Shown here: piece by piece, positions 1 to 64,000 of the stretch | How the letters are laid out: each line of letters starts with the position of its first letter | Numbering within the stretch: the first letter of the stretch is position 1 | The notes under the pieces: generated by a model | The model's input: only the letters and a program-made list of their open reading frames with translations | Told to the model about the DNA's origin: nothing | Database searches by the model: none | Program-made: the position numbers and the translations under genes | Assembly: GCA_964400675.1 (NCBI GenBank) | Contig: CAYNVO010000003.1 | Location: forward strand, 42,576-106,575 | Origin: an uncultured Dehalococcoidales bacterium | GTDB lineage: Bacteria > Chloroflexota > Dehalococcoidia > GIF9 > UBA5629 | Direction of reading: 5' to 3' | Length of the DNA: 64,000 nucleotides

Positions 1-2019
1 GAAATTTAGCCCCGGTGCTCCCATGGCTGTCCAGCCGAAGTTTGAGTCTGTGACCCAGTTATAAATGTCGCTTCCAGCGCTGTCGCTGGCAGCATAGATT
101 ATTAGGGCATCCCGGAATCGGTAATCGGCGATTATATGCATCTGTCCAGGCGCCGGGATAGAAGTGGTTCGCTGGAACGAAACGCCGCCATCCAGTGAGT
201 ATGCCACCATGCCTTCAGCGGCATCGCCGACTACAACAGCGCCTGTTGGTGTAGCGGTGATGCTATGTCCGGTGTTTAAAGTTGTGGCTGCGCTTGGTGA
301 CCATTGCCATGTCTGGACGTTGCTGACCCCGTGGCGGACGTAATTGTTATCCAGGACATAAATGTGAGACACATCATTAATTCCGGTGACGACAAAATCG
401 GCTACATTAGCCCCCGGCAGAATGCTATCCCAGGTCTGACCTCCATCCAGAGATTGCCTTAAATCACTTGTTAATCGCGAGGCGAAGTATATAGTCGGGT
501 CATTACCGAAGTTGCTGGTGCGCATTATCAGGTCGTTACTTGTTGACAGTAGACACAGTACCCGTTCCCATATCTGTCCTGTAGGCGATCCTGTTGTCTG
601 CCAGATGCTGTCGAAGTTGTTTATCCCGCCGCGGTTATTGATAGATGCCAGGTATATGACATCTGAAGTCGGAGTAATTGCCACATCGGAGAGAAAACTT
701 ATCTCGGTGTCTATCAGGCTGAGCTGATTCCATGTTCTGCCGTTATCAGGGCTTAGAGATAATGCCGATTCATCCAGTGGAGTGCCGGTCAAATAAGCGC
801 CGGGCCAGCTTGCCGGATTATTGAGTGGGGCAGAACTGGTGGCGCAGTATGCCCGGCTGCCGTCAGGGCTCCAGATTACCTGGGCATTGGCAAAACCTGA
901 GTTACCGCCTCCAGTCGGCGCCTTTTGAGCTTGATACCAGCAGGTTCCCGGGCAGCTAGCAGTAGCGTCAGTGAACCATGTTACCCCTGCGGCTGTAGTG
1001 GCATTGCCGCGAACTTCGCCAGCCAGCAGCTTGCCAGAAGCATAGTTACCGTAATAGGCAATGCTGGAAATTCTCAAAGGTGCCGGAGTCGGCATCAGTA
1101 GATAGCCGACGGTGTTGTCGAAGCGGTAGATACCGGCATTTGCTGTCGGTGCATCCAGGCTGACATACATGCGGCGCAGGCTCGGAGCCTGTCCTGAGAA
1201 GTCGGCGGGCAGTTCTAGGTCAGCAGTTATGACTTGAGCTACGTTGGGAGAGGTGCCAGCACCTGCGGTGGTAACCTCCACCGGACCCCAGGCGCCCCAG
1301 TTGGTGGTGTTAGCTGCTATGTCGTGAGTACCAAGATTGATGTAGGTGCCGGCGACATGGGTTGAGACAGTCACCAGGCTGGAATCGGCTCGATAATTTG
1401 GGGAAAATTTCGCCGCCAGTGTATCGCCGCTGAATCCCTGAGATGCCCAACTGCCGATGCCAACCGCCTTGAAAACATAGATGTCTCCGCCACCAGCTCC
1501 GGTTCGTGTGCCGATGGCTATGTCATAGCTGCCATAATTCGGCGAGATGGCAATGGCACTTATACTACTGGCTGCGGGGCAGTTGGTGTTCTGCCAGTTA
1601 GCGCCGCCATTGGTTGATATGAATACCCCGCCGGGCAAGCCCCCATTGCTGGTGACCACCGCTACGAAGTTCGGGTTATCCGGCGCCATTGCCACGTTCC
1701 ATGCGGGCAGGGTGGCGCCAACATTTGCCAGATGGCTGGACAGGTCATCCCAGGTAACGCCTGAATTCAATGACCTGTAGATTTTGCTGTTAGAAATATC
1801 TATCGCATAGAAGGTTCTGCCATCAACGCCGACTGCGATGTCGTTTATCTCAGATGGACTGACGATAACGTTACCTGTGCTGCTTGGAGTGCCTACAACG
1901 CTCCATTTCATCGTCCCGGCGTTAGCTAAAGGTGGTTTGGCTGGTATTATGAGGCAGATGATTATAGCTAATGCCAGACCAAGTCCGAGCCTCAGGATAT
2001 TAAAAGTGGGATTTTTCAT
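1..2019 (-). CDS. BNR/Asp-box repeat beta-propeller protein, secreted or membrane-anchored. Partial: N-terminus at 2019, C-terminus beyond the window start.
   Basis: Own minus-strand translation from ATG (revcomp of 2017-2019) gives MKNPTFNILRLGLGLALAIIICLIIPAKPPLANA (signal/anchor), then repeated S-x-D-x-G-x-T-W Asp-box motifs (SLNSGVTWD, STNGGANWQ, SPDNGRTWN, SLDGGQTWD). The frame stays open to position 1. Absent from the ORF track because no stop lies inside the window. An AGGA RBS sits upstream. Confidence 0.6.
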   Translation of the reverse strand, partial: MKNPTFNILRLGLGLALAIIICLIIPAKPPLANAGTMKWSVVGTPSSTGNVIVSPSEINDIAVGVDGRTFYAIDISNSKIYRSLNSGVTWDDLSSHLANVGATLPAWNVAMAPDNPNFVAVVTSNGGLPGGVFISTNGGANWQNTNCPAASSISAIAISPNYGSYDIAIGTRTGAGGGDIYVFKAVGIGSWASQGFSGDTLAAKFSPNYRADSSLVTVSTHVAGTYINLGTHDIAANTTNWGAWGPVEVTTAGAGTSPNVAQVITADLELPADFSGQAPSLRRMYVSLDAPTANAGIYRFDNTVGYLLMPTPAPLRISSIAYYGNYASGKLLAGEVRGNATTAAGVTWFTDATASCPGTCWYQAQKAPTGGGNSGFANAQVIWSPDGSRAYCATSSAPLNNPASWPGAYLTGTPLDESALSLSPDNGRTWNQLSLIDTEISFLSDVAITPTSDVIYLASINNRGGINNFDSIWQTTGSPTGQIWERVLCLLSTSNDLIMRTSNFGNDPTIYFASRLTSDLRQSLDGGQTWDSILPGANVADFVVTGINDVSHIYVLDNNYVRHGVSNVQTWQWSPSAATTLNTGHSITATPTGAVVVGDAAEGMVAYSLDGGVSFQRTTSIPAPGQMHIIADYRFRDALIIYAASDSAGSDIYNWVTDSNFGWTAMGAPGLNF

Positions 2020-2150
2020 CGACTTTTTCCTGTTATTAGCAGATATTAGCCTCCTGTCGTTCTGGGGGAGCTAAACGACCGAAGAATAACACAGTTTTGC
2101 TATTACTCTAAATTTCCTCTTCGAGTGAGTAGGGGTCTATTTGCGGTTTC

Positions 2151-4322
2151 TCATGACATGGTTTCGTGGGGTAGCTTGTCGGGGGGAACAATCTCTGTGT
2201 CTGTCACCTCAATTAGCGGCATGCCATCAGTATAGTGAGGTGCAGGTGGTGTGAATTCCTGACCGGGCGCATAGGTGCTTTCTTCAGTTATCGTGTTAAT
2301 CAGGCTGTATACTATTTCTACGCTGCCTTCGTGAGGTTCTTTGTGCTTGCGTGGCAGCCAGCAGTTGAGTATTTCCCACTCCTGGTATATATATCGTCTC
2401 CAGGTGATAGCCAGACCGGTCATACCTTCGGTTGCCTTTTTGCCACTGGCTGGTGGAGTTATAGTCCTGGTTTCTAGCTGTTTCCACTGACTGGATACTA
2501 TTCTCAATGGCTTTTTCGCGGTAAAGTTACATGTTGTGGGTGCCTCTTCACTTGCGGCTTCTGCCTCCTCTACTTCCTCTGCAGTTGGTGGTGTTGGTGC
2601 TTTTAGCTGTCTATCCTCTTTAACGGTTTTAGCTTGAGGCAACGCTGTACCTGATGGTGTGGACTTTATCTCTTCTTCATACATCTGTAGAAGCTCACCG
2701 AACTTTTCCATGAGCTGCTCTCTGGTTGTCGCCGGTCCCAGTTTTGGCTTGTCTCCGCCTATCATAACCACTGTGGTTTGAGGTGGTGGTATGGGTTGGG
2801 GAGGTGGAGGGGGCATGTATGGATAGTAAGGTGGAGGTGGCGGTGCTGGTTTTGGTTGCAGGCTGCGCAGCAAGAGGTATAAGCCGTAGCCGCCCAGTAT
2901 AAGCAGGATAATTGTTGCCGGTATCATGACGAACGGCATAGTGTAGTCGGGTTCCCAGTCTATAGTTATTGTCTTGGGGGCATCCATGGGCGTAGAGCCG
3001 CTGGATTTAACGGCGTTTAACTTGCCGCCGAAGACGCCGATAATTCCAGACATACGAACCTGCGCATCTGTCATGCTCCATTCGGCTGTGCTGCCAGACT
3101 TGTACCAATCACTGCCCTCTGCTTCACCGTAAGGTGATGTCAGGGTCAGTCTGTAATAGGTGTCATAGTAAGCAGTACAGGTTCCGGCTGCATTAACGGT
3201 CAGGCTTAGCTCTCTACCGGGAACTGTCTCGCCCGTAGGTAGTTTCCAGTAAGCGAAGCGGTACTGCGTGCCCTGGGCGTCGGGGTCATTAACCTGGTCA
3301 GGGGCAAGATTTTTCAAGACATAGCCTTCCTTATACCAGCCTGCGCCTGATATTTGACCAATTTTAGAAGGCTCCGTTTTGAGCTCGATAGAATACTCGG
3401 TGTAATAGGGAAATATGGCATCATATGAATACTCGGTAACTGTTATTTTATCTACCTCAGCTTTGAACCTGATACCGGAATCGGTCGGATGCTGCACAGT
3501 AGGGTCGACGCTTATAGTTCTTACCGCACCTAAATCGAGGCTGATTTTTGTGGACTCACCGCCTCGCAGCGTGACCGTGGGGGTTGCTCCTACGTATACT
3601 TTCGTCTGGCCGACTTTAAGTCCGTTGCCGATGGTAACTGTAGCCTCATAGCCTCCCTTTTCCACTATGATACTAAAGCTCTGTTGCCCCGTTATAGCTG
3701 GGGTTGAGCTATCTTTGGCTTCAACTACAAAACTATAGCTGCCGGCACTGCCTTTGGCTGGAATACCTGAGATGTAGCCTACGCTTGCATTTAGCATTAG
3801 TCCTGTAGGTAATGTACCGCTCATTATTGACCAGGTGTATGGTGATGTTCCGCCGCTGACACCTATCGTAGCGTTATAGCTCTCACCCTCCTTTGCCTGT
3901 GCCAGAGTTGTTGTAATGAATGTGAGTGGAGGTTGGATAATGGTGAGAACAAATGCTCGCGTGTCAGTGGCTAATGTTCCATCGGTAACCCGGGCGGTAA
4001 AATTGAAGGTGCCGGCTATTGCTGGTGTACCTGAAACAGTACCTGTGGCATCGAGACCTAACCCTGTCGGTAAACCTCCAGTTATAATAGTCCATGCGTA
4101 AGGTGGAGTACCTCCCACAGCTTGCAGCGACGTATAGTAAGCGCCTCCCATCTGACCTTGTGGTAGAAGTGGTGAGGTGGTGATAACAGGTTGTGCTAGA
4201 ACAGGGCTCGCAATCAGGGATGCGAAACCTAGAAGTACAAGCATGCAAACCAGGGTCAGGCAAATCCCTCGACCGATGGCTAATTTCATGGTAGGGCGTT
4301 CATTCCGGCGGATGGATTTCAT
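2151..4322 (-). CDS. Type-I membrane surface protein. Signal peptide, tandem putative Ig-like domains, one TM helix, proline-rich cytoplasmic tail of about 230 aa.
   Basis: 723 aa. N-terminal hydrophobic signal (LTLVCMLVLLGFASLIASPVLAQP). Repeated 'GGTPPYxWxxxxGxLPxGLxLxxxG' Ig-like units. TM segment PFVMIPATIILLILGGYGLYLLL. PKPAPPPPPYYPYMPPPPPQPIPPP tract. Confidence 0.6.
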   Translation of the reverse strand: MKSIRRNERPTMKLAIGRGICLTLVCMLVLLGFASLIASPVLAQPVITTSPLLPQGQMGGAYYTSLQAVGGTPPYAWTIITGGLPTGLGLDATGTVSGTPAIAGTFNFTARVTDGTLATDTRAFVLTIIQPPLTFITTTLAQAKEGESYNATIGVSGGTSPYTWSIMSGTLPTGLMLNASVGYISGIPAKGSAGSYSFVVEAKDSSTPAITGQQSFSIIVEKGGYEATVTIGNGLKVGQTKVYVGATPTVTLRGGESTKISLDLGAVRTISVDPTVQHPTDSGIRFKAEVDKITVTEYSYDAIFPYYTEYSIELKTEPSKIGQISGAGWYKEGYVLKNLAPDQVNDPDAQGTQYRFAYWKLPTGETVPGRELSLTVNAAGTCTAYYDTYYRLTLTSPYGEAEGSDWYKSGSTAEWSMTDAQVRMSGIIGVFGGKLNAVKSSGSTPMDAPKTITIDWEPDYTMPFVMIPATIILLILGGYGLYLLLRSLQPKPAPPPPPYYPYMPPPPPQPIPPPQTTVVMIGGDKPKLGPATTREQLMEKFGELLQMYEEEIKSTPSGTALPQAKTVKEDRQLKAPTPPTAEEVEEAEAASEEAPTTCNFTAKKPLRIVSSQWKQLETRTITPPASGKKATEGMTGLAITWRRYIYQEWEILNCWLPRKHKEPHEGSVEIVYSLINTITEESTYAPGQEFTPPAPHYTDGMPLIEVTDTEIVPPDKLPHETMS

Positions 4323-4376
4323 CTGTTACATCTATTATAGTCGCCAAATCACCTTTTGTCGACATCAAACGAGAGC

Positions 4377-4964
4377 TTATTCGCTATTCGGAGTGCCCTG
4401 CTTCTGAACCTCTGGAATCACTCTCCTGCGATAGGTATAACGTTTCTGTGTCCACACGCCACTGAAAAAGCTCCGGTTTAGCAGATATCGGTTATCGGCT
4501 ACATTTAAGAGGTCCTTGGATGCCCCGCCTTCAAAGTAGGCCACCTCGACATGCTTACCCATGTTCTTTACAGCTTGAAGGGCATAGGCAAAATCAGAAT
4601 CACCGCTGACGAGGACTGCCACATCATAGAAGTCGTTCCAGGCAAAATATAGCAGGTCTGTAGCCAGCATAATATCTATGCCTTTCTCAACAGGGACACC
4701 CTGTGCCACCTTGGTGCCCCCCAATCTGATCTCCAGATATGGCGTCTTGCGCAGGTTATCGAGGAACTCCTGTTGGTCTCGATAGCTGTCGGGCCTTTGA
4801 GCCGGGTCCTGTAAGACATTGTAGTAATATGTTCGGAACAAGCGCCTGGAGCCACATAGCTTGCTGGCGAACTCAGCAAAGTTGAGGTTGTGGCGTCCGA
4901 AGTTACTGCGTAGACCGTGATATAGATTGCTTCCGTCTATGAATATTGCGACTCTATCATCCAT
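4377..4964 (-). CDS. NYN/LabA-like (PIN-like) domain protein, putative RNase.
   Basis: VAIFIDGSNLYHGL, KGIDIMLATD and VLVSGDSDF motifs, characteristic of the PF01936 NYN family. Confidence 0.75.
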   Translation of the reverse strand: MDDRVAIFIDGSNLYHGLRSNFGRHNLNFAEFASKLCGSRRLFRTYYYNVLQDPAQRPDSYRDQQEFLDNLRKTPYLEIRLGGTKVAQGVPVEKGIDIMLATDLLYFAWNDFYDVAVLVSGDSDFAYALQAVKNMGKHVEVAYFEGGASKDLLNVADNRYLLNRSFFSGVWTQKRYTYRRRVIPEVQKQGTPNSE

Positions 4965-5170
4965 GACATTCCCCCTCTAGGCCTGTTAGTAGCCTTTGAT
5001 GGTTGACATTATACCATCGTCTATGGCAGACGTATATATTAACATTCAGCTGATTGTATAGGCTCTTCATTTATCCGCACGGCGATTAGCGTGCTGCTTA
5101 TGATTGACAGGTATCTGTACGCCGTGCTATTCTGCCTTCTCGTAACAGGCAGGAAGGAGCGTCTACGTTT

Positions 5171-5782
5171 ATGAAGTCGAAGCGAGTAGGTAAAAGGACA
5201 CCGGAACAGGAATTGAGGTTGGACCTCAATGTACCAAACGTTGTGACTGCGGTGCGTGTGGTGATGGCGTGTGTTATTTTCTGGCTCTTGTGGCAGGGAG
5301 AGTTCCTGGCGGCAGGTATTTTAATTCTTATTGCTGCGGCTACCGACGGACTGGACGGCTTGCTGGCTCGCAGACTCGGGCAGTCAAGCCTGGGTGGGTC
5401 TATTTTCGACATGGTGGCTGACGAGATACTATTTATGCCCAGCCTGATTCTAGCCATAGTAGTGGGGTTGTTCGCAAGGACAGACCACCTGATGCCTTTC
5501 AATCCCTATCCATACGCGGTACTGGCTCTTGCCGGAGGAGTTGCGGTGTTTGCAGGCATAGGCACATTTCTATGGAAACGTCGGAGTCGCAACATAGAGT
5601 TTCCTACTCCCACAGGTGTGGCTAAGGTCAACTTCTGGTTCTGGCTGGCGCCGCTGGTGGTAGCCGTTTTTGGAATTGGCCCTGACTGGTTGCTTGCCAC
5701 GCTGATGTATATGGCGATTGTCTCCACCATTCTAACATTCTATTCCTATCTCAAGAAGGGCGGCTACGTTTTCACTGACTGA
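5171..5782 (+). CDS. CDP-alcohol phosphatidyltransferase family protein.
   Basis: DGLDGLLARRLGQSSLGGSIFDMVAD matches the D-G-x2-A-R-x8-G-x3-D-x3-D signature. Multiple TM segments. Confidence 0.7.
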   Translation: MKSKRVGKRTPEQELRLDLNVPNVVTAVRVVMACVIFWLLWQGEFLAAGILILIAAATDGLDGLLARRLGQSSLGGSIFDMVADEILFMPSLILAIVVGLFARTDHLMPFNPYPYAVLALAGGVAVFAGIGTFLWKRRSRNIEFPTPTGVAKVNFWFWLAPLVVAVFGIGPDWLLATLMYMAIVSTILTFYSYLKKGGYVFTD

Positions 5783-5844
5783 CTTTGTATCCGGTCTCGC
5801 TCGACAGATTCATGCCTGACGTGGTGTAAGATACGGAGAGTAAG

Positions 5845-6210
5845 GTGATATACGAGCATTTCCGGCAGCCTGTAATTCCCAGAGCTGCATTTTTTCTCCG
5901 CGTTGGCTGGCATGTTTTTATCGCTCTGGGTATTGTCATCGTTTCGCTGGGGATTGGCATTGTCGGCTACCATGAGTTAGAAGGCTTATCCTGGATTGAT
6001 TCTACGGTTAATGCCGCCATGATTCTCGGTGGCATGGGGCCCCTGAATCAGCTACAAACCGATGCCGGCAAGCTGTTTGCCTCATTCTATGCGCTGTTTT
6101 CCGGAATAATCTTTCTTGTTGCCATTGCCATCCTGCTTGCCCCGGTCGTGCACCGGTTCCTCCATAGATTTCATTTCGATTTCGACTCTGAGAGTTCAAC
6201 CGGGGACTGA
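5845..6210 (+). CDS. Small two-TM membrane protein, possibly pore-loop channel-like.
   Basis: Two hydrophobic helices flank 'YHELEGLSWIDSTVNAAMILGGMGP', which resembles a channel pore-loop. No confident family call. Confidence 0.35.
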   Translation: MIYEHFRQPVIPRAAFFLRVGWHVFIALGIVIVSLGIGIVGYHELEGLSWIDSTVNAAMILGGMGPLNQLQTDAGKLFASFYALFSGIIFLVAIAILLAPVVHRFLHRFHFDFDSESSTGD

Positions 6211-6229
6211 TTCACTCCGGAATTGCACT
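6207..6229. repeat. 23-bp direct repeat, copy 1 (CTGATTCACTCCGGAATTGCACT).
   Basis: 20 of 23 identical to 7301..7323. Both copies lie immediately 3' of a stop codon and bracket the adh gene. Confidence 0.6.
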
Positions 6230-6263
6230 TCACAATTTGATGATGTATAGGAGGTAAAGGAAT

Positions 6264-7295
6264 ATGCGTACAGTTATATTAGCCGATGGCAAACTGGTTA
6301 TAAAAGACGTACCTAAACCTTCCCCCGGGCACGAAGAAGTCCTAGTCAAGATTACCACTGCAGGTGTTTGCCACTCGGATTTACATCTGGTTAAGGGAGA
6401 TTGGCCTGCCTTTGTCCGACCATTCCCAATTCCGATGGGTCATGAAGGCATAGGAATAGTCGAGGAGCTGGGTCCTGGAGCGGAGAAATATATACAGAAA
6501 GGCGATAGGGTTATATTGGGTCTCGGTGGCTCAGGCGGAGGATACTGGTGTGGCGCTTGTGAATATTGCCTTAGTGGCAGACCCAGGCTCTGCAAGCAGG
6601 CTAAGGGCATTATCGGTGCCTATGCCGATTACATTTCGGTCTGGGCGAAGTCATTAGTAAAGCTGCCTGAGGAAATAAGCGACAGGGAGGTTCCACTGGC
6701 ATGCGGAGGATTAACAGCCTATAGCGCCGTCAAAAAGCTTATCAAATTCGATGTTGTACCAGGCAAGCCGGTAGCCATTATTGGCGCGGCGGGTGGGCTT
6801 GGGCACTATGGAGTGCAGGTAGCCAGGGCGTTCGGGTATAAAGTAGTCGGAGTTGATGTGGGCAAAGAAAAAATAGAGTTTGTGAAGAATCTGGGTGCTG
6901 ATTATGCCGTGGATGTAAGCGAAGCAGTCGAATTCGTCAAGGAGAAGTTTGGTGGCGTGTACGCCAGCATCGTATTTTCACCCAAAATAGCCGGCTTTGA
7001 GCTTGGATTAAAGTTGTTGAAACGTGGAGGAGTATTCGTGGGCGTAGGAATGCCCGCGGTGAGCGAAGGAACAATATCGATGACTCCGGTGGAGCTGTTA
7101 GCCAGGGACCTGCTCATAATGGCGTCGGCGGTGGGTACAGTGGAGGAAATGAGAGAATTGGTTCAACTGGCAGCCGATGGAAAAGTCAAAACTCACGTAA
7201 GTAGAGTTGCCGGCTTATCGGAAATCAGCCAGGTACTTGAGGAGCTGGAGGAAGGAAAGTACGCCGGCAGAGCCATTATTGATATGACGAAATAG
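6264..7295 (+). CDS. Zinc-dependent alcohol dehydrogenase (MDR family).
   Basis: GVCHSDLHLVKGDW, GHEGIGIV, structural-Zn motif CGACEYCLSGRPRLC, Rossmann motif AIIGAAGGLG. Confidence 0.85.
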   Translation: MRTVILADGKLVIKDVPKPSPGHEEVLVKITTAGVCHSDLHLVKGDWPAFVRPFPIPMGHEGIGIVEELGPGAEKYIQKGDRVILGLGGSGGGYWCGACEYCLSGRPRLCKQAKGIIGAYADYISVWAKSLVKLPEEISDREVPLACGGLTAYSAVKKLIKFDVVPGKPVAIIGAAGGLGHYGVQVARAFGYKVVGVDVGKEKIEFVKNLGADYAVDVSEAVEFVKEKFGGVYASIVFSPKIAGFELGLKLLKRGGVFVGVGMPAVSEGTISMTPVELLARDLLIMASAVGTVEEMRELVQLAADGKVKTHVSRVAGLSEISQVLEELEEGKYAGRAIIDMTK

Positions 7296-7300
7296 AGGAG

Positions 7301-7323
7301 CTGATTCAGCCCGGAACTGCACT
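7301..7323. repeat. 23-bp direct repeat, copy 2 (CTGATTCAGCCCGGAACTGCACT).
   Basis: See copy 1. Lies between the convergent adh and SIR2-like genes. Confidence 0.6.
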
Positions 7324-7328
7324 AAACG

Positions 7329-8399
7329 TCATGTAGTGTGATTATTCAAGTAACACTGAAAGCCATCCAAATGGATGTCAATTTCCTGCTTCAGCATTGG
7401 AAATAGTCGTTTACATTTCATTATGATGGCTCTTCGCTTGATGTCTTCATTTTTTTTACGGCCGTAACAGTCAACAACCTGCAATTTGGTGTGCATCCCC
7501 AGTGAACGGGAAAATAAATTCACCACCTTGCGATCATATTCTGGAAACGAATAACCGATTACTGTGACTATGTTCGCTGTTTTCAATTCCTTCTCTGCTG
7601 AAGACCAAAGAGGCTGAATCATCTTGGGGTATGGTTCATACGGAATAATTATGAAAGGTTGGACAGATTCGCCACAATTTTCAGAACACCTCTTATTATC
7701 GAAAAAATTCTTGAACATGAAAGGATAATACAGATGTAGATGATTACAGGAAGGACAAATCCCCCAATCGATAGACCCGTTAAGTTTGATAAGTTTTATG
7801 GGGTTGTTTTGTGCATAGAATTTTTTACGCTTATCGTCAATCCAATCAAATTTAAGCAAATAATCAAAGTAGACATTTGCATCAAAGTCTTCGTGTAAAA
7901 GAACGTCGAAATTGAAAGAAAGTATTGCAACTTGGCCTGGGTGATTGCTCTTCAAAACTCTGTCTATGAATCTCTTGTATAGAAGGTTTTCATGGCCAAT
8001 GCTGGACTCTGCTAAGTGCTCAAAAATTAACCTTCTAACGAGTTCTACCCCCTTGATATCTCCATTTTGTTGTAACATCATCAGGATTTCATCAACGTAA
8101 CGCCTTTTGTTCCGTAGCCTTTTATTCAGTATGCCACGTGTATCGAAAACCATATCGCCTCTCTCATCCCATTCTTTAAGAAGAAATTCGTATTCTGGAT
8201 AAATTGATGCAGCTAATTTAAGGAATTCACGATAATTGGAGAATCTTTCATTCTCCTCTTGAAGATCTGGACTCCCATTGTCATTATATGGAAGAAGTCG
8301 CCCACAATCCAACGGATAGTTCCAGACTAAGTCCCTTCCTAGTGGGGTATTGGCAGATGCTGCAGATGCTCCGGCCCCAAAAACATATACATGTTTCAT
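7329..8399 (-). CDS. SIR2-like (sirtuin / SIR2_2 DHS-like NAD-binding) domain protein.
   Basis: N-terminal VYVFGAGASAASANTPLGRDL resembles the sirtuin GAGIS..G.P.FR loop. SFNFDVLLHE resembles the (T)TNxDxLxE motif. IKLIKLNGSIDW resembles the SIR2_2 'KLHGSxxW' motif but has Asn where the catalytic His is expected. Cx2C...Cx2C Zn-ribbon (CPSC...CSENC). VIGYSF near the C-terminus. Confidence 0.55.
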   Translation of the reverse strand: MKHVYVFGAGASAASANTPLGRDLVWNYPLDCGRLLPYNDNGSPDLQEENERFSNYREFLKLAASIYPEYEFLLKEWDERGDMVFDTRGILNKRLRNKRRYVDEILMMLQQNGDIKGVELVRRLIFEHLAESSIGHENLLYKRFIDRVLKSNHPGQVAILSFNFDVLLHEDFDANVYFDYLLKFDWIDDKRKKFYAQNNPIKLIKLNGSIDWGICPSCNHLHLYYPFMFKNFFDNKRCSENCGESVQPFIIIPYEPYPKMIQPLWSSAEKELKTANIVTVIGYSFPEYDRKVVNLFSRSLGMHTKLQVVDCYGRKKNEDIKRRAIIMKCKRLFPMLKQEIDIHLDGFQCYLNNHTT

Positions 8400-8630
8400 T
8401 TTACTTCATGCCACCTCCCCCTTTTTAATGCTTGCCAATTAACCCAAGCGAGGTTATTTTTTCTTAGCATTTCCACACTTTTAGGTAATACTTCGTTGTT
8501 GAAGACAAGCCTACTATTCACAGCAATGATTTTATACTCCTATTAGCCTTAAGGCAATTTGCGACACAAGCTGCATCTGCACAATCAAGCCAAAAAGTAA
8601 ACTCGGGTTTTACTGGTATTTCGTCCGTTT

Positions 8631-9947
8631 TCAATGATAGCTGGCCAACTTAGAATCCAATGTTCTTTTTATACGTGTCTCTACAAATTCTTTCGTAAGC
8701 ATTTCATCGTAGCGAAAGTAGACCATGGTAACAGCGTTTTCAGAGCAAAGGCTTGCTTTCAATTTGTCACGTTCCTGTGTTTGTTGAAAACCATCCTCGC
8801 CACCAAAAAATGGGATAGGGTCATAATGTTGGCGTCCCTGATATTCAATTGCCAACCGGAGTTCAGGTACAAAGATGTCTAGTCGTTGTCTACCTAACCA
8901 TTCTGGACTTGCTTGATGGACAATTTCATTCTTGGGAAAAATGTCCTTCACCATATTCAGCAGTTCCCTTTCAGATACCCAGCCCTCGCCAATGTGCGGA
9001 ATGCCCAGTAGGTCACGTATTTCATTTTCGGCTTCATGCTCGTCGATATTTTTCTCGATGGCTATTCGTTTAATGTAAGGGCCATAGTGAACCTTCACAT
9101 TACTACCATACATCGGGTGGCAATAGAAAAGTTCAGAGGGAATATCACGGCAAAGATGGCAAATACCGCTTCGGAACTTAGATTTCTGATATGAAGCTAT
9201 AAACTTGTGAGCCCAACCGCTTTCTGCATAAGGATTTTTCTCCTCAACTGCTTTCAAATAGTGCTTCTCCAAGGCTGTTCTGAAACATTCGCAGAAATAA
9301 GACTTGCCACAAACCTTACATATGAACCTGATAATCCGGTCATCTATATATGCCGCCAGGTAATCAGGGTGACATTGACACGACGGAACAAGGTCATCGC
9401 CGATAGAAGTAAGAACTTCAACAGGAAGTCCTATATGTCCCCAATACCCCATGCGAATTATGTAACGGGAAACCGTTTTTAGATGCTTGCTCTTAACCTC
9501 GAGTGGTTTCGGGCAAATCAAATTAACGGGCTTCTCTAAGTGAATTACAGGAGAATCGTTATGCCTAACTATAATCGTGAACTCAAACCATCCCAATTCA
9601 ACCACCGATTGCCTGGGTAAATCCTTTAGGAACCAGGGAAGATGAATTATTGAAGGTTGAGGTGGATACCTGTATCTCGATGGCAGATGTGAATCCGGCG
9701 ACCCTATTAGCATATATTCGCGACTTAGAGACAAGCCTTTGGCAAACCGCGAAGGGCCAGGGTTGAAGCCTATTTTGAAACGAAGTATCTCTCCAGAAGC
9801 GACAAAATTCCTAAGTTGCTTGTCAAATTGCTCAACAACAAGTTGAATAATGAGTTCGGGTAAACTCCGCATTGGTGAACTTAGAATCTTGTCCTTCAAC
9901 CCACATCGAAACAGGTCAAAATCTATGTCCAGCCGGAGAGTAAACAC
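8631..9947 (-). CDS. Cys-rich (zinc-finger-like) protein with a C-terminal DUF559/Vsr-like endonuclease domain. N-terminal ~170 aa are unassigned.
   Basis: C-terminal RLDIFVPELRLAIEYQGRQH...QTQERDKLKASLCSENAVTMVYFRYDE fits the DUF559 pattern 'D..P..L.IE.DG.QH....RD..L...G..V.R'. Central Cys clusters CQCHPD, CKVCGKSYFCEC, CHLC. 231-bp gap to the SIR2-like gene on the same strand. Confidence 0.45.
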   Translation of the reverse strand: MFTLRLDIDFDLFRCGLKDKILSSPMRSLPELIIQLVVEQFDKQLRNFVASGEILRFKIGFNPGPSRFAKGLSLSREYMLIGSPDSHLPSRYRYPPQPSIIHLPWFLKDLPRQSVVELGWFEFTIIVRHNDSPVIHLEKPVNLICPKPLEVKSKHLKTVSRYIIRMGYWGHIGLPVEVLTSIGDDLVPSCQCHPDYLAAYIDDRIIRFICKVCGKSYFCECFRTALEKHYLKAVEEKNPYAESGWAHKFIASYQKSKFRSGICHLCRDIPSELFYCHPMYGSNVKVHYGPYIKRIAIEKNIDEHEAENEIRDLLGIPHIGEGWVSERELLNMVKDIFPKNEIVHQASPEWLGRQRLDIFVPELRLAIEYQGRQHYDPIPFFGGEDGFQQTQERDKLKASLCSENAVTMVYFRYDEMLTKEFVETRIKRTLDSKLASYH

Positions 9948-10109
9948 TTGCTTATTCGCCCAATCTTTTAGAAACTTTAGGCTAATCGGTTGGCACTGTC
10001 AAACGTACTTTTTCTCAGAACCAAAGAGCCTTATTTGCTATCACTACACTTTTTTCAAATACGCAGGTAACGATTCATCGTTTTGTTACCCTTCGCCCGG
10101 GGCAATGTC

Positions 10110-10652
10110 CTAAATCTGTCCTTTTACCTGGACCGGCAGGCAGGCGACCATGAGATAAACTTCGGTGGCGTGGCTGGCGAGTAGCTGGTTGGCTTTGCCC
10201 AGCAGGTCGCGGTAGATGCGGCCGAGCTTAGTTTCAGGTACCAGTCCCATGCCGACCTCGTTGGAAACGATGACGAAGCTGGCATCGAGCCTGTCCATGA
10301 CGGCGATAAGCTGGTTTATTTCAGAAAGCACCCTTTTTTCAGCTTCCGGGTAGTCAGGCTCGTCATGTAGCAGGTTGGAGATGAGCAGGGTGAGGCAGTC
10401 TATGATTACCAACCCGGCATCGCCGATTCCTTTCTCTATTCCTCTGCCGATGCCTGTTGATAGCTCCAGAGTGTGCCAGTTTTGGGGACGGTCTTTTTTG
10501 TGTTCGGCAATGCGAGCCTGCATTTCTTCATCGAGCGCCTCGCCGGTGGCGACGAAGAGGACTTTGTTGCTGAGCTCTTTAGCCAGTTGCTGGGCATAAT
10601 GGCTTTTGCCGCTGCGGGCGCCGCCGAGTAGAAGGATGATTTGTTTAGCCAT
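10110..10652 (-). CDS. cobU: Adenosylcobinamide kinase / adenosylcobinamide-phosphate guanylyltransferase.
   Basis: P-loop GGARSGKS and the VSNEVGMG...NQ CobU family motifs. 180 aa. Confidence 0.85.
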   Translation of the reverse strand: MAKQIILLLGGARSGKSHYAQQLAKELSNKVLFVATGEALDEEMQARIAEHKKDRPQNWHTLELSTGIGRGIEKGIGDAGLVIIDCLTLLISNLLHDEPDYPEAEKRVLSEINQLIAVMDRLDASFVIVSNEVGMGLVPETKLGRIYRDLLGKANQLLASHATEVYLMVACLPVQVKGQI

Positions 10653-10682
10653 TGTTGTGCTCCGAAATAGCGTTCATTTGTT

Positions 10683-11489
10683 TTACTGTGGTTGAGATTC
10701 TTCGCTGCGCTCAGAATGACAGGACGGGAAGATCTCAGAATGACAGGGCAAGAAGTGCTCAGAGTGATGGAGATTTGGATTCTTCGGTCGCTTTGCTCTC
10801 TCAGAATGACAGGAGGGGTTGCCAAGGCTGTACTCCTGTATATCTAATGTCCAGTGGTTGTCCCTGGATATGGGAACAGATTTACCTATTTTTACGGGCT
10901 TCTTGAACGCCGGTCCGTCATATACAAAAGTGTGGAACTCTCCGGCTTCGCCGCAGACGTCGATTTTTGATTTCGCCGCCAGCGCTTTAAGCTCGGAAGC
11001 CAGTTTGCCATCCACCTGCCTGCCCAGCCATTCCTTGCCGAAGAACTCGGTTTTTACGCTGACAACAATGGCTTTGAATCCAGCATCGATGAAGTCGGTC
11101 AGAAGACGGGCGCTGGCCATCCCCCACAGGGGCAGTATTGCCTTCACTCCTGATTCGCCACAGACCCGGTCTATCCAGTCCTTGTGTTCCTGCAGATATA
11201 TATCGCCGGTTATCAAGCCAGTTATGCCTTTGAGCTTAAGCTCGGCTAATGCTTCTTTGAACCCGGCTTCGTAGGTCTCCCAGGTGACTTTTTGCTGAAG
11301 TATGGGCAGAGCCATAGCCTGTGCCTGTAGAGCTATGAGTTTGCGGTCCAAGCCGTGAGACATAGCTCTGGTTGAGTCCGTGTTTATAAAGTTGAGCAGA
11401 TGGCTGACCTTTAAGCCCTGGGAAATCGCTTTCCAGCAGGCAAAGCAACTGTCCTTGCCACCGCTCCATGAAGCTGCATATTCAGTCAT
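10683..11489 (-). CDS. PP-loop ATPase of the MJ0570/Dph6 (ATP_bind_4, diphthine-ammonia-ligase-like) family. C-terminal ~40 aa are read through the repeat array.
   Basis: SWSGGKDS PP-loop at the N-terminus. CGEAGEFHTFVYDGP matches the Dph6-family 'GEgGEyHT.V.DgP' block. The C-terminal tail (CHSE repeats) is translated from the tandem repeat, so the real stop may differ. Confidence 0.6.
   Translation of the reverse strand: MTEYAASWSGGKDSCFACWKAISQGLKVSHLLNFINTDSTRAMSHGLDRKLIALQAQAMALPILQQKVTWETYEAGFKEALAELKLKGITGLITGDIYLQEHKDWIDRVCGESGVKAILPLWGMASARLLTDFIDAGFKAIVVSVKTEFFGKEWLGRQVDGKLASELKALAAKSKIDVCGEAGEFHTFVYDGPAFKKPVKIGKSVPISRDNHWTLDIQEYSLGNPSCHSERAKRPKNPNLHHSEHFLPCHSEIFPSCHSERSEESQPQ
10693..10816. 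repeat. Degenerate tandem array of about four copies of the CCTGTCATTCTGAG-containing unit (minus-strand reading), related to the element at 50.1 kb.
   Basis: Minus strand reads CCTGTCATTCTGAGAGAGCAAAGCGACCGAAGAATCCAAATCTC / CCATCACTCTGAGCACTTCTTG / CCCTGTCATTCTGAGATCTTCCCGT / CCTGTCATTCTGAGCGCAGCGAAGAATCTCA. It overlaps the 3' end of ORF 10683..11489. Confidence 0.6.
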
Positions 11490-12217
11490 TGAAACCTCCC
11501 AATCAAGATGAGTAGTAGAAGCACCAGAACCTCGGCTATCTCGTTGATGGCTCCGTAGTTATCGCCGGTAAGCCCGCCCAGACGGGAACGGAAGTAGCTG
11601 GCTATGCCGAATGCAACAAGCCACAGGGCTGCCATGAGCACCAGACCCCACAGCTTCAGCAGGGCTACGGCGACAATCAAAGCTATGACGGTGGCTATGG
11701 TCAGTCTCTGCCAGGTGGCACCCCGTTTGAAGGCAAGTCCCATGCCGGAGTGTTTGGCATAGGGGAAGGTGAAGATGATGGAGACCATCACCCAGCGGCT
11801 CAAAGTGGGCATGAGCAGCAGGGCTGGCAATATCGGCGCTGCGGAGAGGGAGACATATTTGAGCAGCAGCAGGAGAATGGCGCCGACGATGCCGAAGGCG
11901 CCGACTTTGCTGTCCGACATTATGTCCATCCGTTCCTTTTTGGACTTGCCGGCGATAACGCCGTCGCAGGTGTCGATGAAGCCATCGAGATGGTGGGCGC
12001 CGGTCAGTATGACCAGAGTTATGATGAGCAGTGCGTTTACCACGGAAGAGGGCAGGATAAAACTCAAGCCATAGTAAAGGCCAAGCAGGACGACGCCGAG
12101 AATCAAGCCGACCAGCGGGAAATAGGTCAGTGATTGGCCCGAGGTCTTAGCTGTGGCCTTGTGCCGTAGTGGTGTGGGGAATATGGTCAAGAATTGGATT
12201 GCTTCCCAGAAACCCAA
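11486..12217 (-). CDS. cobS: Adenosylcobinamide-GDP ribazoletransferase (cobalamin synthase), membrane protein.
   Basis: Polytopic membrane protein of 243 aa with CobS-like N-terminus (MGFWEAIQFLTIFP) and HLDGFIDTCDG. Confidence 0.85.
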   Translation of the reverse strand: MGFWEAIQFLTIFPTPLRHKATAKTSGQSLTYFPLVGLILGVVLLGLYYGLSFILPSSVVNALLIITLVILTGAHHLDGFIDTCDGVIAGKSKKERMDIMSDSKVGAFGIVGAILLLLLKYVSLSAAPILPALLLMPTLSRWVMVSIIFTFPYAKHSGMGLAFKRGATWQRLTIATVIALIVAVALLKLWGLVLMAALWLVAFGIASYFRSRLGGLTGDNYGAINEIAEVLVLLLLILIGRFQ

Positions 12218-12228
12218 ATTTATTCTCC

Positions 12229-13302
12229 TTATTGTGGTTCGAGCGGTCTGGCTTCGGAGACGCCGGCCTGAGCAAATGTAGCCATCTGGCTCAGAGTTCT
12301 GACGGAGGCTTCAGCCAGTGAGATGCCCAGGACAGCGCCGGTGCCTTCGCCAAGTCGCATATTAAGATTTAGCAATGGTTTCAGTCCCAGAAACTGTAGC
12401 AGCAGCTCATGTCCTGCCTCTGCCGAGAGATGGGCGGAGATGAGGTAATCTCTGGCTTGTGGTGATAAGCCGATGGCGATGAGGGCGGCAGTCCCGGAGA
12501 TGAAGCCGTCGATGACCACAGGGATTCTGTAGGCAGCGCCGGCAAGCATAACTCCAACCAGCCCGCCGATTTCGAAGCCGCCGACCTTGGACAAGATGTC
12601 TATCGGGTCCTTGGGATTAGGCTTGTTAATCGATAGGGCTCTTTCTATGACCTTGATTTTATGGGCGAGCTGTTTATCGCCGATGCCGGTGCCCCGGCCG
12701 GTGATTTTCCTGGGCTGTTTGCCGCTGATGGCGGCGAAGATGGCGCTGCTGGCGGTGGTATTGCCGATGCCCATATCTCCAGCGCCGATGATATCGACTC
12801 TCTTAGCCATCTCGGCTTCGACCGTCTGGATGCCGGCTTCTATGGCGTCAATGGCTTGCTGGCGTGTCATCGCCGGTCCCTGTGTTATGTTCTGGGTGCC
12901 GAAGTCTATCATTTTACATAATAACCCGGGCAGCGGTTGGAAGCCGCCTTTGACTCCCATATCTACTATTATAACCCGGGCGCCTATCTGTTCGGCCATG
13001 ACATTTATGGCGGCACCGCCTTTGAGGAAGTTGAGGACCATCTGGCGGGTTACTTCCTGAGGATAGAGGCTGACCGTTTCGGCAGCGACGCCGTGGTCAG
13101 CAGCCATGATGATTATGGACTTATGTTCCAATTTAGGTGTGGCTTCGCCCTTGATTCCGGCAATTTGAATCGACAGCTCTTCCAACCTGCCCAGGCTGCC
13201 GTGCGGCTTGGTCAGACTGTTCTGGCGGCTCTGCGCAGCTGCCATCGCTGAGCTATCCAGCGGCTTGATTTCTTTAAGTATTGTGTCTAAGGAAGTGGTC
13301 AT
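12229..13302 (-). CDS. cobT: Nicotinate-nucleotide--dimethylbenzimidazole phosphoribosyltransferase.
   Basis: 357 aa. CobT-like blocks (GAGDMGIGNTT, IDGFISGTAAL, HLSAEAGH). Confidence 0.85.
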   Translation of the reverse strand: MTTSLDTILKEIKPLDSSAMAAAQSRQNSLTKPHGSLGRLEELSIQIAGIKGEATPKLEHKSIIIMAADHGVAAETVSLYPQEVTRQMVLNFLKGGAAINVMAEQIGARVIIVDMGVKGGFQPLPGLLCKMIDFGTQNITQGPAMTRQQAIDAIEAGIQTVEAEMAKRVDIIGAGDMGIGNTTASSAIFAAISGKQPRKITGRGTGIGDKQLAHKIKVIERALSINKPNPKDPIDILSKVGGFEIGGLVGVMLAGAAYRIPVVIDGFISGTAALIAIGLSPQARDYLISAHLSAEAGHELLLQFLGLKPLLNLNMRLGEGTGAVLGISLAEASVRTLSQMATFAQAGVSEARPLEPQ

Positions 13303-13321
13303 TGTTTAAGCTCCTTGCCTG

Positions 13322-13846
13322 TTAATATTCGATGCCGCGCCTGGCATCTGTACCCTCGGTGAGGGGATGTTTAATCATGAGCATTTCGGTGACTAAATCA
13401 GCCCGCTGTATTATCTCCGGTGGCGCCTTCCGACCGGTCAGAACCAGTTCAACTGAGGCAGGCTTTGAATCAAGTATGTCCAGCACCTGCTTGACGGTTA
13501 TCAAGCCCTGGCTGATGGCGATAAAAATCTCGTCGAGTATGACCATGTCATACTTCCCGCTGAGTATCTCTTGCTCGGCGTAGGCTAATGTTTGATGAGC
13601 CTCCTGGCTTGATTGCTCCTTGGATTTTTTAAAGCTATCGCCGACGCTTATCTGGACTATCTCGAAGGGGTTGTACTGCTTTACGAAGAAATGCTCGCCG
13701 CAGGGTAGCCCTTTTAAGAACTGGATGAAGGTCACCTTCATACCCTGTCCCGCGGCTCTCATCGCCAGACCTAGAGCGGCAGTGGTCTTGCCTTTACCGT
13801 CGCCGGTGTAAACATGGACAAGACCTTTGGAGTTTTTTTCAACCAT
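13322..13846 (-). CDS. cobO: Cob(I)yrinic acid a,c-diamide / corrinoid adenosyltransferase (BtuR/CobO/CobP family).
   Basis: VHVYTGDGKGKTTAALGLAMRA and DEI..AI motifs, typical of PF02572. 174 aa. Confidence 0.8.
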   Translation of the reverse strand: MVEKNSKGLVHVYTGDGKGKTTAALGLAMRAAGQGMKVTFIQFLKGLPCGEHFFVKQYNPFEIVQISVGDSFKKSKEQSSQEAHQTLAYAEQEILSGKYDMVILDEIFIAISQGLITVKQVLDILDSKPASVELVLTGRKAPPEIIQRADLVTEMLMIKHPLTEGTDARRGIEY

Positions 13847-15356
13847 GATTCCTCCCCAGAGCGATTTTATAGACCTGTGACATATCGAGGTTGCTCCTGA
13901 TTATATCGGCTAGTTTATCATATATTTCCTGTTTGTTTATCGATACTGTTGGGGCTTCGGGCAATCTCCTGAGCTGTCGCAGCCTGCTCAGAAGTCGGCG
14001 TGTGAATTCGCCATTGTGAAATAAGCCGTGGATGTAGGTGCCAAATATAAGTCCGTTGCTGCCGACAATGCCATCGAAGTAATCGACTTTACCCTGTGGC
14101 GTTTCGAAGACCTGGAGTATCGGCTGGCAGCGCTGGCTTCTGGTCTGCCCCATATGAATCTCGTAGCCAGTGACCTCCATGCCTTTAAGCCCTTTCAGCA
14201 AGCCTTTGTCGGCATAAACACGGGCTTTAACCTGTGTGGTCGTTTTGTCATTGTGAAAGATGGTTGTGCTATTGAGCAAGCCAAGCCCATTGATGCTGTC
14301 GTGCCTGGATTCGACTTTATCAGGGTCATGTATGCTTTTACCCAGCATCTGGTAGCCGCCGCAAATACCTATTACCGGGATGCCTGACTGTGCCAGGTGG
14401 ACAATAGCCTGTGCCAGCCCTTGTTGTTGCAATTTAATTAAATCGGCGATGGTGCTTTTGGTTCCGGGCAGAATGAGCAGGTCTGGACTGCCCAACTCAG
14501 GTACAGTGCTCACATAGCGGACGGCACAGCCCTGCTCTTCAAGCGGGTCGAAATCGTCGTAGTTGGAGATATGGGGCAGGCGTATAACAGCCACATCGAC
14601 AGTGCCGTTAGCCGAGTCTGTTTGTCTTTCGTCGAGATAGACCGAGTCCTCTTGAGCGATACCCATGTCGCGAAAATAGGGAATGACTCCCAGAACAGGT
14701 TTGCCGGTGCGTTTCTCCAGGATATCCAGCCCTGGCTTCAGCAGTTGGAGGTCACCGCGAAATTTGTTGATGATGAAGCCTTTGATAAGGTCGCGCTCTT
14801 GGCTGGTCAGCAGTTCCAGCGTGCCGATGATTGAAGCGAAAACGCCGCCGCGGTCAATATCGCCTACCAGCAGAACGGGAGCATTTACCATTCCGGCTAT
14901 TCTCATATTGACTATTTCTCTGTCTTTGAGGTTTATTTCTGCCGGGCTGCCAGCTCCTTCAATAACCACGATATCATAGGTAGACAGTAGATGACCTAGA
15001 GAGTTCTTGATTATCTTCAGCAGGTTGGGGGTATAGCTGTAATATTGACTGGCCTCCATGTTTTTAGCCACTTTCCCTAAAACGATTACCTGTGAGCGGT
15101 TATCGGCTTCGGGTTTAAGCAGCACAGGATTCATATGGACGGAAGGCTCGATGCCGGCTGCCTCAGCCTGTACTGCCTGAGCACGTCCGATTTCACCGCC
15201 TTCCCTGGTAACGAAGGAATTTAAAGCCATGTTCTGTGCTTTGAACGGGGCGACTTTGAGGCCGTCTTGCCGGAAAATTCGGCATAATCCGGCTGTGATT
15301 ACGCTCTTACCTGCAGATGAAGCTGTGCCCTGTATCATCAGGGTTTTAGCCGGCAT
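13839..15356 (-). CDS. cobQ: Cobyric acid synthase.
   Basis: 505 aa. N-terminal MIQGTASSAGKS (CobQ/CbiP ATP-binding domain). C-terminal GATase1-like domain with GICGGYQMLG. Confidence 0.9.
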   Translation of the reverse strand: MPAKTLMIQGTASSAGKSVITAGLCRIFRQDGLKVAPFKAQNMALNSFVTREGGEIGRAQAVQAEAAGIEPSVHMNPVLLKPEADNRSQVIVLGKVAKNMEASQYYSYTPNLLKIIKNSLGHLLSTYDIVVIEGAGSPAEINLKDREIVNMRIAGMVNAPVLLVGDIDRGGVFASIIGTLELLTSQERDLIKGFIINKFRGDLQLLKPGLDILEKRTGKPVLGVIPYFRDMGIAQEDSVYLDERQTDSANGTVDVAVIRLPHISNYDDFDPLEEQGCAVRYVSTVPELGSPDLLILPGTKSTIADLIKLQQQGLAQAIVHLAQSGIPVIGICGGYQMLGKSIHDPDKVESRHDSINGLGLLNSTTIFHNDKTTTQVKARVYADKGLLKGLKGMEVTGYEIHMGQTRSQRCQPILQVFETPQGKVDYFDGIVGSNGLIFGTYIHGLFHNGEFTRRLLSRLRQLRRLPEAPTVSINKQEIYDKLADIIRSNLDMSQVYKIALGRNHG

Positions 15357-16443
15357 GGCTTATGACTCCAATTTCTTTTACAGCCTCGATTAGCTTCTGG
15401 CATTCGGGCAGGGTGCGTGGTGCCAGGCGTATGTACTGGGGCAAACCGAAAGAGGTACAGTCACGAACTAATATGCCTTTCTTTAATATGGCTTGCCTGA
15501 AGGCTGTGGCATTGCCGACTCTGACCAGGAAGAAATTGGTCTGCGATGGTAGCGGCGATAGTCCAATGCCCTCCAGTTCTTTTATCAGGAAATCTTTGGC
15601 TGCACGGATGTTGTTATGACACTCCTCAAGATAATTATCAGCATTTAAGGCAAAGACGCCGGCTTCCTGTGCCGGGGCATTGACGTTCCATGGCGGGCGG
15701 ACACGTTTCAGAACGGAAATGATTGGCTCGGCGGCTATAGCGTAGCCGAGGCGCAGTCCGGCCAGGGCATAGTCCTTGGTCATTGAACGGAGGATAATTA
15801 AATTATTATGGTCTATTAAATCCAGAGATGTCCAGGCGTTCTGGGTGAAGGCGATGTAGGCTTCATCGAGTATGACCAGGCTGTCCTGCGTACTTGACAT
15901 AATCTGTATAAATTTTCCTTTGGACATGTATTGCCCGGTAGGGTTATTGGGGTTACACAGAAAAACGGCTTTAGGTCGGTGCTTCTGGAGTAAGTTTGCA
16001 AATTCCTTTATATCCGGCTGGAAATTCGGCTCCTTGAGGACTGGCTGTTTCAATACGCAGGCATTGGCGAGGTGGCAGGCAGTTTCGTATTCACCATAGG
16101 TCGGTTGCGGAATAAGGACTAAGTCATCGGAGTCCAGGTAGGCAGTAGTTACAAGCCTGATTAGCTCGGTGGAACCGCTGCCTATGATTAGCCTGTCTTG
16201 AGATATATTTAGCTTTTGAGCCAGCAACTGCTTTAATTCACCGGCTTCGGTGTCAGGATAGCATGCTATCGATGTATCGGCTAAAGCTTCTTTTATGCCG
16301 GGTGGTGGCCCGAATGGATTACAGCTAACGCTGAAGTCGAGCACGGTCTCTGATGAGATACCAAGCCTGGCTAACTCTTCATGGTCTATGCCGCCGTGAA
16401 CGCAGGGTGAGATCTTATTTATAGCTGGTCTAGGTAACAACAA
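15346..16443 (-). CDS. cobD: L-threonine-O-3-phosphate decarboxylase (class I/II aminotransferase fold).
   Basis: 365 aa PLP-aminotransferase-like protein (SMTKDYALAGLRLGY lysine region) inside the cobalamin operon. Assignment to CobD over HisC rests on context. Confidence 0.7.
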   Translation of the reverse strand: MLLPRPAINKISPCVHGGIDHEELARLGISSETVLDFSVSCNPFGPPPGIKEALADTSIACYPDTEAGELKQLLAQKLNISQDRLIIGSGSTELIRLVTTAYLDSDDLVLIPQPTYGEYETACHLANACVLKQPVLKEPNFQPDIKEFANLLQKHRPKAVFLCNPNNPTGQYMSKGKFIQIMSSTQDSLVILDEAYIAFTQNAWTSLDLIDHNNLIILRSMTKDYALAGLRLGYAIAAEPIISVLKRVRPPWNVNAPAQEAGVFALNADNYLEECHNNIRAAKDFLIKELEGIGLSPLPSQTNFFLVRVGNATAFRQAILKKGILVRDCTSFGLPQYIRLAPRTLPECQKLIEAVKEIGVISHAG

Positions 16444-17359
16444 AATATATCACCTCGGCAAAGATAGATATCAGGCACCAGATAATGGCTGTTACAAAAA
16501 TGATTTGTCGAGAAGCGTTAATCGTGTCAAGTGATAGCGGGTACTGGTTATCACCAAGTCGGTAATTGTCGATTTTTTCCAGTTGTATTCCCAGGGCACC
16601 GGCGATGGCGCTCATCGTCCAGCCGGCGTTGGGACTTTCTGTTTTTTTGTGGTCGCGAATCATGATGTGCCAGGCTTGCGAGGCATTTTTTCGGCATATA
16701 AGAGAAGCCACCACTATTATCAGGGAGGCAATCCGTGCCGGGATGAAATTAACGATATCGTCCAGTCTAGCGGCAAACTTGCCCAGATATTCCCATTGCC
16801 CATGGTACCCCACCATAGAATCGAAGGTGTTTATTACACGGTAACCTATGGCTCCGGGCACGCCGAAGAGGAAAAAGTAAAATAGAGGGGCTACAAAACT
16901 ATCGCATATATTTTCGGCTGCTGATTCTACTGTGGCTGATATAACCTGCTTCTTGTCGAGTTTGGTAGTGTCACGGCTGACCAGAGATTGCAAGCGCAGG
17001 CGTGCCTGGTCCAAATTATTTTTAGCTATAAGCTTTTTAACTGTGTCAATGGCTTGCCTGAGTCCGCGTAAGGAAAAACTGAATTTCAGCAAGAACCCGG
17101 CGATAATGACGTAAACTATGAGATTAAACTCACTCAGGAGGGATAGCAGAAAGTAAATGGCGGTGACAGTCAGCCCAAGCGTTATTAAAACCATGCCGAT
17201 GCCGTAGGTAAGCTGCCGGGCCCTGTCTTTTTTTGGAGCCAGCTTTGTCTCCAGAGAAATTAGTTTGCCCATCCAGGCTATGGGATGCCAGGTGTTTGAT
17301 GGCTCACCAAGGATAAGGTCAAGGGCAAGAGCTATGAGCAGGATTATTACTATTTCCAT
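16430..17359 (-). CDS. cbiB: Adenosylcobinamide-phosphate synthase (CbiB/CobD membrane protein).
   Basis: 309 aa polytopic protein. N-terminal LDLILGEPSNTWHPIAWMGKLI is the CbiB signature. Confidence 0.85.
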   Translation of the reverse strand: MEIVIILLIALALDLILGEPSNTWHPIAWMGKLISLETKLAPKKDRARQLTYGIGMVLITLGLTVTAIYFLLSLLSEFNLIVYVIIAGFLLKFSFSLRGLRQAIDTVKKLIAKNNLDQARLRLQSLVSRDTTKLDKKQVISATVESAAENICDSFVAPLFYFFLFGVPGAIGYRVINTFDSMVGYHGQWEYLGKFAARLDDIVNFIPARIASLIIVVASLICRKNASQAWHIMIRDHKKTESPNAGWTMSAIAGALGIQLEKIDNYRLGDNQYPLSLDTINASRQIIFVTAIIWCLISIFAEVIYFVVT

Positions 17360-17373
17360 GATTTTTCAAGCAC

Positions 17374-18162
17374 TTATTTATCTTTGTCAGACACGATAAG
17401 GGTGGCGGGCAAATCATTAATCGGGTGGGGATAGACGTAGACTTCGGCTCCGTAAACCTCCTTGATAGTTTTTGCATTTATCACCGATTCAGGAGTTCCG
17501 TGGCAGTAAACTCTTCCATCACTAAGCATTATCAGGCGGTCGCAATACTGAGATGCCAGGTTCAGGTCATGAAGCGTCACCACAACAATTAGCCCTTGCT
17601 CTCGACATAACTGGCGGGCTAAATCCAGGGTTTCTATCTGATAATTAATATCTAAATTGGCGGTGGGTTCATCCATAAGTATTATTTTTGGTTCCTGAGC
17701 TAAGGCGCGGGCAATGGTCAGGCGTTGTCTTTCGCCTCCTGACAGCTCGCCCACCCTGCGTTCAGCATAAGCAAGCGTTTGGGTCGCTTTCATGGTCTTT
17801 TGTACTATAGCCAGGTCATGTTCTCCTTCATAGCGCAGTAGCCCTAGATGCGGAGTGCGCCCCATAAGCACCACCTCTAGGGCAGTGAATAGTTCAGGTA
17901 AGGTTGGATTTTGAGGGACAACAGCCACCAGTTGAGCTAAATCCCGGTGACTCATGTCGGCTATGTTCTTGCCATCGAGGAAGATGTGTCCTGAGCTCGG
18001 CTTAATCAGTTGGGTTATTCCTTTGATTACCGTTGATTTGCCGGAACCGTTAGGACCTATGATGCCCAGCATTTCTCCAGGCTTAGCTTCAAGGCTGATG
18101 TTATGGAGCACTGTTTGCTTGTTATAGCCCAGGCTGACGTTATCCAAGCGCAGTTTGAACAT
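17374..18162 (-). CDS. btuD: ABC transporter ATP-binding protein (iron-siderophore/cobalamin FepC/BtuD type).
   Basis: Walker A GPNGSGKST, LSGGERQR signature, Walker B ILMDEP. Operon context with btuC/btuF-like genes. Confidence 0.8.
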   Translation of the reverse strand: MFKLRLDNVSLGYNKQTVLHNISLEAKPGEMLGIIGPNGSGKSTVIKGITQLIKPSSGHIFLDGKNIADMSHRDLAQLVAVVPQNPTLPELFTALEVVLMGRTPHLGLLRYEGEHDLAIVQKTMKATQTLAYAERRVGELSGGERQRLTIARALAQEPKIILMDEPTANLDINYQIETLDLARQLCREQGLIVVVTLHDLNLASQYCDRLIMLSDGRVYCHGTPESVINAKTIKEVYGAEVYVYPHPINDLPATLIVSDKDK

Positions 18163-19242
18163 TTAGAATATTGCCCTCTTTTTTTGTCGCAGCAGATAAA
18201 GAAAGAAAGGAGCACCTATAAAGGCGGTTATTACGCCTACTGGTATCTCTGTAGGCGCCAGCATGGTTCGGGCGGCGGTATCAGCTAGAATTAAAAAAAT
18301 AGCTCCGGCGAAGGTGGCTAAAGGCAGGAGGAAACGGTGGTCTGGACCCCAGATAAGCCGAACAGCATGTGGGACGATGATGCCGACAAAGCCGATGATG
18401 CCACAGAAACAGACCGCAGCGGCGGTTATCAAGGTTGCAGCCCCGAGCAAAGTCAGCTTGACCTGTTCCACGTTGATGCCCAGCTGTTGGGCTTGTTCTT
18501 CGTCGAGCTGCATTACGTTTAAAGGTCGGGCATGAAGCCAGATGACTATTGTGCCGATGAGTATATAAGGTGCCACCATGCCTACCTGCCACCAACTGGT
18601 CAGGGAGAATGTGCCCAGCAGCCAGGAGATTATGCCGTGCAATTTGTCTCCCGATGCAATCATCAGGTAAGAAGTGATTGCAGCCAGGAAAGCGCCCAGG
18701 GCTACACCGGCTAGGATAAGGGTTGTCATAGGCAGGGTTTTACCGACTCTGGCTATGTAATAAACTACAGCTACGGCTGTAATAGCACCAGTGAATGCCA
18801 GTAATGGAATGCTGGCAGCTTGCCAGGCTATGGGTAGCATGAAACCGATGACGGCTCCTAATGCTGCACCCTGGGCGACGCCAATGAGGTATGGGTCAGC
18901 CAGTGGATTGCGGAAAAGTCCCTGGTATGTGGTACCGGCCACGGCTAATGCGGCACCGACTAGTCCGGCTAGAAGCAACCGGGGCAGGCGTATGTCAAAA
19001 ATGATTGTTTCTATATTGCTTGGCCAGGTTGCCTGGATATGGACGAACGGTAGTTTGTCTAATAGAACGTCGCATACCTTATCGAAGGGAATGTCAGTGC
19101 TGCCTACGGCTAAAGTCGCTATAAGTACTATTCCTAGAAGTATGACCAGTCCGACTATGGCATAAATTCGGCTACGCCAGTGGATTGGGTAAATGGCTGC
19201 AGTTTCTGATATGCTCGAATTCTTAAACAATTCTAATGCCAT
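18163..19242 (-). CDS. btuC: ABC transporter permease, FecCD family.
   Basis: 359 aa, about 9-10 TM helices, FecCD-type sequence. Follows the ATPase. Confidence 0.8.
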   Translation of the reverse strand: MALELFKNSSISETAAIYPIHWRSRIYAIVGLVILLGIVLIATLAVGSTDIPFDKVCDVLLDKLPFVHIQATWPSNIETIIFDIRLPRLLLAGLVGAALAVAGTTYQGLFRNPLADPYLIGVAQGAALGAVIGFMLPIAWQAASIPLLAFTGAITAVAVVYYIARVGKTLPMTTLILAGVALGAFLAAITSYLMIASGDKLHGIISWLLGTFSLTSWWQVGMVAPYILIGTIVIWLHARPLNVMQLDEEQAQQLGINVEQVKLTLLGAATLITAAAVCFCGIIGFVGIIVPHAVRLIWGPDHRFLLPLATFAGAIFLILADTAARTMLAPTEIPVGVITAFIGAPFFLYLLRQKKRAIF

Positions 19243-19296
19243 TCTTGTTCAGCCTTTACACCTCTAGCACTGATGTACATGCTTGTTTCTTTTCGG

Positions 19297-20262
19297 CTAT
19301 TTGAAGAGTTCAGGGTGAATGAAGCAGGCCATTTGTTCCAGGGCTTCTACTATTCTGGGACCTGGGCGGTGTATCAGGTCGCCATCGATTTTATATATCC
19401 TGTCATTTAGCAGCGCCTGTGTATTTTTCAACCTGGTCTCAGTCTGTACATATTGCCAGGGCAGGTCTTCTCCAGTCCCCATGCCAACGGAGGCTACTAT
19501 TACCTGTGGGTCTCTGTAAATGACCGTCTCCAGGTCGATTGTCTTGTCGCCAGAGATATCAGAGGCGATGTTTTGTCCACCGGCACTGCGGATTACATCA
19601 TCAGCCAAAGTTCCTGTGCCGGCGGTCATCAGTGGGTCATGCCAGGTGACATAAAATACTCTCGGTTTTTGTTTTGAGGATAAGGTTTCTGTTTTGTCAG
19701 TTATAACTTCAATCCTTGACCTTAAGCTGCTGACCATCTCCGTAGCCTGTTTATTTTGTCCGGTGATTTTACCTACCAATGTTATGCTGTCCAGCACTTC
19801 AAGCAGGGAAGTTGGTGTTAGAGCCACAACTGTCAGTCCAAGTTCTTCCAGGGCAGGTATGACTGTTTTGCTGTGAATATTGGTTGCCAGCACCAGGTCC
19901 GGCTCAAGTGAGACAACCTTTTCTATGTCGACAGTGCTGAACCCCCCCACTTTAAGTTTAGTTGTAGCCGCCTGAGGATAATTACAATACTCAGTAACTC
20001 CGACCACTTTATCGCCCAGGCCGAGAGCGAACAAGATTTCGGTATTGCTCGGTGATAGAGAGATTATTCGTTGGGGTGTTTTTTCGATTGCTACGCTTCT
20101 GCCAAGGCCGTCAACTATATTGCCCGGCGTAGATTGTGCAGCACAACTGGGGCAAAGAAGAAATGCTAGTGCTAACAGGATAAGGAAGTATTTTGGGCTA
20201 TGTTGGCTCATTATTTTTCTCCTTTGCGTCAATCGCAAATTAAAATCCCCATGCTCCAACAA
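19297..20262 (-). CDS. btuF: ABC transporter periplasmic/extracytoplasmic corrinoid-binding protein (class III SBP).
   Basis: Lipoprotein-like N-terminus (LLCPSCAA). RIISLSPSNTEILFALGLGDKVVGV is typical of BtuF/FhuD-type binding proteins. First gene downstream of the riboswitch. Confidence 0.75.
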   Translation of the reverse strand: MLEHGDFNLRLTQRRKIMSQHSPKYFLILLALAFLLCPSCAAQSTPGNIVDGLGRSVAIEKTPQRIISLSPSNTEILFALGLGDKVVGVTEYCNYPQAATTKLKVGGFSTVDIEKVVSLEPDLVLATNIHSKTVIPALEELGLTVVALTPTSLLEVLDSITLVGKITGQNKQATEMVSSLRSRIEVITDKTETLSSKQKPRVFYVTWHDPLMTAGTGTLADDVIRSAGGQNIASDISGDKTIDLETVIYRDPQVIVASVGMGTGEDLPWQYVQTETRLKNTQALLNDRIYKIDGDLIHRPGPRIVEALEQMACFIHPELFK

Positions 20263-20294
20263 GCAAGGGGATTAATTCTAAATAATAAATCCCA

Positions 20295-20430
20295 CCCCCT
20301 TACTCCGCGGAGGTAGCCATACCTAGTAGGGTCGATGTTCTGACTATTACAGCAGGCGGGACTGTGCCGGGATTTCACCGGCTTGCATTCCAATTAAGCC
20401 CAAGATTGCCCCTGGGCACCCTACCGCAGC
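20295..20430 (-). promoter_or_regulatory. Cobalamin (B12) riboswitch aptamer in the leader of the btuF-cobU operon.
   Basis: Minus-strand sequence ...GGTAGGGTGCCCAGGGGCAATCTTGGGCTTAATTGGAATGCAAGCCGGTGAAATCCCGGCACAGTCCCGCCTGCTGTAATAG...CCCTACTAGG contains the B12-box-like core GCCGGTGAAATCCCGGC-CAGTCCCGCC-CTGTAA and a closing P1 (GGTAGGG...CCCTACT). ORF 20347..20598(-) inside it is judged spurious. Confidence 0.7.
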
Positions 20431-20627
20431 TATTAAGTTTGTTAACAGAATACCTGGAAATCGGTATAAAGTCAATAGAGCCAATATATCGAATGAGCCG
20501 GGCATACTACAAATCACCTTTCCTGATTGCCGGCTAGTTGCTTTCTGCTGATTTAGAATAAATCTTGATTGATGTATTACTGGCAACCTACTTGACAAAG
20601 ATCCGTCGTTCCTTTATTTTATGAGTA

Positions 20628-22307
20628 TTGAGGTACGAAGAGATGGGTGGGCGGAGGACAAAGCCCCAACTTGCCTCTGGAGATAAGGCTCTAGACTTAA
20701 GTCTGCAAGACTTGGTTAATAGTCTGGAAGACGAACTTTTTATCGTAGACAATGAATATCATATAAAGTTCGTTAACTTAGCTATCATGCAGAGGTTGGG
20801 TGGACATGCCGCTTCTCCAGTTGGCAGACTGTGTTACGATGTCTTTGAGGCTAGAGGAAGTCCTTGCAGCTCACACTTGTGGTTATGCCCTATAAACAAA
20901 GTATTACACAGCGGTAAATCAGTTGTAATCGTTCATCCCAGATATCCTATAAGCTCGGACATTGTCTCAAACGAACACATTAGAATCGTTATGTACCCAC
21001 TAAGAGATAGCCGCGGCAACATAAGCGCTGTCGCTGAGTTAAGACGAGACGTCACTGTAGAAAAAGAGATGGAGCATCAGGTTCTGAGACGTCATCATTA
21101 TCTTCAAGCTTTAAGTCGTATTTCAAGCGCTACGAGCGGGTTGCGGAATTTGAATAGTATCTTAAATGTATGTCTAGACATTGCCTTGGAGTCTGTCGAT
21201 GGTGAAATAGGGGGTATTCTGCTTTTTGATGAACAAAAACAAAGGCTACATTATCGTGTTTCTCGTGGTTTATCCGCCAAATATGTTGAGAAAATGCAGA
21301 TGGCTCCGGGAGAAGGGATAGCGGGCAGAGTGGTGAAAACTGGGGAGCCTATCCTGGTGGAGGACATCTCAAAAGACGCACGTGTTGTTCATAAGGATTT
21401 GATCAGTACTGAGGGACTTAAGGGATTTGCCAGCGTTCCATTGAAAGCGAAGGAAAAAGTTGTAGGTGTGATTAACATGGCGAGTCATATGCCAGGCCGA
21501 TTCAGGGAGGATGACATCTATCTTTTAAACTCAATGGGTTGTCAGATAGGAATTGCAATTGAGCAGGCGAGACTCTATGACCGTCTGGCAAGTGCAGCGA
21601 GGAGGTACCAGGCTCTTCTTCGGCATGCTTTGACTGCTCAAGAGGATGAAAGAAAGAGAATTGCTCGCGAGCTCCATGATGAGACCAGCCAGGCTATTAC
21701 CAGCTTGACTCTCAGTCTGCAAGCAATTATGGGGATGGCTGAAATGAAGGGCATTGTAGATAAAGACATCATAGAAAGGCTTAGATCAACACATGCCTAT
21801 ACAGTTCATGCTGGCAATGAAATAGTTAAGCTTATGAAGGAACTCCGCCCCACATTATTGGATGAGCTTGGAATGCCTGCAGCTATTCATCGCTATGCCA
21901 AAGATACCCTTCAAACTCAAGGTGTTGGTGTAACTGCTGAATTTTTGGGTACAGACGGGCGTTTTCCCCCGGAGACCGAAGTAACGCTTTTCCGTGTTGC
22001 TCAGGGACTTATAGGGAACATCTTGAAGCATTCAGGTGCGAAAAATGCTGTAATTAAGCTAGAGTGTGATAACGCCAAATGTGTATTAAAAATCGAAGAT
22101 GACGGCAAAGGTTTTAATGTTAGCAAGCTTACACGTGTAGATCATAGCGGTCGGGGTGCGGGTCTATTCACCATGAAGGAGAGAGTGAGGTTGGCAGGAG
22201 GTAATTGTAAGATTGAATCCCGGCCGGGACAAGGAACCAAAGTTACGGTGAATATCCCGCTCCCTGCGAGTGAGGTAGATGAAAAAGATAAAAGTCTTGA
22301 TAGTTGA
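20628..22307 (+). CDS. Sensor histidine kinase with PAS and GAF sensor domains and a HisKA_3 + HATPase_c core. Cytoplasmic, no TM.
   Basis: GAF-like block (EGIAGRVVKTGEPILVEDI). HisKA_3 H-box ERKRIARELHDETSQAITSL. HATPase G-boxes (DDGKGF, GRGAGLFTM). Confidence 0.8.
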   Translation: MRYEEMGGRRTKPQLASGDKALDLSLQDLVNSLEDELFIVDNEYHIKFVNLAIMQRLGGHAASPVGRLCYDVFEARGSPCSSHLWLCPINKVLHSGKSVVIVHPRYPISSDIVSNEHIRIVMYPLRDSRGNISAVAELRRDVTVEKEMEHQVLRRHHYLQALSRISSATSGLRNLNSILNVCLDIALESVDGEIGGILLFDEQKQRLHYRVSRGLSAKYVEKMQMAPGEGIAGRVVKTGEPILVEDISKDARVVHKDLISTEGLKGFASVPLKAKEKVVGVINMASHMPGRFREDDIYLLNSMGCQIGIAIEQARLYDRLASAARRYQALLRHALTAQEDERKRIARELHDETSQAITSLTLSLQAIMGMAEMKGIVDKDIIERLRSTHAYTVHAGNEIVKLMKELRPTLLDELGMPAAIHRYAKDTLQTQGVGVTAEFLGTDGRFPPETEVTLFRVAQGLIGNILKHSGAKNAVIKLECDNAKCVLKIEDDGKGFNVSKLTRVDHSGRGAGLFTMKERVRLAGGNCKIESRPGQGTKVTVNIPLPASEVDEKDKSLDS

Positions 22308-22932
22308 TGATCACACTCTCGTGAGAGACGGAATCCGGGCTTTACTAGGTTTAGTTGCCGATATAGAAGTGGTTGGTGAGGCAACGAATGGCAGGGACGC
22401 ACTGGAAAAAGTCGAACAGCTTGCCCCAGATGTGGTACTGATGGATCTGTCAATGCCTATTATGGGTGGGCTTGAAACAACACGGAGAATACGCAAGAAA
22501 CACCCGGCGACGAAAGTGTTGGCACTAACCCAATATGATGATAGCGACTATGTAGTCCCTGTTATCGAAGCAGGAGCTCGTGGTTTTGTTACTAAGATGG
22601 CGGCGTTTTCAGAACTTGCCTCAGCTATTCAAGCCGTGTATAGCGGAGATTCTTATCTGTCGCCTTCGGCAGCAAAGGCGCTTGTTCAAGAATACCAGCA
22701 AAAAACCACTGTAGAGGGGGAAAAAGACCCTTATAATCAGTTGACAGACAGAGAGAGAGAAGTGCTTAAGCTTGTTGTCGAAGGGTACACTGCTCGCGAA
22801 ATAGCAGATATACTGGTCATCAGTCCTAAAACAGTGGAGTGGTATAAAAGTAACTTAATGAATAAGATTAACATCCATAACAAAACTGACCTCATTAAGT
22901 TTGCCATACGCAAAGGAATTATAGCCGCGTGA
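22279..22932 (+). CDS. Response regulator, NarL/FixJ family (REC + LuxR-type HTH).
   Basis: KVLIVDDHTLVRDGIRALL...VVLMDLSMP receiver domain. C-terminal LTDREREVLKLVVEGYTAREIADILVISPKTVEWYKSNLMNKI LuxR HTH. Confidence 0.85.
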   Translation: MKKIKVLIVDDHTLVRDGIRALLGLVADIEVVGEATNGRDALEKVEQLAPDVVLMDLSMPIMGGLETTRRIRKKHPATKVLALTQYDDSDYVVPVIEAGARGFVTKMAAFSELASAIQAVYSGDSYLSPSAAKALVQEYQQKTTVEGEKDPYNQLTDREREVLKLVVEGYTAREIADILVISPKTVEWYKSNLMNKINIHNKTDLIKFAIRKGIIAA

Positions 22933-23124
22933 TGACCCGGGCGAAGTTCCTCCGCTAATCTTAAGCCGCTTCTGCCCCAGATTCTTCCCAACAAAAATCA
23001 AGTGTTATTCCAGTAATAATTCTGGGGATCGAGCCATGTTTTCTTAGAGGTTTTCCTATTGTCGCTTAATTTATAACCATGTACTATTCTCGTAGATTTA
23101 GTAGTTTCTGTTCAGAAAGAGCCT

Positions 23125-25248
23125 ATGTATCCATCTACAGCAAAAGGCGCCAATAAATATCAGCCCGATAAAATGACAAAATTCTCTTTTGATCATAGCC
23201 TAGTTCCACCATGCCAAGCTGCATGTCCGTTACATATGGAAATACGTGAATATGTTGATTTAGTTGCCCAGGGAAGGATTATGGAAGCTCTGCAAGTGAT
23301 AAGGGATGGTAATCCGTTCCCCTCTATTTGTGCTTATGTTTGTACTCACCCATGTGAGGATGCTTGCAGGCGTAGCCAGGTGGACAAGCCTGTTGCCATT
23401 CGTGCGCTGAAGAGGTTTGCAGTTGAATTTGGTGGTGATAGAAGAATCCGTGCTGAGGCAGAAACTATGCATAGTGAGAGGGTAGCTATAGTAGGTTCTG
23501 GCCCAGCAGGGATGGCCTGTGCCTACTATTTACGAAAATTGGGTTATCCTGTAACTATCTTCGAAGCTCATTCTGGTGTAGGTGGCATGCTTCGGGTAGG
23601 TATTCCACAGTATAGGCTTCCCCGTGAAGTACTGAATACAGAAGTGCAAAGGTTGATGCAGATGGGCGTTGAAATAAGGACAAATACGCGTGTAGTCTCA
23701 TTAGACCTGCTATCTGACATGGGTTACAAAGCCATCTTTATAACTATTGGTGCTCACCAAAGCCTTAGGATGGGCATAGAGGGTGAGGATGGCCCCGGTG
23801 TAATAGATGGTGCCACTTTTCTCCGCGAGGTGAATCTTGGTCTCAAACCATCTTTAGGTAAGAAAGTTGCTGTAGTGGGAGGTGGTAATGTAGCAGTTGA
23901 TGCTGCGCGTACAGCTCTCCGCTTAGGCGCACACAAAGTAAGTATTCTCTACCGTCGCAGCCGGGCAGAAATGCCAGCAGACCCGATAGAAATAGAGCAA
24001 GCCTTGGAAGAAGGGATTGACATTCGCTTCTTGGTGGTGCCGGTTAAATTAAAAAGGCGTAATGGGCAGTTAAGTATAAGTTGTATAAAGATGGAGCTTG
24101 GCGAACCTGATGCTACCGGTAGACGGCAGCCTATACCTATTAAAGGCAGCGAATTCAATAGGCAGGTAGACATACTGATTACAGCTATTGGACAGTCACC
24201 TCAGGCTCCAAGTGATTTCCGTCTGCGTATCGGCAGAGGGAGCACTATTCATGTTGACCCAGTCACTCTTACTACAAATAGGGTGGGAGTTTTTGCTGGT
24301 GGTGATGCTGTCACTGGACCGGCGACCGTAACCGAAGCTTTGGCATCTGGTAGGCTGGCAGCTTTTCGTATTGATGATTATCTTCAGCATAGATATCCGC
24401 AAGTTGACAAGGAAATGCGGTCACATTTGCAAGGTGATCTGTTGCCTGAGACTGTAGAGATGATCAGAAAAATAGGTCGGCTTGAACCTCCGATTCTGCC
24501 GCCTGAAGCAAGAATAGAAGATTTCAAGGCGGTGGAGTCGGTTTATGATTGGTCAACTGCTGTTAATGAAGCAAGAAGGTGTCTTCGGTGTGGTATGGGG
24601 GCTGAAATTGTGTCACAAGATAAATGTGCCACTTGCCTGAATTGTATAAGAGTCTGCCCATATCATGTTCCACGCCTCGATGTTAACGGTGCAGTTCAGA
24701 TACCAGTTGAGCAATGCCTGGCTTGTGGTATATGTGTTGCGGAATGTCCGGCGAAAGCGATAGTTCTGCGGAAGCCATATGACCAGAGACAGGTAACCGA
24801 CGAACTACATTATATACTTAAGTCCGCAGAGAAATCGAAATTCAAGCCGTTCATCGTCGGTTTTTGCTGCCAGTATGGACTTTTTGGTACTGGCACTCTG
24901 GCAAACCTGTGGCGGGAAGCTAAAGCTGGCATCTGGATAGTGCCTGTCTTGTGTGTGGCAAAAGTGGAGGCCGAACATATGTTGCATGCCTTTGAGATGG
25001 GCGCAGAAGGAGTTTTCATTGCTGGATGTGGTGAACAATGCGCTAGGGAGAATACGGCGTTGTGGATTAGTCAACGTGTTGGTAAGGTTAGAAAGACGTT
25101 AGCTCAGATCGGTCTTGAGCCTGAGCGAATACGAGATTTTATGTTGAGCTCTGCTAATGAAGATATTGCTCAGGACCTGGATAAGTTCGTTGAACAAATA
25201 ACCGGGTTATATTTTACCTCGACAATAGTGCAGGAGGTGAAAAGTTGA
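23125..25248 (+). CDS. Fusion flavoprotein: GltD/NfnB-like NAD(P)H-FAD oxidoreductase + 2x[4Fe-4S] ferredoxin + MvhD-like domain. Putative electron-input subunit of a methylene-THF reductase complex.
   Basis: N-terminus with GltD-type Fe-S cysteines (CQAACPLHMEI...PFPSICAYVCTHPCEDAC). FAD/NAD GxGxxG (VAIVGSGPAGMACAY, VAVVGGGNVAVD). CATCLNCIRVCP and CLACGICVAECP ferredoxin motifs. C-terminal FIVGFCCQYG...FIAGCGEQC resembles MvhD. Confidence 0.7.
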   Translation: MYPSTAKGANKYQPDKMTKFSFDHSLVPPCQAACPLHMEIREYVDLVAQGRIMEALQVIRDGNPFPSICAYVCTHPCEDACRRSQVDKPVAIRALKRFAVEFGGDRRIRAEAETMHSERVAIVGSGPAGMACAYYLRKLGYPVTIFEAHSGVGGMLRVGIPQYRLPREVLNTEVQRLMQMGVEIRTNTRVVSLDLLSDMGYKAIFITIGAHQSLRMGIEGEDGPGVIDGATFLREVNLGLKPSLGKKVAVVGGGNVAVDAARTALRLGAHKVSILYRRSRAEMPADPIEIEQALEEGIDIRFLVVPVKLKRRNGQLSISCIKMELGEPDATGRRQPIPIKGSEFNRQVDILITAIGQSPQAPSDFRLRIGRGSTIHVDPVTLTTNRVGVFAGGDAVTGPATVTEALASGRLAAFRIDDYLQHRYPQVDKEMRSHLQGDLLPETVEMIRKIGRLEPPILPPEARIEDFKAVESVYDWSTAVNEARRCLRCGMGAEIVSQDKCATCLNCIRVCPYHVPRLDVNGAVQIPVEQCLACGICVAECPAKAIVLRKPYDQRQVTDELHYILKSAEKSKFKPFIVGFCCQYGLFGTGTLANLWREAKAGIWIVPVLCVAKVEAEHMLHAFEMGAEGVFIAGCGEQCARENTALWISQRVGKVRKTLAQIGLEPERIRDFMLSSANEDIAQDLDKFVEQITGLYFTSTIVQEVKS

Positions 25249-25928
25249 TAGTTGCGGAACAGAAGCCTCTTGAAGCAATCAGGCAAATGATTGCTCCATA
25301 CCATAGGGTGTTGATTCTTGGCTGTGGTACATGTATGACAGTCTGTGATGCTGGCGGTGAACGTGAAGTATCCTTTCTCCATTGTTCATTACGATTGATA
25401 CAGGCAAAAAGCGGAGAAGAGCCACATATCTTTTCTGAGTATATTTTGAAAAGGCAGTGTGACCCTGAATTTATAGACCTTCTTGTTGATAAAGTCAGTG
25501 ATGTGGATGCCATTCTTTCCTTGGGTTGTGGTATAGGTGTGCAAGCCATAGCTGAATGTTTCCCAGATATGCCCGTATTGCCTGGTGTTAATACCTCTTT
25601 TATGGGTATGGCTAAGGAGTGGGGGGTCTGGGATGAGCGGTGCGTTGCGTGTGGAGATTGCAGGCTGGAGGATACTGCTGGCATTTGCCCTATTACCAGG
25701 TGCACCAAGGGAATATTAAATGGGCCTTGTGCCGGCACCAAAAATGGTAAATGTGAAGCAAGTAAAGACATGGAGTGCGCGTGGATTCTCATCTATCAGC
25801 GACTGGAAAGGCTGCAGCAACTTGAGAAAATGCGCCGATATTACCCGCCGAGAAATTTCCGCGCCGTCCCAAGGCCAAAGAGGCTTGTAAAAAAAGTTAG
25901 TGTTGGTGCAGGAGAAAGCGATGGCTAA
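25245..25928 (+). CDS. metV: MetV-type methylene-THF reductase-associated Cys-rich (MTHFR_C-like zinc-ribbon) subunit.
   Basis: 227 aa with many CxxC-type cysteines (LGCGTCMTVCD, CVACGDCRLEDTAGICPITRCTKGILNGPCAG). Immediately upstream of metF and overlapping it. Confidence 0.65.
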   Translation: MIVAEQKPLEAIRQMIAPYHRVLILGCGTCMTVCDAGGEREVSFLHCSLRLIQAKSGEEPHIFSEYILKRQCDPEFIDLLVDKVSDVDAILSLGCGIGVQAIAECFPDMPVLPGVNTSFMGMAKEWGVWDERCVACGDCRLEDTAGICPITRCTKGILNGPCAGTKNGKCEASKDMECAWILIYQRLERLQQLEKMRRYYPPRNFRAVPRPKRLVKKVSVGAGESDG

Positions 25929-26823
25929 TTCATTGTTTGAGGAGAAGCTCTATTCTGATACGTTCTTAGTGACGACGGAAGTTGGCCCACCAAAAGGGGC
26001 AGATGTGTCAGAATTGATTCACCACATAGACCTGCTAAAAGATAAAGTTGATGCCATCAATGTCACTGACCATCAGAGTTCGGTTATGCGTTTTCCGTCG
26101 TTGGGTGGCTGTCTGTTGGTAAAAGAATTGGGTGGGGAACCCATTCTTCAAGTAACCTGTCGTGATAGAAATCGCCTTGCTCTCCAAGCTGATCTTCTTT
26201 TTGCATATTCCAGGGATGTCCGTAATGTCCTTTGTCTTACGGGTGATTCTATTGATGTAGGTGACCATAGAGAAGCCAAGCCTGTCTTTGACCTAGATTC
26301 AATACAGTTATTGAAAGCGATAAGAACTATGGAGTCTGGAACGGATATGGCAGGCAATGAACTTAAGAAAGCTCCGAAATTTTGTGTTGGTGCCTCAGTT
26401 CATCCTGAAGCAGATTTCATCGAACCTCAACTTATTAAATTTGACAAGAAGGTTGCTGCGGGAGCGCAATTCTTTCAGACTCAGGGCATCTTCGACCTGG
26501 CAAGTATTCGGCGGTTCATGCAATACGCCTCACAGTTTAATGTGAAAATCCTGGCTGGAATTATAGTTTTGGCTTCCGCCAGAATGGCTCGATACATGAA
26601 TGAAAATGTACCTGGAATAATTGTCTGCCAGGCTATTATAGACGAACTTGCTGCTGTGGAGAAAGGCAAGGGACTTCAAAAGGGAATAGAGATTGCTGCT
26701 CGCCTGATAAAGGCAATGAGGGAGGAAAAACTGTGCCACGGGGTACATGTTATGGCTGTAGGTAATGAAGGTATTGTGCCTGAAATCCTGGAGGCAGCCG
26801 AATTGGCCGGTGTCAGTCGCTGA
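25921..26823 (+). CDS. metF: 5,10-methylenetetrahydrofolate reductase.
   Basis: MetF family blocks (TTEVGPPKG, VTDHQSS, LTGDSIDVGDH). Start set at ATG 25921 (MANSLF). ORF-track start 25900 also possible. Confidence 0.85.
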   Translation: MANSLFEEKLYSDTFLVTTEVGPPKGADVSELIHHIDLLKDKVDAINVTDHQSSVMRFPSLGGCLLVKELGGEPILQVTCRDRNRLALQADLLFAYSRDVRNVLCLTGDSIDVGDHREAKPVFDLDSIQLLKAIRTMESGTDMAGNELKKAPKFCVGASVHPEADFIEPQLIKFDKKVAAGAQFFQTQGIFDLASIRRFMQYASQFNVKILAGIIVLASARMARYMNENVPGIIVCQAIIDELAAVEKGKGLQKGIEIAARLIKAMREEKLCHGVHVMAVGNEGIVPEILEAAELAGVSR

Positions 26824-26893
26824 GATGACACTTTAATAAAATGGATGCAGGATTTAATCAATGAATTAATGCTACTTATGGAGGTAAAGGAAG

Positions 26894-27682
26894 ATGGGGA
26901 ACAGCGCAAAAATACTGGTTATAGATGACGAACTCGATTTCGTGGAAGCCTTCCGGATGGTATTTGAAGCTAAATCTTATCAAGTGGTAACAGCATCAAA
27001 TAGAGCAGAAGCTCAGGATGTGATGGGTGCAAATCCTGACATTATTGTGTTGGGCACTCTTGCTCCCGCCGGGCAAGCATTTGCAATGCACAACTGGTTG
27101 AAGCAGCATCCAAAATACAAGGACATACCGCTAGTGGTAATTGATGCCAGCCATGAAGAGCGTCATATCAAAGGATGGAGAAGGTTTGAGGGCATACAAA
27201 TTGAATGCGAAGCTTATATGACCAAGCCGATAGAGCCGGCTTCGATAGTGCCGCGAGTTCAAAACCTGCTTGAAGAGGCAACCAGACCCAGAAAGATTAA
27301 GGTGCTCATAGTAGATGACCATACAATGGTCAGACATGGGATACGTGCTCTTCTCACAGTGCAGAAGGACATGGAAGTGATAGGTGAGGCTGTGAATGGG
27401 CAGGATGCGCTTGAACAGGTGCAACGACTTTCTCCGAATGTTGCGCTGATGGATATAGTCATGCCTGTCATGAGTGGGCTAGAGGCAACAAGGCGAATAA
27501 GCAGCGAATATCCGCTAACAAGAGTTTTGATCCTGACCCAATATGATGAGGAAGAGAACATGCTTGTTGCCAAGCAGGCAGGGGCGCACGGTTTTATACC
27601 TAAAAGGGCAGCAAGCTCCGAACTTGTAGATGGCATAAGGGCTGTAAATGAGGGGAAATATTCTCCATGGTCGTTATCCTAA
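26894..27682 (+). CDS. Tandem receiver-domain (REC-REC) response-regulator-like protein without an output domain.
   Basis: Two CheY-like domains (KILVIDDELDFVEAF... and KVLIVDDHTMVRHGIRALL...ALMDIVMP). The second is a close paralog of the NarL-type RR at 22279, but the ORF stops before any HTH. Confidence 0.7.
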   Translation: MGNSAKILVIDDELDFVEAFRMVFEAKSYQVVTASNRAEAQDVMGANPDIIVLGTLAPAGQAFAMHNWLKQHPKYKDIPLVVIDASHEERHIKGWRRFEGIQIECEAYMTKPIEPASIVPRVQNLLEEATRPRKIKVLIVDDHTMVRHGIRALLTVQKDMEVIGEAVNGQDALEQVQRLSPNVALMDIVMPVMSGLEATRRISSEYPLTRVLILTQYDEEENMLVAKQAGAHGFIPKRAASSELVDGIRAVNEGKYSPWSLS

Positions 27683-27691
27683 CAGTGTTAG

Positions 27692-27985
27692 ATGCGAGAG
27701 GACAATCAGGAGGGTGGAATGCGACAAATATGTGAGACCTGTGCGTTCGCTAAAGATTTTACCGTGGGACCTGGCATATCAGGTTCGGATGAGGGTGTGG
27801 AGTGCACTAATTTAGAGTTTGCCAAATATCTTGACAGGCTACAAAAAAGCAATTCCTACCAGAAAGAGTTCAGTGAACGCGGCTTCATCAAAGTATTTAG
27901 AGTAGAAGCTGTCGCCTCTGATGAGAGCGAAGCATGTCAATTCTGGAGAGCTAAAAAGTTGAAGCATAAGAAAAGTGCAAAGTAA
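27692..27985 (+). CDS. Hypothetical small Cys-containing protein.
   Basis: 97-aa ORF directly after the REC-REC gene. CETC and C...C residues. No family recognised. Confidence 0.3.
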   Translation: MREDNQEGGMRQICETCAFAKDFTVGPGISGSDEGVECTNLEFAKYLDRLQKSNSYQKEFSERGFIKVFRVEAVASDESEACQFWRAKKLKHKKSAK

Positions 27986-28019
27986 CTAAAGGCTCTATTC
28001 AAAGACAGTATTTTGCCTC

Positions 28020-28049
28020 TTGCTTTCGTGTATTTGTGCATGATATAAT
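28020..28049 (+). promoter_or_regulatory. Sigma70-like promoter candidate (TTGCTT-N18-TGaTATAAT, extended -10).
   Basis: Read directly from sequence. Lies about 390 nt upstream of folD, at the head of a long non-coding leader. Confidence 0.35.
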
Positions 28050-28444
28050 CTAGCTTCGGCAAGGCAAGCAAAGCTCGGAGATTTACTTGCAAGCGACCCT
28101 AGTCTATTATTCTCTAGACCATGGGCTTACTATTGCGGCTGTTGCTAGCGCTTCAGCTTCTAAATCAACAATTGAAGAATTTCGGTATAAACTGAGTCAT
28201 CAACAGATAGTTAGCCAGCTTAAGCAGTTTTGGACTCAGGACATTTGCTGCCTTTCGAATATGTCGTTTTACTCTCGGTTACTGTTATGATTGAGAAAGC
28301 TGTGGCGTTTTCAATACAATCAAATCTAAATCAGGGGCAAAGTAAATAAGTTGGGGGTGATAAATATAGGTAATACATATTGAATCCAGCCCAGGAATTT
28401 GAGCGAAAATAATCAGCCTTCAAAAGAAGGAGGAAAAACGAGAA

Positions 28445-29335
28445 ATGACTGCAAAGATTATCAGTGGTACTGAAGTAGCTGCCGAGATTCGCGAGGAATT
28501 GAAGGGCAGAGTGAAAAAGCTAAAAGACAAGGGAGTGATCCCGGCATTAGCTGTGGTGCTGGTGGGAGAAGACCCGGCCTCGATCTCCTATGTTACCGCT
28601 AAGGCTAAGGGCTCTGAGGAAATAGGAATGCACGAGGAGACAATTCGCCTACCAGCAGATACTCCAGAAGCAGAAGTCCTGAAAAAAGTCGATGAACTTA
28701 ATAAAGACCCTAAATTTCATGGTGTATTGGTACAGTTGCCTTTGCCCAAGCACATTGACACCGAAAAGGTGATTAACTTTATCTCTCCAGAGAAAGATGT
28801 AGATGGCTTCCATCCTGTTAATGTGGGTAAGGCGCTCAGAGGTGAACCCTGTCCTTTGCCCTGCACTCCTCATGGAGTTCAGGAGTTGTTGGTCAGGAGC
28901 GGCAATGACCCAAGCGGCAAGCATGTCGTTATCTGCGGCCGGAGCAATATTGTAGGCAAGCCGCTGGCGGCTATCCTGATGCAGAAGAAGAAAGGGGCTA
29001 ATGCCACAATCACCATCTGCCATACCGGGACCAAGGATATAGGCTATTTTTCCAGGCAGGCTGATATTGTCGTGGCTGCTATGGGTGCTCCTAAGGCGAT
29101 AACCGCCGATATGGTCAGAGATGGCGCCGTGGTTATCGACGTTGGCGTTAACCGCGTAGAAGATAAGACAAAAGAGAAGGGTTTCCGCCTGGTTGGTGAT
29201 GTCGACTTCGATGCCATCAAGGAAAAGGCATCGGCGATAACTCCGGTTCCCGGTGGAGTCGGTCCGATGACTGTAACCATGTTGCTGATGAATACGGTGG
29301 AAGCAGCCGAGATTAAAGCAGGTATAACCGGCTAG
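28445..29335 (+). CDS. folD: Bifunctional methylene-THF dehydrogenase / methenyl-THF cyclohydrolase.
   Basis: 296 aa. FolD blocks (VVLVGEDPASISYV, LVQLPLPKHID, VVICGRSNIVGKP, PVPGGVGPMT). Confidence 0.9.
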   Translation: MTAKIISGTEVAAEIREELKGRVKKLKDKGVIPALAVVLVGEDPASISYVTAKAKGSEEIGMHEETIRLPADTPEAEVLKKVDELNKDPKFHGVLVQLPLPKHIDTEKVINFISPEKDVDGFHPVNVGKALRGEPCPLPCTPHGVQELLVRSGNDPSGKHVVICGRSNIVGKPLAAILMQKKKGANATITICHTGTKDIGYFSRQADIVVAAMGAPKAITADMVRDGAVVIDVGVNRVEDKTKEKGFRLVGDVDFDAIKEKASAITPVPGGVGPMTVTMLLMNTVEAAEIKAGITG

Positions 29336-29420
29336 AAGGATAATACTCATAAACTGTTAACTTCTTTGGCTATTCAGCACAGGCTTAAAATAAACTAAAT
29401 AAGAAGGAGGATACTACTAT

Positions 29421-31181
29421 ATGGCTTATGATGCAGTAAAGATGAAGGACTGGCAGATTTCAGAGGCAGCTGAGAAGAACATGCCAACCCCCGATGAGTG
29501 GCGGGAGAGACTCGGATTGCAGAAAGATGAGATTATTCCCTACGGGAGGCTGTGCAGGCTCGACTTCCTGAAAATAATCGAGCGTCTCAAGGAGAAGCAG
29601 GATGGCAAGTATATTGAGGTAACCGCCATCACACCCACTCCATTAGGTGAAGGGAAAAGTACTACCTCGATGGGTCTCATTGAAGGTCTGGGTAAACGGG
29701 GCAAGAACGTAGGTGGTTGTCTCCGCCAACCATCAGGCGGTCCCACCATGAACATCAAAGGGACTGCTGCCGGCGGTGGCAATGCGCTCCTCATTCCCAT
29801 GACCGAGTTCTCAATGGGTCTTACCGGAGATATCAACGACATCATGAATGCCCACAATCTAGCTATGGTGGCGCTTACTGCCAGAATGCAGCACGAACGT
29901 AATTACGACGATGCTGAGCTTGCCAAGCGCAATCTGCGTAGACTGGATGTAGACCCGACTCGTGTGGAAATGGGCTGGATTTTGGACTTCTGCGCCCAGA
30001 GCCTGAGGAATATCATCATAGGTATTGGTGGTCGCATGGATGGCTTCCTGATGCAGTCGAAGTTTGGCATCGCCGTCAGCTCAGAGCTGATGGCCATGCT
30101 TTCTATTGTAAGAGACCTGGCAGACCTGCGTGAGAGAATGGGCAAGATCACAGTCGCCTTTGACAAAAAGGGCAACCCTGTAACCACCGGAGACCTGGAA
30201 GTCGGTGGTGCCATGACTGCATGGATGCGCAACACCATCAATCCCACGCTGATGTGCACTGCTGAGTACCAGCCGTGCATGGTGCATGCCGGACCATTCG
30301 CTAATATTGCTGTGGGTCAGTCGTCTATCATTGCCGACCGCATTGGCCTGAAGATGTTCGATTACCACGTAACCGAGAGTGGTTTCGCTGCGGATATAGG
30401 CTTCGAGAAATTCTGGAATGTGAAATGCCGCTTAAGCGGTCTTATACCGCATGTATCAGTGCTCACCACCACCATCAGGGCACTCAAGATGCATGGCGGA
30501 GGGCCGAAAGTAGTAGCTGGTCTACCTTTGCCCGATGCTTATACAAAGGAAGACCTTAAGACTCTGGAAAAGGGCCTGTCCAACATGATACATCACATTA
30601 ATACCATCAGAACTGCTGGCATTAATCCTGTGGTTTGTATTAATGCCTTCCATACTGACACCAAGGATGAGATTGCAATGGTGCGCAAGGCGGCAGAAGA
30701 AGCTGGAGCACGTTGTGCTGTGTCCACTCACTGGGCAGATGGCGGCGATGGCGCTCTGGAGCTCGCCGATACGGTTATGGATGCCTGCAACCAGAAGAAT
30801 GACTTTAAGTTCCTTTATCCCCTGGAAACCAAGTTGCGTGAGCGGGTGGAAAAGATTGCCAAGGTGGTCTATGGAGCTGACGGTGTGTCATGGACACCTG
30901 ATGCCGAAGCTAAGGCAAAAATGCTTGAGAATGACCCACAATATGCAGACTTTATGACCATGATGGTCAAGACACACCTGAGCCTGACGCATGACCCGGC
31001 TATTAAGGGCACTCCCAAAGGTTGGACATTACCTGTCCGTGACGTCTTGATCTATTCGGGGGCAAAATTCCTCTGCCCTTGTGCCGGAACCATCAGCCTA
31101 ATGCCGGGCACCAGTTCCGACCCTGCCTTTAGAAGGGTGGACGTGGATGTTAAGACCGGCAAGGTAATGGGTCTATTCTAA
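29421..31181 (+). CDS. fhs: Formate--tetrahydrofolate ligase.
   Basis: 586 aa. [17 protein letters not shown]-loop region and overall Fhs collinearity. Confidence 0.9.
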
Positions 31182-31202
31182 AGAAAGTCAGGGAGACACT
31201 CT

Positions 31203-31238
31203 AAGGCTGGGTGGTGCTTTGCACCGCCCAGCCTTTTT
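31203..31238 (+). terminator. Rho-independent terminator after fhs.
   Basis: AAGGCTGGGTGGTGC-TTT-GCACCGCCCAGCCTT, a 13-15 bp stem with one G-U pair, followed by TTTTT. Confidence 0.6.
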
Positions 31239-31263
31239 AGTTAAAATCAATTCCGAGGTTGAA

Positions 31264-32712
31264 TTGGCCCCAAAAGAAATACTTCGAGAATTCGAGCCTA
31301 TCTTCTATCCTGAAGCTATCGCTGTCGTCGGCGTTTCACAGAACGTATTTAAGGTCGGCTCTCTGTGGTTGAAGGCAATTATAGACGCTGGCTTCAGCGG
31401 CCCTGTTTATCCGGTTCATCCAAGAGGCGGCGAATTTCTGGGACTGAAGGTTTATACCAGCATCAAGGAAATTCCGGGGATTGTAGACTATGTCATTGTT
31501 TCCATACCCAGAGAAGCTGTCCCCGAGTTGCTGGAAGATTGCGCTAATAAGGTAAAAGCTGTTCATTTTTTCACCGCTGGCTTCAGCGAAACAGGTGATG
31601 CTTCGGGCTATGAACTCGAGGAAGACTTGTTAAAAAAAGCACAAAGGGGAGGGTTCCGTATAATCGGGCCAAACTGCATTGGCGTTTATTCTCCGGATGG
31701 TAATGTGCCCTATGGACCCGGCGGCAGAATAGGCAAAGTTGGCTCAGTAAGCTTCATCTCTCAAAGCGGCGGCATCGGTGAAAAGCTGGTTGAGCTTGGC
31801 GCTGCCAGGGGCATCAACTACAGCAAAGGAATCAGCTTTGGCAACGGCATTGACCTTGATAGCGTCGATTTCATGGAATATATGGCTGCTGACCCGAAAG
31901 TTTCTATTATAGGCGCTTATCTCGAGGGGACAAGAAACGGTCGTCGCCTGTTCACGACCATGAAAGAGTCGGCTAGGTTAAAGCCTTTAGTCGTGTGGAA
32001 AGCCGGAAGGACTGATGTCGGCGCTACAGCAGCCATGTCTCATACCGGCTCTTTAGCCAGTCCTGCATCAACTTGGTCGGCAGCGCTGAGGCAGTGTGGT
32101 GCTGTTGAAGTTAAAAGCGTCGAGGAGTTAGCCGATACCCTTTTAATATTTCAGCAGCTCGGACAGTGGAGAGGTAGTGGCAGTGGCAACGGCATAGCCG
32201 TAGTCGGTGGATTAGCAGACGGTGGTGGTGGCATTTCCGTTTCATCCAGCGATGCTTGTGCCGAGCTTGGACTTCATATTCCACCTCTATCTGCGGAGAC
32301 AAGGCATAAGTTGACCTGTATCCTGGGTCAGGTAGGCAGTATCCTGCTTAACCCTGTGGACGTAAGCCAGAGCGGCAGCAATCCGTCTATTATACGGGAG
32401 GCACTTGGGGTTGTCCTCGCCGACCCAGCCATAGATCTGGTTATAATTCAAGAAGACGCCGGGATACTTTTAAAGTATTTTCCCCTAGAGTGGGTGCAAG
32501 ACATAAACACTGTTTTTGTCGATTTCAGAGCCAACCAGGAAAAGCCGATTGTTGTTGTCTCACCACCCGGGGCTTCTGATTCGCAGCGCCTTGAAATAGA
32601 ACGAAGATTGACGCAGGCATCGATACCTGTTTTCCCCACCATGGAACGAGCAGCTAAAGCTATAGCGAACCTCAGCAGCTATTATCGGATGCAGGAAGCG
32701 TCAAAGAGCTAA
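31264..32712 (+). CDS. Acetyl-CoA synthetase (ADP-forming)-type CoA-binding / ligase-CoA domain protein (alpha-subunit-like).
   Basis: PEAIAVVGVS...KVGSLWLKAI CoA-binding (succinyl-CoA-synthetase-like) fold followed by a ligase_CoA domain. The ORF-track start 31219 (TTG) lies inside the terminator stem, so the start is placed at the in-frame TTG 31264, which is preceded by GAGG. Confidence 0.55.
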   Translation: MAPKEILREFEPIFYPEAIAVVGVSQNVFKVGSLWLKAIIDAGFSGPVYPVHPRGGEFLGLKVYTSIKEIPGIVDYVIVSIPREAVPELLEDCANKVKAVHFFTAGFSETGDASGYELEEDLLKKAQRGGFRIIGPNCIGVYSPDGNVPYGPGGRIGKVGSVSFISQSGGIGEKLVELGAARGINYSKGISFGNGIDLDSVDFMEYMAADPKVSIIGAYLEGTRNGRRLFTTMKESARLKPLVVWKAGRTDVGATAAMSHTGSLASPASTWSAALRQCGAVEVKSVEELADTLLIFQQLGQWRGSGSGNGIAVVGGLADGGGGISVSSSDACAELGLHIPPLSAETRHKLTCILGQVGSILLNPVDVSQSGSNPSIIREALGVVLADPAIDLVIIQEDAGILLKYFPLEWVQDINTVFVDFRANQEKPIVVVSPPGASDSQRLEIERRLTQASIPVFPTMERAAKAIANLSSYYRMQEASKS

Positions 32713-32716
32713 TAGT

Positions 32717-32941
32717 ATGGAAGTAATAGGCAAGATTTTGCTTATAGCCGGCGGCATCATAGTAATCCTGGGGCTGATGCTGGTTTTCAGTCAGCACATA
32801 CCCTTCTTTGGCAAACTGCCCGGCGATATATTCATAAAGAGAGACGGTTTTTCCTTCTATTTTCCCATTGTCACCCTGCTTATCTTGAGCCTCCTGATAA
32901 CCATAATAGTTAATGTGGTCTTGTATTTCCTGAATAAATAA
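32717..32941 (+). CDS. DUF2905-like small membrane protein.
   Basis: 74 aa, two TM helices flanking PFFGKLPGDIFIKRDGFSFYFP. Confidence 0.55.
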   Translation: MEVIGKILLIAGGIIVILGLMLVFSQHIPFFGKLPGDIFIKRDGFSFYFPIVTLLILSLLITIIVNVVLYFLNK

Positions 32942-32954
32942 GAAGTCTTTTCTG

Positions 32955-33983
32955 ATGAAGACAAGCGATTTTGATTACCATTTGCCCCCTGAATTTATTG
33001 CTCAGACACCTGTAGAACCACGAGACAAATCTCGTCTTATGGTGCTTCATCGGTCTGATGTCTCCATAGAACACCGCTATTTTTACGAGATCGTTAGCTA
33101 TCTTCAGAGTGGGGATACTCTGGTTCTTAACAACAGCCGTGTTATTCCGGCTAGGCTCATGGGACGGAAAAGCGATAGCAGCGTAAATGTCGAAATTCTG
33201 CTATTGCGTCGCTTGGACAACAACGTCTGGGAAACGCTGGTCCGCCCGGGTAGGAAAATCACCACTGGCACACAAATAACAATATCAAGCGATACTGGTG
33301 CCGCTGATGAGGCAATAAACGCTGAGGTGCTGGAACAGGCTGACGATGGCATCAGGCTCATTCGTTTCTCAGACGACAGCTTGCTTGAGGGATTAGGTCG
33401 GGTCCCGTTGCCGCCTTACATACATACTCCGCTGGCTGATGCAGACCGGTATCAAACGGTCTATGCTGAAATAAACGGAAGTGTGGCAGCACCCACCGCC
33501 GGACTGCATTTTGCGCCGAGATTACTAAGTGAGCTGCAGCAAAAAGGCGTTCAACTGGCTTTTATAACTCTCCATATCGGGCTTGATACCTTCCGCCCGA
33601 TCAGAGTTGATGACCCTAGCCAGCACAAGATTCATAGAGAGTATGGAGAATTAAGCTCAGAAGTGGCTGCTTTGCTCAATCAGACCAAAAGACAAGGTAA
33701 AAAAGTGATAGCTGTGGGCACCAGCACGGTGAGGATGCTCGAAGCAGCAGCTTTATCCGGTACAGTGCAGCCTTTTTCCGGCTGGGTTGACCTATTTATC
33801 CTGCCTGGGCACCGATTTTGTGTCACAGATGCCATGATCACCAACTTTCATTTACCCAGGTCGACTCTGCTGATGCTCGTTTCAGCCTTTGCCGGTAAAG
33901 ATTTCATCTGGCAGGCGTACGAACAAGCTACGAGTTTTGGCTACCGCTTTTATAGCTTCGGCGACGCTATGTTAATTCTTTGA
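32955..33983 (+). CDS. queA: S-adenosylmethionine:tRNA ribosyltransferase-isomerase.
   Basis: MKTSDFDYHLPPEFIAQTPVEPRDKSRLMV N-terminus and overall QueA collinearity. 342 aa. Confidence 0.9.
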   Translation: MKTSDFDYHLPPEFIAQTPVEPRDKSRLMVLHRSDVSIEHRYFYEIVSYLQSGDTLVLNNSRVIPARLMGRKSDSSVNVEILLLRRLDNNVWETLVRPGRKITTGTQITISSDTGAADEAINAEVLEQADDGIRLIRFSDDSLLEGLGRVPLPPYIHTPLADADRYQTVYAEINGSVAAPTAGLHFAPRLLSELQQKGVQLAFITLHIGLDTFRPIRVDDPSQHKIHREYGELSSEVAALLNQTKRQGKKVIAVGTSTVRMLEAAALSGTVQPFSGWVDLFILPGHRFCVTDAMITNFHLPRSTLLMLVSAFAGKDFIWQAYEQATSFGYRFYSFGDAMLIL

Positions 33984-34152
33984 AGCGGTTCTTCCATAAC
34001 TCTGTCATGCATAGTGCTTTGGTAGTGGAAAAAATAGATTAATAAATATTAAAAACGTTGCAGCTTTGCCAATTAGCCAGCATATCTATATAATTTACTC
34101 CAGGTGTAAAAGCGATAGGAAAAAAGACGTTTGGAGGTATAATCGGTTAAAG

Positions 34153-35928
34153 ATGTGCGGCATTATCGGCTATTGTGGCAGACAGACAGCAGCTCCACTT
34201 GTTTTTGAATGCTTAAAGCGTGTGGAATACCGTGGCTATGATTCGGCAGGCATGGCTACTATATCAAACGGACAATTATTTGTTACCAAAGATATCGGCA
34301 AGCTTGAGGAGATTGAAAGCAAGCATACATTGAGCTCGTTACCCGGTAATATAGCTATCGGACATACCCGCTGGGCTACTCATGGAGGTGTTACTACAGC
34401 CAATGCTCACCCGCAGTGTGATTCTACTGGAACGATAGCTGTTGTTCATAACGGAATAATTGAGAATTATCAAGAACTCCGTCAACGTCTCACCAGCAAC
34501 GGGCATCACTTTGCTTCAGAAACCGATACCGAAGTCATTCCTCACCTTATTGAAGATGAAATGAAAAAGGGGTGTTCTCTGGAAACGGCGGTTTTAGCTG
34601 TAGCACCGAAGCTTGAAGGCTCCTATTCTTTTTTGGTTATATCGTCCCGTGATTCAGGCAAAATTGTTGGCACCAGAAAAGATAATCCTCTGGCTATTGG
34701 AGTAGGCGAAGATGGCTATTTTGTTGCCAGTGATGCCTTGGCTTTCTCCGGGTTGGCTAACCAACTGGTGTCTCTGGCTGATACTGAGGTAACAGTACTA
34801 ACATCAAAAGGGATTGAGGTTTTTGATGCTGCTGGAAATAAGCTGACAAAAGAAGCGCGACACATCGACTTGCAATGGTGCGATAGTGATAAACAAGGCT
34901 ACCAGTTCTTCATGCTCAAAGAGATTATGGAGCAACCGCAGACTATTGAGGCGGCTACAAATCAGAATAAAGAGTCATTCACCAAGATTGCCATGGATAT
35001 ACTTAGAGCGGGTCAAGTGATAGTCACCGCCTGCGGCACTTCCAGATACGCTGCTCTGGTTGGCAGATACCTCTTCTCCAAAGTCGGCAGAAAATTTTGC
35101 GATGTGGTTATGGCATCCGAATTTCATTATTTTGCTGATTCTGTAGACAGGAATACCGTGGTTTTAGCCGTCTCCCAGAGTGGTGAGACGGCAGATGTCA
35201 TCGAAGGTGTAAAAAGGGCCAGAGAGGCTGGCGCCCAAATCGTTTCTATCGTCAACAGGCCATATTCTCAGCTAGCTGAGATGAGCCATCATGTTATCTA
35301 TCTTAATTGTGGTCCTGAGCTATGTGTCGCAGCTACCAAGTCTTTCATCAGCCAGCTAGTTGTCTTCTATCTTTTGTCGTTTTCCATGGTCAACTCTTTT
35401 GATAAAGCCGTTACCGACCTCAAAAACATCAGCACTAAAGTGGCTAAGACTATTGAATGGAACAATGACAAAATTAGCGCGCTGAGCCAGGAATTAAAGA
35501 CCACGAATGATTTCTACTATATAGCCAGAGGGATTAACTTCGCCATCGCTTCTGAAGGCGCTCTGAAGCTTAAAGAAATCTCCTATATTCATGCAGAGGG
35601 TATGCCGGCAGGCGAACTCAAGCACGGCACCCTAGCCCTTATTGAACAAAGGACCCCTGTAGCTGTAATCTGCCCCGATGACTATACTTACCGTGAGACA
35701 TTAAGCAATGCCACGGAGGCTAAGTCAAGAGGCGCTTATATTATTGCCATCTCTGATAGAAAAAATGAGATTTATGATTTCTGGGTCAAGATCCCCAAAG
35801 TCGACGAGCTCTTATATCCCATAATCGCTGTAGTCCCGCTTCAGCTCTTGGCATACCATCTGGCGGTTAGCCGTGGATATGACCCGGATAGACCCAGGAA
35901 TTTGGCAAAATCAGTAACGGTTAAGTAG
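34153..35928 (+). CDS. glmS: Glutamine--fructose-6-phosphate aminotransferase (isomerizing).
   Basis: Starts MCGIIGY (Cys2 class-II amidotransferase) at ATG 34153. Two SIS domains. The ORF-track start 34066 is an upstream in-frame extension. Confidence 0.9.
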   Translation: MCGIIGYCGRQTAAPLVFECLKRVEYRGYDSAGMATISNGQLFVTKDIGKLEEIESKHTLSSLPGNIAIGHTRWATHGGVTTANAHPQCDSTGTIAVVHNGIIENYQELRQRLTSNGHHFASETDTEVIPHLIEDEMKKGCSLETAVLAVAPKLEGSYSFLVISSRDSGKIVGTRKDNPLAIGVGEDGYFVASDALAFSGLANQLVSLADTEVTVLTSKGIEVFDAAGNKLTKEARHIDLQWCDSDKQGYQFFMLKEIMEQPQTIEAATNQNKESFTKIAMDILRAGQVIVTACGTSRYAALVGRYLFSKVGRKFCDVVMASEFHYFADSVDRNTVVLAVSQSGETADVIEGVKRAREAGAQIVSIVNRPYSQLAEMSHHVIYLNCGPELCVAATKSFISQLVVFYLLSFSMVNSFDKAVTDLKNISTKVAKTIEWNNDKISALSQELKTTNDFYYIARGINFAIASEGALKLKEISYIHAEGMPAGELKHGTLALIEQRTPVAVICPDDYTYRETLSNATEAKSRGAYIIAISDRKNEIYDFWVKIPKVDELLYPIIAVVPLQLLAYHLAVSRGYDPDRPRNLAKSVTVK

Positions 35929-35935
35929 AAAACTA

Positions 35936-36679
35936 GTGATTCTGTCTGATAAGTCAACCAAACCAACAATTATCGCCGCCATCCCTTGCCTCGACGAGGA
36001 GCAGTTCATCAGTGATATAGTAACTAGAACCCGTAGATATGTGGATAAAGTAATTGTTATAGATGATGGGTCAACTGATGATACCTCTGAAGTAGCTAAA
36101 GCTGCTGGTGCTGAGGTCATAAGGCATGGAACGAGGCAGGGTGTTGGGGTGGCTACCAGGGCGGCGTTCGAAGCGGCAAAAACATGTCGGGCTGATGTGC
36201 TGGTAACTCTGGACGGCGATGGTCAGCACAATCCCGATGAGATTCCCCAGGTTCTGGCTCCTATCCTGAGTGGCGAAGCTGACCTGGTCATTGGCTCCCG
36301 CTTTCTCCAACCCACTCAAAAAACTCTATCAGCTCAACAAACTGAAAGAACCAATATCCGTCGTTATCGCAAATTTGGCATTGATGTAATCACGTGGTTA
36401 TACAACCTTGGCTCAAAGATAAAGGTATCTGATTCACAGAGCTGCTTCCGTGCCCATAGTCGAAGGCTGCTCGATGCCATAAACATGACAGAAAGCGGCT
36501 TTAGTTTCAGCGTTGAAGTCTTAATTAAAGCCAGAAGAAGGGGCTTAGTTATCACTGAAGCACCTATCTCCTGCCTCTATCACTCCCAGGGCTCCAGCCT
36601 TAATCCTGTAGCTCATGGTCTTGGGGTTGCCTTCGCTGTGATAAAGCTCCGACTTTTCAGTCACCAGCATAACAAGTAG
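35936..36679 (+). CDS. Family 2 glycosyltransferase (polyprenol-phosphate / Dpm1-like).
   Basis: IIAAIPCLDEE...VIVIDDGSTDDT and DGDGQH motifs. Confidence 0.8.
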   Translation: MILSDKSTKPTIIAAIPCLDEEQFISDIVTRTRRYVDKVIVIDDGSTDDTSEVAKAAGAEVIRHGTRQGVGVATRAAFEAAKTCRADVLVTLDGDGQHNPDEIPQVLAPILSGEADLVIGSRFLQPTQKTLSAQQTERTNIRRYRKFGIDVITWLYNLGSKIKVSDSQSCFRAHSRRLLDAINMTESGFSFSVEVLIKARRRGLVITEAPISCLYHSQGSSLNPVAHGLGVAFAVIKLRLFSHQHNK

Positions 36680-36732
36680 GTGAAAGCTAAGAAACTCAAC
36701 AAACTCAATAACACGGATAAAATGAGGTTAAA

Positions 36733-37956
36733 GTGAGTTTGAAGAACAAGAACGTATTCATCACTGGTATAAGCGGCTTTGTCGGTTCAAACATGGCAAA
36801 GCATCTTCTCAATGAAGGGGCCAATGTTTTTGGGCTGGTTAGAAGACGGGCTGATGGCACTATCCCGCAAAACATTAGATATCTGGGAATTGAGAACGAG
36901 GTAGCCCTTGTGGAGGGCGATATGCGGGATATTTCCAGTATTGCTTCCGCATTAGACATCAGCAAACCTGACATTGTCTTTCATCTCGCCGCTCAGTCTT
37001 TCATTCCCAGGTCGTTTTCATGCCCCGGAGAGACGATGGAAGTAAACTGTCTGGGGACAGCCAATCTCCTTGAGGCGATTAGAAATAAAAGCTTGGATGC
37101 AGTAACAGTTTTCGCAGGAAGCAGCGAAGAGTATGGCCTTGTATTCCTTTCGGATTCTCAGTATCAGCAAATCAAGAAAAAACACGGCACGATTTTCCCG
37201 GAGCCGATCAGTATCCCTGAATTGCCTATCACTGAGACCAATCCTCTCCGCCCCATGTCTCCCTATGCTGTCAGCAAGGTCTACGCCGACTATCTAACCA
37301 GAAACTATCATACTTGTTATGGATTGAAAACAATAGTCTCTAGGGGCTTCAATCAGGAAGGGGCCGGCCGAGGCAGTATGTTTGTAACTTCGTCGATTAC
37401 TCGGCAGGCGATGCAATACAAGCGTGGTGAAATCGATAAGCTAGTCATAGGCAATGTTAATGCCTTCAGGGATTGGTCTCATGTCAATGATATTCTGAAG
37501 GGGTACTGCCTGCTGGCTGAGAAAGGCAGATATGGAGACGTTTACAACCAGGGCTCGCAGAGGACCAACTCGGTGCTTAGCTATCTCTTGCTTAGTTTGG
37601 AATGTGCTGGATATGCGGTGAATAGGATTGAAACGCTTGGTGGCAAGAAAGTGGTAGATAATCCCAACGAATTGGATAGCTCAAAGATGTTCGGGCTTGG
37701 CTTTGAAAAGACCAGGGTGGATAAGCTGATGCTAGAAGGTAAATTGGAATTCCAGCTTTCGGATACAGGAATTATTGTCATTACCGATAAGGATAAAATA
37801 GCTGTAGAATTTGATGAAGAAAGGTTCAGGCCAGCTGAAGTACCGATTTTATTAACCAGGACTGCAAAAATGGAGGAGCTTGGCTTTAAAACGCAGCGCA
37901 GCCTTAAAGATATAATTAATGACCAATTGAATTATTTCCTGGATCCAGCTCGCTAG
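36733..37956 (+). CDS. NAD-dependent sugar-nucleotide epimerase/dehydratase (GDP-mannose 4,6-dehydratase-like) with a C-terminal extension.
   Basis: VFITGISGFVGSNMAKHL Rossmann motif, SxxYAxSK region (SPYAVSKVYAD). 407 aa. Confidence 0.65.
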   Translation: MSLKNKNVFITGISGFVGSNMAKHLLNEGANVFGLVRRRADGTIPQNIRYLGIENEVALVEGDMRDISSIASALDISKPDIVFHLAAQSFIPRSFSCPGETMEVNCLGTANLLEAIRNKSLDAVTVFAGSSEEYGLVFLSDSQYQQIKKKHGTIFPEPISIPELPITETNPLRPMSPYAVSKVYADYLTRNYHTCYGLKTIVSRGFNQEGAGRGSMFVTSSITRQAMQYKRGEIDKLVIGNVNAFRDWSHVNDILKGYCLLAEKGRYGDVYNQGSQRTNSVLSYLLLSLECAGYAVNRIETLGGKKVVDNPNELDSSKMFGLGFEKTRVDKLMLEGKLEFQLSDTGIIVITDKDKIAVEFDEERFRPAEVPILLTRTAKMEELGFKTQRSLKDIINDQLNYFLDPAR

Positions 37957-38059
37957 CAAGGCAAACTGATTGTTCGCATGAACTATCAGAGTCGCCTCGT
38001 TATGCCGCGGCGTTGAAACACGATTGGTACTCAGTGAGGCGTTAGTGTAGTATAGGATT

Positions 38060-39184
38060 GTGCAGATGAAGATTGCTGTAATTGTGGGTACACGCCCCGA
38101 GATAATTAAGATGGCTCCGATAGTAAGAGAGCTTGAGAACAATAGAGTAAACTACTTCATCCTTCATACCGGTCAACATTATTCGTATAACCTGGATAGG
38201 GTCTTTTTTGAACAGCTAAGATTACAAGATGCTAAATATAACTTAGAGGTCGGCTCCGGCTCTCATGCAGAACAAACAGGAAAAATACTTATAGGCGTGG
38301 AAAAAACTCTTGAAATTGAAAAGCCTGATATTGTTCTAGTTGAGGGTGACACTAACTCTGTGTTTGCTGGTGCACTGGCAGCAGTTAAGCTCCATATATC
38401 AGTTGGGCATGTCGAGGCTGGGCTGCGAAGTTATGACAGGCAGATGCCCGAGGAAATCAATCGTATTCTGACTGACCATTGCTCCGATTACCTGTTCGCT
38501 CCAACGGAGAAGGCAAAGGCAATCCTCCTCGGCGAGGGCATCCACAACGACAAGATATTTGTAACTGGCAATACCATAGTTGACGCTGTCTACCAAAACC
38601 TAGAAATAGCTAAAAGAAGTTCAAAGTTAGGAAGTTCTAAGTTCGAGGTTAAATACACAACTTCAAACGTAGAACATAGAACCTTGAACCTTGAACCCGG
38701 AAGCTACTTCTTGGTAACCCTTCATCGGCAAGAGAATGTTGATAACCTGGCGAGATTGGCCTCAATCTTGGAGGGGTTAGATAGGGTGGCTTCTGAGTTT
38801 CGTATGCCTGTAATCTATCCCATCCATCCCCGCTCTCAGAAAATGATGGCCAAATTTGGCCATAAACCCCGAAATATTAAGCTAATTGAACCCACCGACT
38901 TCCTGAGTTTTCTCCAGCTTGAGAGCAGTGCCAGGCTTATACTGACCGACTCTGGAGGAGTTCAGGAGGAAGCTTGCATACTCAAAGTCCCCTGTGTTAC
39001 TTTGAGAGACAATACTGAGAGGCCGGAAACCATTGAGGTCGGCGCTAATATACTAGCTGGTGCATCTTCAGATAAAATACTTGATTGTGTCAAGAGTATG
39101 ATTAGCCAAAAAAACAAATGGGCAAATCCATTTGGTGATGGCAAAGCAGGAGAAAGAATAGTAGAAATTATAACAGGAGATTAA
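38060..39184 (+). CDS. wecB: UDP-N-acetylglucosamine 2-epimerase (non-hydrolysing).
   Basis: MKIAVIVGTRPEIIKMAPIV, HVEAGLRSYD, DSGGVQEEA blocks. Contains an in-frame heptamer-repeat tract (38633..38697) in a linker region. Confidence 0.85.
   Translation: MQMKIAVIVGTRPEIIKMAPIVRELENNRVNYFILHTGQHYSYNLDRVFFEQLRLQDAKYNLEVGSGSHAEQTGKILIGVEKTLEIEKPDIVLVEGDTNSVFAGALAAVKLHISVGHVEAGLRSYDRQMPEEINRILTDHCSDYLFAPTEKAKAILLGEGIHNDKIFVTGNTIVDAVYQNLEIAKRSSKLGSSKFEVKYTTSNVEHRTLNLEPGSYFLVTLHRQENVDNLARLASILEGLDRVASEFRMPVIYPIHPRSQKMMAKFGHKPRNIKLIEPTDFLSFLQLESSARLILTDSGGVQEEACILKVPCVTLRDNTERPETIEVGANILAGASSDKILDCVKSMISQKNKWANPFGDGKAGERIVEIITGD
38633..38697. repeat. Inverted pair of GAACCTA-family heptamer arrays (MITE-like) lying in-frame inside wecB.
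   Basis: GTTCTAAGTTCGAGGTT ...25 nt... GTAGAACATAGAACCTTGAACCTTGAACC. Encodes SSKFEVKYTTSNVEHRTLNLEP in a variable WecB linker. Confidence 0.55.
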
Positions 39185-39186
39185 CT

Positions 39187-40110
39187 ATGGCTAAGATATT
39201 AGTTACTGGCGGCAAGGGATTTATTGGCTCAAACCTCGTTCCTGAATTAAACGAACGGGGACACGAAGTCTGGGTATGCGACTTGGGTCATTCAGAGTCC
39301 CCAAACTACACCCGCTGCGATGTTACCGAATACCGCCAGCTTGAGAGAATATTTGAACACCACGACTTTGATTTTGTCTATCATCTGGCGGCAGAATATG
39401 GCCGCTGGAACGGCGAGGACTATTATGAGAACCTGTGGCTGACCAATGTGATAGGTACTAAGAATATGCTTCGGATTCAGGAGCAGAAGAAGTTCCGCAT
39501 GATATTCTTTTCCAGTGCCGAGGTCTATGGAGACTATGACGGTGTAATGAGTGAAGACGTGATGGACAAAATACCCATAAAGCAAATGAACGACTACGCT
39601 ATAACTAAATGGGCAGGAGAGCTACAATGCTTGAACTCTCAAGCCATGTTCGGCACGGAGACTGTCAGGGTTAGACCGGTCAATGCTTACGGTCCGCACG
39701 AGCATTATAGTTCTTACCGCGGTGTAATCCCGGCTTTCATTTACAAGGCTCTGCATGATGAGCCATATACAGTTTATCAGGGGCACAAGCGCATCTTCGA
39801 TTATGTAGAAGATACCTGTCGCACCTTCGCCAACATTGTAGATAACTTCATACCCGGCGAAGTTTATAACATCGGAGGCAAAGAGGAGTGGGAACACGAT
39901 ATCAAATATGTTTCCGACCTGATATTAAAAAATCTGGGCAAAACTGATGCCAAAGTCAACTATAAGGAAGCAGAACCGTTTACCACACGCTTCAAGCACA
40001 TGGACTTCTCCAAATCCAGGAGAGACCTTAAGCACGCCCCCAAGGTTCCGCTGGAGGACGGAATCCCCAAAACTATTGAATGGATGCGCAAAGCCTACGG
40101 ATTTAAGTAG
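39187..40110 (+). CDS. NAD-dependent epimerase/dehydratase.
   Basis: ILVTGGKGFIGSNLV Rossmann motif and YAITK (YxxxK). Confidence 0.75.
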   Translation: MAKILVTGGKGFIGSNLVPELNERGHEVWVCDLGHSESPNYTRCDVTEYRQLERIFEHHDFDFVYHLAAEYGRWNGEDYYENLWLTNVIGTKNMLRIQEQKKFRMIFFSSAEVYGDYDGVMSEDVMDKIPIKQMNDYAITKWAGELQCLNSQAMFGTETVRVRPVNAYGPHEHYSSYRGVIPAFIYKALHDEPYTVYQGHKRIFDYVEDTCRTFANIVDNFIPGEVYNIGGKEEWEHDIKYVSDLILKNLGKTDAKVNYKEAEPFTTRFKHMDFSKSRRDLKHAPKVPLEDGIPKTIEWMRKAYGFK

Positions 40111-40119
40111 CCCAAGCCA

Positions 40120-40140
40120 AACCTTGATATAACCTAGAAC
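40120..40140. repeat. Heptamer-repeat tract (AACCTTGATATAACCTAGAAC).
   Basis: GAACCTA-family units immediately upstream of the GT4 gene start. Confidence 0.4.
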
Positions 40141-40144
40141 TCTT

Positions 40145-41344
40145 ATGAAAATCCTTATCGTCCAGGAGAGCGATTGGCTCAAGAGAGGGCCGCACCAACA
40201 ACATCAGCTAGCAGACCGCCTTTCGCTTAGAGGTCACCAGGTTCGGATTATCGATTACGAGATTTTGTGGCGAGACCAAGACAAAAGGGAGCTTTATTGC
40301 AAACGACAGCTATTCGAAAATGTATTCAAGGTTAATCAAGGGGCGAAGGTCACCGTAATTCGTCCCGGCATAATCAAGATACCTCTCCTTGACTATGTTT
40401 CCATTGTTTTTACTCATCAAAGAGAAATAAACAGGCAAATCGAAGAGTTCAAGCCTGATGTCATTATTGGGTTTAGTATCCTGAATAGTTATCTGGCAGC
40501 AAAGGCAGCCAGGAGTAATGACATTCCCTTCATTTATTACTGGATAGACGTGCTGCACCGCTTGATACCATTTAAGCCTCTACAGTTCATTGGTGAGATA
40601 TTGGAGCACAAAACGCTAATGCAAGCGGACAGGACGCTGACAATCAATGACAAGCTTAAAGACTATGTTATCACTGCCGGTGCCGCAGCTAACAAAACTA
40701 GTGTAATCAGGGCCGGCATAGACGTGGAGCAGTTTAAGCCATCAGCTAGTATTAGCAATTTAAGGAAACAATATGGACTTAAGGAAACTGACATTGTATT
40801 GTTCTTCATGGGCTGGCTCTATCATTTCTCCGGTTTGAAAGAAGTGGCTCAGGAGTTAGCCAAAGAAACTAACAAGAACCTGAAATTGCTAATAGTCGGC
40901 GAAGGCGATGCCTTTGAAGACCTTAAGCGAATACGAAACAAATACAACTTGCAAGATAGGCTCATCTTAGCTGGACAGAAGCCGTATACAGATATGCCAG
41001 CCTTCATCTCTGCTGCCGATATATGCCTGTTACCGGCATATCCTTGGGAGAAAACAATGCATGACATAGTGCCTATTAAGTTGTATGAGTACATGGCTAT
41101 GAAGAAACCGGTGATAGCAACAAGACTGCCCGGAGTTATGAAAGAATTTGGTAAAAACAACGGCGTAGTCTATGTGAGTAAACCTGAGGATGCCATTGAT
41201 AAAGCCAAAAGCCTTGTCAAAGATGGTAAAATAGGAGAGCTTGGCGATAAAGCCAGGAAATTTGTCCAAAAATACAGCTGGGATAGTATAACCGACGGAT
41301 TTGAGAAAATTCTAGAAGAAGTTGTGATGAGTTCTAGGTTCTAA
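40145..41344 (+). CDS. Family 4 (GT-B) glycosyltransferase.
   Basis: 399 aa, GT-B architecture. The C-terminus runs into the heptamer array (...MSSRF*). Confidence 0.7.
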   Translation: MKILIVQESDWLKRGPHQQHQLADRLSLRGHQVRIIDYEILWRDQDKRELYCKRQLFENVFKVNQGAKVTVIRPGIIKIPLLDYVSIVFTHQREINRQIEEFKPDVIIGFSILNSYLAAKAARSNDIPFIYYWIDVLHRLIPFKPLQFIGEILEHKTLMQADRTLTINDKLKDYVITAGAAANKTSVIRAGIDVEQFKPSASISNLRKQYGLKETDIVLFFMGWLYHFSGLKEVAQELAKETNKNLKLLIVGEGDAFEDLKRIRNKYNLQDRLILAGQKPYTDMPAFISAADICLLPAYPWEKTMHDIVPIKLYEYMAMKKPVIATRLPGVMKEFGKNNGVVYVSKPEDAIDKAKSLVKDGKIGELGDKARKFVQKYSWDSITDGFEKILEEVVMSSRF

Positions 41345-41385
41345 GCCAAGGGGTTCTAGGTTAAGAAGTTCTAAGTTCTAGGTAG
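41329..41385. repeat. Heptamer array, GTTCTAG orientation (GTTCTAGGTTCTAAG...GGTTCTAGGTT...GTTCTAAGTTCTAGGTAG).
   Basis: Inverted relative to the array at 41763..41782. The two together bracket the four-helix-bundle gene. Confidence 0.6.
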
Positions 41386-41396
41386 AATATTGAGTA

Positions 41397-41765
41397 ATGA
41401 AAATCGAAAGATTTGAGGACATCGAAGCTTGGAAAGAGGCTCGAAATTTGGTTAGCATGATTTACGATATTTCAAATGAAGAGCTATTTTCAAAAGATTT
41501 CAGCCTGAGGAATCAAGTCCGGGGGGCTTCGGTCTCCGTAATGTCCAACATTGCCGAGGGATTTGATAGGGGGACAAATAGAGAATTCATACAATTCCTC
41601 ATAGTAGCCAGAGCTTCCGCTTCTGAAGTAAAAAGCCAGTTATATGTAGCCTTGGACCGCAACTACATTCATCAAAATAAGTTTGATAAAGTATACCAGC
41701 AAGCAACGAAAGCCATAAGTCTTATTGACGTGTTCATCCGTTACTTGAAAAAACCCAGAACGTAG
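41397..41765 (+). CDS. Four-helix-bundle protein of the 23S-rRNA-intervening-sequence protein family (TIGR02436/PF05635-like).
   Basis: IEAWKEARNLVSMIY...VMSNIAEGFDRGTNREFIQFL..ARASASEVKSQL matches the family core. 122 aa. Confidence 0.75.
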   Translation: MKIERFEDIEAWKEARNLVSMIYDISNEELFSKDFSLRNQVRGASVSVMSNIAEGFDRGTNREFIQFLIVARASASEVKSQLYVALDRNYIHQNKFDKVYQQATKAISLIDVFIRYLKKPRT

Positions 41766-41782
41766 AACCTAGAACCTAGAAC
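41763..41782. repeat. Heptamer array, CTAGAAC orientation (TAGAACCTAGAACCTAGAAC).
   Basis: Perfect 7-bp tandem units. Overlaps the stop of the four-helix-bundle gene and precedes the RBS of the next gene. Confidence 0.6.
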
Positions 41783-41796
41783 GAAGAAGGAGCAAA

Positions 41797-42795
41797 ATGA
41801 GTCAACATATGAGCGAATATAAGGGTAAGAATATCCTCATCACCGGCGGGGCTGGCTGCATTGGCAGCAATCTGACTAAAGCTCTAATAGAAGCCGAAGC
41901 AGGCAAAATAATCGTCCTTGACGACCTTTCAGCGGCTGAAAAATGGAACGTCCCCGTTGACCCAAAGGTGATATTTATCGAGGGCAGCGTATTGGATGAA
42001 GAAGCAGTAAAGAGAGCGTTCTCTGCAAAGCTTGATTTCGTCTTCCATCTGGCAGCTCACTTCGCCAATCAGAATTCAGTTGATAATCCTGAGACCGACC
42101 TCGAGGTCAACGGTCTCGGCACACTCAAGGTTCTGGAATACTCTCACCTTGCCAAGGTAAGCAAGTTTGTCTTTGCATCTTCAGGCTGCTCAGTTTACGG
42201 CAGCCAGGCGCCTCTCCCCCTGAAAGAGGATTACGTATCGCTGCATCTCGACACTCCCTATCAAATCACCAAGCTTCTCGGCGAGCTTTACTGCAATTTC
42301 TTCCACAATTATTATGGGCTGCCTGTAGCTATAGCCCGATACTTCAATGTTTATGGTCCCGGTGAAATCCCCGGTGCTTACCGTAACGTCATTCCCAATT
42401 TCATGTGGTGGGCATTACACAAAATGCCCCTACCTGTGACTGGCACAGGAGCGGAAACCAGAGATTTCACCTATGTTGAAGACATAGTTGACGGCACGTT
42501 ACGACTTGGGGCAATATCTCAGGCTGTGGGTGATGCCTTTAACCTCGCGTCAGAAACAGAAACCAAGGTAATTGATATAGCTAATATGGTTAATGAGATA
42601 ACGGGAAATCCGTCAGGTGTTACCTTTAAACCTCGCCGCGACTGGGACCAGATTACGCGCCGGAAAGCCTCTATAGAAAAAGCCAGGAAAGTTCTCGGTT
42701 ATGAGCCAGGAACAAAAATAAAAGACGGAGTCAAGAAAGTGTATGAGTGGGTTGTAGCCAATCGTGATAAAATTGAGGAATGTGCCAGATTTTAA
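41797..42795 (+). CDS. NAD-dependent epimerase/dehydratase (UDP-sugar 4-epimerase / decarboxylase-like).
   Basis: ILITGGAGCIGSNL and YQITK. The C-terminus ...KIKDGVKKVYEWVVANRDKIEECARF has a paralogous remnant at 49922..49996. Confidence 0.75.
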   Translation: MSQHMSEYKGKNILITGGAGCIGSNLTKALIEAEAGKIIVLDDLSAAEKWNVPVDPKVIFIEGSVLDEEAVKRAFSAKLDFVFHLAAHFANQNSVDNPETDLEVNGLGTLKVLEYSHLAKVSKFVFASSGCSVYGSQAPLPLKEDYVSLHLDTPYQITKLLGELYCNFFHNYYGLPVAIARYFNVYGPGEIPGAYRNVIPNFMWWALHKMPLPVTGTGAETRDFTYVEDIVDGTLRLGAISQAVGDAFNLASETETKVIDIANMVNEITGNPSGVTFKPRRDWDQITRRKASIEKARKVLGYEPGTKIKDGVKKVYEWVVANRDKIEECARF

Positions 42796-42885
42796 TCTCT
42801 CGAAGTATGCAGGGCAGACAAACGCAGGGTTGCCGCAAATTAATTTTACATAAAATAACGATGCCTATATTTTCTTCAATCCGGC

Positions 42886-43308
42886 TTAATATCCTGTTCT
42901 AACAATCAAGAAACAGCCAACAACCACGAAGGCAATCCCTATCCAATGCAATATAGTTATACTTTCTTTCAAATAAATCAAGGCAAATATCGCTGTTAAT
43001 ACATAGGCCAAGCTCATCAGGGGGTAAATAAAGCTGACATTTAGAGTTGACATTGCACCAAGCCACAGGACTAATGCGATTCCGTAGCATAATATCCCGG
43101 CAATGATACGGGGGTTGGTGAATATTCTGGAGAGTGTATCAAGGTTGAAGAGCTGCCCCATACTTTTGATTTCTCCGACTTGATTCACACCACTTTTCAT
43201 CAGGATTTGTCCCATTGCCGCACCGAATATGCAGAGCAACACCAATAGTAGAGCAAACAACATAGCACTCCTTTTCTTGAACCTTGGTAGCCCAAATTTT
43301 CTTTTCAA
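42886..43308 (-). CDS. EamA/SMR-like four-TM membrane protein (ArnE/ArnF-like polyprenyl-sugar flippase subunit candidate).
   Basis: 140 aa, four predicted TM helices. Lies in the glycan cluster. Confidence 0.55.
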   Translation of the reverse strand: MKRKFGLPRFKKRSAMLFALLLVLLCIFGAAMGQILMKSGVNQVGEIKSMGQLFNLDTLSRIFTNPRIIAGILCYGIALVLWLGAMSTLNVSFIYPLMSLAYVLTAIFALIYLKESITILHWIGIAFVVVGCFLIVRTGY

Positions 43309-43393
43309 TTTTTACCCAGCAGTGTAGATTTTCTTACCGTTAAATCAGAGCTTGATATTAGGCATGCCAGCTCCTTAATGTCAATAATATAGG

Positions 43394-44293
43394 TTATGCC
43401 TTTTTAGCTAACAATTTGATCTCATATTGCATATTAAAAAGCTTGGCAAAAAAATACATTACCCCTATTAACATTTTCGTGCCCCAGTTCCATCTCAGGT
43501 TCTGCAAGGGTATTTCACTCTTTCCAAGGTAAATGACCTCAAATCCTGTCTCACGAAGCATTTGCGTTAGTGTCTGTTTGGAAAAATGAGTGATATGATA
43601 GATTGGATGTACTAACTTAATAGGTTTTTTCAACTTCCCGCCTGTGATTTTGTACAAAATGTCAGCCAGTCTAGGAATAAGGCTATTCTCGTCTACTGTC
43701 AAAATAAACAATAATCCATTGTCTTTCAGTATCCGTAGGCACTCTTCCAAGATTTGCCTGGGATTTGGGACATGTTCAATGGTATCCCACATTGTAACAA
43801 CATCAAAGTATGCTGATGGGAAATTAATGTCTTGCAATTCTTTTGTGTCCACTTTAATTCCAAATTTCTCCTTGGCATAGTTTGATGCATATTCCGAAAT
43901 ATCCACTCCGTATGGCTCCCAACCTTTGTTTTTTGCCATATCCAGAAAAACGCCTGTGGCACAACCGACATCCAATATTCTCCCCGCTTCCTTAGAGGAC
44001 ATTATAAGAGCTAATCCCTGTTGGAAGTTGGCTAATCTGGGCTCTTCTTTATACTTGGCATAGTCCTCGTGGCACTTTGAAAAAAATTTGACTTGGAACT
44101 CTTCGAAGTACTCGGCAGAATATAATTCTACAAGATTAATGTATAGCGGCTCAGTAAACACAAGGTGGCAATTGCGGCATTTTAATATATTGTATTCTCT
44201 CAGTTCATAAAGCCGAGAAATATCTTGTGAGTCACACAGTTGGCATTTAACATCGTTAAATTTATCAGGCTCTTTATAAGTATCCTCTGACAA
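43394..44293 (-). CDS. Class I SAM-dependent methyltransferase with an N-terminal Cx2C-Cx2C zinc ribbon.
   Basis: KCQLCDS...CRNCH ribbon. Motif I LDVGCATGVFLD. Confidence 0.75.
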   Translation of the reverse strand: MSEDTYKEPDKFNDVKCQLCDSQDISRLYELREYNILKCRNCHLVFTEPLYINLVELYSAEYFEEFQVKFFSKCHEDYAKYKEEPRLANFQQGLALIMSSKEAGRILDVGCATGVFLDMAKNKGWEPYGVDISEYASNYAKEKFGIKVDTKELQDINFPSAYFDVVTMWDTIEHVPNPRQILEECLRILKDNGLLFILTVDENSLIPRLADILYKITGGKLKKPIKLVHPIYHITHFSKQTLTQMLRETGFEVIYLGKSEIPLQNLRWNWGTKMLIGVMYFFAKLFNMQYEIKLLAKKA

Positions 44294-44336
44294 GATGATT
44301 ACCTGCCTAATAATTCATTAGTTCGAGCTTTTGATG

Positions 44337-45287
44337 CTATTTGTTGCAGTGCATACGGAACCAGTTGATAGTATTTTTCAATCCATCCTCAAGGTTGACT
44401 GAAGGCTGCCACCCTAGAATTTCCTTGGCTTTAGTATTATCACAAAAATGGTGCCATGCTTCTCCAGGCCGATAATCTAATGCCCCTACTCGCGGTTTTA
44501 GTGAGCTCTCCATTAAACGCAAAACCATTTCCACAACATCTATAATCTTGTACTCTAATCCATTGCCAATGTTTATTATTTCACCAATAGCACGTGGCGT
44601 AACTGAAGCTTTTATGTAAGCCTCAACGATATCATCAACATAATTGAATTCTCTTGTCTGCTCCCCCTTGGTCATTTCAAATTCCTCATCCATGATAGTC
44701 TTTTTAATGAGCGATGGAATCAGCAAGCTGCCTTCCTGCCCAGGTCCATAAGTCAGAAATGGCCTCAAAGTAATAATAGGTGCTCCATGCGTTTTGTGTA
44801 ACATCTGGCAAAAAGCAGTGGCAGATACCTTAGAAGCAGAGTATGGAGAAGAAGGATTAGGAATTTGATCTTCGCGGAACGGAGCAGGATTGTCACCATA
44901 ATCTTCAGAAGCCCCGGTATTTATAAAGCAATCGTAATTAATCCAATTTAAAGCTCGTAAAAGGTTAAGTGTTCCTCTTAAATTTACCTCTACCATCTCG
45001 TCAATTAGTTCTGGGGAGCGGGTGGTAGCAACGTATGCAGCGAGGTGAAATATTTTCTGCGGTTTGATAACAGCAATAACTGTTCTTATAGTTGTAAAAT
45101 CTCTTATATCACTATGATGAATGATAATCTCATTGCTTATATCTCCAAGCCTCCAAAGATTGGAACCAGCTCTGGCTAAACCATGCACCTCAGCACCTTC
45201 TCTCACCAGTCTTCTAGCCAAATGGGAACCTATAAAACCAGAGACGCCGGTAACCAGCACCTTGGTATTCCTCAATGTTTCAGTCAT
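44337..45287 (-). CDS. NAD-dependent epimerase/dehydratase.
   Basis: [18 protein letters not shown] and YSASK. Confidence 0.75.
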
Positions 45288-45634
45288 TTAACCTTGCCCT
45301 GGGCTTTAAAAAATTCTTGATACCAAGCGATGGTTTCCGTCAGTCCCTCTTCGACTGTATATTTGGGTCTCCAGCCCAGAACATCCCGGGCTTTCTGAGC
45401 TGAAAGATATTGGTGTTTTATCGCTCCTTTGGGTGTATTGAGTATCTCGGGTTGCAAGTCTGTTCTTTTCATCAGTTCAAGTATCGTTTGAACGATCTGA
45501 AGGACGCTCATCTGGGTCTCGTTACTGAAATTGAATGCCTCCCCGCAGATACTTGCATCATCCATTTTTTCCGCCAACAAAAGATATGCATCTACAGCAT
45601 TTAAAATAATAAGGCATTGACTTTTCACTTGCAA
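45284..45634 (-). pseudogene. C-terminal fragment of a CDP-/NDP-hexose 4,6-dehydratase-type epimerase. The N-terminal ~230 aa are absent.
   Basis: The 116-aa ORF aligns only to the C-terminal third of SDR epimerase/dehydratases (GEAFNFS...[17 protein letters not shown]). A TTG/alternative start is used, an in-frame TAA lies just upstream, and there is no room for an N-terminus before the next gene. Confidence 0.5.
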
Positions 45635-45657
45635 ATTTGATGCGCGCGTTCTTATAT

Positions 45658-46365
45658 TTAAAAGCCCCTTATTTTATATTTTAATATATTCCCCAAGAAT
45701 TCGAAAAAAGTCACCGGACTAACACTTGATTTGCCTTCCTTTCTACGTTCAAAAGCAACAGGTATCTCACCCACTTTTAATCCCAAACGGTTCGATTTAA
45801 TCATTATTTCAGCATCAAGAAACCAATCTTTGCAAGTGAGTTGCAATCCCTCATAGGCTTCGCGACTCATAATTTTGGGAGACCGGTTTACATCTCTGCT
45901 TTGCACAGGGAAGAAAACGGGGAGAATTAAATTGTACACTCTGGATTGAATCCTTCTTAATATGGAGACTTCGTTGCTGCCCCGCTTGGCCTTGCACAGA
46001 TCCAGTTTTTCTTCCACCAATTTTTTGAATATTCTTACTACGTCTTCTGCCTTTATCTGTCCGTCTCCAGGTGAAAAACCTAAATATTCACCTCTAGCTT
46101 TCTTAAGACCGCATATTATCCCCCACCCGTAGCCTTCATTTACGGGCACATTTACCACCGTTATTTCTTTATTGGAGCTCGCCAACCTTTGTAAAATCTC
46201 CGGTGTCCCATCAGTGGACCCGTTATTGACAAGTACTAGTTCTAACAAAACTCCGTTGGCTTTAAACCCACGCATTAGGTCCAATGCGACATGTTCAACA
46301 ACCCTCTCCTCATTGTAAAGAGGCACTATCAGAGACAAGAGCAAACCACTCCTCTCTTTTACCAC
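45658..46365 (-). CDS. Family 2 glycosyltransferase (Dpm1/GtrB-like).
   Basis: [11 protein letters not shown]...[10 protein letters not shown]. Confidence 0.75.
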
Positions 46366-46439
46366 TGAGCAATTTACCTCAAACCATAATTACATTAGCA
46401 AACTGGCAGCCCAGTCTGGTCGCAAATAAAAGCACCCTC

Positions 46440-47081
46440 TCATTTCTGACAAACATAAAGAATTCTGGCAAAAAATGGAATTGGCGACCTTATAATTTTG
46501 AATTTATATCCGATACTCGCCAAAAGAATTTGCCAGTCATAAGGCTTGCGGAAATGACTTTTTTCACGGTTTAGAAACATGTCGACCCAATAACTTGTAT
46601 GTAATGGTTCAGCAGTCGGGTCAATTTCGGCAATGAGCAATGTGCCGCCTTTCTCCAAGCTCGAAAAAATGTTTTCTAAGGTGAGCTGCTGTTCCGCCGG
46701 TTTAAGGTGATGCAGAAAATCCACCATCACAGCGCCGCTACAGGGTAGCAAATCGCATTCTATGGCATTCTTCAATGTGAAGCCGATATTTCCCCGTTTA
46801 CCCACCGTTTTCGAGGCGATTCCAATTCTTCTTTGGTCAAGGTCAATGCCGATGACCTTTCTTGCAGGAAAGCGCAAGGCCAGGTAATTTGACAATAGAC
46901 CGTAACCGCAGCCGATGTCAAATATTACACCGCGCTGAGGCAAAAAGTCTGAATATTCGTCGAAGTTCAGGAATTTTGTTCTGACCTTAACATAAAGCTT
47001 GACACATATCCCCTGCCCAGCATACAAGTCGGCAAGCTTACTATACAAATTATTTGGCATTTCGTTTCTCCGCCAGCGCAA
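46440..47081 (-). CDS. Class I SAM-dependent methyltransferase.
   Basis: Motif I VIFDIGCGYGLLSNYLA...VIGIDLD. Confidence 0.7.
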   Translation of the reverse strand: MRWRRNEMPNNLYSKLADLYAGQGICVKLYVKVRTKFLNFDEYSDFLPQRGVIFDIGCGYGLLSNYLALRFPARKVIGIDLDQRRIGIASKTVGKRGNIGFTLKNAIECDLLPCSGAVMVDFLHHLKPAEQQLTLENIFSSLEKGGTLLIAEIDPTAEPLHTSYWVDMFLNREKSHFRKPYDWQILLASIGYKFKIIRSPIPFFARILYVCQK

Positions 47082-47952
47082 TCAATGAGGCTCCAAAAGG
47101 CAAGGAGAAGTACCTTATCAGCCAGGTCTCAAGTCTGGTTAGCTGCAGGAATGTTTCGTTAATTACGGGGATTGTTTTAACCTCGATAGCTTCATCTATG
47201 GTACGGTTAATATTTCTCTTATCAAAGAGTCTGTTGCTCATTCTAATGGCAGCCAACACCGGGAAAAGTGATGACACGTAATATGATATTTTCTTGATCG
47301 AGAACCCGCTGCGCTGAAGTTTAGTAGCCAGTTCCGATTTATCATATCTACGTACGTGGTTTGCTATTCTATCATGGTGACTCCAGAGAAATCTATGAGC
47401 AGGAACGGTCAGAATCAAATATCCTGCAGGCTTTAAGGCTCGATTAATTTCTCTAAGCGCCGCTTCATCATCGCTGATATGCTCCAGCACATCGAACACC
47501 CCTATAATGTCCCAGTTATTAAGGAAGGGCAAAGAGAGTATGTCTGCTTGGTACAAATCAACAGATGAAGACCTTTGCCGGCAAAATCTCAGCCCCTCCA
47601 TTAGAATATCCATGCCCGCTATATTGATGCCGCTGCTTTTCAAATGCACCAGGACACTCCCATTGCCACAACCGATTTCAAGCATTACGGAGCTGGCTAA
47701 ATCAGGTACATTTCTTCTTAGAACATCAAGGATCAATTCTCGTCTTCCGACCTGCCAGAAGTGTTTCTGCTCCATTTTGAAAAGGAATTCAAATATTTCA
47801 GGGTCAAAACTATCGACCTTTCTCCCTTTCTCTACAAATGAAGGAATGCCGTCAACTACAGGGTAATGGATATGGCAGGCACGGCAAAAATATTTATCGC
47901 TGCTCTTCTCTAGTGCGCTGCGACATTTAGGGCAATACAACACCTGCTGCAT
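47050..47952 (-). CDS. Class I SAM-dependent methyltransferase with an N-terminal Trm112-like zinc ribbon.
   Basis: CPKCRS...CRACH ribbon. Motif I LEIGCGNGSVLVHL. Confidence 0.7.
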   Translation of the reverse strand: MQQVLYCPKCRSALEKSSDKYFCRACHIHYPVVDGIPSFVEKGRKVDSFDPEIFEFLFKMEQKHFWQVGRRELILDVLRRNVPDLASSVMLEIGCGNGSVLVHLKSSGINIAGMDILMEGLRFCRQRSSSVDLYQADILSLPFLNNWDIIGVFDVLEHISDDEAALREINRALKPAGYLILTVPAHRFLWSHHDRIANHVRRYDKSELATKLQRSGFSIKKISYYVSSLFPVLAAIRMSNRLFDKRNINRTIDEAIEVKTIPVINETFLQLTRLETWLIRYFSLPFGASLIALAEKRNAK

Positions 47953-48383
47953 AGGAATTACTCGCCGGCAATTATCTGTCTTCCGAAGGAATACTCGTAA
48001 ACCTTGTAAAATTGATAGTTTTTCTCAGAGTCAAGGGCTATTGTCCTCACTAGCGCGCCAGACATGACATGGGACACTAATTCTGTATAGCTCCAAGTAT
48101 ACCCCATGTTAAGATCTTTACACAATCGTATTTCATACCGCCAACAGCCTTCAAGCCGCTAGAACAAAGGCTCCTCTTACGTTATTGTAGTAACAGCTTA
48201 TTGACCTCTTATGATATAATTTTGCCCATATTAGGTTGCTGAAATTTACATCGCTAATACCTGTGGCATCGGGAATCAAATGACGGTCTTACATGAGTAC
48301 TTTTGGGGGTAGCATCTCAGTCTATCGTTGGCCAGACAATCAAGCGGTCTTACTTGTCATGAGGAGCCAAGAAGGCCAAATCA

Positions 48384-49922
48384 ATGAAACTACTTGATAG
48401 AATCAAATCAAACAAATCCCTAATCCTTATCCTTTGTCTTATATTTGTCTTGGCTCTGGGTGTTAGGGTGGGCATACTATGTAATACCTACGATGTACAC
48501 CCCGCTAATATTGTACTTGGAATGACCCAAGCAAAAATATTAGTCGAGGGGCTGGAATCCCTTACTGAAGCGAATGAGTTTCAAGGTGCTCTTTCCTCCT
48601 TAGGTATGACTATTGGTTCGTTTTGGGGACATTCTATGCAAAACGCTGTGATGCTAGCCGGGACTTATTGGGTTTTCGGAGAATACGACCCTATTTGTGT
48701 ACGGGTAATTTGGTTAATCATTGATTCCTTCGGTTGCCTCCTGATGTTCTTAATTGGGAAGGAATTGTTCAGCAGGAGAATTGGATTAATCGCAGCCTTT
48801 TTATATGCTATATGGTTACCTATTGCATATTTATCCACCTGGATGTTCTACTATAATTTGATGCCATTTATAACATTGCTTTCTCTGTACTTCTTTATAA
48901 AGGCAGTACGAACGGGGGCGATAAAGTTTTATGTCCTATCAGCTCTCTCTATTGGAATTGGTTGTTACTATTCACCAATTATTATGTTTTTGCCATTGAT
49001 GTTCGGTCTGGCTTTGTTCATATACAACCTTGGGAAATCAAATTTCCGAAAACAGGTTGCTAATGTAGCTAAAATGACTGCTGTTATGGTGGCAGTAGTC
49101 TTTCTAATTATATCCCCAACCTGGGGTATAATTCATTATATAAGGCCTGAGCTTAAGGATTTTACTATGAGAGGAGGCATCCTTTGGGGCGGTATGTGGG
49201 AAGGCTTTGGGGAGTTTGGGGAAAACCCGGTTGGAGCTGTGTTCAATGATTATGTAACTTATGACCAGGTAACAAAAGAGTGGGGCTACGATTCTGTAAC
49301 TTATAACCAAGAAAAAGGAGAGTGGGAATACGAGGTGGAAATGTGGGGCCCTGAATACGATGAGATATTTAAGCCACGGGTGTTAGACGCCATAAGAGAA
49401 CATCCGGCGTGGTGGCTGAGCCTCCTGGCCAGGAGAGTTCCCCACAGCATAGTCTATACCAGCCAGCTTGGAATACAATATTACCCTCGAGACGCGGAGG
49501 GTAATCGTATAGAGAGGAAATGTCAATATCCGACTATTGGCCCCATTATTGCAATGATAAAGGGTGGTACATTTTGGGAATTTGTTAAAAGTTGTCCTTA
49601 CGCTGCTTTTTATACGGGACTTATGTATCTGTTTGCCGTTGTGCCTGTTTTGCTTAGCGTCGTTGGTATCTGGGTTATGAGAAAGAACTGGAGACCATTG
49701 ATTTTGGTAGCGGCGGCTTCAATATACTTTGCTGCCGTTCACATAGTTATGTTTGTTTCCTCATATAAAAGCATGGTGGCGGGAAATTTGGCCTATATTA
49801 TTTTCAGTGCCATTGCCCTGGATTATATCTATAGAAGAATACGGGGTGCCGACATCAGAACTGACGAATTAGCTACGCCATCAACAGGAAAGCCATCGGC
49901 TATAGTCCGAAGACAAAAATAA
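48384..49922 (+). CDS. Polytopic GT-C fold glycosyltransferase (GT39/GT83 PMT_2-like).
   Basis: 512 aa with more than 10 TM helices and a PMT_2-like N-terminal region. The 3' end (...RRQK*) runs into sequence homologous to the epimerase C-terminus, so this looks like a recombination junction. Confidence 0.5.
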   Translation: MKLLDRIKSNKSLILILCLIFVLALGVRVGILCNTYDVHPANIVLGMTQAKILVEGLESLTEANEFQGALSSLGMTIGSFWGHSMQNAVMLAGTYWVFGEYDPICVRVIWLIIDSFGCLLMFLIGKELFSRRIGLIAAFLYAIWLPIAYLSTWMFYYNLMPFITLLSLYFFIKAVRTGAIKFYVLSALSIGIGCYYSPIIMFLPLMFGLALFIYNLGKSNFRKQVANVAKMTAVMVAVVFLIISPTWGIIHYIRPELKDFTMRGGILWGGMWEGFGEFGENPVGAVFNDYVTYDQVTKEWGYDSVTYNQEKGEWEYEVEMWGPEYDEIFKPRVLDAIREHPAWWLSLLARRVPHSIVYTSQLGIQYYPRDAEGNRIERKCQYPTIGPIIAMIKGGTFWEFVKSCPYAAFYTGLMYLFAVVPVLLSVVGIWVMRKNWRPLILVAAASIYFAAVHIVMFVSSYKSMVAGNLAYIIFSAIALDYIYRRIRGADIRTDELATPSTGKPSAIVRRQK

Positions 49923-49996
49923 AAGACGGCATCACGGAGGTTCACCGGTGGGTAAAGTCAAACTGGGACAAGATAGAAGAGTGCGCCAGATTTTAG
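49922..49996 (+). pseudogene. 25-codon C-terminal remnant of an epimerase paralogous to 41797..42795.
   Basis: Encodes KDGITEVHRWVKSNWDKIEECARF*, compared with KIKDGVKKVYEWVVANRDKIEECARF* at the end of 41797..42795. Identical 17-mer ACAAAAATAAAAGACGG at both loci (42705..42730 and 49913..49929). Confidence 0.55.
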
Positions 49997-50060
49997 GCTA
50001 AGGGAAAAACAATTGTGATTTTGTCATACGTGCGAGGAGCCATTCAGCAGAAGGACGACG

Positions 50061-50133
50061 TGGCAATCTCACAGTCGAGGGCGCATCAGTGAGATTGCTT
50101 CGCTCCGCTCGCAATGACAGTTTGAGCTACGGA
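50061..50133. repeat. Small repeat element with a 10-bp perfect inverted repeat (GCAATCTCAC-16 nt-GTGAGATTGC) and a CTGTCATTGCGAGCGGAGCGAAGCAATCTC core on the minus strand. Flanked by GGACGAC direct repeats.
   Basis: Same core as the 10.7-kb array. GGACGAC at 50053-50059 and 50131-50137 could be a target-site duplication. Confidence 0.5.
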
Positions 50134-50153
50134 CGACATCTAAAGGAGAACAG

Positions 50154-51233
50154 ATGACAGATAAGCTTAAAGTTGCCATAGTGGGTTGTGGTGCTGTAGC
50201 CGAAAAGCGCCATATTCCCGGTTTCGCCAGATTGAAAGACAGGGTTGCTGTGCGGGCTGTATGTGATAAAAATGAAGAATTGGCAAGACAAGTCGCTTTG
50301 AGACATCGAATTCCCAGAGTTTTTGTTAGCCAGACAGAGATGCTCAAGGCTGAAAAAGTCGACATAGTTGACGTCTGCACTCCACCTCAGATACACGCTC
50401 CCATAGCAGTTGAAGCGCTTGAAGCCGGTTGCCATGTGCTGATGGAAAAGCCCATGGCACTTAATACTGCTGACTGTGACAAAATGATAGAGGCAGCAAC
50501 AAAGAACAACCGCAAACTTTGCGTTGTTCATAACGTGCTTTTTCATCCCCCGCTTATCAAAGCCAGGGAGCTGGTCAAAGCGGGAGCCATAGGCAACTTC
50601 ATAGGTATGAGAATCCTATTATCAGACCCCAAAGACGAAATGATAATGCGCCAGGACTACTGGATACACAAGCTGCCCGGTGGATTGATTGGTGAAACCG
50701 GCCCTCACCCTGTTTACGTCTCCCTGGCTTTTCTGGATAAGGTTAATAACGTAGAAGTATTTGCCAAAAATTACCTGGAGCATCCCTGGGCACCTTTTGA
50801 TGAGTTCAGGCTCGAACTTGATGCTGATAATGGCATGAGCTCAGTGGCTATCTCATATTCCGGTGAACGATATGCTGCGGAGGTAGAGATATTCGGCTCA
50901 GAAGGTGCTCTTTATATAGACCTCCAGAGCATGCTGCTGGTGAAACACGGCACTAAGAAAACGCTCAGTTCTGCTAAGTTAGTCTCAACATCTTTCAGTA
51001 CGGTAACGCAAATTATCGGCGGTCTCATAGCCAACGGGTTCAAGACAACCACTGGCCAGTTCAGAGTGGGACATGAAAAAATAGTGGAGCTATTTGTCGA
51101 TAGCATTATTAAAGATACCACTCCGCCTGTTACAGGTGAAGAAGGGCGGGAAGTTATAAGGGTAATGGAGATGATAGTTGACAGGCTTTATGGCAAATAC
51201 GGTCGCCCTCAACCATCTGAACCTAGAACCTAG
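50154..51233 (+). CDS. Gfo/Idh/MocA family NAD(P)-dependent sugar oxidoreductase.
   Basis: VAIVGCGAVAEKRHIPGF Rossmann N-terminus, EKP motif (LMEKPMA). The C-terminus ends inside the heptamer array. Confidence 0.8.
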   Translation: MTDKLKVAIVGCGAVAEKRHIPGFARLKDRVAVRAVCDKNEELARQVALRHRIPRVFVSQTEMLKAEKVDIVDVCTPPQIHAPIAVEALEAGCHVLMEKPMALNTADCDKMIEAATKNNRKLCVVHNVLFHPPLIKARELVKAGAIGNFIGMRILLSDPKDEMIMRQDYWIHKLPGGLIGETGPHPVYVSLAFLDKVNNVEVFAKNYLEHPWAPFDEFRLELDADNGMSSVAISYSGERYAAEVEIFGSEGALYIDLQSMLLVKHGTKKTLSSAKLVSTSFSTVTQIIGGLIANGFKTTTGQFRVGHEKIVELFVDSIIKDTTPPVTGEEGREVIRVMEMIVDRLYGKYGRPQPSEPRT

Positions 51234-51258
51234 AACTTAGAACCTAGAACTTTGAAAC
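51219..51258. repeat. Heptamer array GAACCTAGAACCTAGAACTTAGAACCTAGAACTTTGAAAC.
   Basis: About 5.5 tandem 7-bp units spanning the stop of the oxidoreductase and the start region of the methyltransferase. Confidence 0.6.
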
Positions 51259-51260
51259 AG

Positions 51261-52037
51261 ATGCTACAAAAAGAAAAGGGACCGGTCCAGCAGTTCTGGG
51301 ACGCAACTCCCTGTGGGACTGGCGATATCAAAATTGAGCCTGAGACACTTGAATACTTTGAGGCTATATCGGAAAGACGTAACAAACTGGAACCCTTTAT
51401 CGCTGACTATGCCCAGTTTAATAGATGGGCAGGTAAAAGAGTACTTGAGATGGGATGTGGTGCAGGGAGTGACCTGCTACGCTTTGCTAAAGCAGGTGCC
51501 CGTATCACGGGCGTAGATTTATCACCACGCTCGGCTTCACTGGCAAAGACCAGACTGAGCATTTATGATTGTCAGGGTAATGTGCTAGTAGCCGATGTCG
51601 AACAATTGCCTTTTAAAACAGATTCATTCGACCTGGTTTATTCCTGGGGAGTCTTGCATCACACGCCAGATACCGAACAAGCCATTAGAGAGGTGTACCG
51701 GGTGGCCAAGCCAGGCAGTGAGATTTGCATTATGCTCTACCACAGGCACTCGCTGGTCGCTCTGCAAATGTATCTCATGTACGGACTTTTTGCTTTTAAG
51801 CCTTTGAGAGGCTTGAAAGACATACTTGCCAATCACCATGAAAGCCCTGGCACAAAAGCCTATACTGTAACCGAGGCTCAGCAGATGTTCTCGGTATTTA
51901 AAGACGTGAAAATCAAGGTCTGTCTCACTCCTTACGACCTACGTTATAAAAGAAACAAATACTTCCCCCGATGGGTTGGTAAACTTATCCCACAGCGCCT
52001 CGGATGGTTCATGGTCATCCGAGGGCAAAAGTCTTGA
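51261..52037 (+). CDS. Class I SAM-dependent methyltransferase.
   Basis: Motif I VLEMGCGAGSDLLRFA...VDLSP. Start set at ATG 51261. The ORF-track TTG 51252 lies within the heptamer array. Confidence 0.7.
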   Translation: MLQKEKGPVQQFWDATPCGTGDIKIEPETLEYFEAISERRNKLEPFIADYAQFNRWAGKRVLEMGCGAGSDLLRFAKAGARITGVDLSPRSASLAKTRLSIYDCQGNVLVADVEQLPFKTDSFDLVYSWGVLHHTPDTEQAIREVYRVAKPGSEICIMLYHRHSLVALQMYLMYGLFAFKPLRGLKDILANHHESPGTKAYTVTEAQQMFSVFKDVKIKVCLTPYDLRYKRNKYFPRWVGKLIPQRLGWFMVIRGQKS

Positions 52038-52053
52038 TGGAGGTTTGGCTAAG

Positions 52054-53916
52054 ATGTCTGGAATATGCGGCGCAATAGGAATCGAGAACGAGGGACTATT
52101 AAAGAGGATGGCGTTGCTCATGGCGCACAGGGGAGATATAGTCGAAGTCTCCGTCAATAATGGTGCAACGATTGCGGTAATCCGCCGCACCGATGAGCCT
52201 GGACTGTATAACAAGGGAGCAACGTCTATTGCCCTTGACCACGATATTTATGCCATAGGCAACCGGCTGATTGAAGACAATTCAGAAATTTACCAGCACC
52301 TCGTAACTACTAATTCATCTAGCGACACTGTAAAGGTCTTGCGGGGAAGCTTCGCTCTCGCCATAGTGAACACAGGCAGCAGACACACAAGGCTAACTTT
52401 AGCCCGTGACATATACGGCACCAGGTCGATGTATTACTTGCAGACCGGGCAGGCGCTCTTTTTTGCCTCAGAGATGAAATGTTTCCTGGCTCTTGAGGAA
52501 TTTAAGCTAGAAGTCAACCCCGAAGCACTGGGCTACTACCTGAGTTGCGGCTTTATCTCTGATAATCAGACTTTGCTCAAACAAGCTTACAAGGTCTTGC
52601 CGGGAGAGATGGTGGAGTTTGAAAACGGAAAGACTAATTACCTGAAGTATTGGAGCCCAATGCCTTGTGAGCAGGCACCTTTAGATATAAACCACTGGAT
52701 TCAAGCCACCTGGGCTAATCTTAAAAACGCCACCACAACCCAATTGCCTAGGAAAGAAGGTAAGGTAGGAGTAGCACTGAGCGGGGGACTAGACTCATCT
52801 TTGATTGCAGCTACTCTAAAACATGTCAGCCGAGACCCCAAATTAATAAGCTTCTCCTTAGACTATGGTGATGGTGGTAGTTCTGAGCTGGACATGGCTG
52901 TAAAGATATCTAAATATCTGGATATAGATTGTCGCATCGTCACACTAAACACAGAGAAAATCATAAGAGACCTGGAGCAACTGCAATGGCTCTATGATGA
53001 ACCTCTGGTGAAGTTCACCTTCATACCAACCTATTACCTTATGAACGCAGCCAGGGAGGAGGTGAAAACATTATTCACCGGTGATGGTGGAGATGAGCTG
53101 TTTATAGGCTATAGAAATGACTACTGGGAAGACCCCATGATAATCAAGTTTTTCTCGAAGCTGGGGGCAATCAGGAAGCCTGCCTTGAAAGCGGGTAGGG
53201 GGCTGGCTATGCCCCTGGCCAACCGGACCGGCTCAAAAACTCTATCGTTAGCAGCAGAATTTTTCACCAGAGAGCATGCCAGTCATCCTGAATGGCAATA
53301 CAGAATCGCCTCTCGAGTTTTTCATCCTTATTTCCCAGAGGAAGATTTGGCGAGACTGCTCAATGATGCCAGTTCGCGGGGGTTAACTGACAGCACAGTC
53401 AAAACCATAAATATGGCGAATGCCAGCAGCAGTATCGAGAAAATATCACATGTCATGGTTAGCGGTGAACTCCCCAATGACCTGCTCAGGTTGGACAAAT
53501 CTGCGGCGGCTACCGGGCTGAAAATAAGGTCTCCGCTGCTTGACCCAGAGATGACTAATTTTGCCCTGAGTATTCCGATATCACTGAGGCACCGGCATGG
53601 AACAACCAAATATTTGCTCAGGCAGTTAATTAAGAGCTACGACTTGCTGCCGCCGGAGGTAGCTGCTGGTAAGCAGAAAGCCGGGTTAACGGCACCGATA
53701 CATCAGTGGCTAACTGAGAGTTCATCCCGGGACTACTTTGATACCTTGCTGCAGTCCAGCGCCAGCCTCCTCAACCTGGATATGGCTTATATGCATAGGT
53801 TCTATCCCCCAAGAACATATACCCAAACCTTGAAAGCCTGGGCGTTGATAGGCATACTATTGTGGCTGAAAACTCTCACTACCAAATCCGGAAGGTCTTT
53901 TCATGACATCACCTAA
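52054..53916 (+). CDS. Asparagine synthase (glutamine-hydrolysing)-like amidotransferase (WbpS/AsnB-like).
   Basis: N-terminal MSGICGA GATase-II-like region and SGGLDSSLIAA PP-loop. Start set at ATG 52054. Confidence 0.75.
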   Translation: MSGICGAIGIENEGLLKRMALLMAHRGDIVEVSVNNGATIAVIRRTDEPGLYNKGATSIALDHDIYAIGNRLIEDNSEIYQHLVTTNSSSDTVKVLRGSFALAIVNTGSRHTRLTLARDIYGTRSMYYLQTGQALFFASEMKCFLALEEFKLEVNPEALGYYLSCGFISDNQTLLKQAYKVLPGEMVEFENGKTNYLKYWSPMPCEQAPLDINHWIQATWANLKNATTTQLPRKEGKVGVALSGGLDSSLIAATLKHVSRDPKLISFSLDYGDGGSSELDMAVKISKYLDIDCRIVTLNTEKIIRDLEQLQWLYDEPLVKFTFIPTYYLMNAAREEVKTLFTGDGGDELFIGYRNDYWEDPMIIKFFSKLGAIRKPALKAGRGLAMPLANRTGSKTLSLAAEFFTREHASHPEWQYRIASRVFHPYFPEEDLARLLNDASSRGLTDSTVKTINMANASSSIEKISHVMVSGELPNDLLRLDKSAAATGLKIRSPLLDPEMTNFALSIPISLRHRHGTTKYLLRQLIKSYDLLPPEVAAGKQKAGLTAPIHQWLTESSSRDYFDTLLQSSASLLNLDMAYMHRFYPPRTYTQTLKAWALIGILLWLKTLTTKSGRSFHDIT

Positions 53917-56389
53917 CGATTGGCAAATCAAAAAATGCCTGGTGCTGTCCGGCAGCCTGCTGCTGGCTACATTGGGGCTCATCGGGCTTGGGGCTCTGGG
54001 GCTTGATATACCGGTACTGAGGCAGATAGTGGCTTTTATCTTCCTCAGCCTCATCCCTGGCCTTCTTCTCCTCAGAATCCTCAGGATTCACAATGTGCAT
54101 ATAATAGAAAGCCTGCTCTATTCGGTGGGATTGAGCCTGGCATTTGTCATGGCAGTGGGCGTGGTGGCTAACTTTGCCCTGCCACCACTGGGAGTCTCCA
54201 AACCTATTGCTCTGGTGCCATTAGCAGTCACCTTCACCATCTTTCTCATAATCCTATTCTTCGCGGCTTACTGGCGAGACAAAGATTTCCGTCCGCTCAG
54301 CCGGAGTGATAGCCCGGCTTCGGAATCCACCTGGCAAAGTTTCCGTACTAATCCCACTCCCTACCTGCTGGCTACCCTGCTGCCTCTACTGGCTGTCCTG
54401 GGAGCTAACCTGGTCAATGCCTATTGCAACAATGCCCTGCTCCTTGTTCTCATATTTGTCATCGCCGTAATCATTGGTTTAGCTGCCTTCAACAAGTTCA
54501 TTCATCCCCGAGTTTACCCCTTCATGATATTCATGATGGCACTGGCGCTCCTGTATCAGACCACCTTTATATCCAGCAACCTGGTAGGCAGCGATATCCA
54601 CCTGGAGTATTATGCGGGCAGACTTGTGGTAGAAAATGGCTACTGGGATGCTACCTTCCCTACCAGTATAAATTCTTGCTTGAGCATTGTCATGCTGGCA
54701 CCCATATATTCGTTATTACTGAATGTGGACATTGTCTGGCTGTTTAAAGTAGTTTATCCCGTTTTGTTTGCCCTGATGCCCATGGCGCTCTTCCGCGTAT
54801 TCAGCCTGCAAATCAAATCGCAGTACGCCTTCCTAGCTGTAGTATTTTTCATCACCTTGCCCATGTTCACCATGGACATGGCTCAATTAGTCAGGCAGCA
54901 AGTGTCAGAGCTCTTCTTCATCCTGGTGGTACTTCTGATGGTAGACCGCAAGTTAACGTTGGTACAGAGAACCATTTTGGTACTTATCTTTGGTTTTGGT
55001 GTAGTCGTGTCTTATTATGGGTTGGGTACTGCCTATCCTATCGGTTATCTGGCTTTCGGCGCACTGGTGCTTATCTTCATTAAAAGCCGCCCCGGTCGAA
55101 CTCTATGGCAGTGGCTGACAGGAAAAGCTAATCCCATACCCGCTGATTTAACCTCAGCCGGAGCATTTAATAAAAAGGCCCTGGCTGTTATTGTTGGCGT
55201 GAGTCTGATTTTCATGTTCTGCTACTACGGAGTCGTTGCTTCAGGAACAGCTCATAGTGGCATCAGTGTTGCCTCAGGCATTGCTCAAGGCACTGTTTAC
55301 CAAATATTCACACCACCACCAACAACCGAAACACCACCAACAACCGAAACACCACCAACAACCGAAACACCACCAACAACCGGAACATCACCAACAACCG
55401 GAACATCACCAACAACCGGAACATCACCAACAACCGGAACACCATCCATCATCGAGAAGATTATAGCTAGATTCCCGATGTTGAACCCCCTGTATAAAGA
55501 GCCCTTGACTCAGACAGCCCTTGGGCTTGATTTTGCCCTGGCATCACCGGGAGGAAAAGTTTGGCGCATTTTCCAATACCTGGTTGAGCTCTGCCTTATT
55601 GTCGGCTGCTTCAGGCTCGTTTTCCGCCCTTCTTCGCTGGGGACTAAATTAAAAGCCGAATATATTTCGTTGACTATAGTAAGCGCCTTTATACTATTGG
55701 GTATCTTCGTCCTGCCCTCAATGTCCTATGGACTAGGTACCAGCCGCATCTGGCAAATCACCCTGCTCCTCATGTCACCCTTATTCATATTCGGCGGCGA
55801 AGCCATTGCTTCCGGAATAGCTAAGGTGGTTGGAGTATTCCGAAAGGGCTTTGCATCATTTAGGTCAGGATATGATAGTCGGGCGATTCTATGCTTTCCA
55901 GTGCTCCTAATACTCATACCATACTTTATATTCAACAGCGGAGTTGTCTTCGAGCTTAGCAAAAGCCAGACCACAGATTTTATTGATATCCCCTATTCCA
56001 TTGCTCTGTCAAGTTATCGAGTAGAGCTAAGTACTGTCTTCACTAAGCAAGATGTTACTGCCGCTGATTGGCTCGACACCGTAGCCAAGGAAAACCAACC
56101 TATCTACGTCGACCACCACAGTGATAAGCTACTCGGTTGCCAACTTGGTTGGCACTTTGAAGCACGGAATGCAATGTGGGGGTTTCTCTATATGCCCAAA
56201 GAGATGTCTTCACCAAGCTACATCTATCTTGGTACCTGGAATACCCAAAAGAGACTGCTGGTCTTTGGTACAGTTTATGCAGGCAGAAAGAGCGTTAGCT
56301 TCGACAATTTGCCTGAGGTTGTTTCATATATGGAGCAGAGTGATAGAATCTATAGCAATAATGGAGCTGAAATATTGCTACACAGGTAA
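53903..56389 (+). CDS. Large polytopic membrane protein with an extracytoplasmic Thr/Pro-rich repeat. Possible glycan polymerase, ligase or oligosaccharyltransferase-like protein.
   Basis: 828 aa. About 14 TM helices in the first 460 aa, then PPTTET x3 / SPTTGT x4, then more TM helices and a C-terminal soluble domain. Confidence 0.45.
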   Translation: MTSPNDWQIKKCLVLSGSLLLATLGLIGLGALGLDIPVLRQIVAFIFLSLIPGLLLLRILRIHNVHIIESLLYSVGLSLAFVMAVGVVANFALPPLGVSKPIALVPLAVTFTIFLIILFFAAYWRDKDFRPLSRSDSPASESTWQSFRTNPTPYLLATLLPLLAVLGANLVNAYCNNALLLVLIFVIAVIIGLAAFNKFIHPRVYPFMIFMMALALLYQTTFISSNLVGSDIHLEYYAGRLVVENGYWDATFPTSINSCLSIVMLAPIYSLLLNVDIVWLFKVVYPVLFALMPMALFRVFSLQIKSQYAFLAVVFFITLPMFTMDMAQLVRQQVSELFFILVVLLMVDRKLTLVQRTILVLIFGFGVVVSYYGLGTAYPIGYLAFGALVLIFIKSRPGRTLWQWLTGKANPIPADLTSAGAFNKKALAVIVGVSLIFMFCYYGVVASGTAHSGISVASGIAQGTVYQIFTPPPTTETPPTTETPPTTETPPTTGTSPTTGTSPTTGTSPTTGTPSIIEKIIARFPMLNPLYKEPLTQTALGLDFALASPGGKVWRIFQYLVELCLIVGCFRLVFRPSSLGTKLKAEYISLTIVSAFILLGIFVLPSMSYGLGTSRIWQITLLLMSPLFIFGGEAIASGIAKVVGVFRKGFASFRSGYDSRAILCFPVLLILIPYFIFNSGVVFELSKSQTTDFIDIPYSIALSSYRVELSTVFTKQDVTAADWLDTVAKENQPIYVDHHSDKLLGCQLGWHFEARNAMWGFLYMPKEMSSPSYIYLGTWNTQKRLLVFGTVYAGRKSVSFDNLPEVVSYMEQSDRIYSNNGAEILLHR
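55312..55443 (+). repeat. Perfect 18-bp tandem repeat, about 7 units (ACCACCAACAACCGAAAC x3, then ATCACCAACAACCGGAAC x4).
   Basis: Read directly. Encodes (PPTTET)3(SPTTGT)4 inside the membrane protein. Confidence 0.85.
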
Positions 56390-56432
56390 AATCAAAATCG
56401 CAATAGGTTCTAACATAAGGAGAAAATAGCGG

Positions 56433-57629
56433 ATGAGAATTTTGCAGGTGTGTCCCATTTTTCCTCCACAGCCCGGAAAGTTTGCCAGTGGTGTAACCCA
56501 GGTGGTATATCACATTAGCCAACAACTTGTTAGCCGGGGACACGAAGTTGATATATATGCTGCTAATGCTTTAGACCTGAGAAGGAAGGTTGAAAGCGAC
56601 CTATTGGTAATTGACGGCATAAAGGTGCACTATTTCCCCTATATAATGCATTACTACACCTTCTTTCTAACCCCATCCCTCATCCCCATGGTGAGAAAAA
56701 ACCTTAGAACATTTGATGTAGTCCATATACACGATTTCAGAACTATACAAGCAGTTATAGTTGGTCACTATGCCAAGAAGCTGAATGTTCCATACTTAAT
56801 GCAGCCTCATGGTTCAATACCGCATTACGGGGCAAGAGAGGGATTTAAGAAACTTTACGATGTATTTCAAGGATACAGTCTTCTGAAAGATGCGTCCAAG
56901 GTCATTGCCTTAACTCCAATGGAAGTCGAGCAATGTCAGAAAATGGGTTTAAGTGTAGACAGAATCACCATTGTGCCAAATGGGGTAACGCCTGCATTAC
57001 TTGATAGAATACCAGTCAGAGGCGCCTTCAGGCAAAAAAAGGGCATTGGTGCCGAGGAGAAATTGATCATGTACCTAGGCAGAATTCACAGAAGGAAGGG
57101 GCTAGACTTGCTCATAAGAGTTTTTGCCTCTCTGCCAAACTCGCCAAGGTCACGACTCGTTATAATAGGCATGGATGATGGCTATCTTTCCTCTATAACG
57201 GATTTGGTTGCTAATCTAGGAGTCGCTGACCGAGTTATAATATCTACAGAGTCGCCTTCTGAAGAAGATAAACTGGAGGCATATGTAGATTCCGATGTAC
57301 ATGTTCTGCCCGCGCCATATGAACCTTTCGGGCTAACTGTAATTGAGTCATGGGCCTGCGGTACACCGGTTGTAACCATCAACACCTGCGGCATTGCTGA
57401 TTGGGTGAACAGCTATGGGGGATACTCTGTTCTCTATGACGAAAGCGAGCTGAGACGAGCCCTCCTCACTTTAATAACTGACGAGGACTTAAGAAAAAGG
57501 CTGGGACAAGGTGGCCAAAAATTGGTTGCCGAGCGTTTTACCTGGGATAAAATAGCAGTGCAAATAGAAAATCTGTACCAAGAAGTTGCAGGCAAGGCAG
57601 TTATTACTAACAAGAACTTAAAGGGATAG
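56433..57629 (+). CDS. Family 4 (GT-B) glycosyltransferase.
   Basis: 398 aa. EPFGLTVIESWACGTPVV catalytic block. Confidence 0.8.
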   Translation: MRILQVCPIFPPQPGKFASGVTQVVYHISQQLVSRGHEVDIYAANALDLRRKVESDLLVIDGIKVHYFPYIMHYYTFFLTPSLIPMVRKNLRTFDVVHIHDFRTIQAVIVGHYAKKLNVPYLMQPHGSIPHYGAREGFKKLYDVFQGYSLLKDASKVIALTPMEVEQCQKMGLSVDRITIVPNGVTPALLDRIPVRGAFRQKKGIGAEEKLIMYLGRIHRRKGLDLLIRVFASLPNSPRSRLVIIGMDDGYLSSITDLVANLGVADRVIISTESPSEEDKLEAYVDSDVHVLPAPYEPFGLTVIESWACGTPVVTINTCGIADWVNSYGGYSVLYDESELRRALLTLITDEDLRKRLGQGGQKLVAERFTWDKIAVQIENLYQEVAGKAVITNKNLKG

Positions 57630-57635
57630 CTTGTC

Positions 57636-58508
57636 ATGGACTCGCCATGGAATCCGTCAGTTCAGTACCAAAAGATTGTTGAAGCAAACGTTAAAACGTA
57701 TGCCGAGATTGCTGAAGAATACGACAGGATAGAAACCTGTGTGGTCTCCCGCCGATGCCAGACCATGTTAGAAGAGGATATAGATGAAATTCTACAGATG
57801 CTCCGTTGCTCAGGTGCTCGTAAAGATATCTATGCACTAGATGCCTGTGGTGGGTCGGGAAATGTAGCGCTCAAATTACTGGATAGGGGTGTCAATGTGG
57901 TGCTGTGTGATATTTCTCCCGAACTCATTAAAATATTCGATTACAAATGTAAACAAAGGGGATTCTCAACCGAGATCATACGTCAAGAAATCGGCTCATT
58001 TCTATCCTCTACAGAAAGAAAGTTTGATCTGATAGTCTTCTCCTCTGCGCTTCACCATATAGAAAACTATACCGATGTGCTGTTGCTATCTCAAAGCCGA
58101 TTGAATAAAGACGGGATGATTTACACCGTGTTTGATGGAATAAAACGGGGATTCTTAACATACTGGATGATGATGGCAGATTACGTGGTCTTCGAAGTCC
58201 TCAACCGCCCCGGTAAACTCATCCCTGACATCATTAAAAAACTCAAAAGGATAAAAGCCGGGCAGTTGAGCAAGTCGGATTCAAAAGAAAGATTCGAGTT
58301 AACTCACGATAATATGGGTGTTCTGGCCGAATACCACGCAGGTAGTGGGATAGATGATCTCGCTCTGGTGAATGCAATGTCACAGCATGGGCTTAAAATT
58401 ATCTGGCATAAACGGTATCCTGATGCTCGCTATGCATTCTTTCGCCTTATCCTAAGGCTTCTCAGACGCCCAACAAGTTTTAGATTGCTTCTAGGGTACC
58501 GTGGGTAA
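57636..58508 (+). CDS. Class I SAM-dependent methyltransferase.
   Basis: Motif I LDACGGSGNVALKLL...VVLCDISPE. Confidence 0.7.
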   Translation: MDSPWNPSVQYQKIVEANVKTYAEIAEEYDRIETCVVSRRCQTMLEEDIDEILQMLRCSGARKDIYALDACGGSGNVALKLLDRGVNVVLCDISPELIKIFDYKCKQRGFSTEIIRQEIGSFLSSTERKFDLIVFSSALHHIENYTDVLLLSQSRLNKDGMIYTVFDGIKRGFLTYWMMMADYVVFEVLNRPGKLIPDIIKKLKRIKAGQLSKSDSKERFELTHDNMGVLAEYHAGSGIDDLALVNAMSQHGLKIIWHKRYPDARYAFFRLILRLLRRPTSFRLLLGYRG

Positions 58509-58641
58509 AGAAGGCCTACTTTGGATTATAATGTAACAGTGACATTTAGCATAATGAAAGGGTTCTTGATTGTTCCGCCAAATGCTGGTTAGTACTTACA
58601 AACACACAATATACTAGCTGAAGGTACACGGAGTCCAACAA

Positions 58642-60138
58642 GTGAAAAGGATATTACTAGTTTTTCCGGATATTTCACATGATCCCTGGCATACGGGTTA
58701 TTTTCATCATGGATTAGCGTCCATCTCAGCCTATCTCAAAAGCAGAATCAACGACATCGATATAACTCTACTTCACATTCATAGTAAGAAATTTAGTCAA
58801 GTTCAGTTTCTGGAAAAAATAGAAGAGCTTTCTCCAAGCATTGTTGCTTTCACGGCGACAGCTCATAGTTTTCCTCTAATACAACAATATGCCAGCTTGC
58901 TGAAAGATTTAAATAAAAAGGAACTCCTGATTGTATGTGGCGGCGTTCATGTAACACTTGATCCAGAAGAAGCTTTAGTATCTTCAGACATTGACGTTGC
59001 CATTTGTGGAGATGGTGAATACCCGATGGAAGCATTGGTAAACGAATGGATTGAAAACAGAAGAATTCCAAAAGAGAGTGGTATATGGTACCAAAAGAAC
59101 GGCAAGATAATCAATAACGGTTGCTCGATAGTAGGAGATTTGGACTCGATTCCCGAGCCTGACTGGGCACTATTTGATTACATGAATTTAAGTGCTCCCA
59201 GGCAAGGGGTAGGAAGCATTATGCTTTCTAGGGGATGCCCCTATAAATGCAGTTATTGCTGTAACCACAAGTTAACTTACGTGTATGAGGCAACAGGAAC
59301 AAACTACGTCCGGTTTAAAAGTGTTAAACGCTCGATATCAGAAATCAAAAACTTTTGTCAAAAGTTTCCTGCAATATCTACATTAAATTTTGATGATGAT
59401 ATATTACCTTTAAATTCAAAGTGGTTTTTAAAATTTGCTGAAGAATACAAGAGGCAGGTAAATAAACCATTTTGGTGCAATGTCAGGCCCAACTTGGTGA
59501 ACGAAAAAATTGTAGGGGCACTAGTCGGTTCCGGATGTATACGTGTGGGTATTGGTGTCGAGAGTGGAAATGAAAAAATACGAAATGAATTATTGAAAAG
59601 GAATATATCCGACACAACTATTACTAACGCAGTATCCTTGTTAAAAAACTACAACGCCAGTGTATACGGTTTTAACATGGTTGGTCTCCCTAAAGAAACT
59701 TGCACTGAGTTGATGGATACTATACGCATGAATGCAAATTTGGGCGTCGATGAGATACAATGCACCATTCTTTATCCCTATAAACATACCGCCATCTATG
59801 ATTTATGTGTTAAAGGTGGGTTACTTGTTCATCCAAAGTGGTTGATCGAACTCAGGAGAGAAACTATCCTGAAATTTGATTATGCTCAGAAAAATCGGAT
59901 ATATTTCACTGAGCTAACCATCAATTTAGTCGCAAAGCTTTATGCCAGGATGCCAAAACATCTAAAGGAATTGTTCCTGAGAACACTTTACTCATATCCC
60001 TCAGCAGTTCTATTTCTTCCGATTTTAAATATACTGTTGAAAGGACTCCTGGCTTCAAAAGAAGTAGGCTCTGGTATTCGAAAAATATATAGATTGTTTA
60101 TGCCACTGCCATCCGCGAATAAAAGTCTTTCACCATGA
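58642..60138 (+). CDS. B12-binding-domain radical SAM protein (class B radical SAM, probable methyltransferase).
   Basis: N-terminal B12-binding-like Rossmann domain (LIVCGGVHVT). CxxxCxxC radical SAM motif in SRGCPYKCSYCCN. GTG start. Confidence 0.8.
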   Translation: MKRILLVFPDISHDPWHTGYFHHGLASISAYLKSRINDIDITLLHIHSKKFSQVQFLEKIEELSPSIVAFTATAHSFPLIQQYASLLKDLNKKELLIVCGGVHVTLDPEEALVSSDIDVAICGDGEYPMEALVNEWIENRRIPKESGIWYQKNGKIINNGCSIVGDLDSIPEPDWALFDYMNLSAPRQGVGSIMLSRGCPYKCSYCCNHKLTYVYEATGTNYVRFKSVKRSISEIKNFCQKFPAISTLNFDDDILPLNSKWFLKFAEEYKRQVNKPFWCNVRPNLVNEKIVGALVGSGCIRVGIGVESGNEKIRNELLKRNISDTTITNAVSLLKNYNASVYGFNMVGLPKETCTELMDTIRMNANLGVDEIQCTILYPYKHTAIYDLCVKGGLLVHPKWLIELRRETILKFDYAQKNRIYFTELTINLVAKLYARMPKHLKELFLRTLYSYPSAVLFLPILNILLKGLLASKEVGSGIRKIYRLFMPLPSANKSLSP

Positions 60139-60244
60139 TATAAAAACTGGTAGGTGGGAAGAGGTCTGTGAATTGGCAGTGGAAAGGTGACCCCAATTTT
60201 AGTACCGCCTAGAATGAGAGACTTCTTGTGGAGCTAACCGGCTG

Positions 60245-61189
60245 TTATCTTCCATGTGTTGCACTGAGCCACAGGTGGCGCGCGCGCGCGGCTATCTTTG
60301 GACACAGCGCCAGCAATGTCCGGTAAGTCAACAGAGGCAGCGGCCCGTGGTGTATGCTTAATTGGACATAGTTGCCGAGAGACCAGCAGGCAAGCTTAAT
60401 CTTCTCGTGCAATCTGAGTCTATCACTCTGCAAAATGAGTCTTAGCAACATAATCTCTAACACCTCGCAGAGGAACCATACGTGTAGTCGGCTTATGCCC
60501 AGCTCACGTGCGATAGCCTGCGAGTTGCGGGAACGTTGTCTCACTCTCCTGACCATAAGCTTTTCTGGAACAGTAACAAACTCTCCTTTTAAGGAAAGTT
60601 CTGCCAAAAGCAAGTAATCAGCCGCGAGTGCTTTTCTGGACGGCAGTACCTCGTGCAGAGCGCTCTGCTTGTAAACCCCGTAAATCAAACTGTATGGGCC
60701 TATTGTTCGTGAGTATGCCGAACCTACGCGCATGAATCTAGCACAAGGGCTTAAGCCAATTGTTGATAACCCGGGGAAAGTGCAAATCGGCTCTCCCGTT
60801 TCGGAATCCACGCCTTCGCCCAAAACTCCAGTGAGGACGATTGCCTCGGATGCGTCGAACGCTCGGATACAGGACCGCAGATAGCGCGGCTCCCAGTAAT
60901 CGTCATCAGCAGCCCACATGAAATACTCACCGGATGATAATTCGAAGACCTGATTCCAATTCCATCCTATTCCCATATTTAGCTGATTCCGATAATACCG
61001 AACTCGTTCATCTCGCCGTGCATACTCCAGGCAGATTTCCTGCGTCCTGTCGGTTGACGCATTGTCCGAAATAATCAGCTCGAAGTTCTCATAGTCCTGC
61101 GCCAGCAGTGAATCCAGCGCCTGCCGGATGTGCGGCTCACCGTTGTATACCGGCATGCCGATGCTGACAAAGGGCTTGCTACTCGCCAT
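60245..61189 (-). CDS. Family 2 glycosyltransferase.
   Basis: VSIGMPVYNGEPHIRQALDSLLAQ...ISDNASTD. Confidence 0.8.
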   Translation of the reverse strand: MASSKPFVSIGMPVYNGEPHIRQALDSLLAQDYENFELIISDNASTDRTQEICLEYARRDERVRYYRNQLNMGIGWNWNQVFELSSGEYFMWAADDDYWEPRYLRSCIRAFDASEAIVLTGVLGEGVDSETGEPICTFPGLSTIGLSPCARFMRVGSAYSRTIGPYSLIYGVYKQSALHEVLPSRKALAADYLLLAELSLKGEFVTVPEKLMVRRVRQRSRNSQAIARELGISRLHVWFLCEVLEIMLLRLILQSDRLRLHEKIKLACWSLGNYVQLSIHHGPLPLLTYRTLLALCPKIAARARHLWLSATHGR

Positions 61190-61537
61190 ATTGCTTCAAT
61201 CCTCCTTCATCTGCAAAAATTTGCATAGAGGTTATATCACATTGAGCAAAACAGTATTGTCGGTGTCCGCCTCTAATTACTCATTATCCGTATTGCCCGG
61301 ACCAAGACTCATACCAGCCAGACATATATGCAGGGCGCCAGTGTAGCTTGAGGTAACAATAGCATCTGACACGCTCAGGTTATATTGGAATAATTCCTCG
61401 AACCGGGTAATGTATTCACAGCAGCGTCCACCCGGGCATTTGCCGCTGCATCCAGGGCATGCTGTGCTTCCAGTTCGGTTATGGATGGCTTGGTATAGTG
61501 AATTCTAGGCATGGTCCTTTTTGCCTTAGATGTACTC

Positions 61538-62293
61538 TTATCGCACCCGTTTGAGGTAGCCGTCAGGTGCAGCGGTGATGAGCAGCTTGTACTCGATATT
61601 TTTGTCAATTTGGAACTCGGCATGGGTTTTTAAAAACTCCCGGACCGCTGTCTTGGGATTGTTGCCTTTCCCCCAAGGACGGTCGTTAGTTGTTCCTTCA
61701 GGTAAATCTTCTATTCCAGTGTCACCAACCATACAATAACCACCAACGTTTACCAAGGGCGCATACGCCCTTAATTCAGCCAAAACATGCTCATGAGTAT
61801 GATTACTATCCAAACAAACCATCACTCTTTCTTTATTCTTTGCGAACCCACGAACTTTTTTAATAATTTTGTCATCTATGCTTGATCCTTCAAACATTGT
61901 TATTTTCTTGCTCAAAGGATGAGCAAGAATGGCCTCTTTGTTGTGAGAACGGATATCAATATCAATACCTATAACCTCACCATTTTCTATGGCTCCGCAT
62001 ACTTCCAAAATCGCCAGCATGGAGGCACTAAATATCAATGATCCTCCCCATGCTATTCCTGTTTCTATTATAAGATTCGGCTTAGATTCCCAGATGATCT
62101 CCTGCAACGCCTGCAGATCCTGTGGTGCTTGAAGGACCGGCACGCCAAGCCAGAAAAAGTTATAGGCATATTTTGCTTTAACAAGTTGCTCAATAAAAAC
62201 GTGGTATGCTTCTTGAAGAGGCTTATTGTTTTGATATGATGCGGCTCTCTCAAGCGCTTCTTTACGAAATTGCTCTAATGGATTTTCCTTCAT
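61538..62293 (-). CDS. CmcI/cephalosporin-hydroxylase-family SAM-dependent O-methyltransferase (sugar O-methyltransferase-like).
   Basis: IIETGIAWGGSLIF and the DS..H motif, typical of the PF04989 family. Confidence 0.65.
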   Translation of the reverse strand: MKENPLEQFRKEALERAASYQNNKPLQEAYHVFIEQLVKAKYAYNFFWLGVPVLQAPQDLQALQEIIWESKPNLIIETGIAWGGSLIFSASMLAILEVCGAIENGEVIGIDIDIRSHNKEAILAHPLSKKITMFEGSSIDDKIIKKVRGFAKNKERVMVCLDSNHTHEHVLAELRAYAPLVNVGGYCMVGDTGIEDLPEGTTNDRPWGKGNNPKTAVREFLKTHAEFQIDKNIEYKLLITAAPDGYLKRVR

Positions 62294-63678
62294 CTTTCTC
62301 CCATTTTATTACCTGGCTCACATTCTCTCATTAATTTACTCCAAAAAGAGAGATATTTGTCATCAGGGAAAAAAGAGTTATATTGATGTACCGTACTTTT
62401 CGTTTTTGACCGCCAGTTGGCAGATTCAGCCAACTTTTTTATTTTTTCTATTGCGCTTTTCTTCTCTTTATCGTTTTTTGCATTGCAGTAAGAAACAAAA
62501 GCTCCCCCATAATCGCCAAGTGATTCCAAAAATACATCTTTGGGCGATATATCTTTGATCTGTTTATTAATTTCCCATTTTCTGACAGTTTTTGGAAAAT
62601 TCAAAACTTCATTAAAGATTTTGTCCCATTCATTTACCATCTTTTCTAAAGAAAATGTATGAATTGCATATTCCTTGGCATTCTGTGATAACAAATTTCT
62701 TAACTCACGATTGTGATACAAATCTTGCAATGCTCTCACATACTCATTTTTATCCTTCGCAACAATACCCGTTATTCCATTTTCAACCATGTAACTTTCC
62801 ATCGGATTTGCCAATACAACCGGAACAACTCCAACCGCCATGGTTTCTTGTAGCACCTGATCACAGGTACCGTAATGATGTGGGGCAAGGGGATAACCAA
62901 AAATATCAAACGATGACAAATACTCCCATTTTTCTATCTCTGGCACAAATCCGGTAAAATTGAACTTCCCCCCGATACCACGGCGTTCCGCCTCCTGCTC
63001 TAGTTGTTTTCCATTTGGTCCGCCAACAATAATAAAATTTACACCGGGTATATCAACCCGATTACAGATATCTAAGAAATCAGGGTGCATTTTAGTGTAA
63101 TCAACATTACCGACGTATCCAATATTAAATCCGGAGTGTTCTTTGAGTTTGATTGATTTAACACGATCCAAGCCTCCAGTAGACCAGACATCACGCAAAT
63201 ATTTTTTACGTTCATCGGAAAGATTCCATACATCTTTAACTTTGTAACTTAGGGGTGTGGTAAAAACAAACATATCAGGATATCTAAGGATTTTATCTGT
63301 AAAACTATTTGGCGGAGGAGAGCCCAATATGTGACTCCAGAGGATCACTCGGCTTGCAGACAGACGTTCACGTACCAAAAAATCACAGAGTAGCGGATGA
63401 TTCCACCAATGAATAAGCACTACGTCGGAATCGGCTATTAAGTCAAGTATTTTATGTTTTTTCTTTGACATATTGTCAAACAGCGAAAAGCCGGCATTTT
63501 TAGCGACTTCAATGGCGTTTTGATTTGCATAATCAAGGCAAATAGCTCTGTGTGTGAAAGAGCGGCTGTCCTTGACTTTTGAAAGATAATTCAAAACCAC
63601 CGTACCGACGCCAGCGCCAAAGTGTGGAGTAATATGAAGAATGCACTTAGTAGTCATATTATCAAGCTCCTTAATCAA
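62290..63678 (-). CDS. GT-B glycosyltransferase (GT1/GT4-like) with a C-terminal extension.
   Basis: N-terminal ILHITPHFGAGVGTVV and central GT-B blocks. 462 aa. Confidence 0.6.
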   Translation of the reverse strand: MIKELDNMTTKCILHITPHFGAGVGTVVLNYLSKVKDSRSFTHRAICLDYANQNAIEVAKNAGFSLFDNMSKKKHKILDLIADSDVVLIHWWNHPLLCDFLVRERLSASRVILWSHILGSPPPNSFTDKILRYPDMFVFTTPLSYKVKDVWNLSDERKKYLRDVWSTGGLDRVKSIKLKEHSGFNIGYVGNVDYTKMHPDFLDICNRVDIPGVNFIIVGGPNGKQLEQEAERRGIGGKFNFTGFVPEIEKWEYLSSFDIFGYPLAPHHYGTCDQVLQETMAVGVVPVVLANPMESYMVENGITGIVAKDKNEYVRALQDLYHNRELRNLLSQNAKEYAIHTFSLEKMVNEWDKIFNEVLNFPKTVRKWEINKQIKDISPKDVFLESLGDYGGAFVSYCNAKNDKEKKSAIEKIKKLAESANWRSKTKSTVHQYNSFFPDDKYLSFWSKLMRECEPGNKMGER

Positions 63679-63985
63679 GAACCAGCATTTTACCCTTGAA
63701 GGATATATCGCGCAAATATTTTTGCATCTGTTCCTTATTAAAAACGGATGTCAGCAAAACTACAGAATCTGACATTGCTTGTTTTAAGTGTTCTGGTGAA
63801 ACTATAACTTTGCCATTTACTGACATTCCTTGCTTGTCCGGATTCTTATCTATAAGTGCCAAGATAGTACAATCTAACAAATCTGTAAATGTTGACAATA
63901 TAAAAAACTCTATTCCAATTCCCCAGACAAACAGGTTGGTTTTTGAATTCTTTAATTCATTCACCGTGCGCTTGTGTTTCAACAT
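63671..63985 (-). CDS. Hypothetical protein. May be the C-terminal part of a longer ORF that starts beyond the window end.
   Basis: 104-aa ORF. LFVWGIGIEF...ALIDKNP...VNGKVIVS is reminiscent of an NeuD/PglD-type N-terminal domain, but this is weak. Confidence 0.3.
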   Translation of the reverse strand: MLKHKRTVNELKNSKTNLFVWGIGIEFFILSTFTDLLDCTILALIDKNPDKQGMSVNGKVIVSPEHLKQAMSDSVVLLTSVFNKEQMQKYLRDISFKGKMLVLD

Positions 63986-64000
63986 GTATTCATTCTCATT

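Follow-up and report, generated by a model that had tools for sequence, protein, structure and literature searches.

Repeats at the PP-loop-cobU junction and at 50 kb

The stretch of DNA analysed here (the window, 64 kb) carries on its minus strand an ORF, 10683-11489, that encodes a diphthine-ammonia-ligase-like PP-loop protein and is followed by cobU (Table 1). Both are vitamin B12 salvage genes, which overlap in alleles lacking the repeats described below, and both belong to a long operon headed by a cobalamin riboswitch (20313-20438), the only Rfam family that passes its gathering threshold in the whole window. Gly223 (10821-10823) is the last residue of the PP-loop protein's conserved part. 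From there the ORF runs on through a repeat array, directly ahead of the last gene of the operon, to a stop codon at 10683-10685. A preliminary description of this DNA had proposed that read-through adds about 40 amino acids containing CHSE repeats; this was correct, the extension being 45 amino acids long.

The array (10694-10812, minus strand) consists of two complete units, CTGTCATTCTGAGCGCAGCGAAGAATCTC and a long-loop variant, together with two head-only copies. It had been described as four degenerate copies of one unit, and it is indeed an array of related copies, but not of four equivalent ones. Read on the plus strand, 10694-10722 is GAGATTCTTCGCTGCGCTCAGAATGACAG, one complete minus-strand unit that matches our search pattern with 0 mismatches (0 matches expected by chance) and is predicted to fold into a hairpin. 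There are exactly three copies of the 13-mer head CTCAGAATGACAG (10710, 10734 and 10800) and a degenerate one at 10757, and Tandem Repeats Finder reports a 24-nt period across 10709-10767. Using a covariance model built from family members, we find exactly three complete units in the window. A CRISPR array, which would have identical repeats of 23-50 nt and unique spacers of about that length, was considered and rejected, as the repeated part is 13 nt, the period 24 nt, and the spacers 10-11 nt long and alike. We likewise discarded a reading in which the head-only spacers would begin an inverted unit (GAG-ATTCTTCGC), where a partial likeness led to no consistent model.

Table 1. Coordinates of genes, repeat units and junction segments in the window
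Feature	Position	Strand	Evidence or remarks
PP-loop ATPase gene, conserved part, residues 1-223	10821..11489	-	Diphthami_syn_2 PF01902, E 1.4e-55, residues 5-221
Left copy of duplicated junction segment, GGAGTACAGCCTTGGC	10821..10836	-	last PP-loop gene codons
Repeat-encoded 45-aa C-terminal extension, NPSCHSERAKRPKNPNLHHSEHFLPCHSEIFPSCHSERSEESQPQ	10686..10820	-	in frame with PP-loop ORF
Complete REP unit 2, long-loop: CTGTCATTCTGAG-AGAGCAAAGCGACC-GAAGAATCC, then AAATCTC	10770..10812	-	covariance-model hit 10772-10815(-), 31.3 bits, E 4.4e-06, 13-nt loop insertion
Degenerate head-only copy CCATCACTCTGAGC + spacer	10747..10769	-	repeat family D2, 10757-10767, 91% identity
Head-only copy CTGTCATTCTGAG (10734-10746) + 11-nt pyrimidine-rich spacer (10723-10733)	10723..10746	-	exact 13-mer, 24-nt period
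Complete REP unit 1: tag (C)TGTC, stem ATTCT, GA, mini-hairpin GCGCAGC, GA, stem AGAAT, tail CTC	10694..10722	-	exact pattern match; covariance-model hit 10690-10725(-), 51.7 bits, E 1.6e-11
Right copy of duplicated junction segment, GGAGCACAACAATGGC	10648..10663	-	cobU Shine-Dalgarno (GGAG) + ATG start
cobU (cobinamide kinase / cobinamide phosphate guanylyltransferase), downstream of array	10110..10652	-	PF02283, E 1.8e-56
Left partner of 50 kb doublet, degenerate long-loop TGTC unit TGTCAT-ACG-TGCGAGGAGCC...GACGTGGCAATCTC	50022..50070	+	aligns to right unit's reverse complement
Right partner of 50 kb doublet, complete GC-stem-type unit CTGTCATTGCGAGCGGAGCGAAGCAATCTC	50091..50120	-	covariance-model hit 50087-50123(-), 29.6 bits, E 1.3e-05

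The core of the unit had also been noted at 50.1 kb, and it does recur there, at 50091-50120, as the right half of an inverted doublet that spans 50022-50120 and is a heterodimer. The 10-bp inverted repeat reported for this element is real: GCAATCTCAC at 50064-50073 and GTGAGATTGC at 50089-50098 are the facing tails of the doublet. Both GGACGAC copies exist as well (50053-50059 and 50131-50137), but they are not the flanking direct repeats for which they had been taken, because the left copy lies within the left partner unit. The right partner has the stem ATTGC/GCAAT in place of ATTCT/AGAAT, a compensatory change, and the whole element folds at -36.7 kcal/mol with RNA parameters (a DNA fold was also computed). 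At the orthologous site in two close relatives, L252 and L254, the doublet is missing from a 15-nt spacer. Judged by this sequence comparison, the 50.1 kb element is the family's usual dimer form, with tags outward, inserted into a former 15-nt intergenic spacer.

Filled and empty alleles in relatives

Comparison with orthologous cob operons revealed array-free alleles, relative to which the array at 10.7 kb is an insertion. Most close homologs of the PP-loop protein are 219-223 amino acids long and have a stop codon that overlaps the cobU start. Among the 93 top homologs with a locatable conserved C-terminal motif, 78 end in ...EYSLG (about 85% of close homologs), and 14 have tails derived from the repeats, 15-43 residues long when counted from the conserved Gly, versus 46 in the window. 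Filled alleles, a minority with the same insertion and one to five units, are interleaved with empty ones in the PP-loop protein tree. The tail is not conserved in homologs, contrary to the possibility, raised earlier, that the repeats are ordinary coding sequence.

At the empty sites of L001 and L003, the PP-loop stop overlaps a cobU TTG start. The insertion point, between GGC and AAC/GAC-CC..., is common to the window, L002, L125, L126 and L127, as is the sequence downstream, whereas the content of the array differs. A segment GGAG...TTGGC, single-copy in L001 and L003, flanks the insertion as a duplicate in the window, L002, L125 and L126; the two copies differ at 2 of 17 positions in L125, and in L127 the duplicate is barely recognisable. 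Relative L002 lacks the 24-nt head-only block at 10723..10746, and the long-loop unit 2 is also found in L002 and L127. An extra heterodimer lies between cobT and cobS of the same operon in L126 (at 2140-2205 of that locus).

Because the repeats were inserted between two overlapping genes, the 45-residue extension is most likely a by-product, tolerated by the PP-loop protein, and would not form a functional domain; the repeat-derived tail of the annotated 268-aa protein should accordingly not be read as one. After the insertion the operon junction was rebuilt, and cobU, which formerly used the overlapping TTG start, obtained its own ribosome-binding site and ATG.

Distribution and anatomy of the repeat family

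We searched with a pattern of 21 specified bases built on the unit, for which about 0.5 chance matches are expected in 596 Gb, and found at least 120 loci in species-representative genomes of many phyla and at least 120 in viral contigs. The concern that only the two copies first noticed might exist is thereby removed. Bacterial hosts among the matches listed include Chloroflexota, Nitrospirota, Acidobacteriota, Bacteroidota, Alpha-, Beta- and Deltaproteobacteria, Planctomycetota, Verrucomicrobiota and candidate-phyla-radiation lineages, and one further match listed is in a Nanoarchaeota genome bin. Complete Dehalococcoidia chromosomes with the unit are among them, for instance OZ242191.1, OZ244817.1 and OZ244722.1. 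Plasmid copies occur in cultured Calothrix, Nostoc, Granulicella, Methylosinus, Methylobacterium and Novosphingobium, with 34 places carrying the unit on plasmid pSA1 of N. resinovorum; a search of a cultured-phage collection gave no match to the unit. There are several units per 8 kb locus in other genomes and two loci in the 64 kb window. Most units in the matches listed are intergenic (116 of 139), the rest lying near ORF ends. The preliminary description had suggested a small, REP-like, non-autonomous family that has landed in operon junctions, and the data bear this out: both window loci are insertions relative to relatives, the cobT-cobS doublet is a further case, and the family is dispersed in many genomes.

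The unit is about 29 nt long and can be written as the consensus TGTC-ATTCYGAG-CGNAG-CGARGAAT-CTC. An unpaired tag, (C/T)TGTC, is followed by a 5-bp stem (A-T, T-A, T-A, then two covarying pairs), a tandem G·A / A·G step and the apex GCGNAGC, and on the 3' side by the return arm and an unpaired 3-nt tail, CTC or CCA. The free stem dinucleotide is Watson-Crick complementary in 128 of 138 genome units and 132 of 142 viral units among the matches listed, with four stem types in use (CT/AG, CC/GG, GC/GC and TC/GA). Standard pairs fill 99.5% of cells in alignment A3, in which double-sided changes number 48, versus 15.8 in shuffles. The complementarity of the free stem pairs thus indicates that the hairpin is under constraint. 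The apex GCGNAGC is present in every unit, N being A in 62, C in 30, G in 24 and T in 22 of the genome matches listed.

Two higher-order arrangements recur. An inverted partner lies at most 70 nt downstream, tags outward, for 43 of 132 genome units and 22 of 138 viral units among the matches listed. Head-only copies lie upstream of 16 of the 132 genome units listed, versus tail-only copies upstream of none; the corresponding counts for the viral units listed are 11 and 1. Head-only arrays recur in several phyla.

The apex matches the ultra-stable mini-hairpin DNA GCGNAGC, with a Tm of 70-76 C and the property of a polymerase pause site, studied as d(GCGNAGC) and d(GCGNNAGC) by Hirao and co-workers (review PMC13037366). 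Natural roles of such mini-hairpins include the phage G4 origin, ssiA and phage N4 promoters (PMC13037366). The mini-hairpin is a physical motif rather than a repeat family, and a link to REP-type repeats, absent from that review, is one that we infer here. In nearest-neighbour folding, with RNA or DNA parameters, a single unit is no more stable than shuffled sequence, so that folding energy alone is not evidence; since the folding parameters omit the sheared G·A mini-hairpin, the stability of the hairpin rests on the literature.

The unit strand coincides with the C-rich strand, where local GC skew serves as a proxy for replication direction, at 48 versus 26 genome loci (p 0.014) and at 82 versus 25 viral loci among the matches listed, the viral loci not being independent (one ORF family is common to 24 of them). 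Where more than 300 nt separate them, units point the same way 6:2 in genomes and 27:1 in viral contigs, again among the matches listed. The plus strand of the window has a GC skew of +0.045, and all three complete units lie on the minus strand.

Interpretation and comparison with known systems

The repeats resemble the CGTC REPs of Di Nocera, De Gregorio and Rocco (2013, BMC Genomics 14:522; PMC3733652), which comprise families CGTC-1 to CGTC-4. These have a CGTC tag that is often TGTC (or CCTC), a stem of 8-9 bp in which the first two pairs are A/T, a loop that measures 4-5 nt but is longer in some families, and a 3-nt unpaired tail with consensus CCA. Dimers are predominantly tags-outward and often heterodimers, head-to-tail dimers being negligible; units occur within genes and at gene ends, and distant phyla serve as hosts. 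Transposase genes are not associated with the repeats (PMC3733652).

All three complete window units start with TGTC, and a tag-free search returned 73 units with TGTC and 11 with CGTC, the tails being CTC in 32 and CCA in 21. In the stem, ATTCTGAG pairs with CGAAGAAT (A-T, T-A, T-A, two covarying pairs, two G·A, G-C). With the stem counted as 8, the loop is the 5-nt CGNAG, equivalent to a GNA triloop with two G-C closing pairs; unit 2 (10770-10812) and the 50 kb left partner have longer loops. The tail is CTC in the window and most matches, and CCA in the alphaproteobacterial GC-stem type. The window doublet (50022-50120) and the L126 doublet are both heterodimers, and the intragenic dimers that Di Nocera et al. 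list in their supplement are oriented alike. On pSA1 of N. resinovorum the unit forms a perfect dimer that is CGTC-tagged, has a CCA tail and shares its core with the 50 kb GC-stem unit. Taken as a whole, the feature at 10.7 kb is probably, on present sequence comparisons, a local cluster of hairpin repeats of the CGTC/TGTC-tagged REP superfamily.

By stem 8, loop 5 and hosts, the units probably fall in CGTC-2, an assignment made by description and not by consensus; the hosts of that family include a Novosphingobium and a Sphingobium species (PMC3733652). CGTC-1 units appear to carry GCGAAAGC, judging from PAKAG-type peptides. The supplement of Di Nocera et al. contains no GTCATT or GAGCG strings, and its list of intragenic peptides has no CHSERSEES-type entry. 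The units described here differ from those repeats by the tandem G·A step that lies within their '8-bp stem' and by an invariant GCGNAGC apex, and their range is much wider, including Chloroflexota/Dehalococcoidia. Tandem arrays of heads alone are common among our units (8-12%), whereas Di Nocera et al. describe grouped elements as rare. Our results add Dehalococcoidia and many other phyla to the known hosts of CGTC/TGTC REPs, and identify such repeats as a source of spurious or extended ORFs in metagenome-assembled genomes, of CHSERSEES, VILSAAKNL and LRFAQNDK type.

Classical REPs act as RNA hairpins in the E. coli malEFG operon. By analogy, the array could be a functional intra-operon RNA that protects against 3' exonucleases or uncouples translation of cobU from that of the PP-loop gene, as the preliminary description had suggested in more general terms. 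Its place in a riboswitch-headed operon before the last gene, the hairpin-forming orientation of its units in the sense RNA, and the separate Shine-Dalgarno and ATG that replaced an 8-nt overlap of the two genes would all suit such a role, and many REPs are argued by Di Nocera et al. (PMC3733652) to be transcribed and perhaps to act as RNA. However, RNA folding predicts weak hairpins, no more stable than shuffled sequence (-6 kcal/mol, z -0.2; z +1.9 for the whole array), there is no terminator-like site, and most relatives lack the array. Orientation relative to flanking genes is unbiased over the 139 units listed (++25, --24, +-23, -+16). Relative to transcription, both the 50 kb unit and the one between cobT and cobS in L126 lie in antisense, so that the window loci are opposite in sense. 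Nor does any Rfam family match, which also disposes of a known riboregulator: a search of Rfam 15 with the two regions, at E up to 10, gave snoRNA and miRNA matches of chance level and nothing else. We consider an RNA role improbable. Hammerhead-like (CUGA...GAA), C/D-box and kink-turn readings were rejected separately, the core being without the required nucleotides and Rfam giving no support.

Two other readings place the function in the encoded peptide or in double-stranded DNA. That the CHSE repeats are a selected C-terminal peptide module, such as a Cys/His metal-binding tail, might seem attractive from the recurrent Cys-His-Ser-Glu motif and from a frame that is open across 135 nt and kept in all filled alleles. 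With a 24-nt period that is a multiple of three and one founding insertion, however, frame conservation is expected even without selection; tails vary widely in content and in length (15-43 residues from the conserved Gly), and in some copies F, R, S, G or Y stands in place of Cys; no tail at all is present in about 85% of close homologs; the Pfam domain stops at residue 221; and the same DNA occurs in intergenic regions, on both strands and in many phyla. A peptide module is therefore scarcely credible. The 13-mer heads, 24 bp apart, could instead be iteron-like double-stranded sites bound by a regulator or transposase, comparable to plasmid iterons or to the ends of Tn7-type elements; the spacing of the direct repeats, about two helical turns, would fit, as would head-only arrays with periods of mostly 19-25 nt in several phyla. 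Yet the spacers within one array resemble each other, so that an array appears to be a product of recent tandem duplication and not a set of conserved spaced sites, and copy number differs between near-identical alleles. The compensatory changes in the stem indicate a single strand that folds, as opposed to a site in duplex DNA, and no recurrent binding-protein gene adjoins the units at 240 loci. We thus rejected the iteron reading as very unlikely.

For a REP-superfamily cluster, comparison of alleles suggests the following history. An ancestor of the present Dehalococcoidia lineage would have acquired one unit precisely behind GGC, the final sense codon of the PP-loop gene, and ahead of the stop codon. 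As that stop codon overlapped the cobU TTG start, the junction segment with its Shine-Dalgarno and start would have been duplicated downstream, keeping cobU translatable, and the insertion brought no in-frame stop, so that the PP-loop ORF runs through the array. Later growth and shrinkage of the cluster may have come about through tandem duplication of a block that comprises the left arm and about 10 nt of flank, which would account for the one to five heads in different relatives.

If the units act at all, they may do so as single-stranded DNA hairpins; only the TGTC strand can form GCGNAGC. Pausing at this apex plausibly drives head-only duplications, and may also account for the preference of units for the C-rich strand. 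A 26-29 nt sequence is almost invariant across more than 12 bacterial phyla, a DPANN archaeon genome bin and phage contigs. This near-invariance, the strand preference and head-only arrays that end at the apex raise the possibility, which we hold to be speculative and on balance unlikely, that a conserved single-stranded-DNA process makes and maintains the repeats, with a host primase, a replication-restart factor, a repair nuclease or an unrecognised HUH-type enzyme as candidate agents. If true, such a process would address a question of 2013, namely how REPs without a transposase spread. The apex, strand bias and head-only arrays would offer a handle on the origin of transposase-less repeats, if upheld in complete genomes.

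ORFs from 120 genome loci, and then those within 1.5 kb of units at 240 loci, were clustered, and representatives were judged by reading or homology; no recurrent transposase-like family was found. Recurrent neighbours looked like housekeeping proteins (enoyl reductase, ABC ATPase, GAF-phosphatase, Gfo/Idh/MocA, MoxR, thiolase) or phage structural proteins. Full-text literature searches with 11- and 12-mers of the unit and with encoded peptides returned primer coincidences or nothing.

Very small (21-27 nt) mobile repeats that, like the units here, have no known transposase are the SDR of Nostocaceae, reportedly described by Elhai et al. in 2008 (Genome Res 18:1484). They too have an identical form in divergent genomes. 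SDR have been reported only in Nostocaceae (PMC5861425).

A MITE would have terminal inverted repeats, a short target-site duplication of fixed length and a parental insertion sequence. Doublet ends are inverted and begin with TGTCATT; no parental insertion sequence was found, and neither window locus shows a transposon-typical target-site duplication: no short one is visible at 50 kb, and the flanking duplication of about 16-17 nt at 10.7 kb includes the cobU Shine-Dalgarno and start and looks selected rather than mechanistic. The GTAG REP/REPIN system shares with our units a tagged imperfect hairpin, doublets folding into a larger hairpin, intergenic dispersal and, presumably, recognition as single-stranded DNA. 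Unlike those repeats, which are associated with RAYT (TnpA-REP) and are species- or genus-specific, the units here have the tag TGTC/CGTC instead of GTAG, are accompanied by no RAYT or other transposase in the literature or at the loci sampled, and are nearly identical in sequence across phyla.

Rickettsia palindromic elements are about 100-150 nt long and usually lie inside genes. Di Nocera et al. (PMC3733652) equate two of them, RPE-4 and RPE-6, with CGTC-4 and CGTC-1. Our units are shorter, belong to a Dehalococcoidia lineage and replace a stop codon, adding a C-terminal tail; like RPE, they are short palindromic repeats of the same superfamily whose in-frame insertion into a gene adds a peptide without destroying the protein.

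Repeat-encoded tails and the history of the PP-loop-cobU junction

The PP-loop ORF encodes a Diphthami_syn_2 protein whose Pfam match stops at residue 221 of 268. Its best 120 homologs (72-90% identical) are mostly 219-223 aa long and terminate in ...EYSLG, a terminus found in 78 of the 93 with a recognisable copy of the conserved C-terminal motif. A further 14 of these 93 have tails that measure 15-43 residues from the conserved Gly onward and are translations of the same repeat as the array in the window: one unit yields GNPVCHSERSEESHP, a unit with two head-only copies yields GDPASHSEPFPSCHSEPFPSCHSERSEESHP, and other tailed alleles combine, among further arrangements, a long-loop unit with a unit. 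On these comparisons the extension is not conserved as coding sequence; that the repeats might be coding sequence conserved in homologs, a possibility raised in the preliminary description, is contradicted by the prevalence of the ...EYSLG terminus and the variability of the tails. The simplest reading of the 45-aa tail is that it is a by-product and is tolerated.

The preliminary description of the 10.7 kb region agrees with the sequence. The array contains three exact copies of the 13-mer head and one degenerate copy. Tandem Repeats Finder gives a period of 24 nt, and the full 29-mer pattern occurs once in the window, where none is expected by chance. A covariance model built from family members found three complete units in the window and no others above noise; a weak plus-strand match (9.9 bits, E 2.1; TTGTCATT...AATCC, without the conserved core) is most likely due to chance.

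Features of the repeat elements and their surroundings; array components follow minus-strand order
Feature	Position	Strand	Sequence or remark
Conserved protein end		-	GAG TAC AGC CTT GGC (...EYSLG)
Segment after ...EYSLG codons		-	AACCCCTC
Unit 2		-	CTGTCATTCTGAG-AGAGCAAAGCGACC-GAAGAATCC, then AAATCTC
Degenerate head		-	CCATCACTCTGAGC, spacer ACTTCTTGCC
Head-only copy		-	CTGTCATTCTGAG, spacer ATCTTCCCGTC
Unit 1		-	CTGTCATTCTGAGCGCAGCGAAGAATCTC
Array end		-	AACCACAG, then stop codon TAA
Head-only array	10723-10769
Complete unit	10690-10725	-	covariance model
Complete unit	10772-10815	-	covariance model
Complete unit	50087-50123	-	covariance model
Right unit, 50 kb	50091-50120	-	CTGTCATTGCGAGCGGAGCGAAGCAATCTC
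Left unit, 50 kb	50022-50070	+	degenerate, long-loop; TGTCAT...GGCAATCTC
Weak match	8275-8315	+
ORF downstream of cobU	8631-9947	-	438 aa
PP-loop ORF	10683-11489	-
Cobalamin riboswitch	20313-20438	-	RF00174, 38.5 bits
Gfo/Idh/MocA gene	50154-51233

Comparison with cob operons lacking the array, a check suggested in the preliminary description, reveals an insertion. At the empty site of two relatives (L001 and L003), the PP-loop stop overlaps the TTG start of cobU (...CTT GGC TAA / TTG GCT AAA), and the called genes overlap by 8 nt. The filled alleles (the window and relatives L002, L125, L126 and L127) all share the left junction GGC | (A/G)AC CC... and one kind of downstream filler, ...TAAAACAAATGAAC..., which by its sequence looks like a decayed copy of the former cobU start. 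All except L127 also carry a second GGAG...TTGGC copy, now serving as the Shine-Dalgarno sequence and start of cobU. Between the two copies in L125, a single-unit allele, 2 of 17 positions differ, and cobU there still starts with TTG; the start in the window is ATG. From the shared left junction, the filler and the duplicated GGAG...TTGGC we infer one ancestral insertion between the last PP-loop codon and the stop, with a duplication of the junction that would have rescued cobU. The array would later have grown and shrunk; relative to L002, the window has one additional 24-nt block (spacer plus head). When the conserved portion of the protein is placed in a neighbour-joining tree, empty and filled alleles intermix; the best explanation of this patchy distribution would be allele exchange or loss via the direct repeats on either side.

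The riboswitch heads a minus-strand operon of about 10 kb that ends cobT-cobS-PP-loop-cobU and that in relatives also includes B12 transport and cobD/cobC/cbiP/cobO-type genes. Across this lineage a diphthine-ammonia-ligase-like PP-loop gene keeps its place between cobS and cobU, with no obvious role in cobamide salvage. No Pfam family matches the ORF that immediately follows cobU (E up to 0.001). What occupies this position differs among relatives, with a DEAD-box helicase, an alpha/beta hydrolase or an RRM protein, and the region downstream of cobU is thus variable.

The 50.1 kb doublet and other insertions

The units are inserted DNA. At 50 kb, two units lie tail to tail, and the entire element folds into one long hairpin. 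The right unit has the stem ATTGC/GCAAT in place of ATTCT/AGAAT, a compensatory change that maintains the hairpin stem. The 10-bp inverted repeat noted previously is present and corresponds to the facing tails of the two units; the GGACGAC pair, previously described as flanking direct repeats, is not a target duplication, because its left copy sits inside the left unit. In relatives with a downstream Gfo/Idh/MocA protein of 88% and 78% identity, the site consists of a spacer of just 15 nt, which makes the doublet and its new Shine-Dalgarno sequence an insertion. In the close relative L126, cobT and cobS are separated by a heterodimer (2140-2205), where the window has a gap of 11 nt; this heterodimer consists of a unit of another stem type, TGTCACCCTGAACAAAGTGAAGGGTCTGG, and an inverted CT-type unit. 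No promoter-like or terminator-like sites were found inside either the array or the 50 kb doublet; consensus matches outside the repeats in the scanned regions were few, and no or barely more frequent than in shuffles.

In the closest relatives (L249, 2387-2500, and L251, 313-426), whose Gfo/Idh/MocA protein is 91% identical, the intergenic site of the doublet holds another insertion, about 100 nt long and with many AGAACTTAGAAC-like tandem repeats; small repeats appear to have a hot spot in this spacer. Gfo/Idh/MocA oxidoreductase genes also adjoin a unit at four unrelated loci (L042, L089, L106 and L109), probably by chance, this gene family being common.

A hairpin family across phyla

The family search pattern, TGTCATTNNGAGCGNAGCGAN{2,3}AATC, specifies 21 bases, and we estimate about 0.5 chance matches in 596 Gb, both strands. 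It occurs at at least 120 loci in a one-genome-per-species collection; the matches listed include Chloroflexota, Nitrospirota, Acidobacteriota, Bacteroidota, Ignavibacteria, Planctomycetota, Verrucomicrobiota, Gemmatimonadota, Alpha-, Beta-, Gamma- and Deltaproteobacteria, Firmicutes, Fibrobacter, Omnitrophica, candidate-phyla-radiation lineages and one Nanoarchaeota genome bin. It is also found on plasmids of cultured Calothrix, Nostoc PCC 7120, Granulicella, Methylosinus, Methylobacterium and Novosphingobium strains (at 34 places on Novosphingobium pSA1), thus ruling out a metagenome-binning artefact. At least 120 further loci lie on IMG/VR viral contigs, many of them from related phages with structural genes adjoining the units, and phages could be a vehicle for spread between phyla; the cultured phages of INPHARED gave no match. 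The related phage contigs carry several co-oriented units beside ORFs that read as portal-like or tail-like, and one ORF family is common to 24 viral loci.

Among the matches listed, the two free stem positions are Watson-Crick complementary in 128 of 138 genome and 132 of 142 viral units, the stem types being CT/AG, CC/GG, TC/GA and GC/GC, the last almost always with one additional A. Most listed genome units are intergenic or sit at the end of an ORF, and neither orientation with respect to the adjacent genes is favoured; unit orientation is independent of transcription. Eight Acidobacteriota loci (L012, L021, L055, L062, L067, L091, L105 and L123) share an upstream block, ...CACAGGCTGCGGAAAAA, about 8-12 nt ahead of the TGTC tag, and the repeated element may be larger there.

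Of 132 listed genome units, 43 are followed downstream, within 70 nt, by an inverted partner, tags outward, and 16 (12%) have head-only copies upstream on the same strand, mostly with periods of 19-25 nt, versus none with tail-only copies; the listed viral matches include 11 units with head-only copies versus one with tail-only. These copies stop at or just past the hairpin apex, and a short pyrimidine-rich spacer is repeated along with the head, such that about 8-13 nt of flank plus TGTCATTYYGAGC recurs upstream of a complete unit (L006, L010, L034, L084, L094, L101, L103, L109, L112, L118 and L119). The array in the window is an instance of this pattern.

The apex, GCGNAGC (N, any base), is Hirao's mini-hairpin DNA, with two G-C pairs and a sheared G·A pair, which melts at 70-76 C, resists nucleases, pauses polymerases and is used at the phage G4 origin, ssiA and phage N4 promoters (PMC13037366). 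It is present on the TGTC strand only, the complement being GCTNCGC. In the listed genome set N is A in 62 units, C in 30, G in 24 and T in 22; with N = A, the hairpin is the most stable of the published series. Standard folding parameters do not show special hairpin stability. The units may act as single-stranded DNA hairpins, with pausing or breakage at the apex leading to tandem duplication of the upstream flank and left arm, and hence to head-only arrays; selection or mechanism would favour one replication strand. Among the matches listed, the TGTC strand is the locally C-rich strand at 48 versus 26 genome loci (p 0.014) and at 82 versus 25 viral loci, the latter phylogenetically redundant, independently of the coding-strand majority. 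Where listed units are separated by more than 300 nt, co-orientation prevails, 6:2 in genomes and 27:1 in the phylogenetically redundant viral set. In the window, the G-richness of the plus strand (GC skew +0.045) extends over the minus-strand cob operon, and the minus strand carries all three complete units. Together these observations suggest a bias by replication strand, local GC skew being only a proxy for replication direction.

Relation to known REP superfamilies

Two superfamilies of REPs, one GTAG-tagged and one CGTC-tagged, have been distinguished (Di Nocera, De Gregorio and Rocco 2013, PMC3733652). In that study, CGTC repeats have loops of 4-5 nt and 3-nt tails (consensus CCA), are mostly dimers, with heterodimers common in CGTC-2 and CGTC-3, include intragenic units, are not associated with transposase genes, and occur in five phyla, chiefly Alphaproteobacteria; members include Rickettsia RPE-4 and RPE-6 and Neisseria dRS3. 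For CGTC-2 (stem 8, loop 5), a Novosphingobium and a Sphingobium species are listed as hosts. The N. resinovorum pSA1 copy, CGTCATTGCGAGCGAAGCGAAGCAATCCAG - 16 nt - CTGGATTGCTTCGCTTCGCTCGCAATcACG, has a CGTC tag, a CCA tail and a core identical to that of the 50 kb unit. Given the tag, tail, dimers, pSA1 copy and CGTC-2 hosts, we assign the units of the window to the CGTC superfamily, with TGTC as their tag, and the earlier REP-like reading was right. The family is probably CGTC-2-like, judged from stem and loop sizes and hosts.

The intragenic dimers in the supplement of that study (VIPGLDPGIH...DGRVKPGHD) have tags outward and the same polarity as the units here; the list of intragenic peptides has no CHSERSEES-type entry. 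In the same study grouped elements are described as rare, unlike the 16 of 132 listed units with head-only arrays here. To the CGTC/TGTC REPs already known, including Rickettsia RPE-type in-frame insertions, the present analysis adds a Dehalococcoidia instance with its reconstructed history and a far wider phyletic range of the subfamily, and, as leads rather than established findings, the mini-hairpin DNA link, head-only arrays and strand bias.

What the first reader, a model, noticed from the sequence alone, without database searches (positions are those of the whole stretch)
23125..26823. Methylene-THF reductase module with a single-polypeptide GltD-ferredoxin-MvhD fusion upstream of metV-metF
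metV and metF are preceded by, and overlap with, a 707-aa protein. It combines a GltD/NfnB-like NAD(P)H-FAD oxidoreductase, two [4Fe-4S] ferredoxin motifs and a C-terminal MvhD-like domain. In described acetogen systems the electron-input partners are separate HdrABC-MvhD or RnfC-like subunits. A compact fused partner may be a distinct, possibly electron-bifurcating, MTHFR type. Together with fhs, folD and an ADP-forming acetyl-CoA synthetase, it indicates a Wood-Ljungdahl methyl branch.
Basis: partly seen in the sequence, partly recalled or inferred. Interest (0 to 1): 0.5.

Follow-up and report, generated by a model that had tools for sequence, protein, structure and literature searches.

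The report
Compact NADPH-linked methylene-THF reductase operon
A Dehalococcoidia bacterium encodes a three-gene methylene-tetrahydrofolate reductase whose electron-input subunit is a single fused flavin/iron-sulfur protein; this partner is not among the four enzyme types named in a 2021 classification, recurs in abundant uncultured subsurface bacteria and archaea, and most likely just wires NADPH to the reductase rather than splitting electrons.

Summary
Window 23125-26823 holds three translationally coupled genes. The first is a 707-aa fusion of a GltD/NfnB-like FAD-NAD(P)H module, a 2x[4Fe-4S] ferredoxin domain and an MvhD domain. MetV and MetF follow.

The operon is syntenic in four Dehalococcoidales genomes. 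The same fusion sits next to MetV/MetF in Bathyarchaeia (beside CODH/ACS genes) and in other uncultured bacteria. Ten of 15 fused homologues examined have MetV/MetF within 3.5 kb. The rest sit with Hdr-like and 2-oxoacid oxidoreductase genes.

The protein aligns colinearly with 'HdrL' of sulfate reducers (HdrL-MvhD-MetVF clusters) but lacks the HdrA flavin core.

Its closest solved relatives are the NADPH arms of the Stn/NfnABC transhydrogenases. At the non-cysteine ligand of the FAD-proximal cluster it carries Lys96. Non-bifurcating StnC has Lys there and bifurcating NfnB has Glu.

Best reading: a three-subunit, NADPH-dependent, linear (non-bifurcating) MetVF reductase. It is a functional analogue of the Acetobacterium RnfC2-MetVF enzyme, built from a different input module. 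Bifurcation is not excluded (about 0.15-0.2).

It fits none of the published MTHFR types I-IV, and eight literature searches found no description of it. I rate it a new variant of a known kind.

The parts
20628..22307 (+). Sensor histidine kinase (PAS-GAF-HisKA_3-HATPase), first gene of the conserved block
   Evidence: Pfam. Syntenic in L001-L004.
22279..22932 (+). Response regulator (REC + LuxR/GerE HTH)
   Evidence: Pfam. Syntenic in L001-L004.
23125..25248 (+). 707-aa electron-input subunit: a GltD/NfnB-like FAD-NADPH module + 2x[4Fe-4S] ferredoxin domain + MvhD domain in one polypeptide
   Evidence: Pfam/NCBIfam. PDB sequence search. AF2 model pLDDT 85, pTM 0.83. Foldseek best hits are 9bov_A, 8oh5_C and 9n5u_A.
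23206..23430 (+). N-terminal Fe-S domain (aa 28-102) with C30, C34, C69, C73, C77, C81, and Lys96 at the position of the non-Cys cluster ligand
   Evidence: Fer4_20. Conservation in 24 and 32 homologues. K96 aligns with StnC K170 and NfnB Glu.
23479..24351 (+). FAD / NAD(P)H Rossmann domains (aa 119-409), with the 'ILYRRSRAEMPA' motif shared with NADPH-binding NfnB and StnC
   Evidence: Pyr_redox_2. Alignments. Motif table.
24577..24591 (+). R485-C486-x2-C489 motif after the flavin domain. It probably supplies the two cysteines missing from the N-terminal cluster motif (a permuted arrangement shared with StnC-like proteins).
   Evidence: Invariant. Aligned with 'RCMSCG'/'RCLECG' of 9n5u_A and 9bov_A. 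The ligand assignment is inferred.
24610..24762 (+). 2x[4Fe-4S] ferredoxin domain (aa 496-546), homologous to the C-terminal ferredoxin domain of HdrA/HdrL
   Evidence: Pfam. NCBIfam HdrA2 model positions 572-771 match aa 494-695. 44% identity to HdrL 1333-1402.
24853..25206 (+). MvhD/FlpD domain (aa 577-694) with the putative [2Fe-2S] ligands C581/C582, C610, C635, C639
   Evidence: Pfam FlpD 1.3e-20. 5odc_D, 8rvu_F alignments.
25245..25928 (+). MetV (Cys-rich small subunit). TTG start overlaps the stop of the fusion gene by 4 nt.
   Evidence: PF12225 1.2e-34. Junction sequence.
25921..26823 (+). MetF (methylene-THF reductase catalytic subunit). The ATG at 25921 is preferred over the GTG at 25900.
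   Evidence: PF02219 1.5e-33. AGGAG upstream of the ATG. The L001 orthologue has the same 8-nt overlap.
26894..27682 (+). Second response regulator (two receiver domains, no output domain)
   Evidence: Pfam. Syntenic in L001, L003 and L004; the L002 locus ends within metF.
27692..27985 (+). Conserved 97-aa Cys-containing protein of unknown function
   Evidence: No Pfam hit. 67-77% identical ORF at the same place in L001 and L003.
28445..29335 (+). FolD (methylene-THF dehydrogenase/cyclohydrolase)
   Evidence: Pfam.
29421..31181 (+). Fhs (formate-THF ligase)
   Evidence: PF01268 9.8e-211.
31219..32712 (+). NDP-forming acyl-CoA synthetase, alpha-type subunit only
   Evidence: Pfam. TIGR02717 344 bits, below the 567 cut-off.

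Best explanation
The three overlapping genes encode one soluble enzyme: an NADPH:5,10-methylene-tetrahydrofolate oxidoreductase of the MetVF kind.

The 707-aa protein is its electron-input subunit. The proposed path is:
1. NADPH gives a hydride to the FAD of the GltD-like module.
2. Single electrons leave through the two [4Fe-4S] clusters of that module. The proximal cluster has Lys96 in place of a fourth cysteine. The distal cluster is completed by C486/C489.
3. They continue through the fused 2x[4Fe-4S] ferredoxin domain and the [2Fe-2S] of the MvhD domain.
4. They reach the clusters of MetV and then the flavin of MetF, where methylene-THF is reduced to methyl-THF.

The ferredoxin+MvhD tail is the same 'entry wire' that feeds HdrA in Mvh-Hdr complexes. 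Here it is turned into an exit wire and docking piece for MetV.

The chain is linear: no second acceptor and no energy coupling. Functionally the enzyme equals the Acetobacterium woodii RnfC2-MetVF type. It is built from a different NAD(P)H module, and it looks like a sulfate-reducer HdrL-MvhD pair stripped of the HdrA flavin core.

Shown: the domain content, the conserved cofactor ligands, the gene coupling and the conserved neighbourhood.
Inferred: complex formation, the order of the clusters, NADPH preference, and the absence of bifurcation.
For: Architecture and ligands.

Translational coupling: 4-nt and 8-nt overlaps with Shine-Dalgarno sequences.

Conserved synteny:
- L001-L004, Dehalococcoidales.
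- L081 and L086, Bathyarchaeia: divergent from MetV/MetF and beside cdhCDE.
- L082/L083.
- L088 and L089, inside folD/fhs/cooS/cdhD clusters.
- 10 of 15 fused proteins have MetV/MetF within 3.5 kb.

Established background: MetVF alone has no NAD(P)H site and needs an input module (PMC8760232).

Relatives of the flavin module: the closest solved ones are the NADPH arms of StnABC/NfnABC. In StnC that FAD is shown to be non-bifurcating, and its proximal cluster has Lys170 where NfnB has Glu (PMC10482914). Window Lys96 aligns to StnC Lys170 and to 'LERF' Glu of NfnB 4ylf_B/5jca_L. All 15 fused homologues have Lys, whereas 44 canonical NfnB/GltD-size proteins have Glu.

NADPH motif: 'YRR' is shared with NfnB, StnC and NfnABC.

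Wire continuity: the ferredoxin domain starts 12 residues after C489, which fits one continuous wire. The Fd+MvhD tail matches the C-terminus of HdrA2 and of HdrL.
Against: - No biochemical data exist for any member.
- Lys versus Glu is a correlate of bifurcation, not a proven determinant.
- The cofactor set (one NADPH-flavin, several clusters, one collecting flavin in MetF) would in principle allow Nfn-style bifurcation.
- Cofactor distances could not be measured, because the structure tool gives no coordinates.
- In related organisms the same fusion sits in front of HdrBC-like and HdrA genes (L087; L084; L090). A larger complex with Hdr-like proteins encoded elsewhere in this genome cannot be ruled out from 64 kb.
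- Some MetVF-adjacent family members have lost the MvhD cysteines. The [2Fe-2S] is therefore not always part of the path.
Confidence: 0.6

Rival explanations
1. Minimal flavin-based electron-bifurcating MTHFR. NADPH is oxidised at the GltD-like FAD. One electron goes down the high-potential branch (MvhD [2Fe-2S] to MetV to MetF to methylene-THF). The other goes up the low-potential branch ([4Fe-4S] clusters and ferredoxin domain) to free ferredoxin, as in NfnAB, with MetF playing the part of NfnA.
For: - The module is homologous to NfnB, whose FAD bifurcates.
- The Arg that contacts flavin N5 in NfnB is conserved (R164).
- A [2Fe-2S] domain and a separate dicluster domain are both present.
- The hosts (Dehalococcoidia, Bathyarchaeia) live under energy limitation, where such coupling would pay (own knowledge).
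- An exergonic step of about 120 mV is available (PMC8760232).
Against: - Lys96 rather than Glu at the proximal cluster, as in non-bifurcating StnC.
- The module sits in the StnC/NfnABC-arm clade, not the NfnB clade.
- Fd domain and MvhD are consecutive, and in HdrA-MvhD they form one wire rather than two branches (established Mvh-Hdr structure, summarised in PMC9012536).
- The conserved Arg is also present in StnC, so it is not diagnostic.
- Family members next to MetVF that lack the MvhD cysteines would have no high-potential exit.
Confidence: 0.17
2. The fusion-MetVF trio is only the core of a larger Moorella-like (type IV) complex. It works with HdrBC-like and/or HdrA proteins encoded elsewhere in the genome, and the GltD module is an added NADPH port.
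For: - In L087 the fusion is followed by an HdrBC-like CCG protein, two HdrA-like proteins, MvhD, MetV and MetF.
- In Marinimicrobia (L084) and in L090 it precedes HdrBC-like and HdrA-MvhD genes.
- A gene order like L087's was described as hdrABC-mvhD-metVF in marine Anaerolineae (PMC5736913).
Against: - No CCG-domain or HdrA-core gene was found among the ORFs of at least 90 aa scanned in the 64-kb window, nor in the flanks of L001-L004, L081, L086, L088 (downstream) or L089.
- The operon is tight and bounded by regulators.
- The same three-gene set stands alone in archaea beside cdh genes.
Confidence: 0.12
3. The 707-aa protein is not an MTHFR subunit. It is a general NAD(P)H:ferredoxin-type oxidoreductase, or the beta subunit of an NADP-dependent formate dehydrogenase (as JGI annotates homologues), or a glutamate-synthase/sulfide-dehydrogenase small subunit that merely lies next to metVF.
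For: - JGI names for homologues: 'formate dehydrogenase beta subunit' and 'selenate reductase YgfK subunit'.
- The first 550 aa nearly reach the PRK12771 cut-off (505 vs 516 bits).
- 5 of 15 fused homologues are not next to MetVF.
- Stand-alone NfnB-like proteins can act as ferredoxin:NADP oxidoreductases (PMC12221290, title and abstract).
Against: - Start/stop overlap with metV.
- The neighbourhood is conserved across two domains of life.
- No fdhA, gltB or sudB/nfnA-like gene in the window.
- The MvhD docking domain has no role in those enzymes.
Confidence: 0.08

Closest known systems
Type III MTHFR, RnfC2-MetV-MetF of Acetobacterium woodii (Bertsch et al. 2015, as summarised in PMC8760232)
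   Same: A three-subunit enzyme. MetVF is supplemented by one extra Fe-S flavoprotein that carries the pyridine-nucleotide site. It forms a linear, non-bifurcating chain to MetF. This is what the window enzyme most likely works like.
   Different: The input subunit is not homologous. RnfC2 is an FMN/NuoF-RnfC-type protein using NADH. Here it is an FAD GltD/StnC-type module with an NADPH-type motif, plus an HdrA-type ferredoxin domain and MvhD.
Type IV MTHFR, HdrABC-MvhD-MetVF of Moorella thermoacetica / Sporomusa ovata (Mock et al. 2014, via PMC8760232 and PMC5736913)
   Same: MetVF combined with an MvhD element and an HdrA-type C-terminal ferredoxin domain. NAD(P)H is the reductant.
   Different: The window has no HdrA flavin core and no HdrB/HdrC (CCG) proteins. 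MvhD is a domain, not a subunit. A GltD-type flavin module replaces HdrA as the nucleotide site.
HdrL ('heterodisulfide reductase/glutamate synthase fusion', Strittmatter et al. 2009, PMC2702500) followed by MvhD-MetV-MetF in Desulfobacterota
   Same: Colinear homology. Window aa 20-511 match HdrL 77-565 at 43% identity, and aa 496-566 match HdrL 1333-1402 at 44%. In the genome loci examined here, MvhD, MetV and MetF follow.
   Different: HdrL carries about 770 extra residues of HdrA2-like flavoprotein between the two matching parts. Its MvhD is a separate gene. The MetVF-linked HdrLs have His, not Lys, at the cluster-ligand position.
StnC / NfnABC large subunit (8oh5_C, 9bov_A, 9n5u_A), the NADPH arm of Bfu-type transhydrogenases
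   Same: Best sequence and fold matches (E 1e-107 to 1e-121; Foldseek E about 1e-52). Shared features: the permuted RCxxC motif, the Lys ligand and the YRR NADPH motif.
   Different: Those proteins continue into a NuoG/FdhF-like domain and dock to HydBC-like bifurcating subunits. The window protein continues into Fd+MvhD and sits with MetVF.
NfnB/NfnL of NfnAB (4ylf_B, 5jca_L)
   Same: Same fold for aa 28-422 (about 38-40% identity, TM 0.78 on the target). FAD plus two [4Fe-4S] clusters, and NADPH.
   Different: NfnB has Glu at the proximal cluster and a canonical N-terminal CxxC. It has an NfnA partner with a [2Fe-2S] cluster and a second FAD. It bifurcates.

Membership tests
MetVF-type methylene-THF reductase (core of types II-IV) | MetF catalytic subunit with the MTHFR TIM-barrel domain | tested here: met
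   PF02219 E 1.5e-33 over aa 15-300. Distant matches to solved MTHFRs.
MetVF-type methylene-THF reductase (core of types II-IV) | MetV small Cys-rich subunit (PF12225) encoded next to metF | tested here: met
   PF12225 E 1.2e-34. 8-nt overlap with metF.
MetVF-type methylene-THF reductase (core of types II-IV) | FMN and Fe-S content; methylene-THF reduction activity | not testable with these tools
   Needs purified protein.
Type III MTHFR (RnfC2-MetVF) | RnfC/NuoF-like FMN-NADH subunit encoded with metVF | tested here: not met
   No RnfC or Complex1_51K domain in the 707-aa protein or its neighbours. A NuoF-GltD fusion does occur with MetVF in other Dehalococcoidia (L039).
Type IV MTHFR (HdrABC-MvhD-MetVF) | HdrA with its thioredoxin-reductase-like flavin core | tested here: not met
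   Only HdrA2 model positions 572-771 (C-terminal Fd + MvhD) match, at aa 494-695.
Type IV MTHFR (HdrABC-MvhD-MetVF) | HdrB/HdrC (CCG-domain) subunits | tested here: not met
   No PF02754 hit in any of the window ORFs scanned. The rest of the genome was not seen.
Type IV MTHFR (HdrABC-MvhD-MetVF) | MvhD element | tested here: met
   Present as a fused domain: FlpD 1.3e-20, 5odc_D 4e-13.
MvhD/FlpD family | Conserved cysteines for the [2Fe-2S] cluster | tested here: met
   C581/C582, C610, C635 and C639 align with the MvhD cysteines. They are kept in all close homologues but lost in some distant ones.
MvhD/FlpD family | Association with MvhAG hydrogenase or HdrA | tested here: not met
   No hydrogenase or HdrA gene in the window.
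Bifurcating NfnAB (NfnB subunit) | Fer4_20 + FAD/NADPH Rossmann fold | tested here: met
Bifurcating NfnAB (NfnB subunit) | Glu as the fourth ligand of the FAD-proximal [4Fe-4S] ('LERF') | tested here: not met
   Window has Lys96 ('ALKRFA'). NfnB 4ylf_B and 5jca_L have Glu. Table.
Bifurcating NfnAB (NfnB subunit) | NfnA/PyrK-like partner with [2Fe-2S] and a second FAD | tested here: not met
   None in the window or in the syntenic loci.
StnC / NfnABC NADPH arm (Bfu-type transhydrogenase) | GltD-like domain with Lys at the proximal cluster and a downstream RCxxC motif | tested here: met
   K96 aligns to StnC K170. RCLRCG aligns with RCMSCG/RCLECG.
StnC / NfnABC NADPH arm (Bfu-type transhydrogenase) | NuoG/FdhF-like domain and HydBC-like partner subunits | tested here: not met
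   The protein ends in Fd+MvhD. There are no NuoE/NuoF-like genes in the window.
HdrL (GltD-HdrA fusion of Desulfobacterota) | GltD-like module and HdrA C-terminal ferredoxin domain in one chain, with MvhD following | tested here: met
   Colinear BLASTP alignment. Here MvhD is fused rather than separate.
HdrL (GltD-HdrA fusion of Desulfobacterota) | HdrA flavoprotein core between the two parts | tested here: not met
   Absent: 707 aa against about 1400 aa.
Glutamate synthase small subunit / sulfide dehydrogenase | GltB large subunit or SudB/NfnA partner encoded nearby; about 450-500 aa with no extra domains | tested here: not met
   No such partner in the window. Scores are far below the equivalog cut-offs (TIGR01316 316 vs 472; TIGR01317 170 vs 448).

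The most novel reading that the evidence does not exclude
The fusion-MetV-MetF trio is the smallest flavin-based electron-bifurcating methylene-THF (or methylene-H4MPT) reductase. It would use NADPH to reduce both the C1 carrier and ferredoxin. That would give Dehalococcoidia, Bathyarchaeia and relatives an energy-saving step in the Wood-Ljungdahl pathway, and give biochemists a three-subunit model for the long-sought 'bifurcating MTHFR'.
Probability: 0.17. Interest if true: 0.85.

Novelty: new variant of a known kind. Interest (0 to 1): 0.55.

Why it matters
The electron donor of the methylene-THF reductase step is a long-standing open point in the energetics of the Wood-Ljungdahl pathway (PMC8760232). 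Four enzyme types are named there, and two of them have unresolved physiology.

This module would be a fifth gene-cluster type. It has an obvious nucleotide site and only three subunits, so it is easy to express and test.

It is not a curiosity of one genome:
- More than 120 clusters (at 90% identity) of close homologues exist in Chloroflexota metagenomes.
- About 25 further 50%-identity clusters share the same architecture.
- They include Bathyarchaeia and Asgard-labelled archaea, where the fusion lies beside MetV-MetF and CODH/ACS genes.

In those archaea the redox partner of the MetF that replaces Mer is an explicit open question (PMC9012536). The neighbourhood points to NAD(P)H.

Practically, homologues are annotated 'FAD-dependent oxidoreductase', 'formate dehydrogenase beta subunit' or 'selenate reductase YgfK subunit'. 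Such labels could mislead pathway reconstructions from metagenomes.

The series from HdrL to the compact fusion to the NuoF-GltD fusion, all next to MetVF, also illustrates how electron-input modules are swapped on one catalytic core.

Tried and rejected
- The promoter/terminator consensus scan of 20200-28500 gave no more sites than shuffles. It says nothing about the transcription unit.
- The structure prediction gave a confident model, but no coordinates are exposed. The planned measurement of Cys-cluster and FAD distances (one exit or two) could not be done.
It added only a few relevant loci (L093, L096, L118, L127) and cannot be used for frequencies.
- The PDB sequence search with MetV found nothing. 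MetF has only distant solved relatives. No structural template exists for the MetV docking surface.
- Eight literature searches and the passages read found HdrL, HdrA/NfnB fusions, types I-IV and Stn. None describes a GltD-Fd-MvhD fusion partnered with MetVF. The library holds open-access papers only, so a mention elsewhere cannot be excluded.
- Rejected: 'standard glutamate synthase small subunit', because there is no GltB, the protein has extra domains and the scores are sub-threshold.
- Rejected: 'FdhB', because there is no fdhA.
- Rejected: co-inheritance of the fusion with one MetF lineage. The rough NJ tree of MetF puts the window MetF with the MetF of NuoF-GltD loci and with the cdhD-adjacent MetF2. 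It is not with the MetF that follows the fusion in L088/L089. The partnership was therefore assembled more than once.

Full report
**What is there.** Window 23125-26823 (+ strand) holds three ORFs.
- 23125-25248, 707 aa.
- 25245-25928, 227 aa, TTG start.
- 25900-26823. The MetF start is more probably the ATG at 25921, which follows AGGAG, giving 300 aa.

The stop of the first gene overlaps the start of the second (TTGA, with AGGAGGTG 8 nt upstream). The second overlaps the third by 8 nt. This is the signature of translational coupling.

Pfam places four elements in the 707-aa protein:
- Fer4_20, aa 28-102.
- Pyr_redox_2, aa 119-409.
- A 4Fe-4S dicluster domain, aa 496-546.
- FlpD/MvhD, aa 577-694, E 1.3e-20.

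The next two proteins are MetV (PF12225, 1.2e-34) and MetF (PF02219, 1.5e-33). NCBIfam adds two points. Residues 16-548 resemble PRK12771-type 'NAD(P)-binding protein' (505 bits; cut-off 516). Residues 494-695 match the last 200 positions of the HdrA2 model, that is, the HdrA C-terminal ferredoxin domain plus fused MvhD.

**Cofactor ligands.** The sequence has two canonical CxxCxxCxxxCP motifs (C501-C511 and C531-C541). The MvhD part has five cysteines (C581/582, C610, C635, C639). These align with the cysteines of solved MvhD chains (5odc_D, 8rvu_F).

The N-terminal cluster domain has only six cysteines and lacks the usual leading CxxC. An invariant R485-C486-x2-C489 follows the flavin domain instead. 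It aligns with the same motif in the NfnABC large subunits 9n5u_A and 9bov_A. I read this as a permuted way of completing the second [4Fe-4S]. That assignment is an inference.

All these residues are invariant or at least 90% conserved in 24 and 32 homologues of 34-84% identity. The predicted inventory for the fusion is one FAD, four [4Fe-4S] and one [2Fe-2S].

**Context in the window.**
- Upstream on the same strand lie a PAS-GAF histidine kinase and a LuxR-type response regulator.
- Downstream lie a two-receiver response regulator, a conserved 97-aa ORF, folD, fhs, and an alpha-type NDP-forming acyl-CoA synthetase subunit.
- Further upstream on the other strand is a corrinoid salvage/transport operon behind a cobalamin riboswitch.
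- The rest of the window is cell-envelope sugar metabolism.

No CODH/ACS, formate dehydrogenase, HdrB/C, hydrogenase or Rnf gene occurs in the 64 kb. So the 'methyl branch' genes are there, but a complete Wood-Ljungdahl pathway is not shown. The acetyl-CoA synthetase claim is only partly supported: the protein scores below the equivalog cut-off and has no ATP-grasp part.

**Origin and abundance.**
- The exact 707-aa sequence is on 13 public contigs, the longest 586 kb. A cluster member is named as Dehalococcoidia.
- More than 120 clusters (at 90% identity) of about 707-aa proteins share at least 75% identity, all from Chloroflexi/Dehalococcoidia metagenomes. They are named 'FAD-dependent oxidoreductase' or 'formate dehydrogenase beta subunit'.
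- In the species-level genome collection, four Dehalococcoidales/Chloroflexota genomes carry the kinase, regulator, fusion and MetV in the same order. Three carry a complete MetF followed by the second regulator. One (L001) also shows FolD, Fhs and Acd. This is at 70-80% protein identity and about 76% DNA identity.

**Is the partnership with MetVF general?** A search of 1.8 billion representatives found about 25 further 50%-identity clusters with the same single-chain architecture at 34-47% identity. A profile search showed that many belong to Bathyarchaeia and Promethearchaeota-labelled archaea. The neighbourhoods are:
- Bathyarchaeial L081 and L086: the fusion lies divergently next to MetV/MetF (fused or split) and directly beside cdhC-cdhD-cdhE.
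- L082/L083: fusion, a toxin-antitoxin pair, MetV, MetF.
- L088: FolD, CooS-like, fusion, MetV, MetF, regulators, a second MetV-MetF, CdhD.
- L089: Fhs, FolD, fusion, MetV, MetF, regulators, MetV-MetF, CdhD.
- L087: fusion, HdrBC-like, two HdrA-like proteins, MvhD, MetV, MetF, CdhD. By gene order this resembles the 'hdrABC-mvhD-metVF' cluster described for marine Anaerolineae (PMC5736913).
- Marinimicrobia L084/85 and L090: 2-oxoacid:ferredoxin oxidoreductase genes, fusion, HdrBC-like, HdrA-MvhD, with no MetVF.
- L091: no MetVF nearby.

Over all fetched loci, 10 of 15 fused proteins have MetV/MetF within 3.5 kb. The fusion is therefore a modular NAD(P)H port. MetVF is its commonest partner, but not its only one.

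**Relation to known proteins.** In Desulfobacterales, Syntrophobacteria and Nitrospinaceae-labelled genomes, MetV-MetF is preceded by a roughly 1400-aa protein and a separate 117-aa MvhD. That large protein is the 'HdrL' heterodisulfide reductase/glutamate synthase fusion of Desulfobacterium autotrophicum (PMC2702500; PMC5947623).
- Window aa 20-511 align with HdrL 77-565 at 43% identity.
- Window aa 496-566 align with HdrL 1333-1402 at 44% identity.
- The roughly 770 residues in between are HdrA2-like flavoprotein.

The window protein thus equals HdrL plus MvhD without the HdrA flavin core.

A third design occurs in other Dehalococcoidia: a NuoE/NuoF-GltD fusion of about 1020-1040 aa followed by MetV-MetF (L039, L096, L118). 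A rough NJ tree of MetF groups the window MetF with those loci and with the cdhD-adjacent MetF2. It does not group with the MetF that follows the fusion in L088/L089. Partners were exchanged during evolution.

**Bifurcating or not.**

Relatives of the flavin module. The nearest solved relatives are not NfnB itself. They are the large subunits of the Bfu-type transhydrogenases: 9n5u_A (E 2.5e-121), 9bov_A and StnC 8oh5_C. NfnB, GltD and DPD follow. A confident AF2 model (pLDDT 85, pTM 0.83) gives the same order by Foldseek.

What is known for StnC. The structural paper shows that its GltD-like FAD is the non-bifurcating NADPH entry. It also shows that the FAD-proximal cluster has Lys170 where NfnB has Glu (PMC10482914).

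The window residue. Lys96 ('ALKRFA') aligns with StnC Lys170. NfnB of Thermotoga and Pyrococcus have 'LERF'. In a table over 171 loci:
- All 15 fused proteins, and nearly all multi-domain relatives, have Lys.
- 44 proteins of canonical NfnB/GltD size have Glu.
- The 12 MetVF-linked Desulfobacterales HdrL proteins have His.

Other points.
- The Arg that contacts flavin N5 in NfnB is conserved everywhere, so it is not diagnostic.
- There is no NfnA-like partner.
- The ferredoxin domain begins 12 residues after C489.
- In HdrA-MvhD the ferredoxin domain and MvhD form one wire.
- The 'ILYRRSRAEMPA' motif is shared with the NADPH-binding relatives. Some homologues have 'CLE' instead and may prefer NADH (inference).

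Together these favour one linear chain from NADPH to MetF. They do not prove it.

**A caveat on the MvhD domain.** Family members of the L087-L089 type have replaced the MvhD cysteines: FFD for FCC, FGL for LC, DPF for C. L088 and L089 are nevertheless directly followed by MetV-MetF. In those proteins the domain can only be a docking piece. In the window protein and all close relatives the cysteines are intact.

**Comparison with the published classification.** Oppinger et al. (PMC8760232) list four types:
- Type I: MetF alone.
- Type II: MetVF.
- Type III: RnfC2-MetVF, NADH-dependent and non-bifurcating.
- Type IV: HdrABC-MvhD-MetVF, with an unknown second acceptor.

The window enzyme has the type II core and works most like type III. 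It shares pieces (MvhD, the HdrA C-terminal domain) with type IV. It fails the defining features of both III and IV.

Eight full-text searches and the passages read found no description of a GltD-Fd-MvhD fusion partnered with MetVF. A 2017 paper even stated that no other Chloroflexi clade has metV. The library holds open-access papers only, so this is absence of evidence, not proof.

**Verdict.** The feature is real, conserved and coherent. I rate it a new variant of a known kind: a MetVF reductase with a previously unnamed, compact NADPH-input subunit.

My approximate confidences:
- Linear NADPH-dependent mechanism: 0.6.
- Nfn-style bifurcation: 0.17.
- Larger Hdr-containing complex: 0.12.
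- Unrelated function: 0.08.

Interest is moderate to good. The module bears on an open bioenergetic question, is widespread in dominant subsurface lineages of both domains, and is small enough to settle by experiment.

Noticed in passing
window 20313-20438 (- strand), with genes 10110-20262 (- strand): A cobalamin riboswitch (Rfam RF00174, 38.5 bits) lies upstream of a BtuF/BtuC/BtuD-like transporter. Corrinoid salvage and remodelling genes follow: CbiB, CobD-type aminotransferase, CobQ, BtuR, CobT, CobS, CobU. The operon sits back to back with the MTHFR block.
   Followed up: partly
window 27692-27985 (+): A 97-aa Cys-containing ORF with no Pfam family lies between the second response regulator and folD. 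A 67-77% identical ORF sits at the same place in L001 and L003, so it is a real conserved small gene of unknown function.
   Followed up: partly
window 20628-22932 and 26894-27682; L087-L089; Desulfobacterota loci such as L016 14147-14536: Two-component or receiver-domain genes flank MetVF clusters in unrelated lineages. In Dehalococcoidales: kinase + LuxR regulator upstream, REC-REC downstream. Between two metVF pairs in L087-L089: RR-RR-HK. After metF in Desulfobacterota: a single receiver. A 2017 paper noted the same for DscP3. Regulated expression of this central enzyme seems to be a conserved theme.
   Followed up: no
L039 3134-8310; L096 1-4672; L118 4333-9126: Other Dehalococcoidia carry a different partner in front of MetV-MetF: one protein of about 1020-1040 aa. 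In L039 (the only one domain-scanned) it fuses a NuoE-like [2Fe-2S] domain, NuoF (FMN) and a GltD-like module, so it resembles a fused Stn/Bfu-type unit. This variant has two flavins and may be the better candidate for bifurcation.
   Followed up: partly
L087 7001-9112, L088 6001-8079, L089 6001-8091 (and P0301, P0305, P0335): A subgroup of the fused family has lost the MvhD cluster cysteines (FFD/FGL/DPF in place of FCC/LC/C), yet L088 and L089 are still followed directly by MetV-MetF. There the MvhD-like domain can only be structural.
   Followed up: partly
L009, L012, L016, L021, L026, L033, L035, L036, L040, L055, L076, L127 (HdrL genes): The MetVF-linked HdrL proteins of Desulfobacterales have His ('LHRF') where StnC has Lys and NfnB has Glu at the proximal-cluster ligand position. 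This is a third variant with unknown consequences for redox tuning.
   Followed up: no
L088 8092-9674 and 12122-13710; L089 8098-9677 and 12119-13732; L087: These loci carry two different MetV-MetF pairs a few kb apart. One follows the fusion. The other is next to cdhD and is closer to the window MetF (51-53% against 42-43% identity).
   Followed up: partly
homologues P0020, P0044, P0062, P0063, P0290, P0293 and others: Public annotations call this protein 'formate dehydrogenase beta subunit' or 'putative selenate reductase YgfK subunit'. None of the window ORFs scanned is a molybdopterin subunit (neighbours in other loci were not specifically checked). Such labels may inflate formate dehydrogenase calls in metagenome pathway reconstructions.
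   Followed up: no
window 31219-32712 (+): The acyl-CoA synthetase (NDP-forming) gene encodes only the alpha-type part: CoA-binding, ligase-CoA and flavodoxin-like domains. The ATP-grasp beta part is not in the window. The L001 orthologue is equally short.
   Followed up: partly
window 41397-41765 (+) and 58642-60138 (+): A 23S rRNA-intervening-sequence family protein (PF05635) is embedded in a glycosyltransferase/sugar-epimerase cluster. A B12-binding radical SAM protein lies further downstream. PF05635 genes also flank the fusion in L090.
   Followed up: no

Follow-up and report, generated by a model that had tools for sequence, protein, structure and literature searches.

Inverted pairs of GAACCTA-type heptamer arrays flank an Avd-like four-helix-bundle gene in a glycan segment of a Dehalococcoidales bacterium and recur beside its relatives

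The window, which is the whole 64,000-nt stretch analysed here (positions 42,576 to 106,575 of contig CAYNVO010000003.1, from an uncultured Dehalococcoidales bacterium), contains a 13-kb segment of glycan genes with GAACCTA-type heptamer arrays at five sites. The most complete arrangement is found at the GT4/epimerase junction (41329-41785) and consists of two arms enclosing a small gene. The left, or upstream, arm (41329-41385) is built of about seven GAACYTA-type heptamers on the minus strand, the plus strand reading TAGGTTC/TAAGTTC, and from it the GT4 gene takes its final codons and its stop (...MSSRF-stop). The array that the initial annotation placed here is present, though on the opposite strand and with two 1-nt phase slips. 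The right, or downstream, arm (41751-41785, plus strand) comprises exactly five heptamers (AAACCCA GAACGTA GAACCTA GAACCTA GAACGAA), which supply the end of the enclosed gene (...KKPRT-stop) and continue into GAAGGAG, the ribosome-binding site that serves the following gene (ATG at 41797). The two arms are 94% complementary over 16 nt (41368-41383 against 41767-41782) and pair around the open reading frame in the minimum-energy fold of 41310-41800. The initial annotation had missed both the inversion of the arrays in pairs and the fact that these two bracket a gene.

The enclosed gene (41397-41765, plus strand) codes for a 122-aa four-helix-bundle protein of the S23p/Avd family, with clear matches to Pfam PF05635, 23S_rRNA_IVP (E 8e-31, 106.8 bits against a cutoff of 33.8), and to TIGR02436 (102.5 bits against a cutoff of 24). 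Its AF2 model (pLDDT 95.9) has four helices and resembles 2GSC and 2RLD (Foldseek TM 0.88 and 0.8), structures with five chains each, as well as the Avd structure 4DWL (TM 0.75). The C-terminal tails of the protein grow by 7-aa steps, every one ending in RT-stop. This protein is the sole cargo of the cassette, which has terminal inverted repeats and encodes no transposase or recombinase.

A second pair of arms, arranged as in the cassette but without a gene, forms an “empty” hairpin (38617-38699, plus strand) that lies in frame within wecB (38060-39184). The initial annotation had recognized an in-frame array at this place; it is in fact an inverted pair, with a minus-type arm of five units at 38617-38652 and a plus-type arm at 38658-38699 (CAACTTC AAACGTA GAACATA GAACCTT GAACCTT GAACCCG), and its fold has a predicted energy of -21.1 kcal/mol (z -1.9). 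The hairpin encodes an extra WecB loop, ...SSKLGSSKFEVKYTTSNVEHRTLNLEPG, which had been described as a 22-aa linker. Rather than a stand-alone linker, it is a loop region with 15 aa more than its counterpart in 98 of 121 orthologs, which have no insert; it is also extra relative to 4NEQ, and in relatives the inserts measure +8 to +22 aa. The hairpin is tolerated in frame within a surface loop of WecB. No target-site duplication is visible when the insertion is aligned with the uninserted orthologs, whose flanks have diverged. Rickettsia palindromic elements (RPE), of the MITE/REP type, are short palindromes found between genes and in frame in tolerated protein loops, and the wecB insertion is like them in being palindromic, in frame and absent from most orthologs. 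In contrast to RPE and MITEs, the arms found here are tandem heptamers, and the “autonomous” version carries a small non-enzymatic protein instead of a transposase.

The two remaining sites are single arms of the plus type. At the GFO/methyltransferase junction, an arm of exactly five heptamers (51219-51253) supplies the end of the GFO gene (...SEPRT-stop), which, together with the GT4 terminus, bears out the proposal that arrays overlap stop codons and provide terminal codons. The TTG at 51252, also proposed as the start of the next gene, is probably not used as such, since gene callers place the start at ATG 51261. At the epimerase-307/GT4 junction, a decayed arm (40118-40143) reads AAACCTT GATATAACCTA GAACTCT and is followed by an ATG at 40145; its two to three degenerate units are not significant alone, and it is counted as an array on the strength of a related species, where seven units stand at the orthologous junction. 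Four states of the element are therefore found in the window: the full cassette, the gene-less hairpin, the single five-unit arm and the decayed arm.

The GAACCTA repeats are real. When up to two mismatches are allowed, GAACCTAGAACCTA has 10 matches in the window against 0.37 expected, a number reached in none of 100 shuffles, and all of them are confined to 38672-38692, 41328-41341, 41758-41785 and 51219-51253. Exact period-7 GAAC runs of at least three units occur three times in the window and never in the shuffles. Period-7 [AG]AC runs of at least four units also occur three times in the 64 kb, against 0.11 in shuffles, at 38658-38699 (six units), 41751-41785 (five) and 51219-51253 (five), all of them sites reported initially; none is found in the remaining ~51 kb of the window or in a further 16 kb of the contig. 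The arrays are best read as the paired, inverted arms of a small cassette carrying an Avd-like four-helix-bundle gene, together with gene-less remnants of it.

Comparison with related species shows these junctions filled, empty or altered. The GT4/epimerase cassette is syntenic in several species, and most of its inheritance is therefore vertical. The same junction is occupied by an empty hairpin in locus L163, which has a different cassette at its GlmS/GT2 junction, and the four-helix gene is 94% identical in nucleotides to the copy in L182, against 78-80% for the flanking genes. The epimerase-307/GT4 junction has about two units here, seven in L163, zero in L171 and none in L182; the GFO/methyltransferase junction has five units here, seven in L163 and a two-armed hairpin in L171. 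Unit number does change, as had been anticipated, over evolutionary time: at these two junctions, in the WecB inserts and in the 7-aa steps of the protein tails.

The same array design flanks the PF05635 gene family in many bacterial phyla, and we found no paper stating this as a general rule. It was surveyed in 160 loci from many phyla encoding relatives of the four-helix gene; these were picked for resembling the window's protein (identity of about 49% or more), so that the rule is demonstrated for such relatives and not for the family as a whole. Both flanks are available in 149 loci, every one of which has an array on at least one side; arrays on both sides are present in 126 loci of the set, with period 7 dominant and a unit consensus of N-R-A-C-Y-Y-N. 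The arms are inverted in 71 of 84 two-sided loci, the downstream unit being nearer to the reverse complement of the upstream unit. Arm length has a sharp mode of five units on both sides, which persists after collapse to 63 clusters at 70% identity, and single arms also peak at five (21/54). Among 80 genome loci, the density of AAC period-7 runs is 3.04 per kb up to 160 nt from the gene and 0.09 per kb farther away (~34-fold), and their polarity is marked: 33 minus and 2 plus upstream, 39 plus and 3 minus downstream. The spacer of minus-then-plus arm pairs is either 0-50 nt (n = 25) or 380-600 nt (n = 56), and where the spacer exceeds 150 nt, 65 of 66 pairs enclose a PF05635 gene (64 tblastn matches and one divergent gene). 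Plus-then-minus arms are never less than 150 nt apart in the surveyed loci. Unit variants at specific positions are mirrored between the two arms, for example in L045 and L018. The design is found at PF05635 genes beside APS kinase, lepA/Fe-S genes, IS elements and others, and cassettes occur in cultured Riemerella and Nostoc. Exceptions are L003, whose four arrays are direct, have 8-17 units and in one instance flank a different small gene, and cassettes whose units have no RAC, such as TAGAGAT in L163 and GGGGAAA in Nostoc.

Intervening sequences (IVS) of 23S rRNA are sited in helix 9, 25 or 45 and are excised by RNase III. Those of Leptospira and Coxiella burnetii share with the cassette an inverted-repeat stem with a PF05635 (S23p) open reading frame in the loop, whereas the element described here lies between or inside protein-coding genes rather than in rRNA, has five-unit heptamer pentads on both sides, and has gene-less and single-arm derivatives scattered through the operon; no Rfam match is found in 37500-52500. 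In the Coxiella IVS, tandem GACAGAT heptamers, whose number is strain-variable, precede the S23p frame, and RNase III cuts at the first repeat (PMC4990558). Intergenic heptamer classes have been described as the STRR of Calothrix/Anabaena, as the GGGAATC repeats of Xanthomonas and GGGGAYT of Nostoc (Rehm 2015), and as the TAACTGA repeats of Beggiatoaceae, Cyanobacteria and Bacteroidetes, which are forward and near start codons (MacGregor 2015, PMC4679880). These are likewise mostly intergenic 7-nt tandems of 4-5 units, in forward orientation near starts and variable in length between close species; inverted pairs are frequent in Xanthomonas, and TAACTGA fits the N-R-A-C consensus. The papers on these classes tie them to no gene family (“23S”, “S23” and “four helix” do not occur in them), whereas the arrays described here are tied to PF05635. 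Regarding Avd of the diversity-generating retroelements, the fold is the same at ~10% sequence identity, and the link of its family to S23p/PF05635 has been stated (PMC10053308), but the annotated genes of the window show no sign of a reverse transcriptase or of a template/variable repeat pair.

The element is probably a selfish cassette similar to the 23S rRNA IVS that lives in operons, with the GAACCTA arrays as its arms. This explanation builds on an architecture that recurs across phyla, with its fixed arm polarity and five-unit mode, and on what relatives show: filled and empty junctions, a cassette that two species share at far higher similarity than its flanking genes, and evolutionary change in unit number. 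The design comprises about five bottom-strand heptamers, a loop and about five top-strand N-R-A-C-Y-Y-N heptamers, the loop being either a few bases or a PF05635/TIGR02436 four-helix-bundle gene of ~120 aa; its layout is that of an IVS bearing an open reading frame, but sense-oriented inside protein-coding operons. Such an element may be selfish or mobile and exchanged at its arms. It would survive in operons because the arms hold stop codons in every frame, as read from the sequence by setting period 7 against the codon period of 3, and because they end in an unstructured A/C-rich leader or in the ribosome-binding site of the next gene. By analogy with Coxiella IVS experiments, the arms may pair in the transcript to form a stem, a putative RNase III substrate. 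The five-unit arm may in turn be a binding module for the cassette's own protein, at one heptamer per subunit, a suggestion based on the family crystals with five chains and on Avd, a pentameric, positively charged barrel “similar to S23 ribosomal proteins” that contacts structured RNA (bioRxiv 10.1101/2023.10.23.563531). That five-unit arms go with a pentameric protein is so far a numerical coincidence. Also counting against the explanation are the lack of an encoded transposase or recombinase, the lack of a visible target-site duplication at the wecB insertion, arm mismatches without a G-U bias, the exceptional loci named above and the mostly vertical inheritance of the GT4/epimerase cassette. 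In the ring protein TRAP, which wraps (G/U)AG RNA repeats, 11 repeats match 11 subunits; the likeness is one of analogy only, in the equality of repeat and subunit number, since the fold is unrelated.

It is unlikely that the arrays are instead host RNA elements, that is, RNase III stems and A/C-rich leaders independent of a Shine-Dalgarno sequence, with the four-helix gene as an incidental passenger and no recognition of the arrays by its protein. Orientation would fit such a role: 25 single arms are sense-oriented against 4 antisense, and cassettes point the same way as the adjacent genes (87 against 2 upstream, 78 against 8 downstream). So would the single arms of the window, both of which directly precede start codons without a Shine-Dalgarno sequence, the TAACTGA repeats, which are alike in being forward, just before start codons and with few ribosome-binding sites (PMC4679880), and the RNase III cleavage of the Coxiella IVS stem (PMC4990558). 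However, arm mismatches comprise 150 G-U-compatible transitions, 152 A-C-type transitions and 306 transversions, and with no G-U wobble bias between the arms selection for a sense-RNA stem is not detectable. The RAC core, the 7-nt period and the five-unit mode across phyla would be superfluous for a stem or a leader, nearly all widely spaced arm pairs enclose one gene family, and hairpins occur within coding sequences too (13 of 25 empty hairpins lie within an open reading frame).

That the arrays are functionless products of neutral polymerase slippage, linked to the gene by accident, is decidedly improbable. Unit number does vary between species, the L003 arrays reach 17 units, and work cited in PMC4692102 reports heptamer repeats as over-represented in bacteria and proposes slippage; but the five-unit mode, the mirrored variants, the fixed polarity and the enrichment next to the gene are not predicted by it. 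We give still less credence to phase-variable contingency repeats, proposed in the initial annotation, by which gains and losses of 7 nt among the cells of one population would toggle translational coupling or change how glycan enzymes end at their C-termini. A 7-nt unit does not make up a whole number of codons, and the units overlap stops and sit 0-10 nt from starts, where a one-unit change would alter frame or spacing; heptamer number differs between Coxiella strains (PMC4990558), and a neighbouring period-9 array differs between two sister-species strains. Against this, all GAACCTA arrays are unchanged among three assemblies of this population, which differ solely within an 18-nt repeat at 55.3-55.5 kb, and among eight sister-species assemblies (99.4-100% identical). 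Phase variation is therefore unsupported, by a copy-number test that is weak because both sets are nearly clonal (divergence of at most 0.55%). Short, imperfect five-unit tracts are in addition a poor slippage substrate, and the element is found in non-surface gene contexts in many phyla. Finally, it is scarcely credible that the arrays are operators for a transcription factor dedicated to the glycan cluster, as also suggested initially: they are confined to the 13-kb glycan segment within ~80 kb of contig, and to the same segment in a sister species (21 kb read), but the design recurs beside PF05635 genes in unrelated contexts, no regulator gene is linked to the cluster, and the arrays lie inside genes and at 3' ends rather than at promoters, promoter-like matches being at chance level. 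What remains of the binding-site idea is a modified version in which the candidate binder is the protein of the cassette itself.

If the selfish-cassette explanation is extended, it is conceivable, though we hold this only tentatively, that PF05635 proteins are sequence-specific binders of heptamer pentads, with one barrel subunit per N-R-A-C-Y-Y-N unit, and that the gene and its pentads form a mobile module that seeds the STRR, TAACTGA, GGGAATC and GAACCTA repeats; the seeding would also cover the 23S rRNA IVS and in-frame protein insertions.

STRRs are known from cyanobacteria, arrays of TAACTGA and GGGAATC have been on record since 2015, and four-helix-bundle proteins of the PF05635 (S23p/Avd) family are very abundant. 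Over-represented heptamer repeats in bacteria, the role of the 23S IVS open reading frame and the thousands of stand-alone Avd-like proteins have been three separate puzzles. The three meet in a single architecture that recurs across phyla, in which two inverted arms, each of about five heptamers, either enclose a PF05635 gene or lack one. This architecture also bears on annotation, as the arms supply ordinary enzymes with stop codons, with C-terminal tails that grow by 7 aa at a time and with in-frame loop insertions.

The orientation of the heptamer arrays in the glycan cluster was overlooked in the initial annotation. Site 3 (41329-41385) is built of GAACCTA units in reverse complement and site 4 (41751-41785) of the unit in forward orientation. 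Between them, at 41397-41765, lies a 122-aa ORF that matches PF05635 (‘23S rRNA-intervening sequence protein’) and TIGR02436 (‘four helix bundle protein’). The two arms are mutually complementary and pair with each other when the region is folded at minimum energy, forming a cassette in which a four-helix gene is enclosed by inverted arrays. The repeats themselves, as initially annotated, are real: GAACCTAGAACCTA, with up to two mismatches, has 10 matches in the whole window versus 0.37 expected, GAAC runs of period 7 with at least three units occur three times (none in shuffled sequences), and [AG]AC runs of period 7 with at least four units also three times, versus 0.11 in shuffles. All of these fall at sites already annotated, and no such period-7 runs are found in the remainder of the window or in a further 16 kb along the contig. 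The described overlaps with stop codons also hold; site 2 (~40118-40143) is marginal as an array when judged alone. Sites 4 and 5 contain exactly five units each, the latter (51219-51253) being a lone forward arm. Rfam contains nothing that matches 37500-52500 at E up to 1; terminator and promoter counts were at shuffle level, with no terminator-like site in the arrays. The contig containing the window corresponds to Ga0268285_1000005 (220 kb) of JGI metagenome 3300028167, and the nearest relatives with a name are Dehalococcoidia/Chloroflexota MAGs.

The tract inside wecB is a hairpin without a gene. Its reverse-type arm (38617-38652) has five units and comes first, ~6 nt separating it from the forward-type arm (38658-38699), so that the polarity is that of sites 3 and 4; the [AG]AC scan finds six units in the forward arm, five of which are the GAAC-type units reported initially. 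One loop of the WecB of the window is longer by ~12-14 residues than in the solved M. jannaschii enzyme (4NEQ). This insert is absent from 98 of 121 orthologs and, in a WecB sub-clade, inserts add 8 to 22 aa, including 7-aa expansions; ERRTSNI, found four times over in some of them, corresponds to three heptamers read in frame. Alignment of the insertion to uninserted genes revealed no visible target-site duplication. The tails of the four-helix proteins also grow in 7-aa steps and end in ...RT and a stop, TAG coming back in the reading frame every 21 nt (period 7 against the codon period of 3).

The same architecture recurs across phyla. We compared 160 loci (L numbers), 80 from genomes and 80 from metagenomes, encoding relatives at 49-79% protein identity in Verrucomicrobia, Gamma- and Deltaproteobacteria, Planctomycetes, Acidobacteria, Ignavibacteria, Spirochaetes, Nitrospirae and others; the set was chosen by similarity to one protein, consists mostly of metagenome assemblies and, on the metagenome side, does not include the window's own strain. 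In the genome loci, the density of AAC period-7 runs within 160 nt of the four-helix gene is ~34-fold higher than elsewhere, with a marked polarity: 33 minus and 2 plus upstream, 39 plus and 3 minus downstream. TRF detected an array in all 149 loci with both flanks, two-sided in 126, period 7 being by far the commonest, and in 71 of 84 loci the downstream unit resembles the upstream one more closely in reverse complement than in direct form. The unit follows the consensus N-R-A-C-Y-Y-N, whose final three positions depend on the lineage (GAACCTT, GGACTTT, CGACCCG, CAACTCG etc.); AC is present in 91% versus ~36% by chance, a signal partly built in since the rotation was picked to maximise AC. 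On both sides the distribution of arm lengths peaks sharply at five units, a mode that is kept after collapse to 63 clusters (70% identity), and the order of unit variants in one arm is mirrored in the other. Over 1.17 Mb, the spacing within reverse-then-forward arm pairs is 0-50 nt in 25 cases (empty hairpins, mostly of 5+5 units) and 380-600 nt in 56; of the 66 pairs spaced by more than 150 nt, 65 enclose a PF05635 gene, and the forward-then-reverse arrangement closer than 150 nt was not found. Cassettes are co-oriented with their neighbours, both upstream (87 versus 2) and downstream (78 versus 8). Single arms are sense in 25 cases and antisense in 4, their length peaking again at five units. 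Cultured carriers include Riemerella and Nostoc plasmids, where the gene is annotated merely as ‘four helix bundle protein’.

Seven loci from several phyla (L015, L019, L024, L025, L033, L087 and L088) have the cassette at one fixed spot between two conserved genes, the upstream one ending in ...LTKGKDPAKVRIV.. before its stop and the downstream one containing ...GIEFPSDEA...; among them, one upstream flank is identical in a Phycisphaerae MAG and a Porticoccaceae MAG. Many contigs with close four-helix homologs (P0121-P0199) are just 0.5-2 kb long; such short contigs would be a natural outcome of assembly breaks at the flanking arrays or of a multi-copy cassette. The metagenome of the window contains another cassette (L099, Ga0268285_1009074, 1276-1732; 58% protein identity) with GAACRTA-type arms, located between a small ORF (1030-1248), ribbon-helix-helix-like by eye, and an ORF whose putative N-terminal P-loop resembles that of adenylylsulfate kinases.

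Filled and empty alleles of the same sites are found among close relatives. The operon of the window is also present in a sister species (L163-L170, ~87-90% nucleotide identity), where the GT4-epimerase junction, gene-filled in the window, holds no gene and consists of a hairpin whose reverse arm directly abuts the forward one. Conversely, the GlmS-GT2 junction, empty in the window, holds another cassette in the sister species (38% protein identity, TAGAGAT/ATCTCTA arms). Site 2 has seven units in the sister species versus ~2 in the window and site 5 seven versus five, and an additional array follows the epimerase gene there. Among other relatives, L171 lacks the array at site 2, and its site 5 is a two-armed hairpin. 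Both cassettes are present in L182 and one in L185, the wecB insert being absent from these two. The arrays of L003 are direct, four in number and 8-17 units long. One unit per genome was considered as a rule and rejected, as L163 combines GAACCTA arrays with a TAGAGAT-armed cassette. Cassette and flanks are discordant when the window is compared with L182: nucleotide identity is 94% for the four-helix gene and 78-80% for the genes on either side, which points to a recent exchange of the cassette.

In L003 (Dehalococcoidia MAG BLK6-1.bin.245), the four-helix gene is closely preceded by a 118-aa ORF (1893-2249) that has a long GAACCTA array on either side. This ORF scores weakly, below cutoffs, against clan AA aspartic protease models and may be a second type of cargo. 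The window also has a ~7-kb block (~42800-50000) between the epimerase and GFO genes, which are adjacent in the sister species. It consists largely of methyltransferase and glycosyltransferase genes on the minus strand, together with a PMT_2 gene that contains a two-copy 42-nt tandem repeat (49248-49333, 79% match) encoding a repeated ...YVTYxQ..KEWxY motif. At its far edge, 49901-49996 encodes ...KIKDGITEVHRWVKSNWDKIEECARF and a stop, a duplicate remnant of the epimerase C-terminus.

Phase variation, proposed initially, is unsupported: the GAACCTA arrays are constant in three assemblies of the window population and eight of the sister species, although these near-clonal sets make a weak test. 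The three assemblies are identical except for an 18-nt coding repeat at 55.3-55.5 kb (CACCACCAACAACCGGAA, 7.3 copies at 55314-55444) in a DUF2206-family gene, whose product has 846 aa in the window versus 804 aa in ERZ27248954; the difference could be a true variable-number repeat or an assembly collapse. The eight sister-species assemblies are 99.4-100% identical, and their sole indel falls within an array of period 9 (AAACTCAAY) at the GT2-epimerase junction (15+2 nt, L163 versus L168). The orthologous site of the window, 36691-36713 (GT2 to epimerase-407), holds a short period-9 array, GAAACTCAAC AAACTCAAT AAC. Similar arrays, of AAACYCAAY units, flank PF05635 genes in L006, L010, L020, L026, L030, L040 and L182.

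The AF2 model of the protein (pLDDT 95.9) is a four-helix bundle, and its nearest structures are 2GSC and 2RLD, with five chains each, followed by Avd, the accessory protein of diversity-generating retroelements. Avd is a pentameric, positively charged, S23-like barrel that touches RNA (bioRxiv 10.1101/2023.10.23.563531), and PF05635 resembles it (PMC10053308). Protein and repeat unit co-vary (Mantel rho -0.15, permutation SD 0.035); the correlation is real, yet it is expected from co-inheritance alone and does not show recognition of the unit by the protein.

A pure RNA-stem role of the arms is disfavoured by the lack of G-U bias between them. Alignment of upstream arms with their reverse-complemented downstream partners gave 150 G-U-compatible transitions, 152 A-C-type ones and 306 transversions, and so no support for selection on a stem in the sense RNA. 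Duplex energies (median -66 cognate, -50 non-cognate) were set aside as implausibly large in both sets. Pure slippage is disfavoured by the mode at five units and by the mirroring of unit order. We favour a selfish element, in which exchange would take place at the arms, the arms would render insertion in operons non-polar, and the cassette's own, putatively pentameric, protein would bind them.

Intergenic heptamers of unknown function have been described with the units TAACTGA in Beggiatoaceae, Cyanobacteria and Bacteroidetes (PMC4679880) and GGGAATC and GGGGAYT in Xanthomonas and Nostoc (PMC4692102); neither paper draws a link to the PF05635 family. A full-text search of literature outside subscription journals found PF05635 genes tied to heptamer arrays only in Coxiella, where GACAGAT heptamers, in strain-variable number, precede the S23p ORF of the 23S rRNA intervening sequence (IVS; PMC4990558). 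By analogy with that IVS, RNase III could cut the paired arms. The element is best classed as an IVS-like palindromic cassette that lies outside rRNA. Beyond this classification, the cassette carries the hypothesis that a protein recognizes the repeats beside its own gene, which is testable and more novel.
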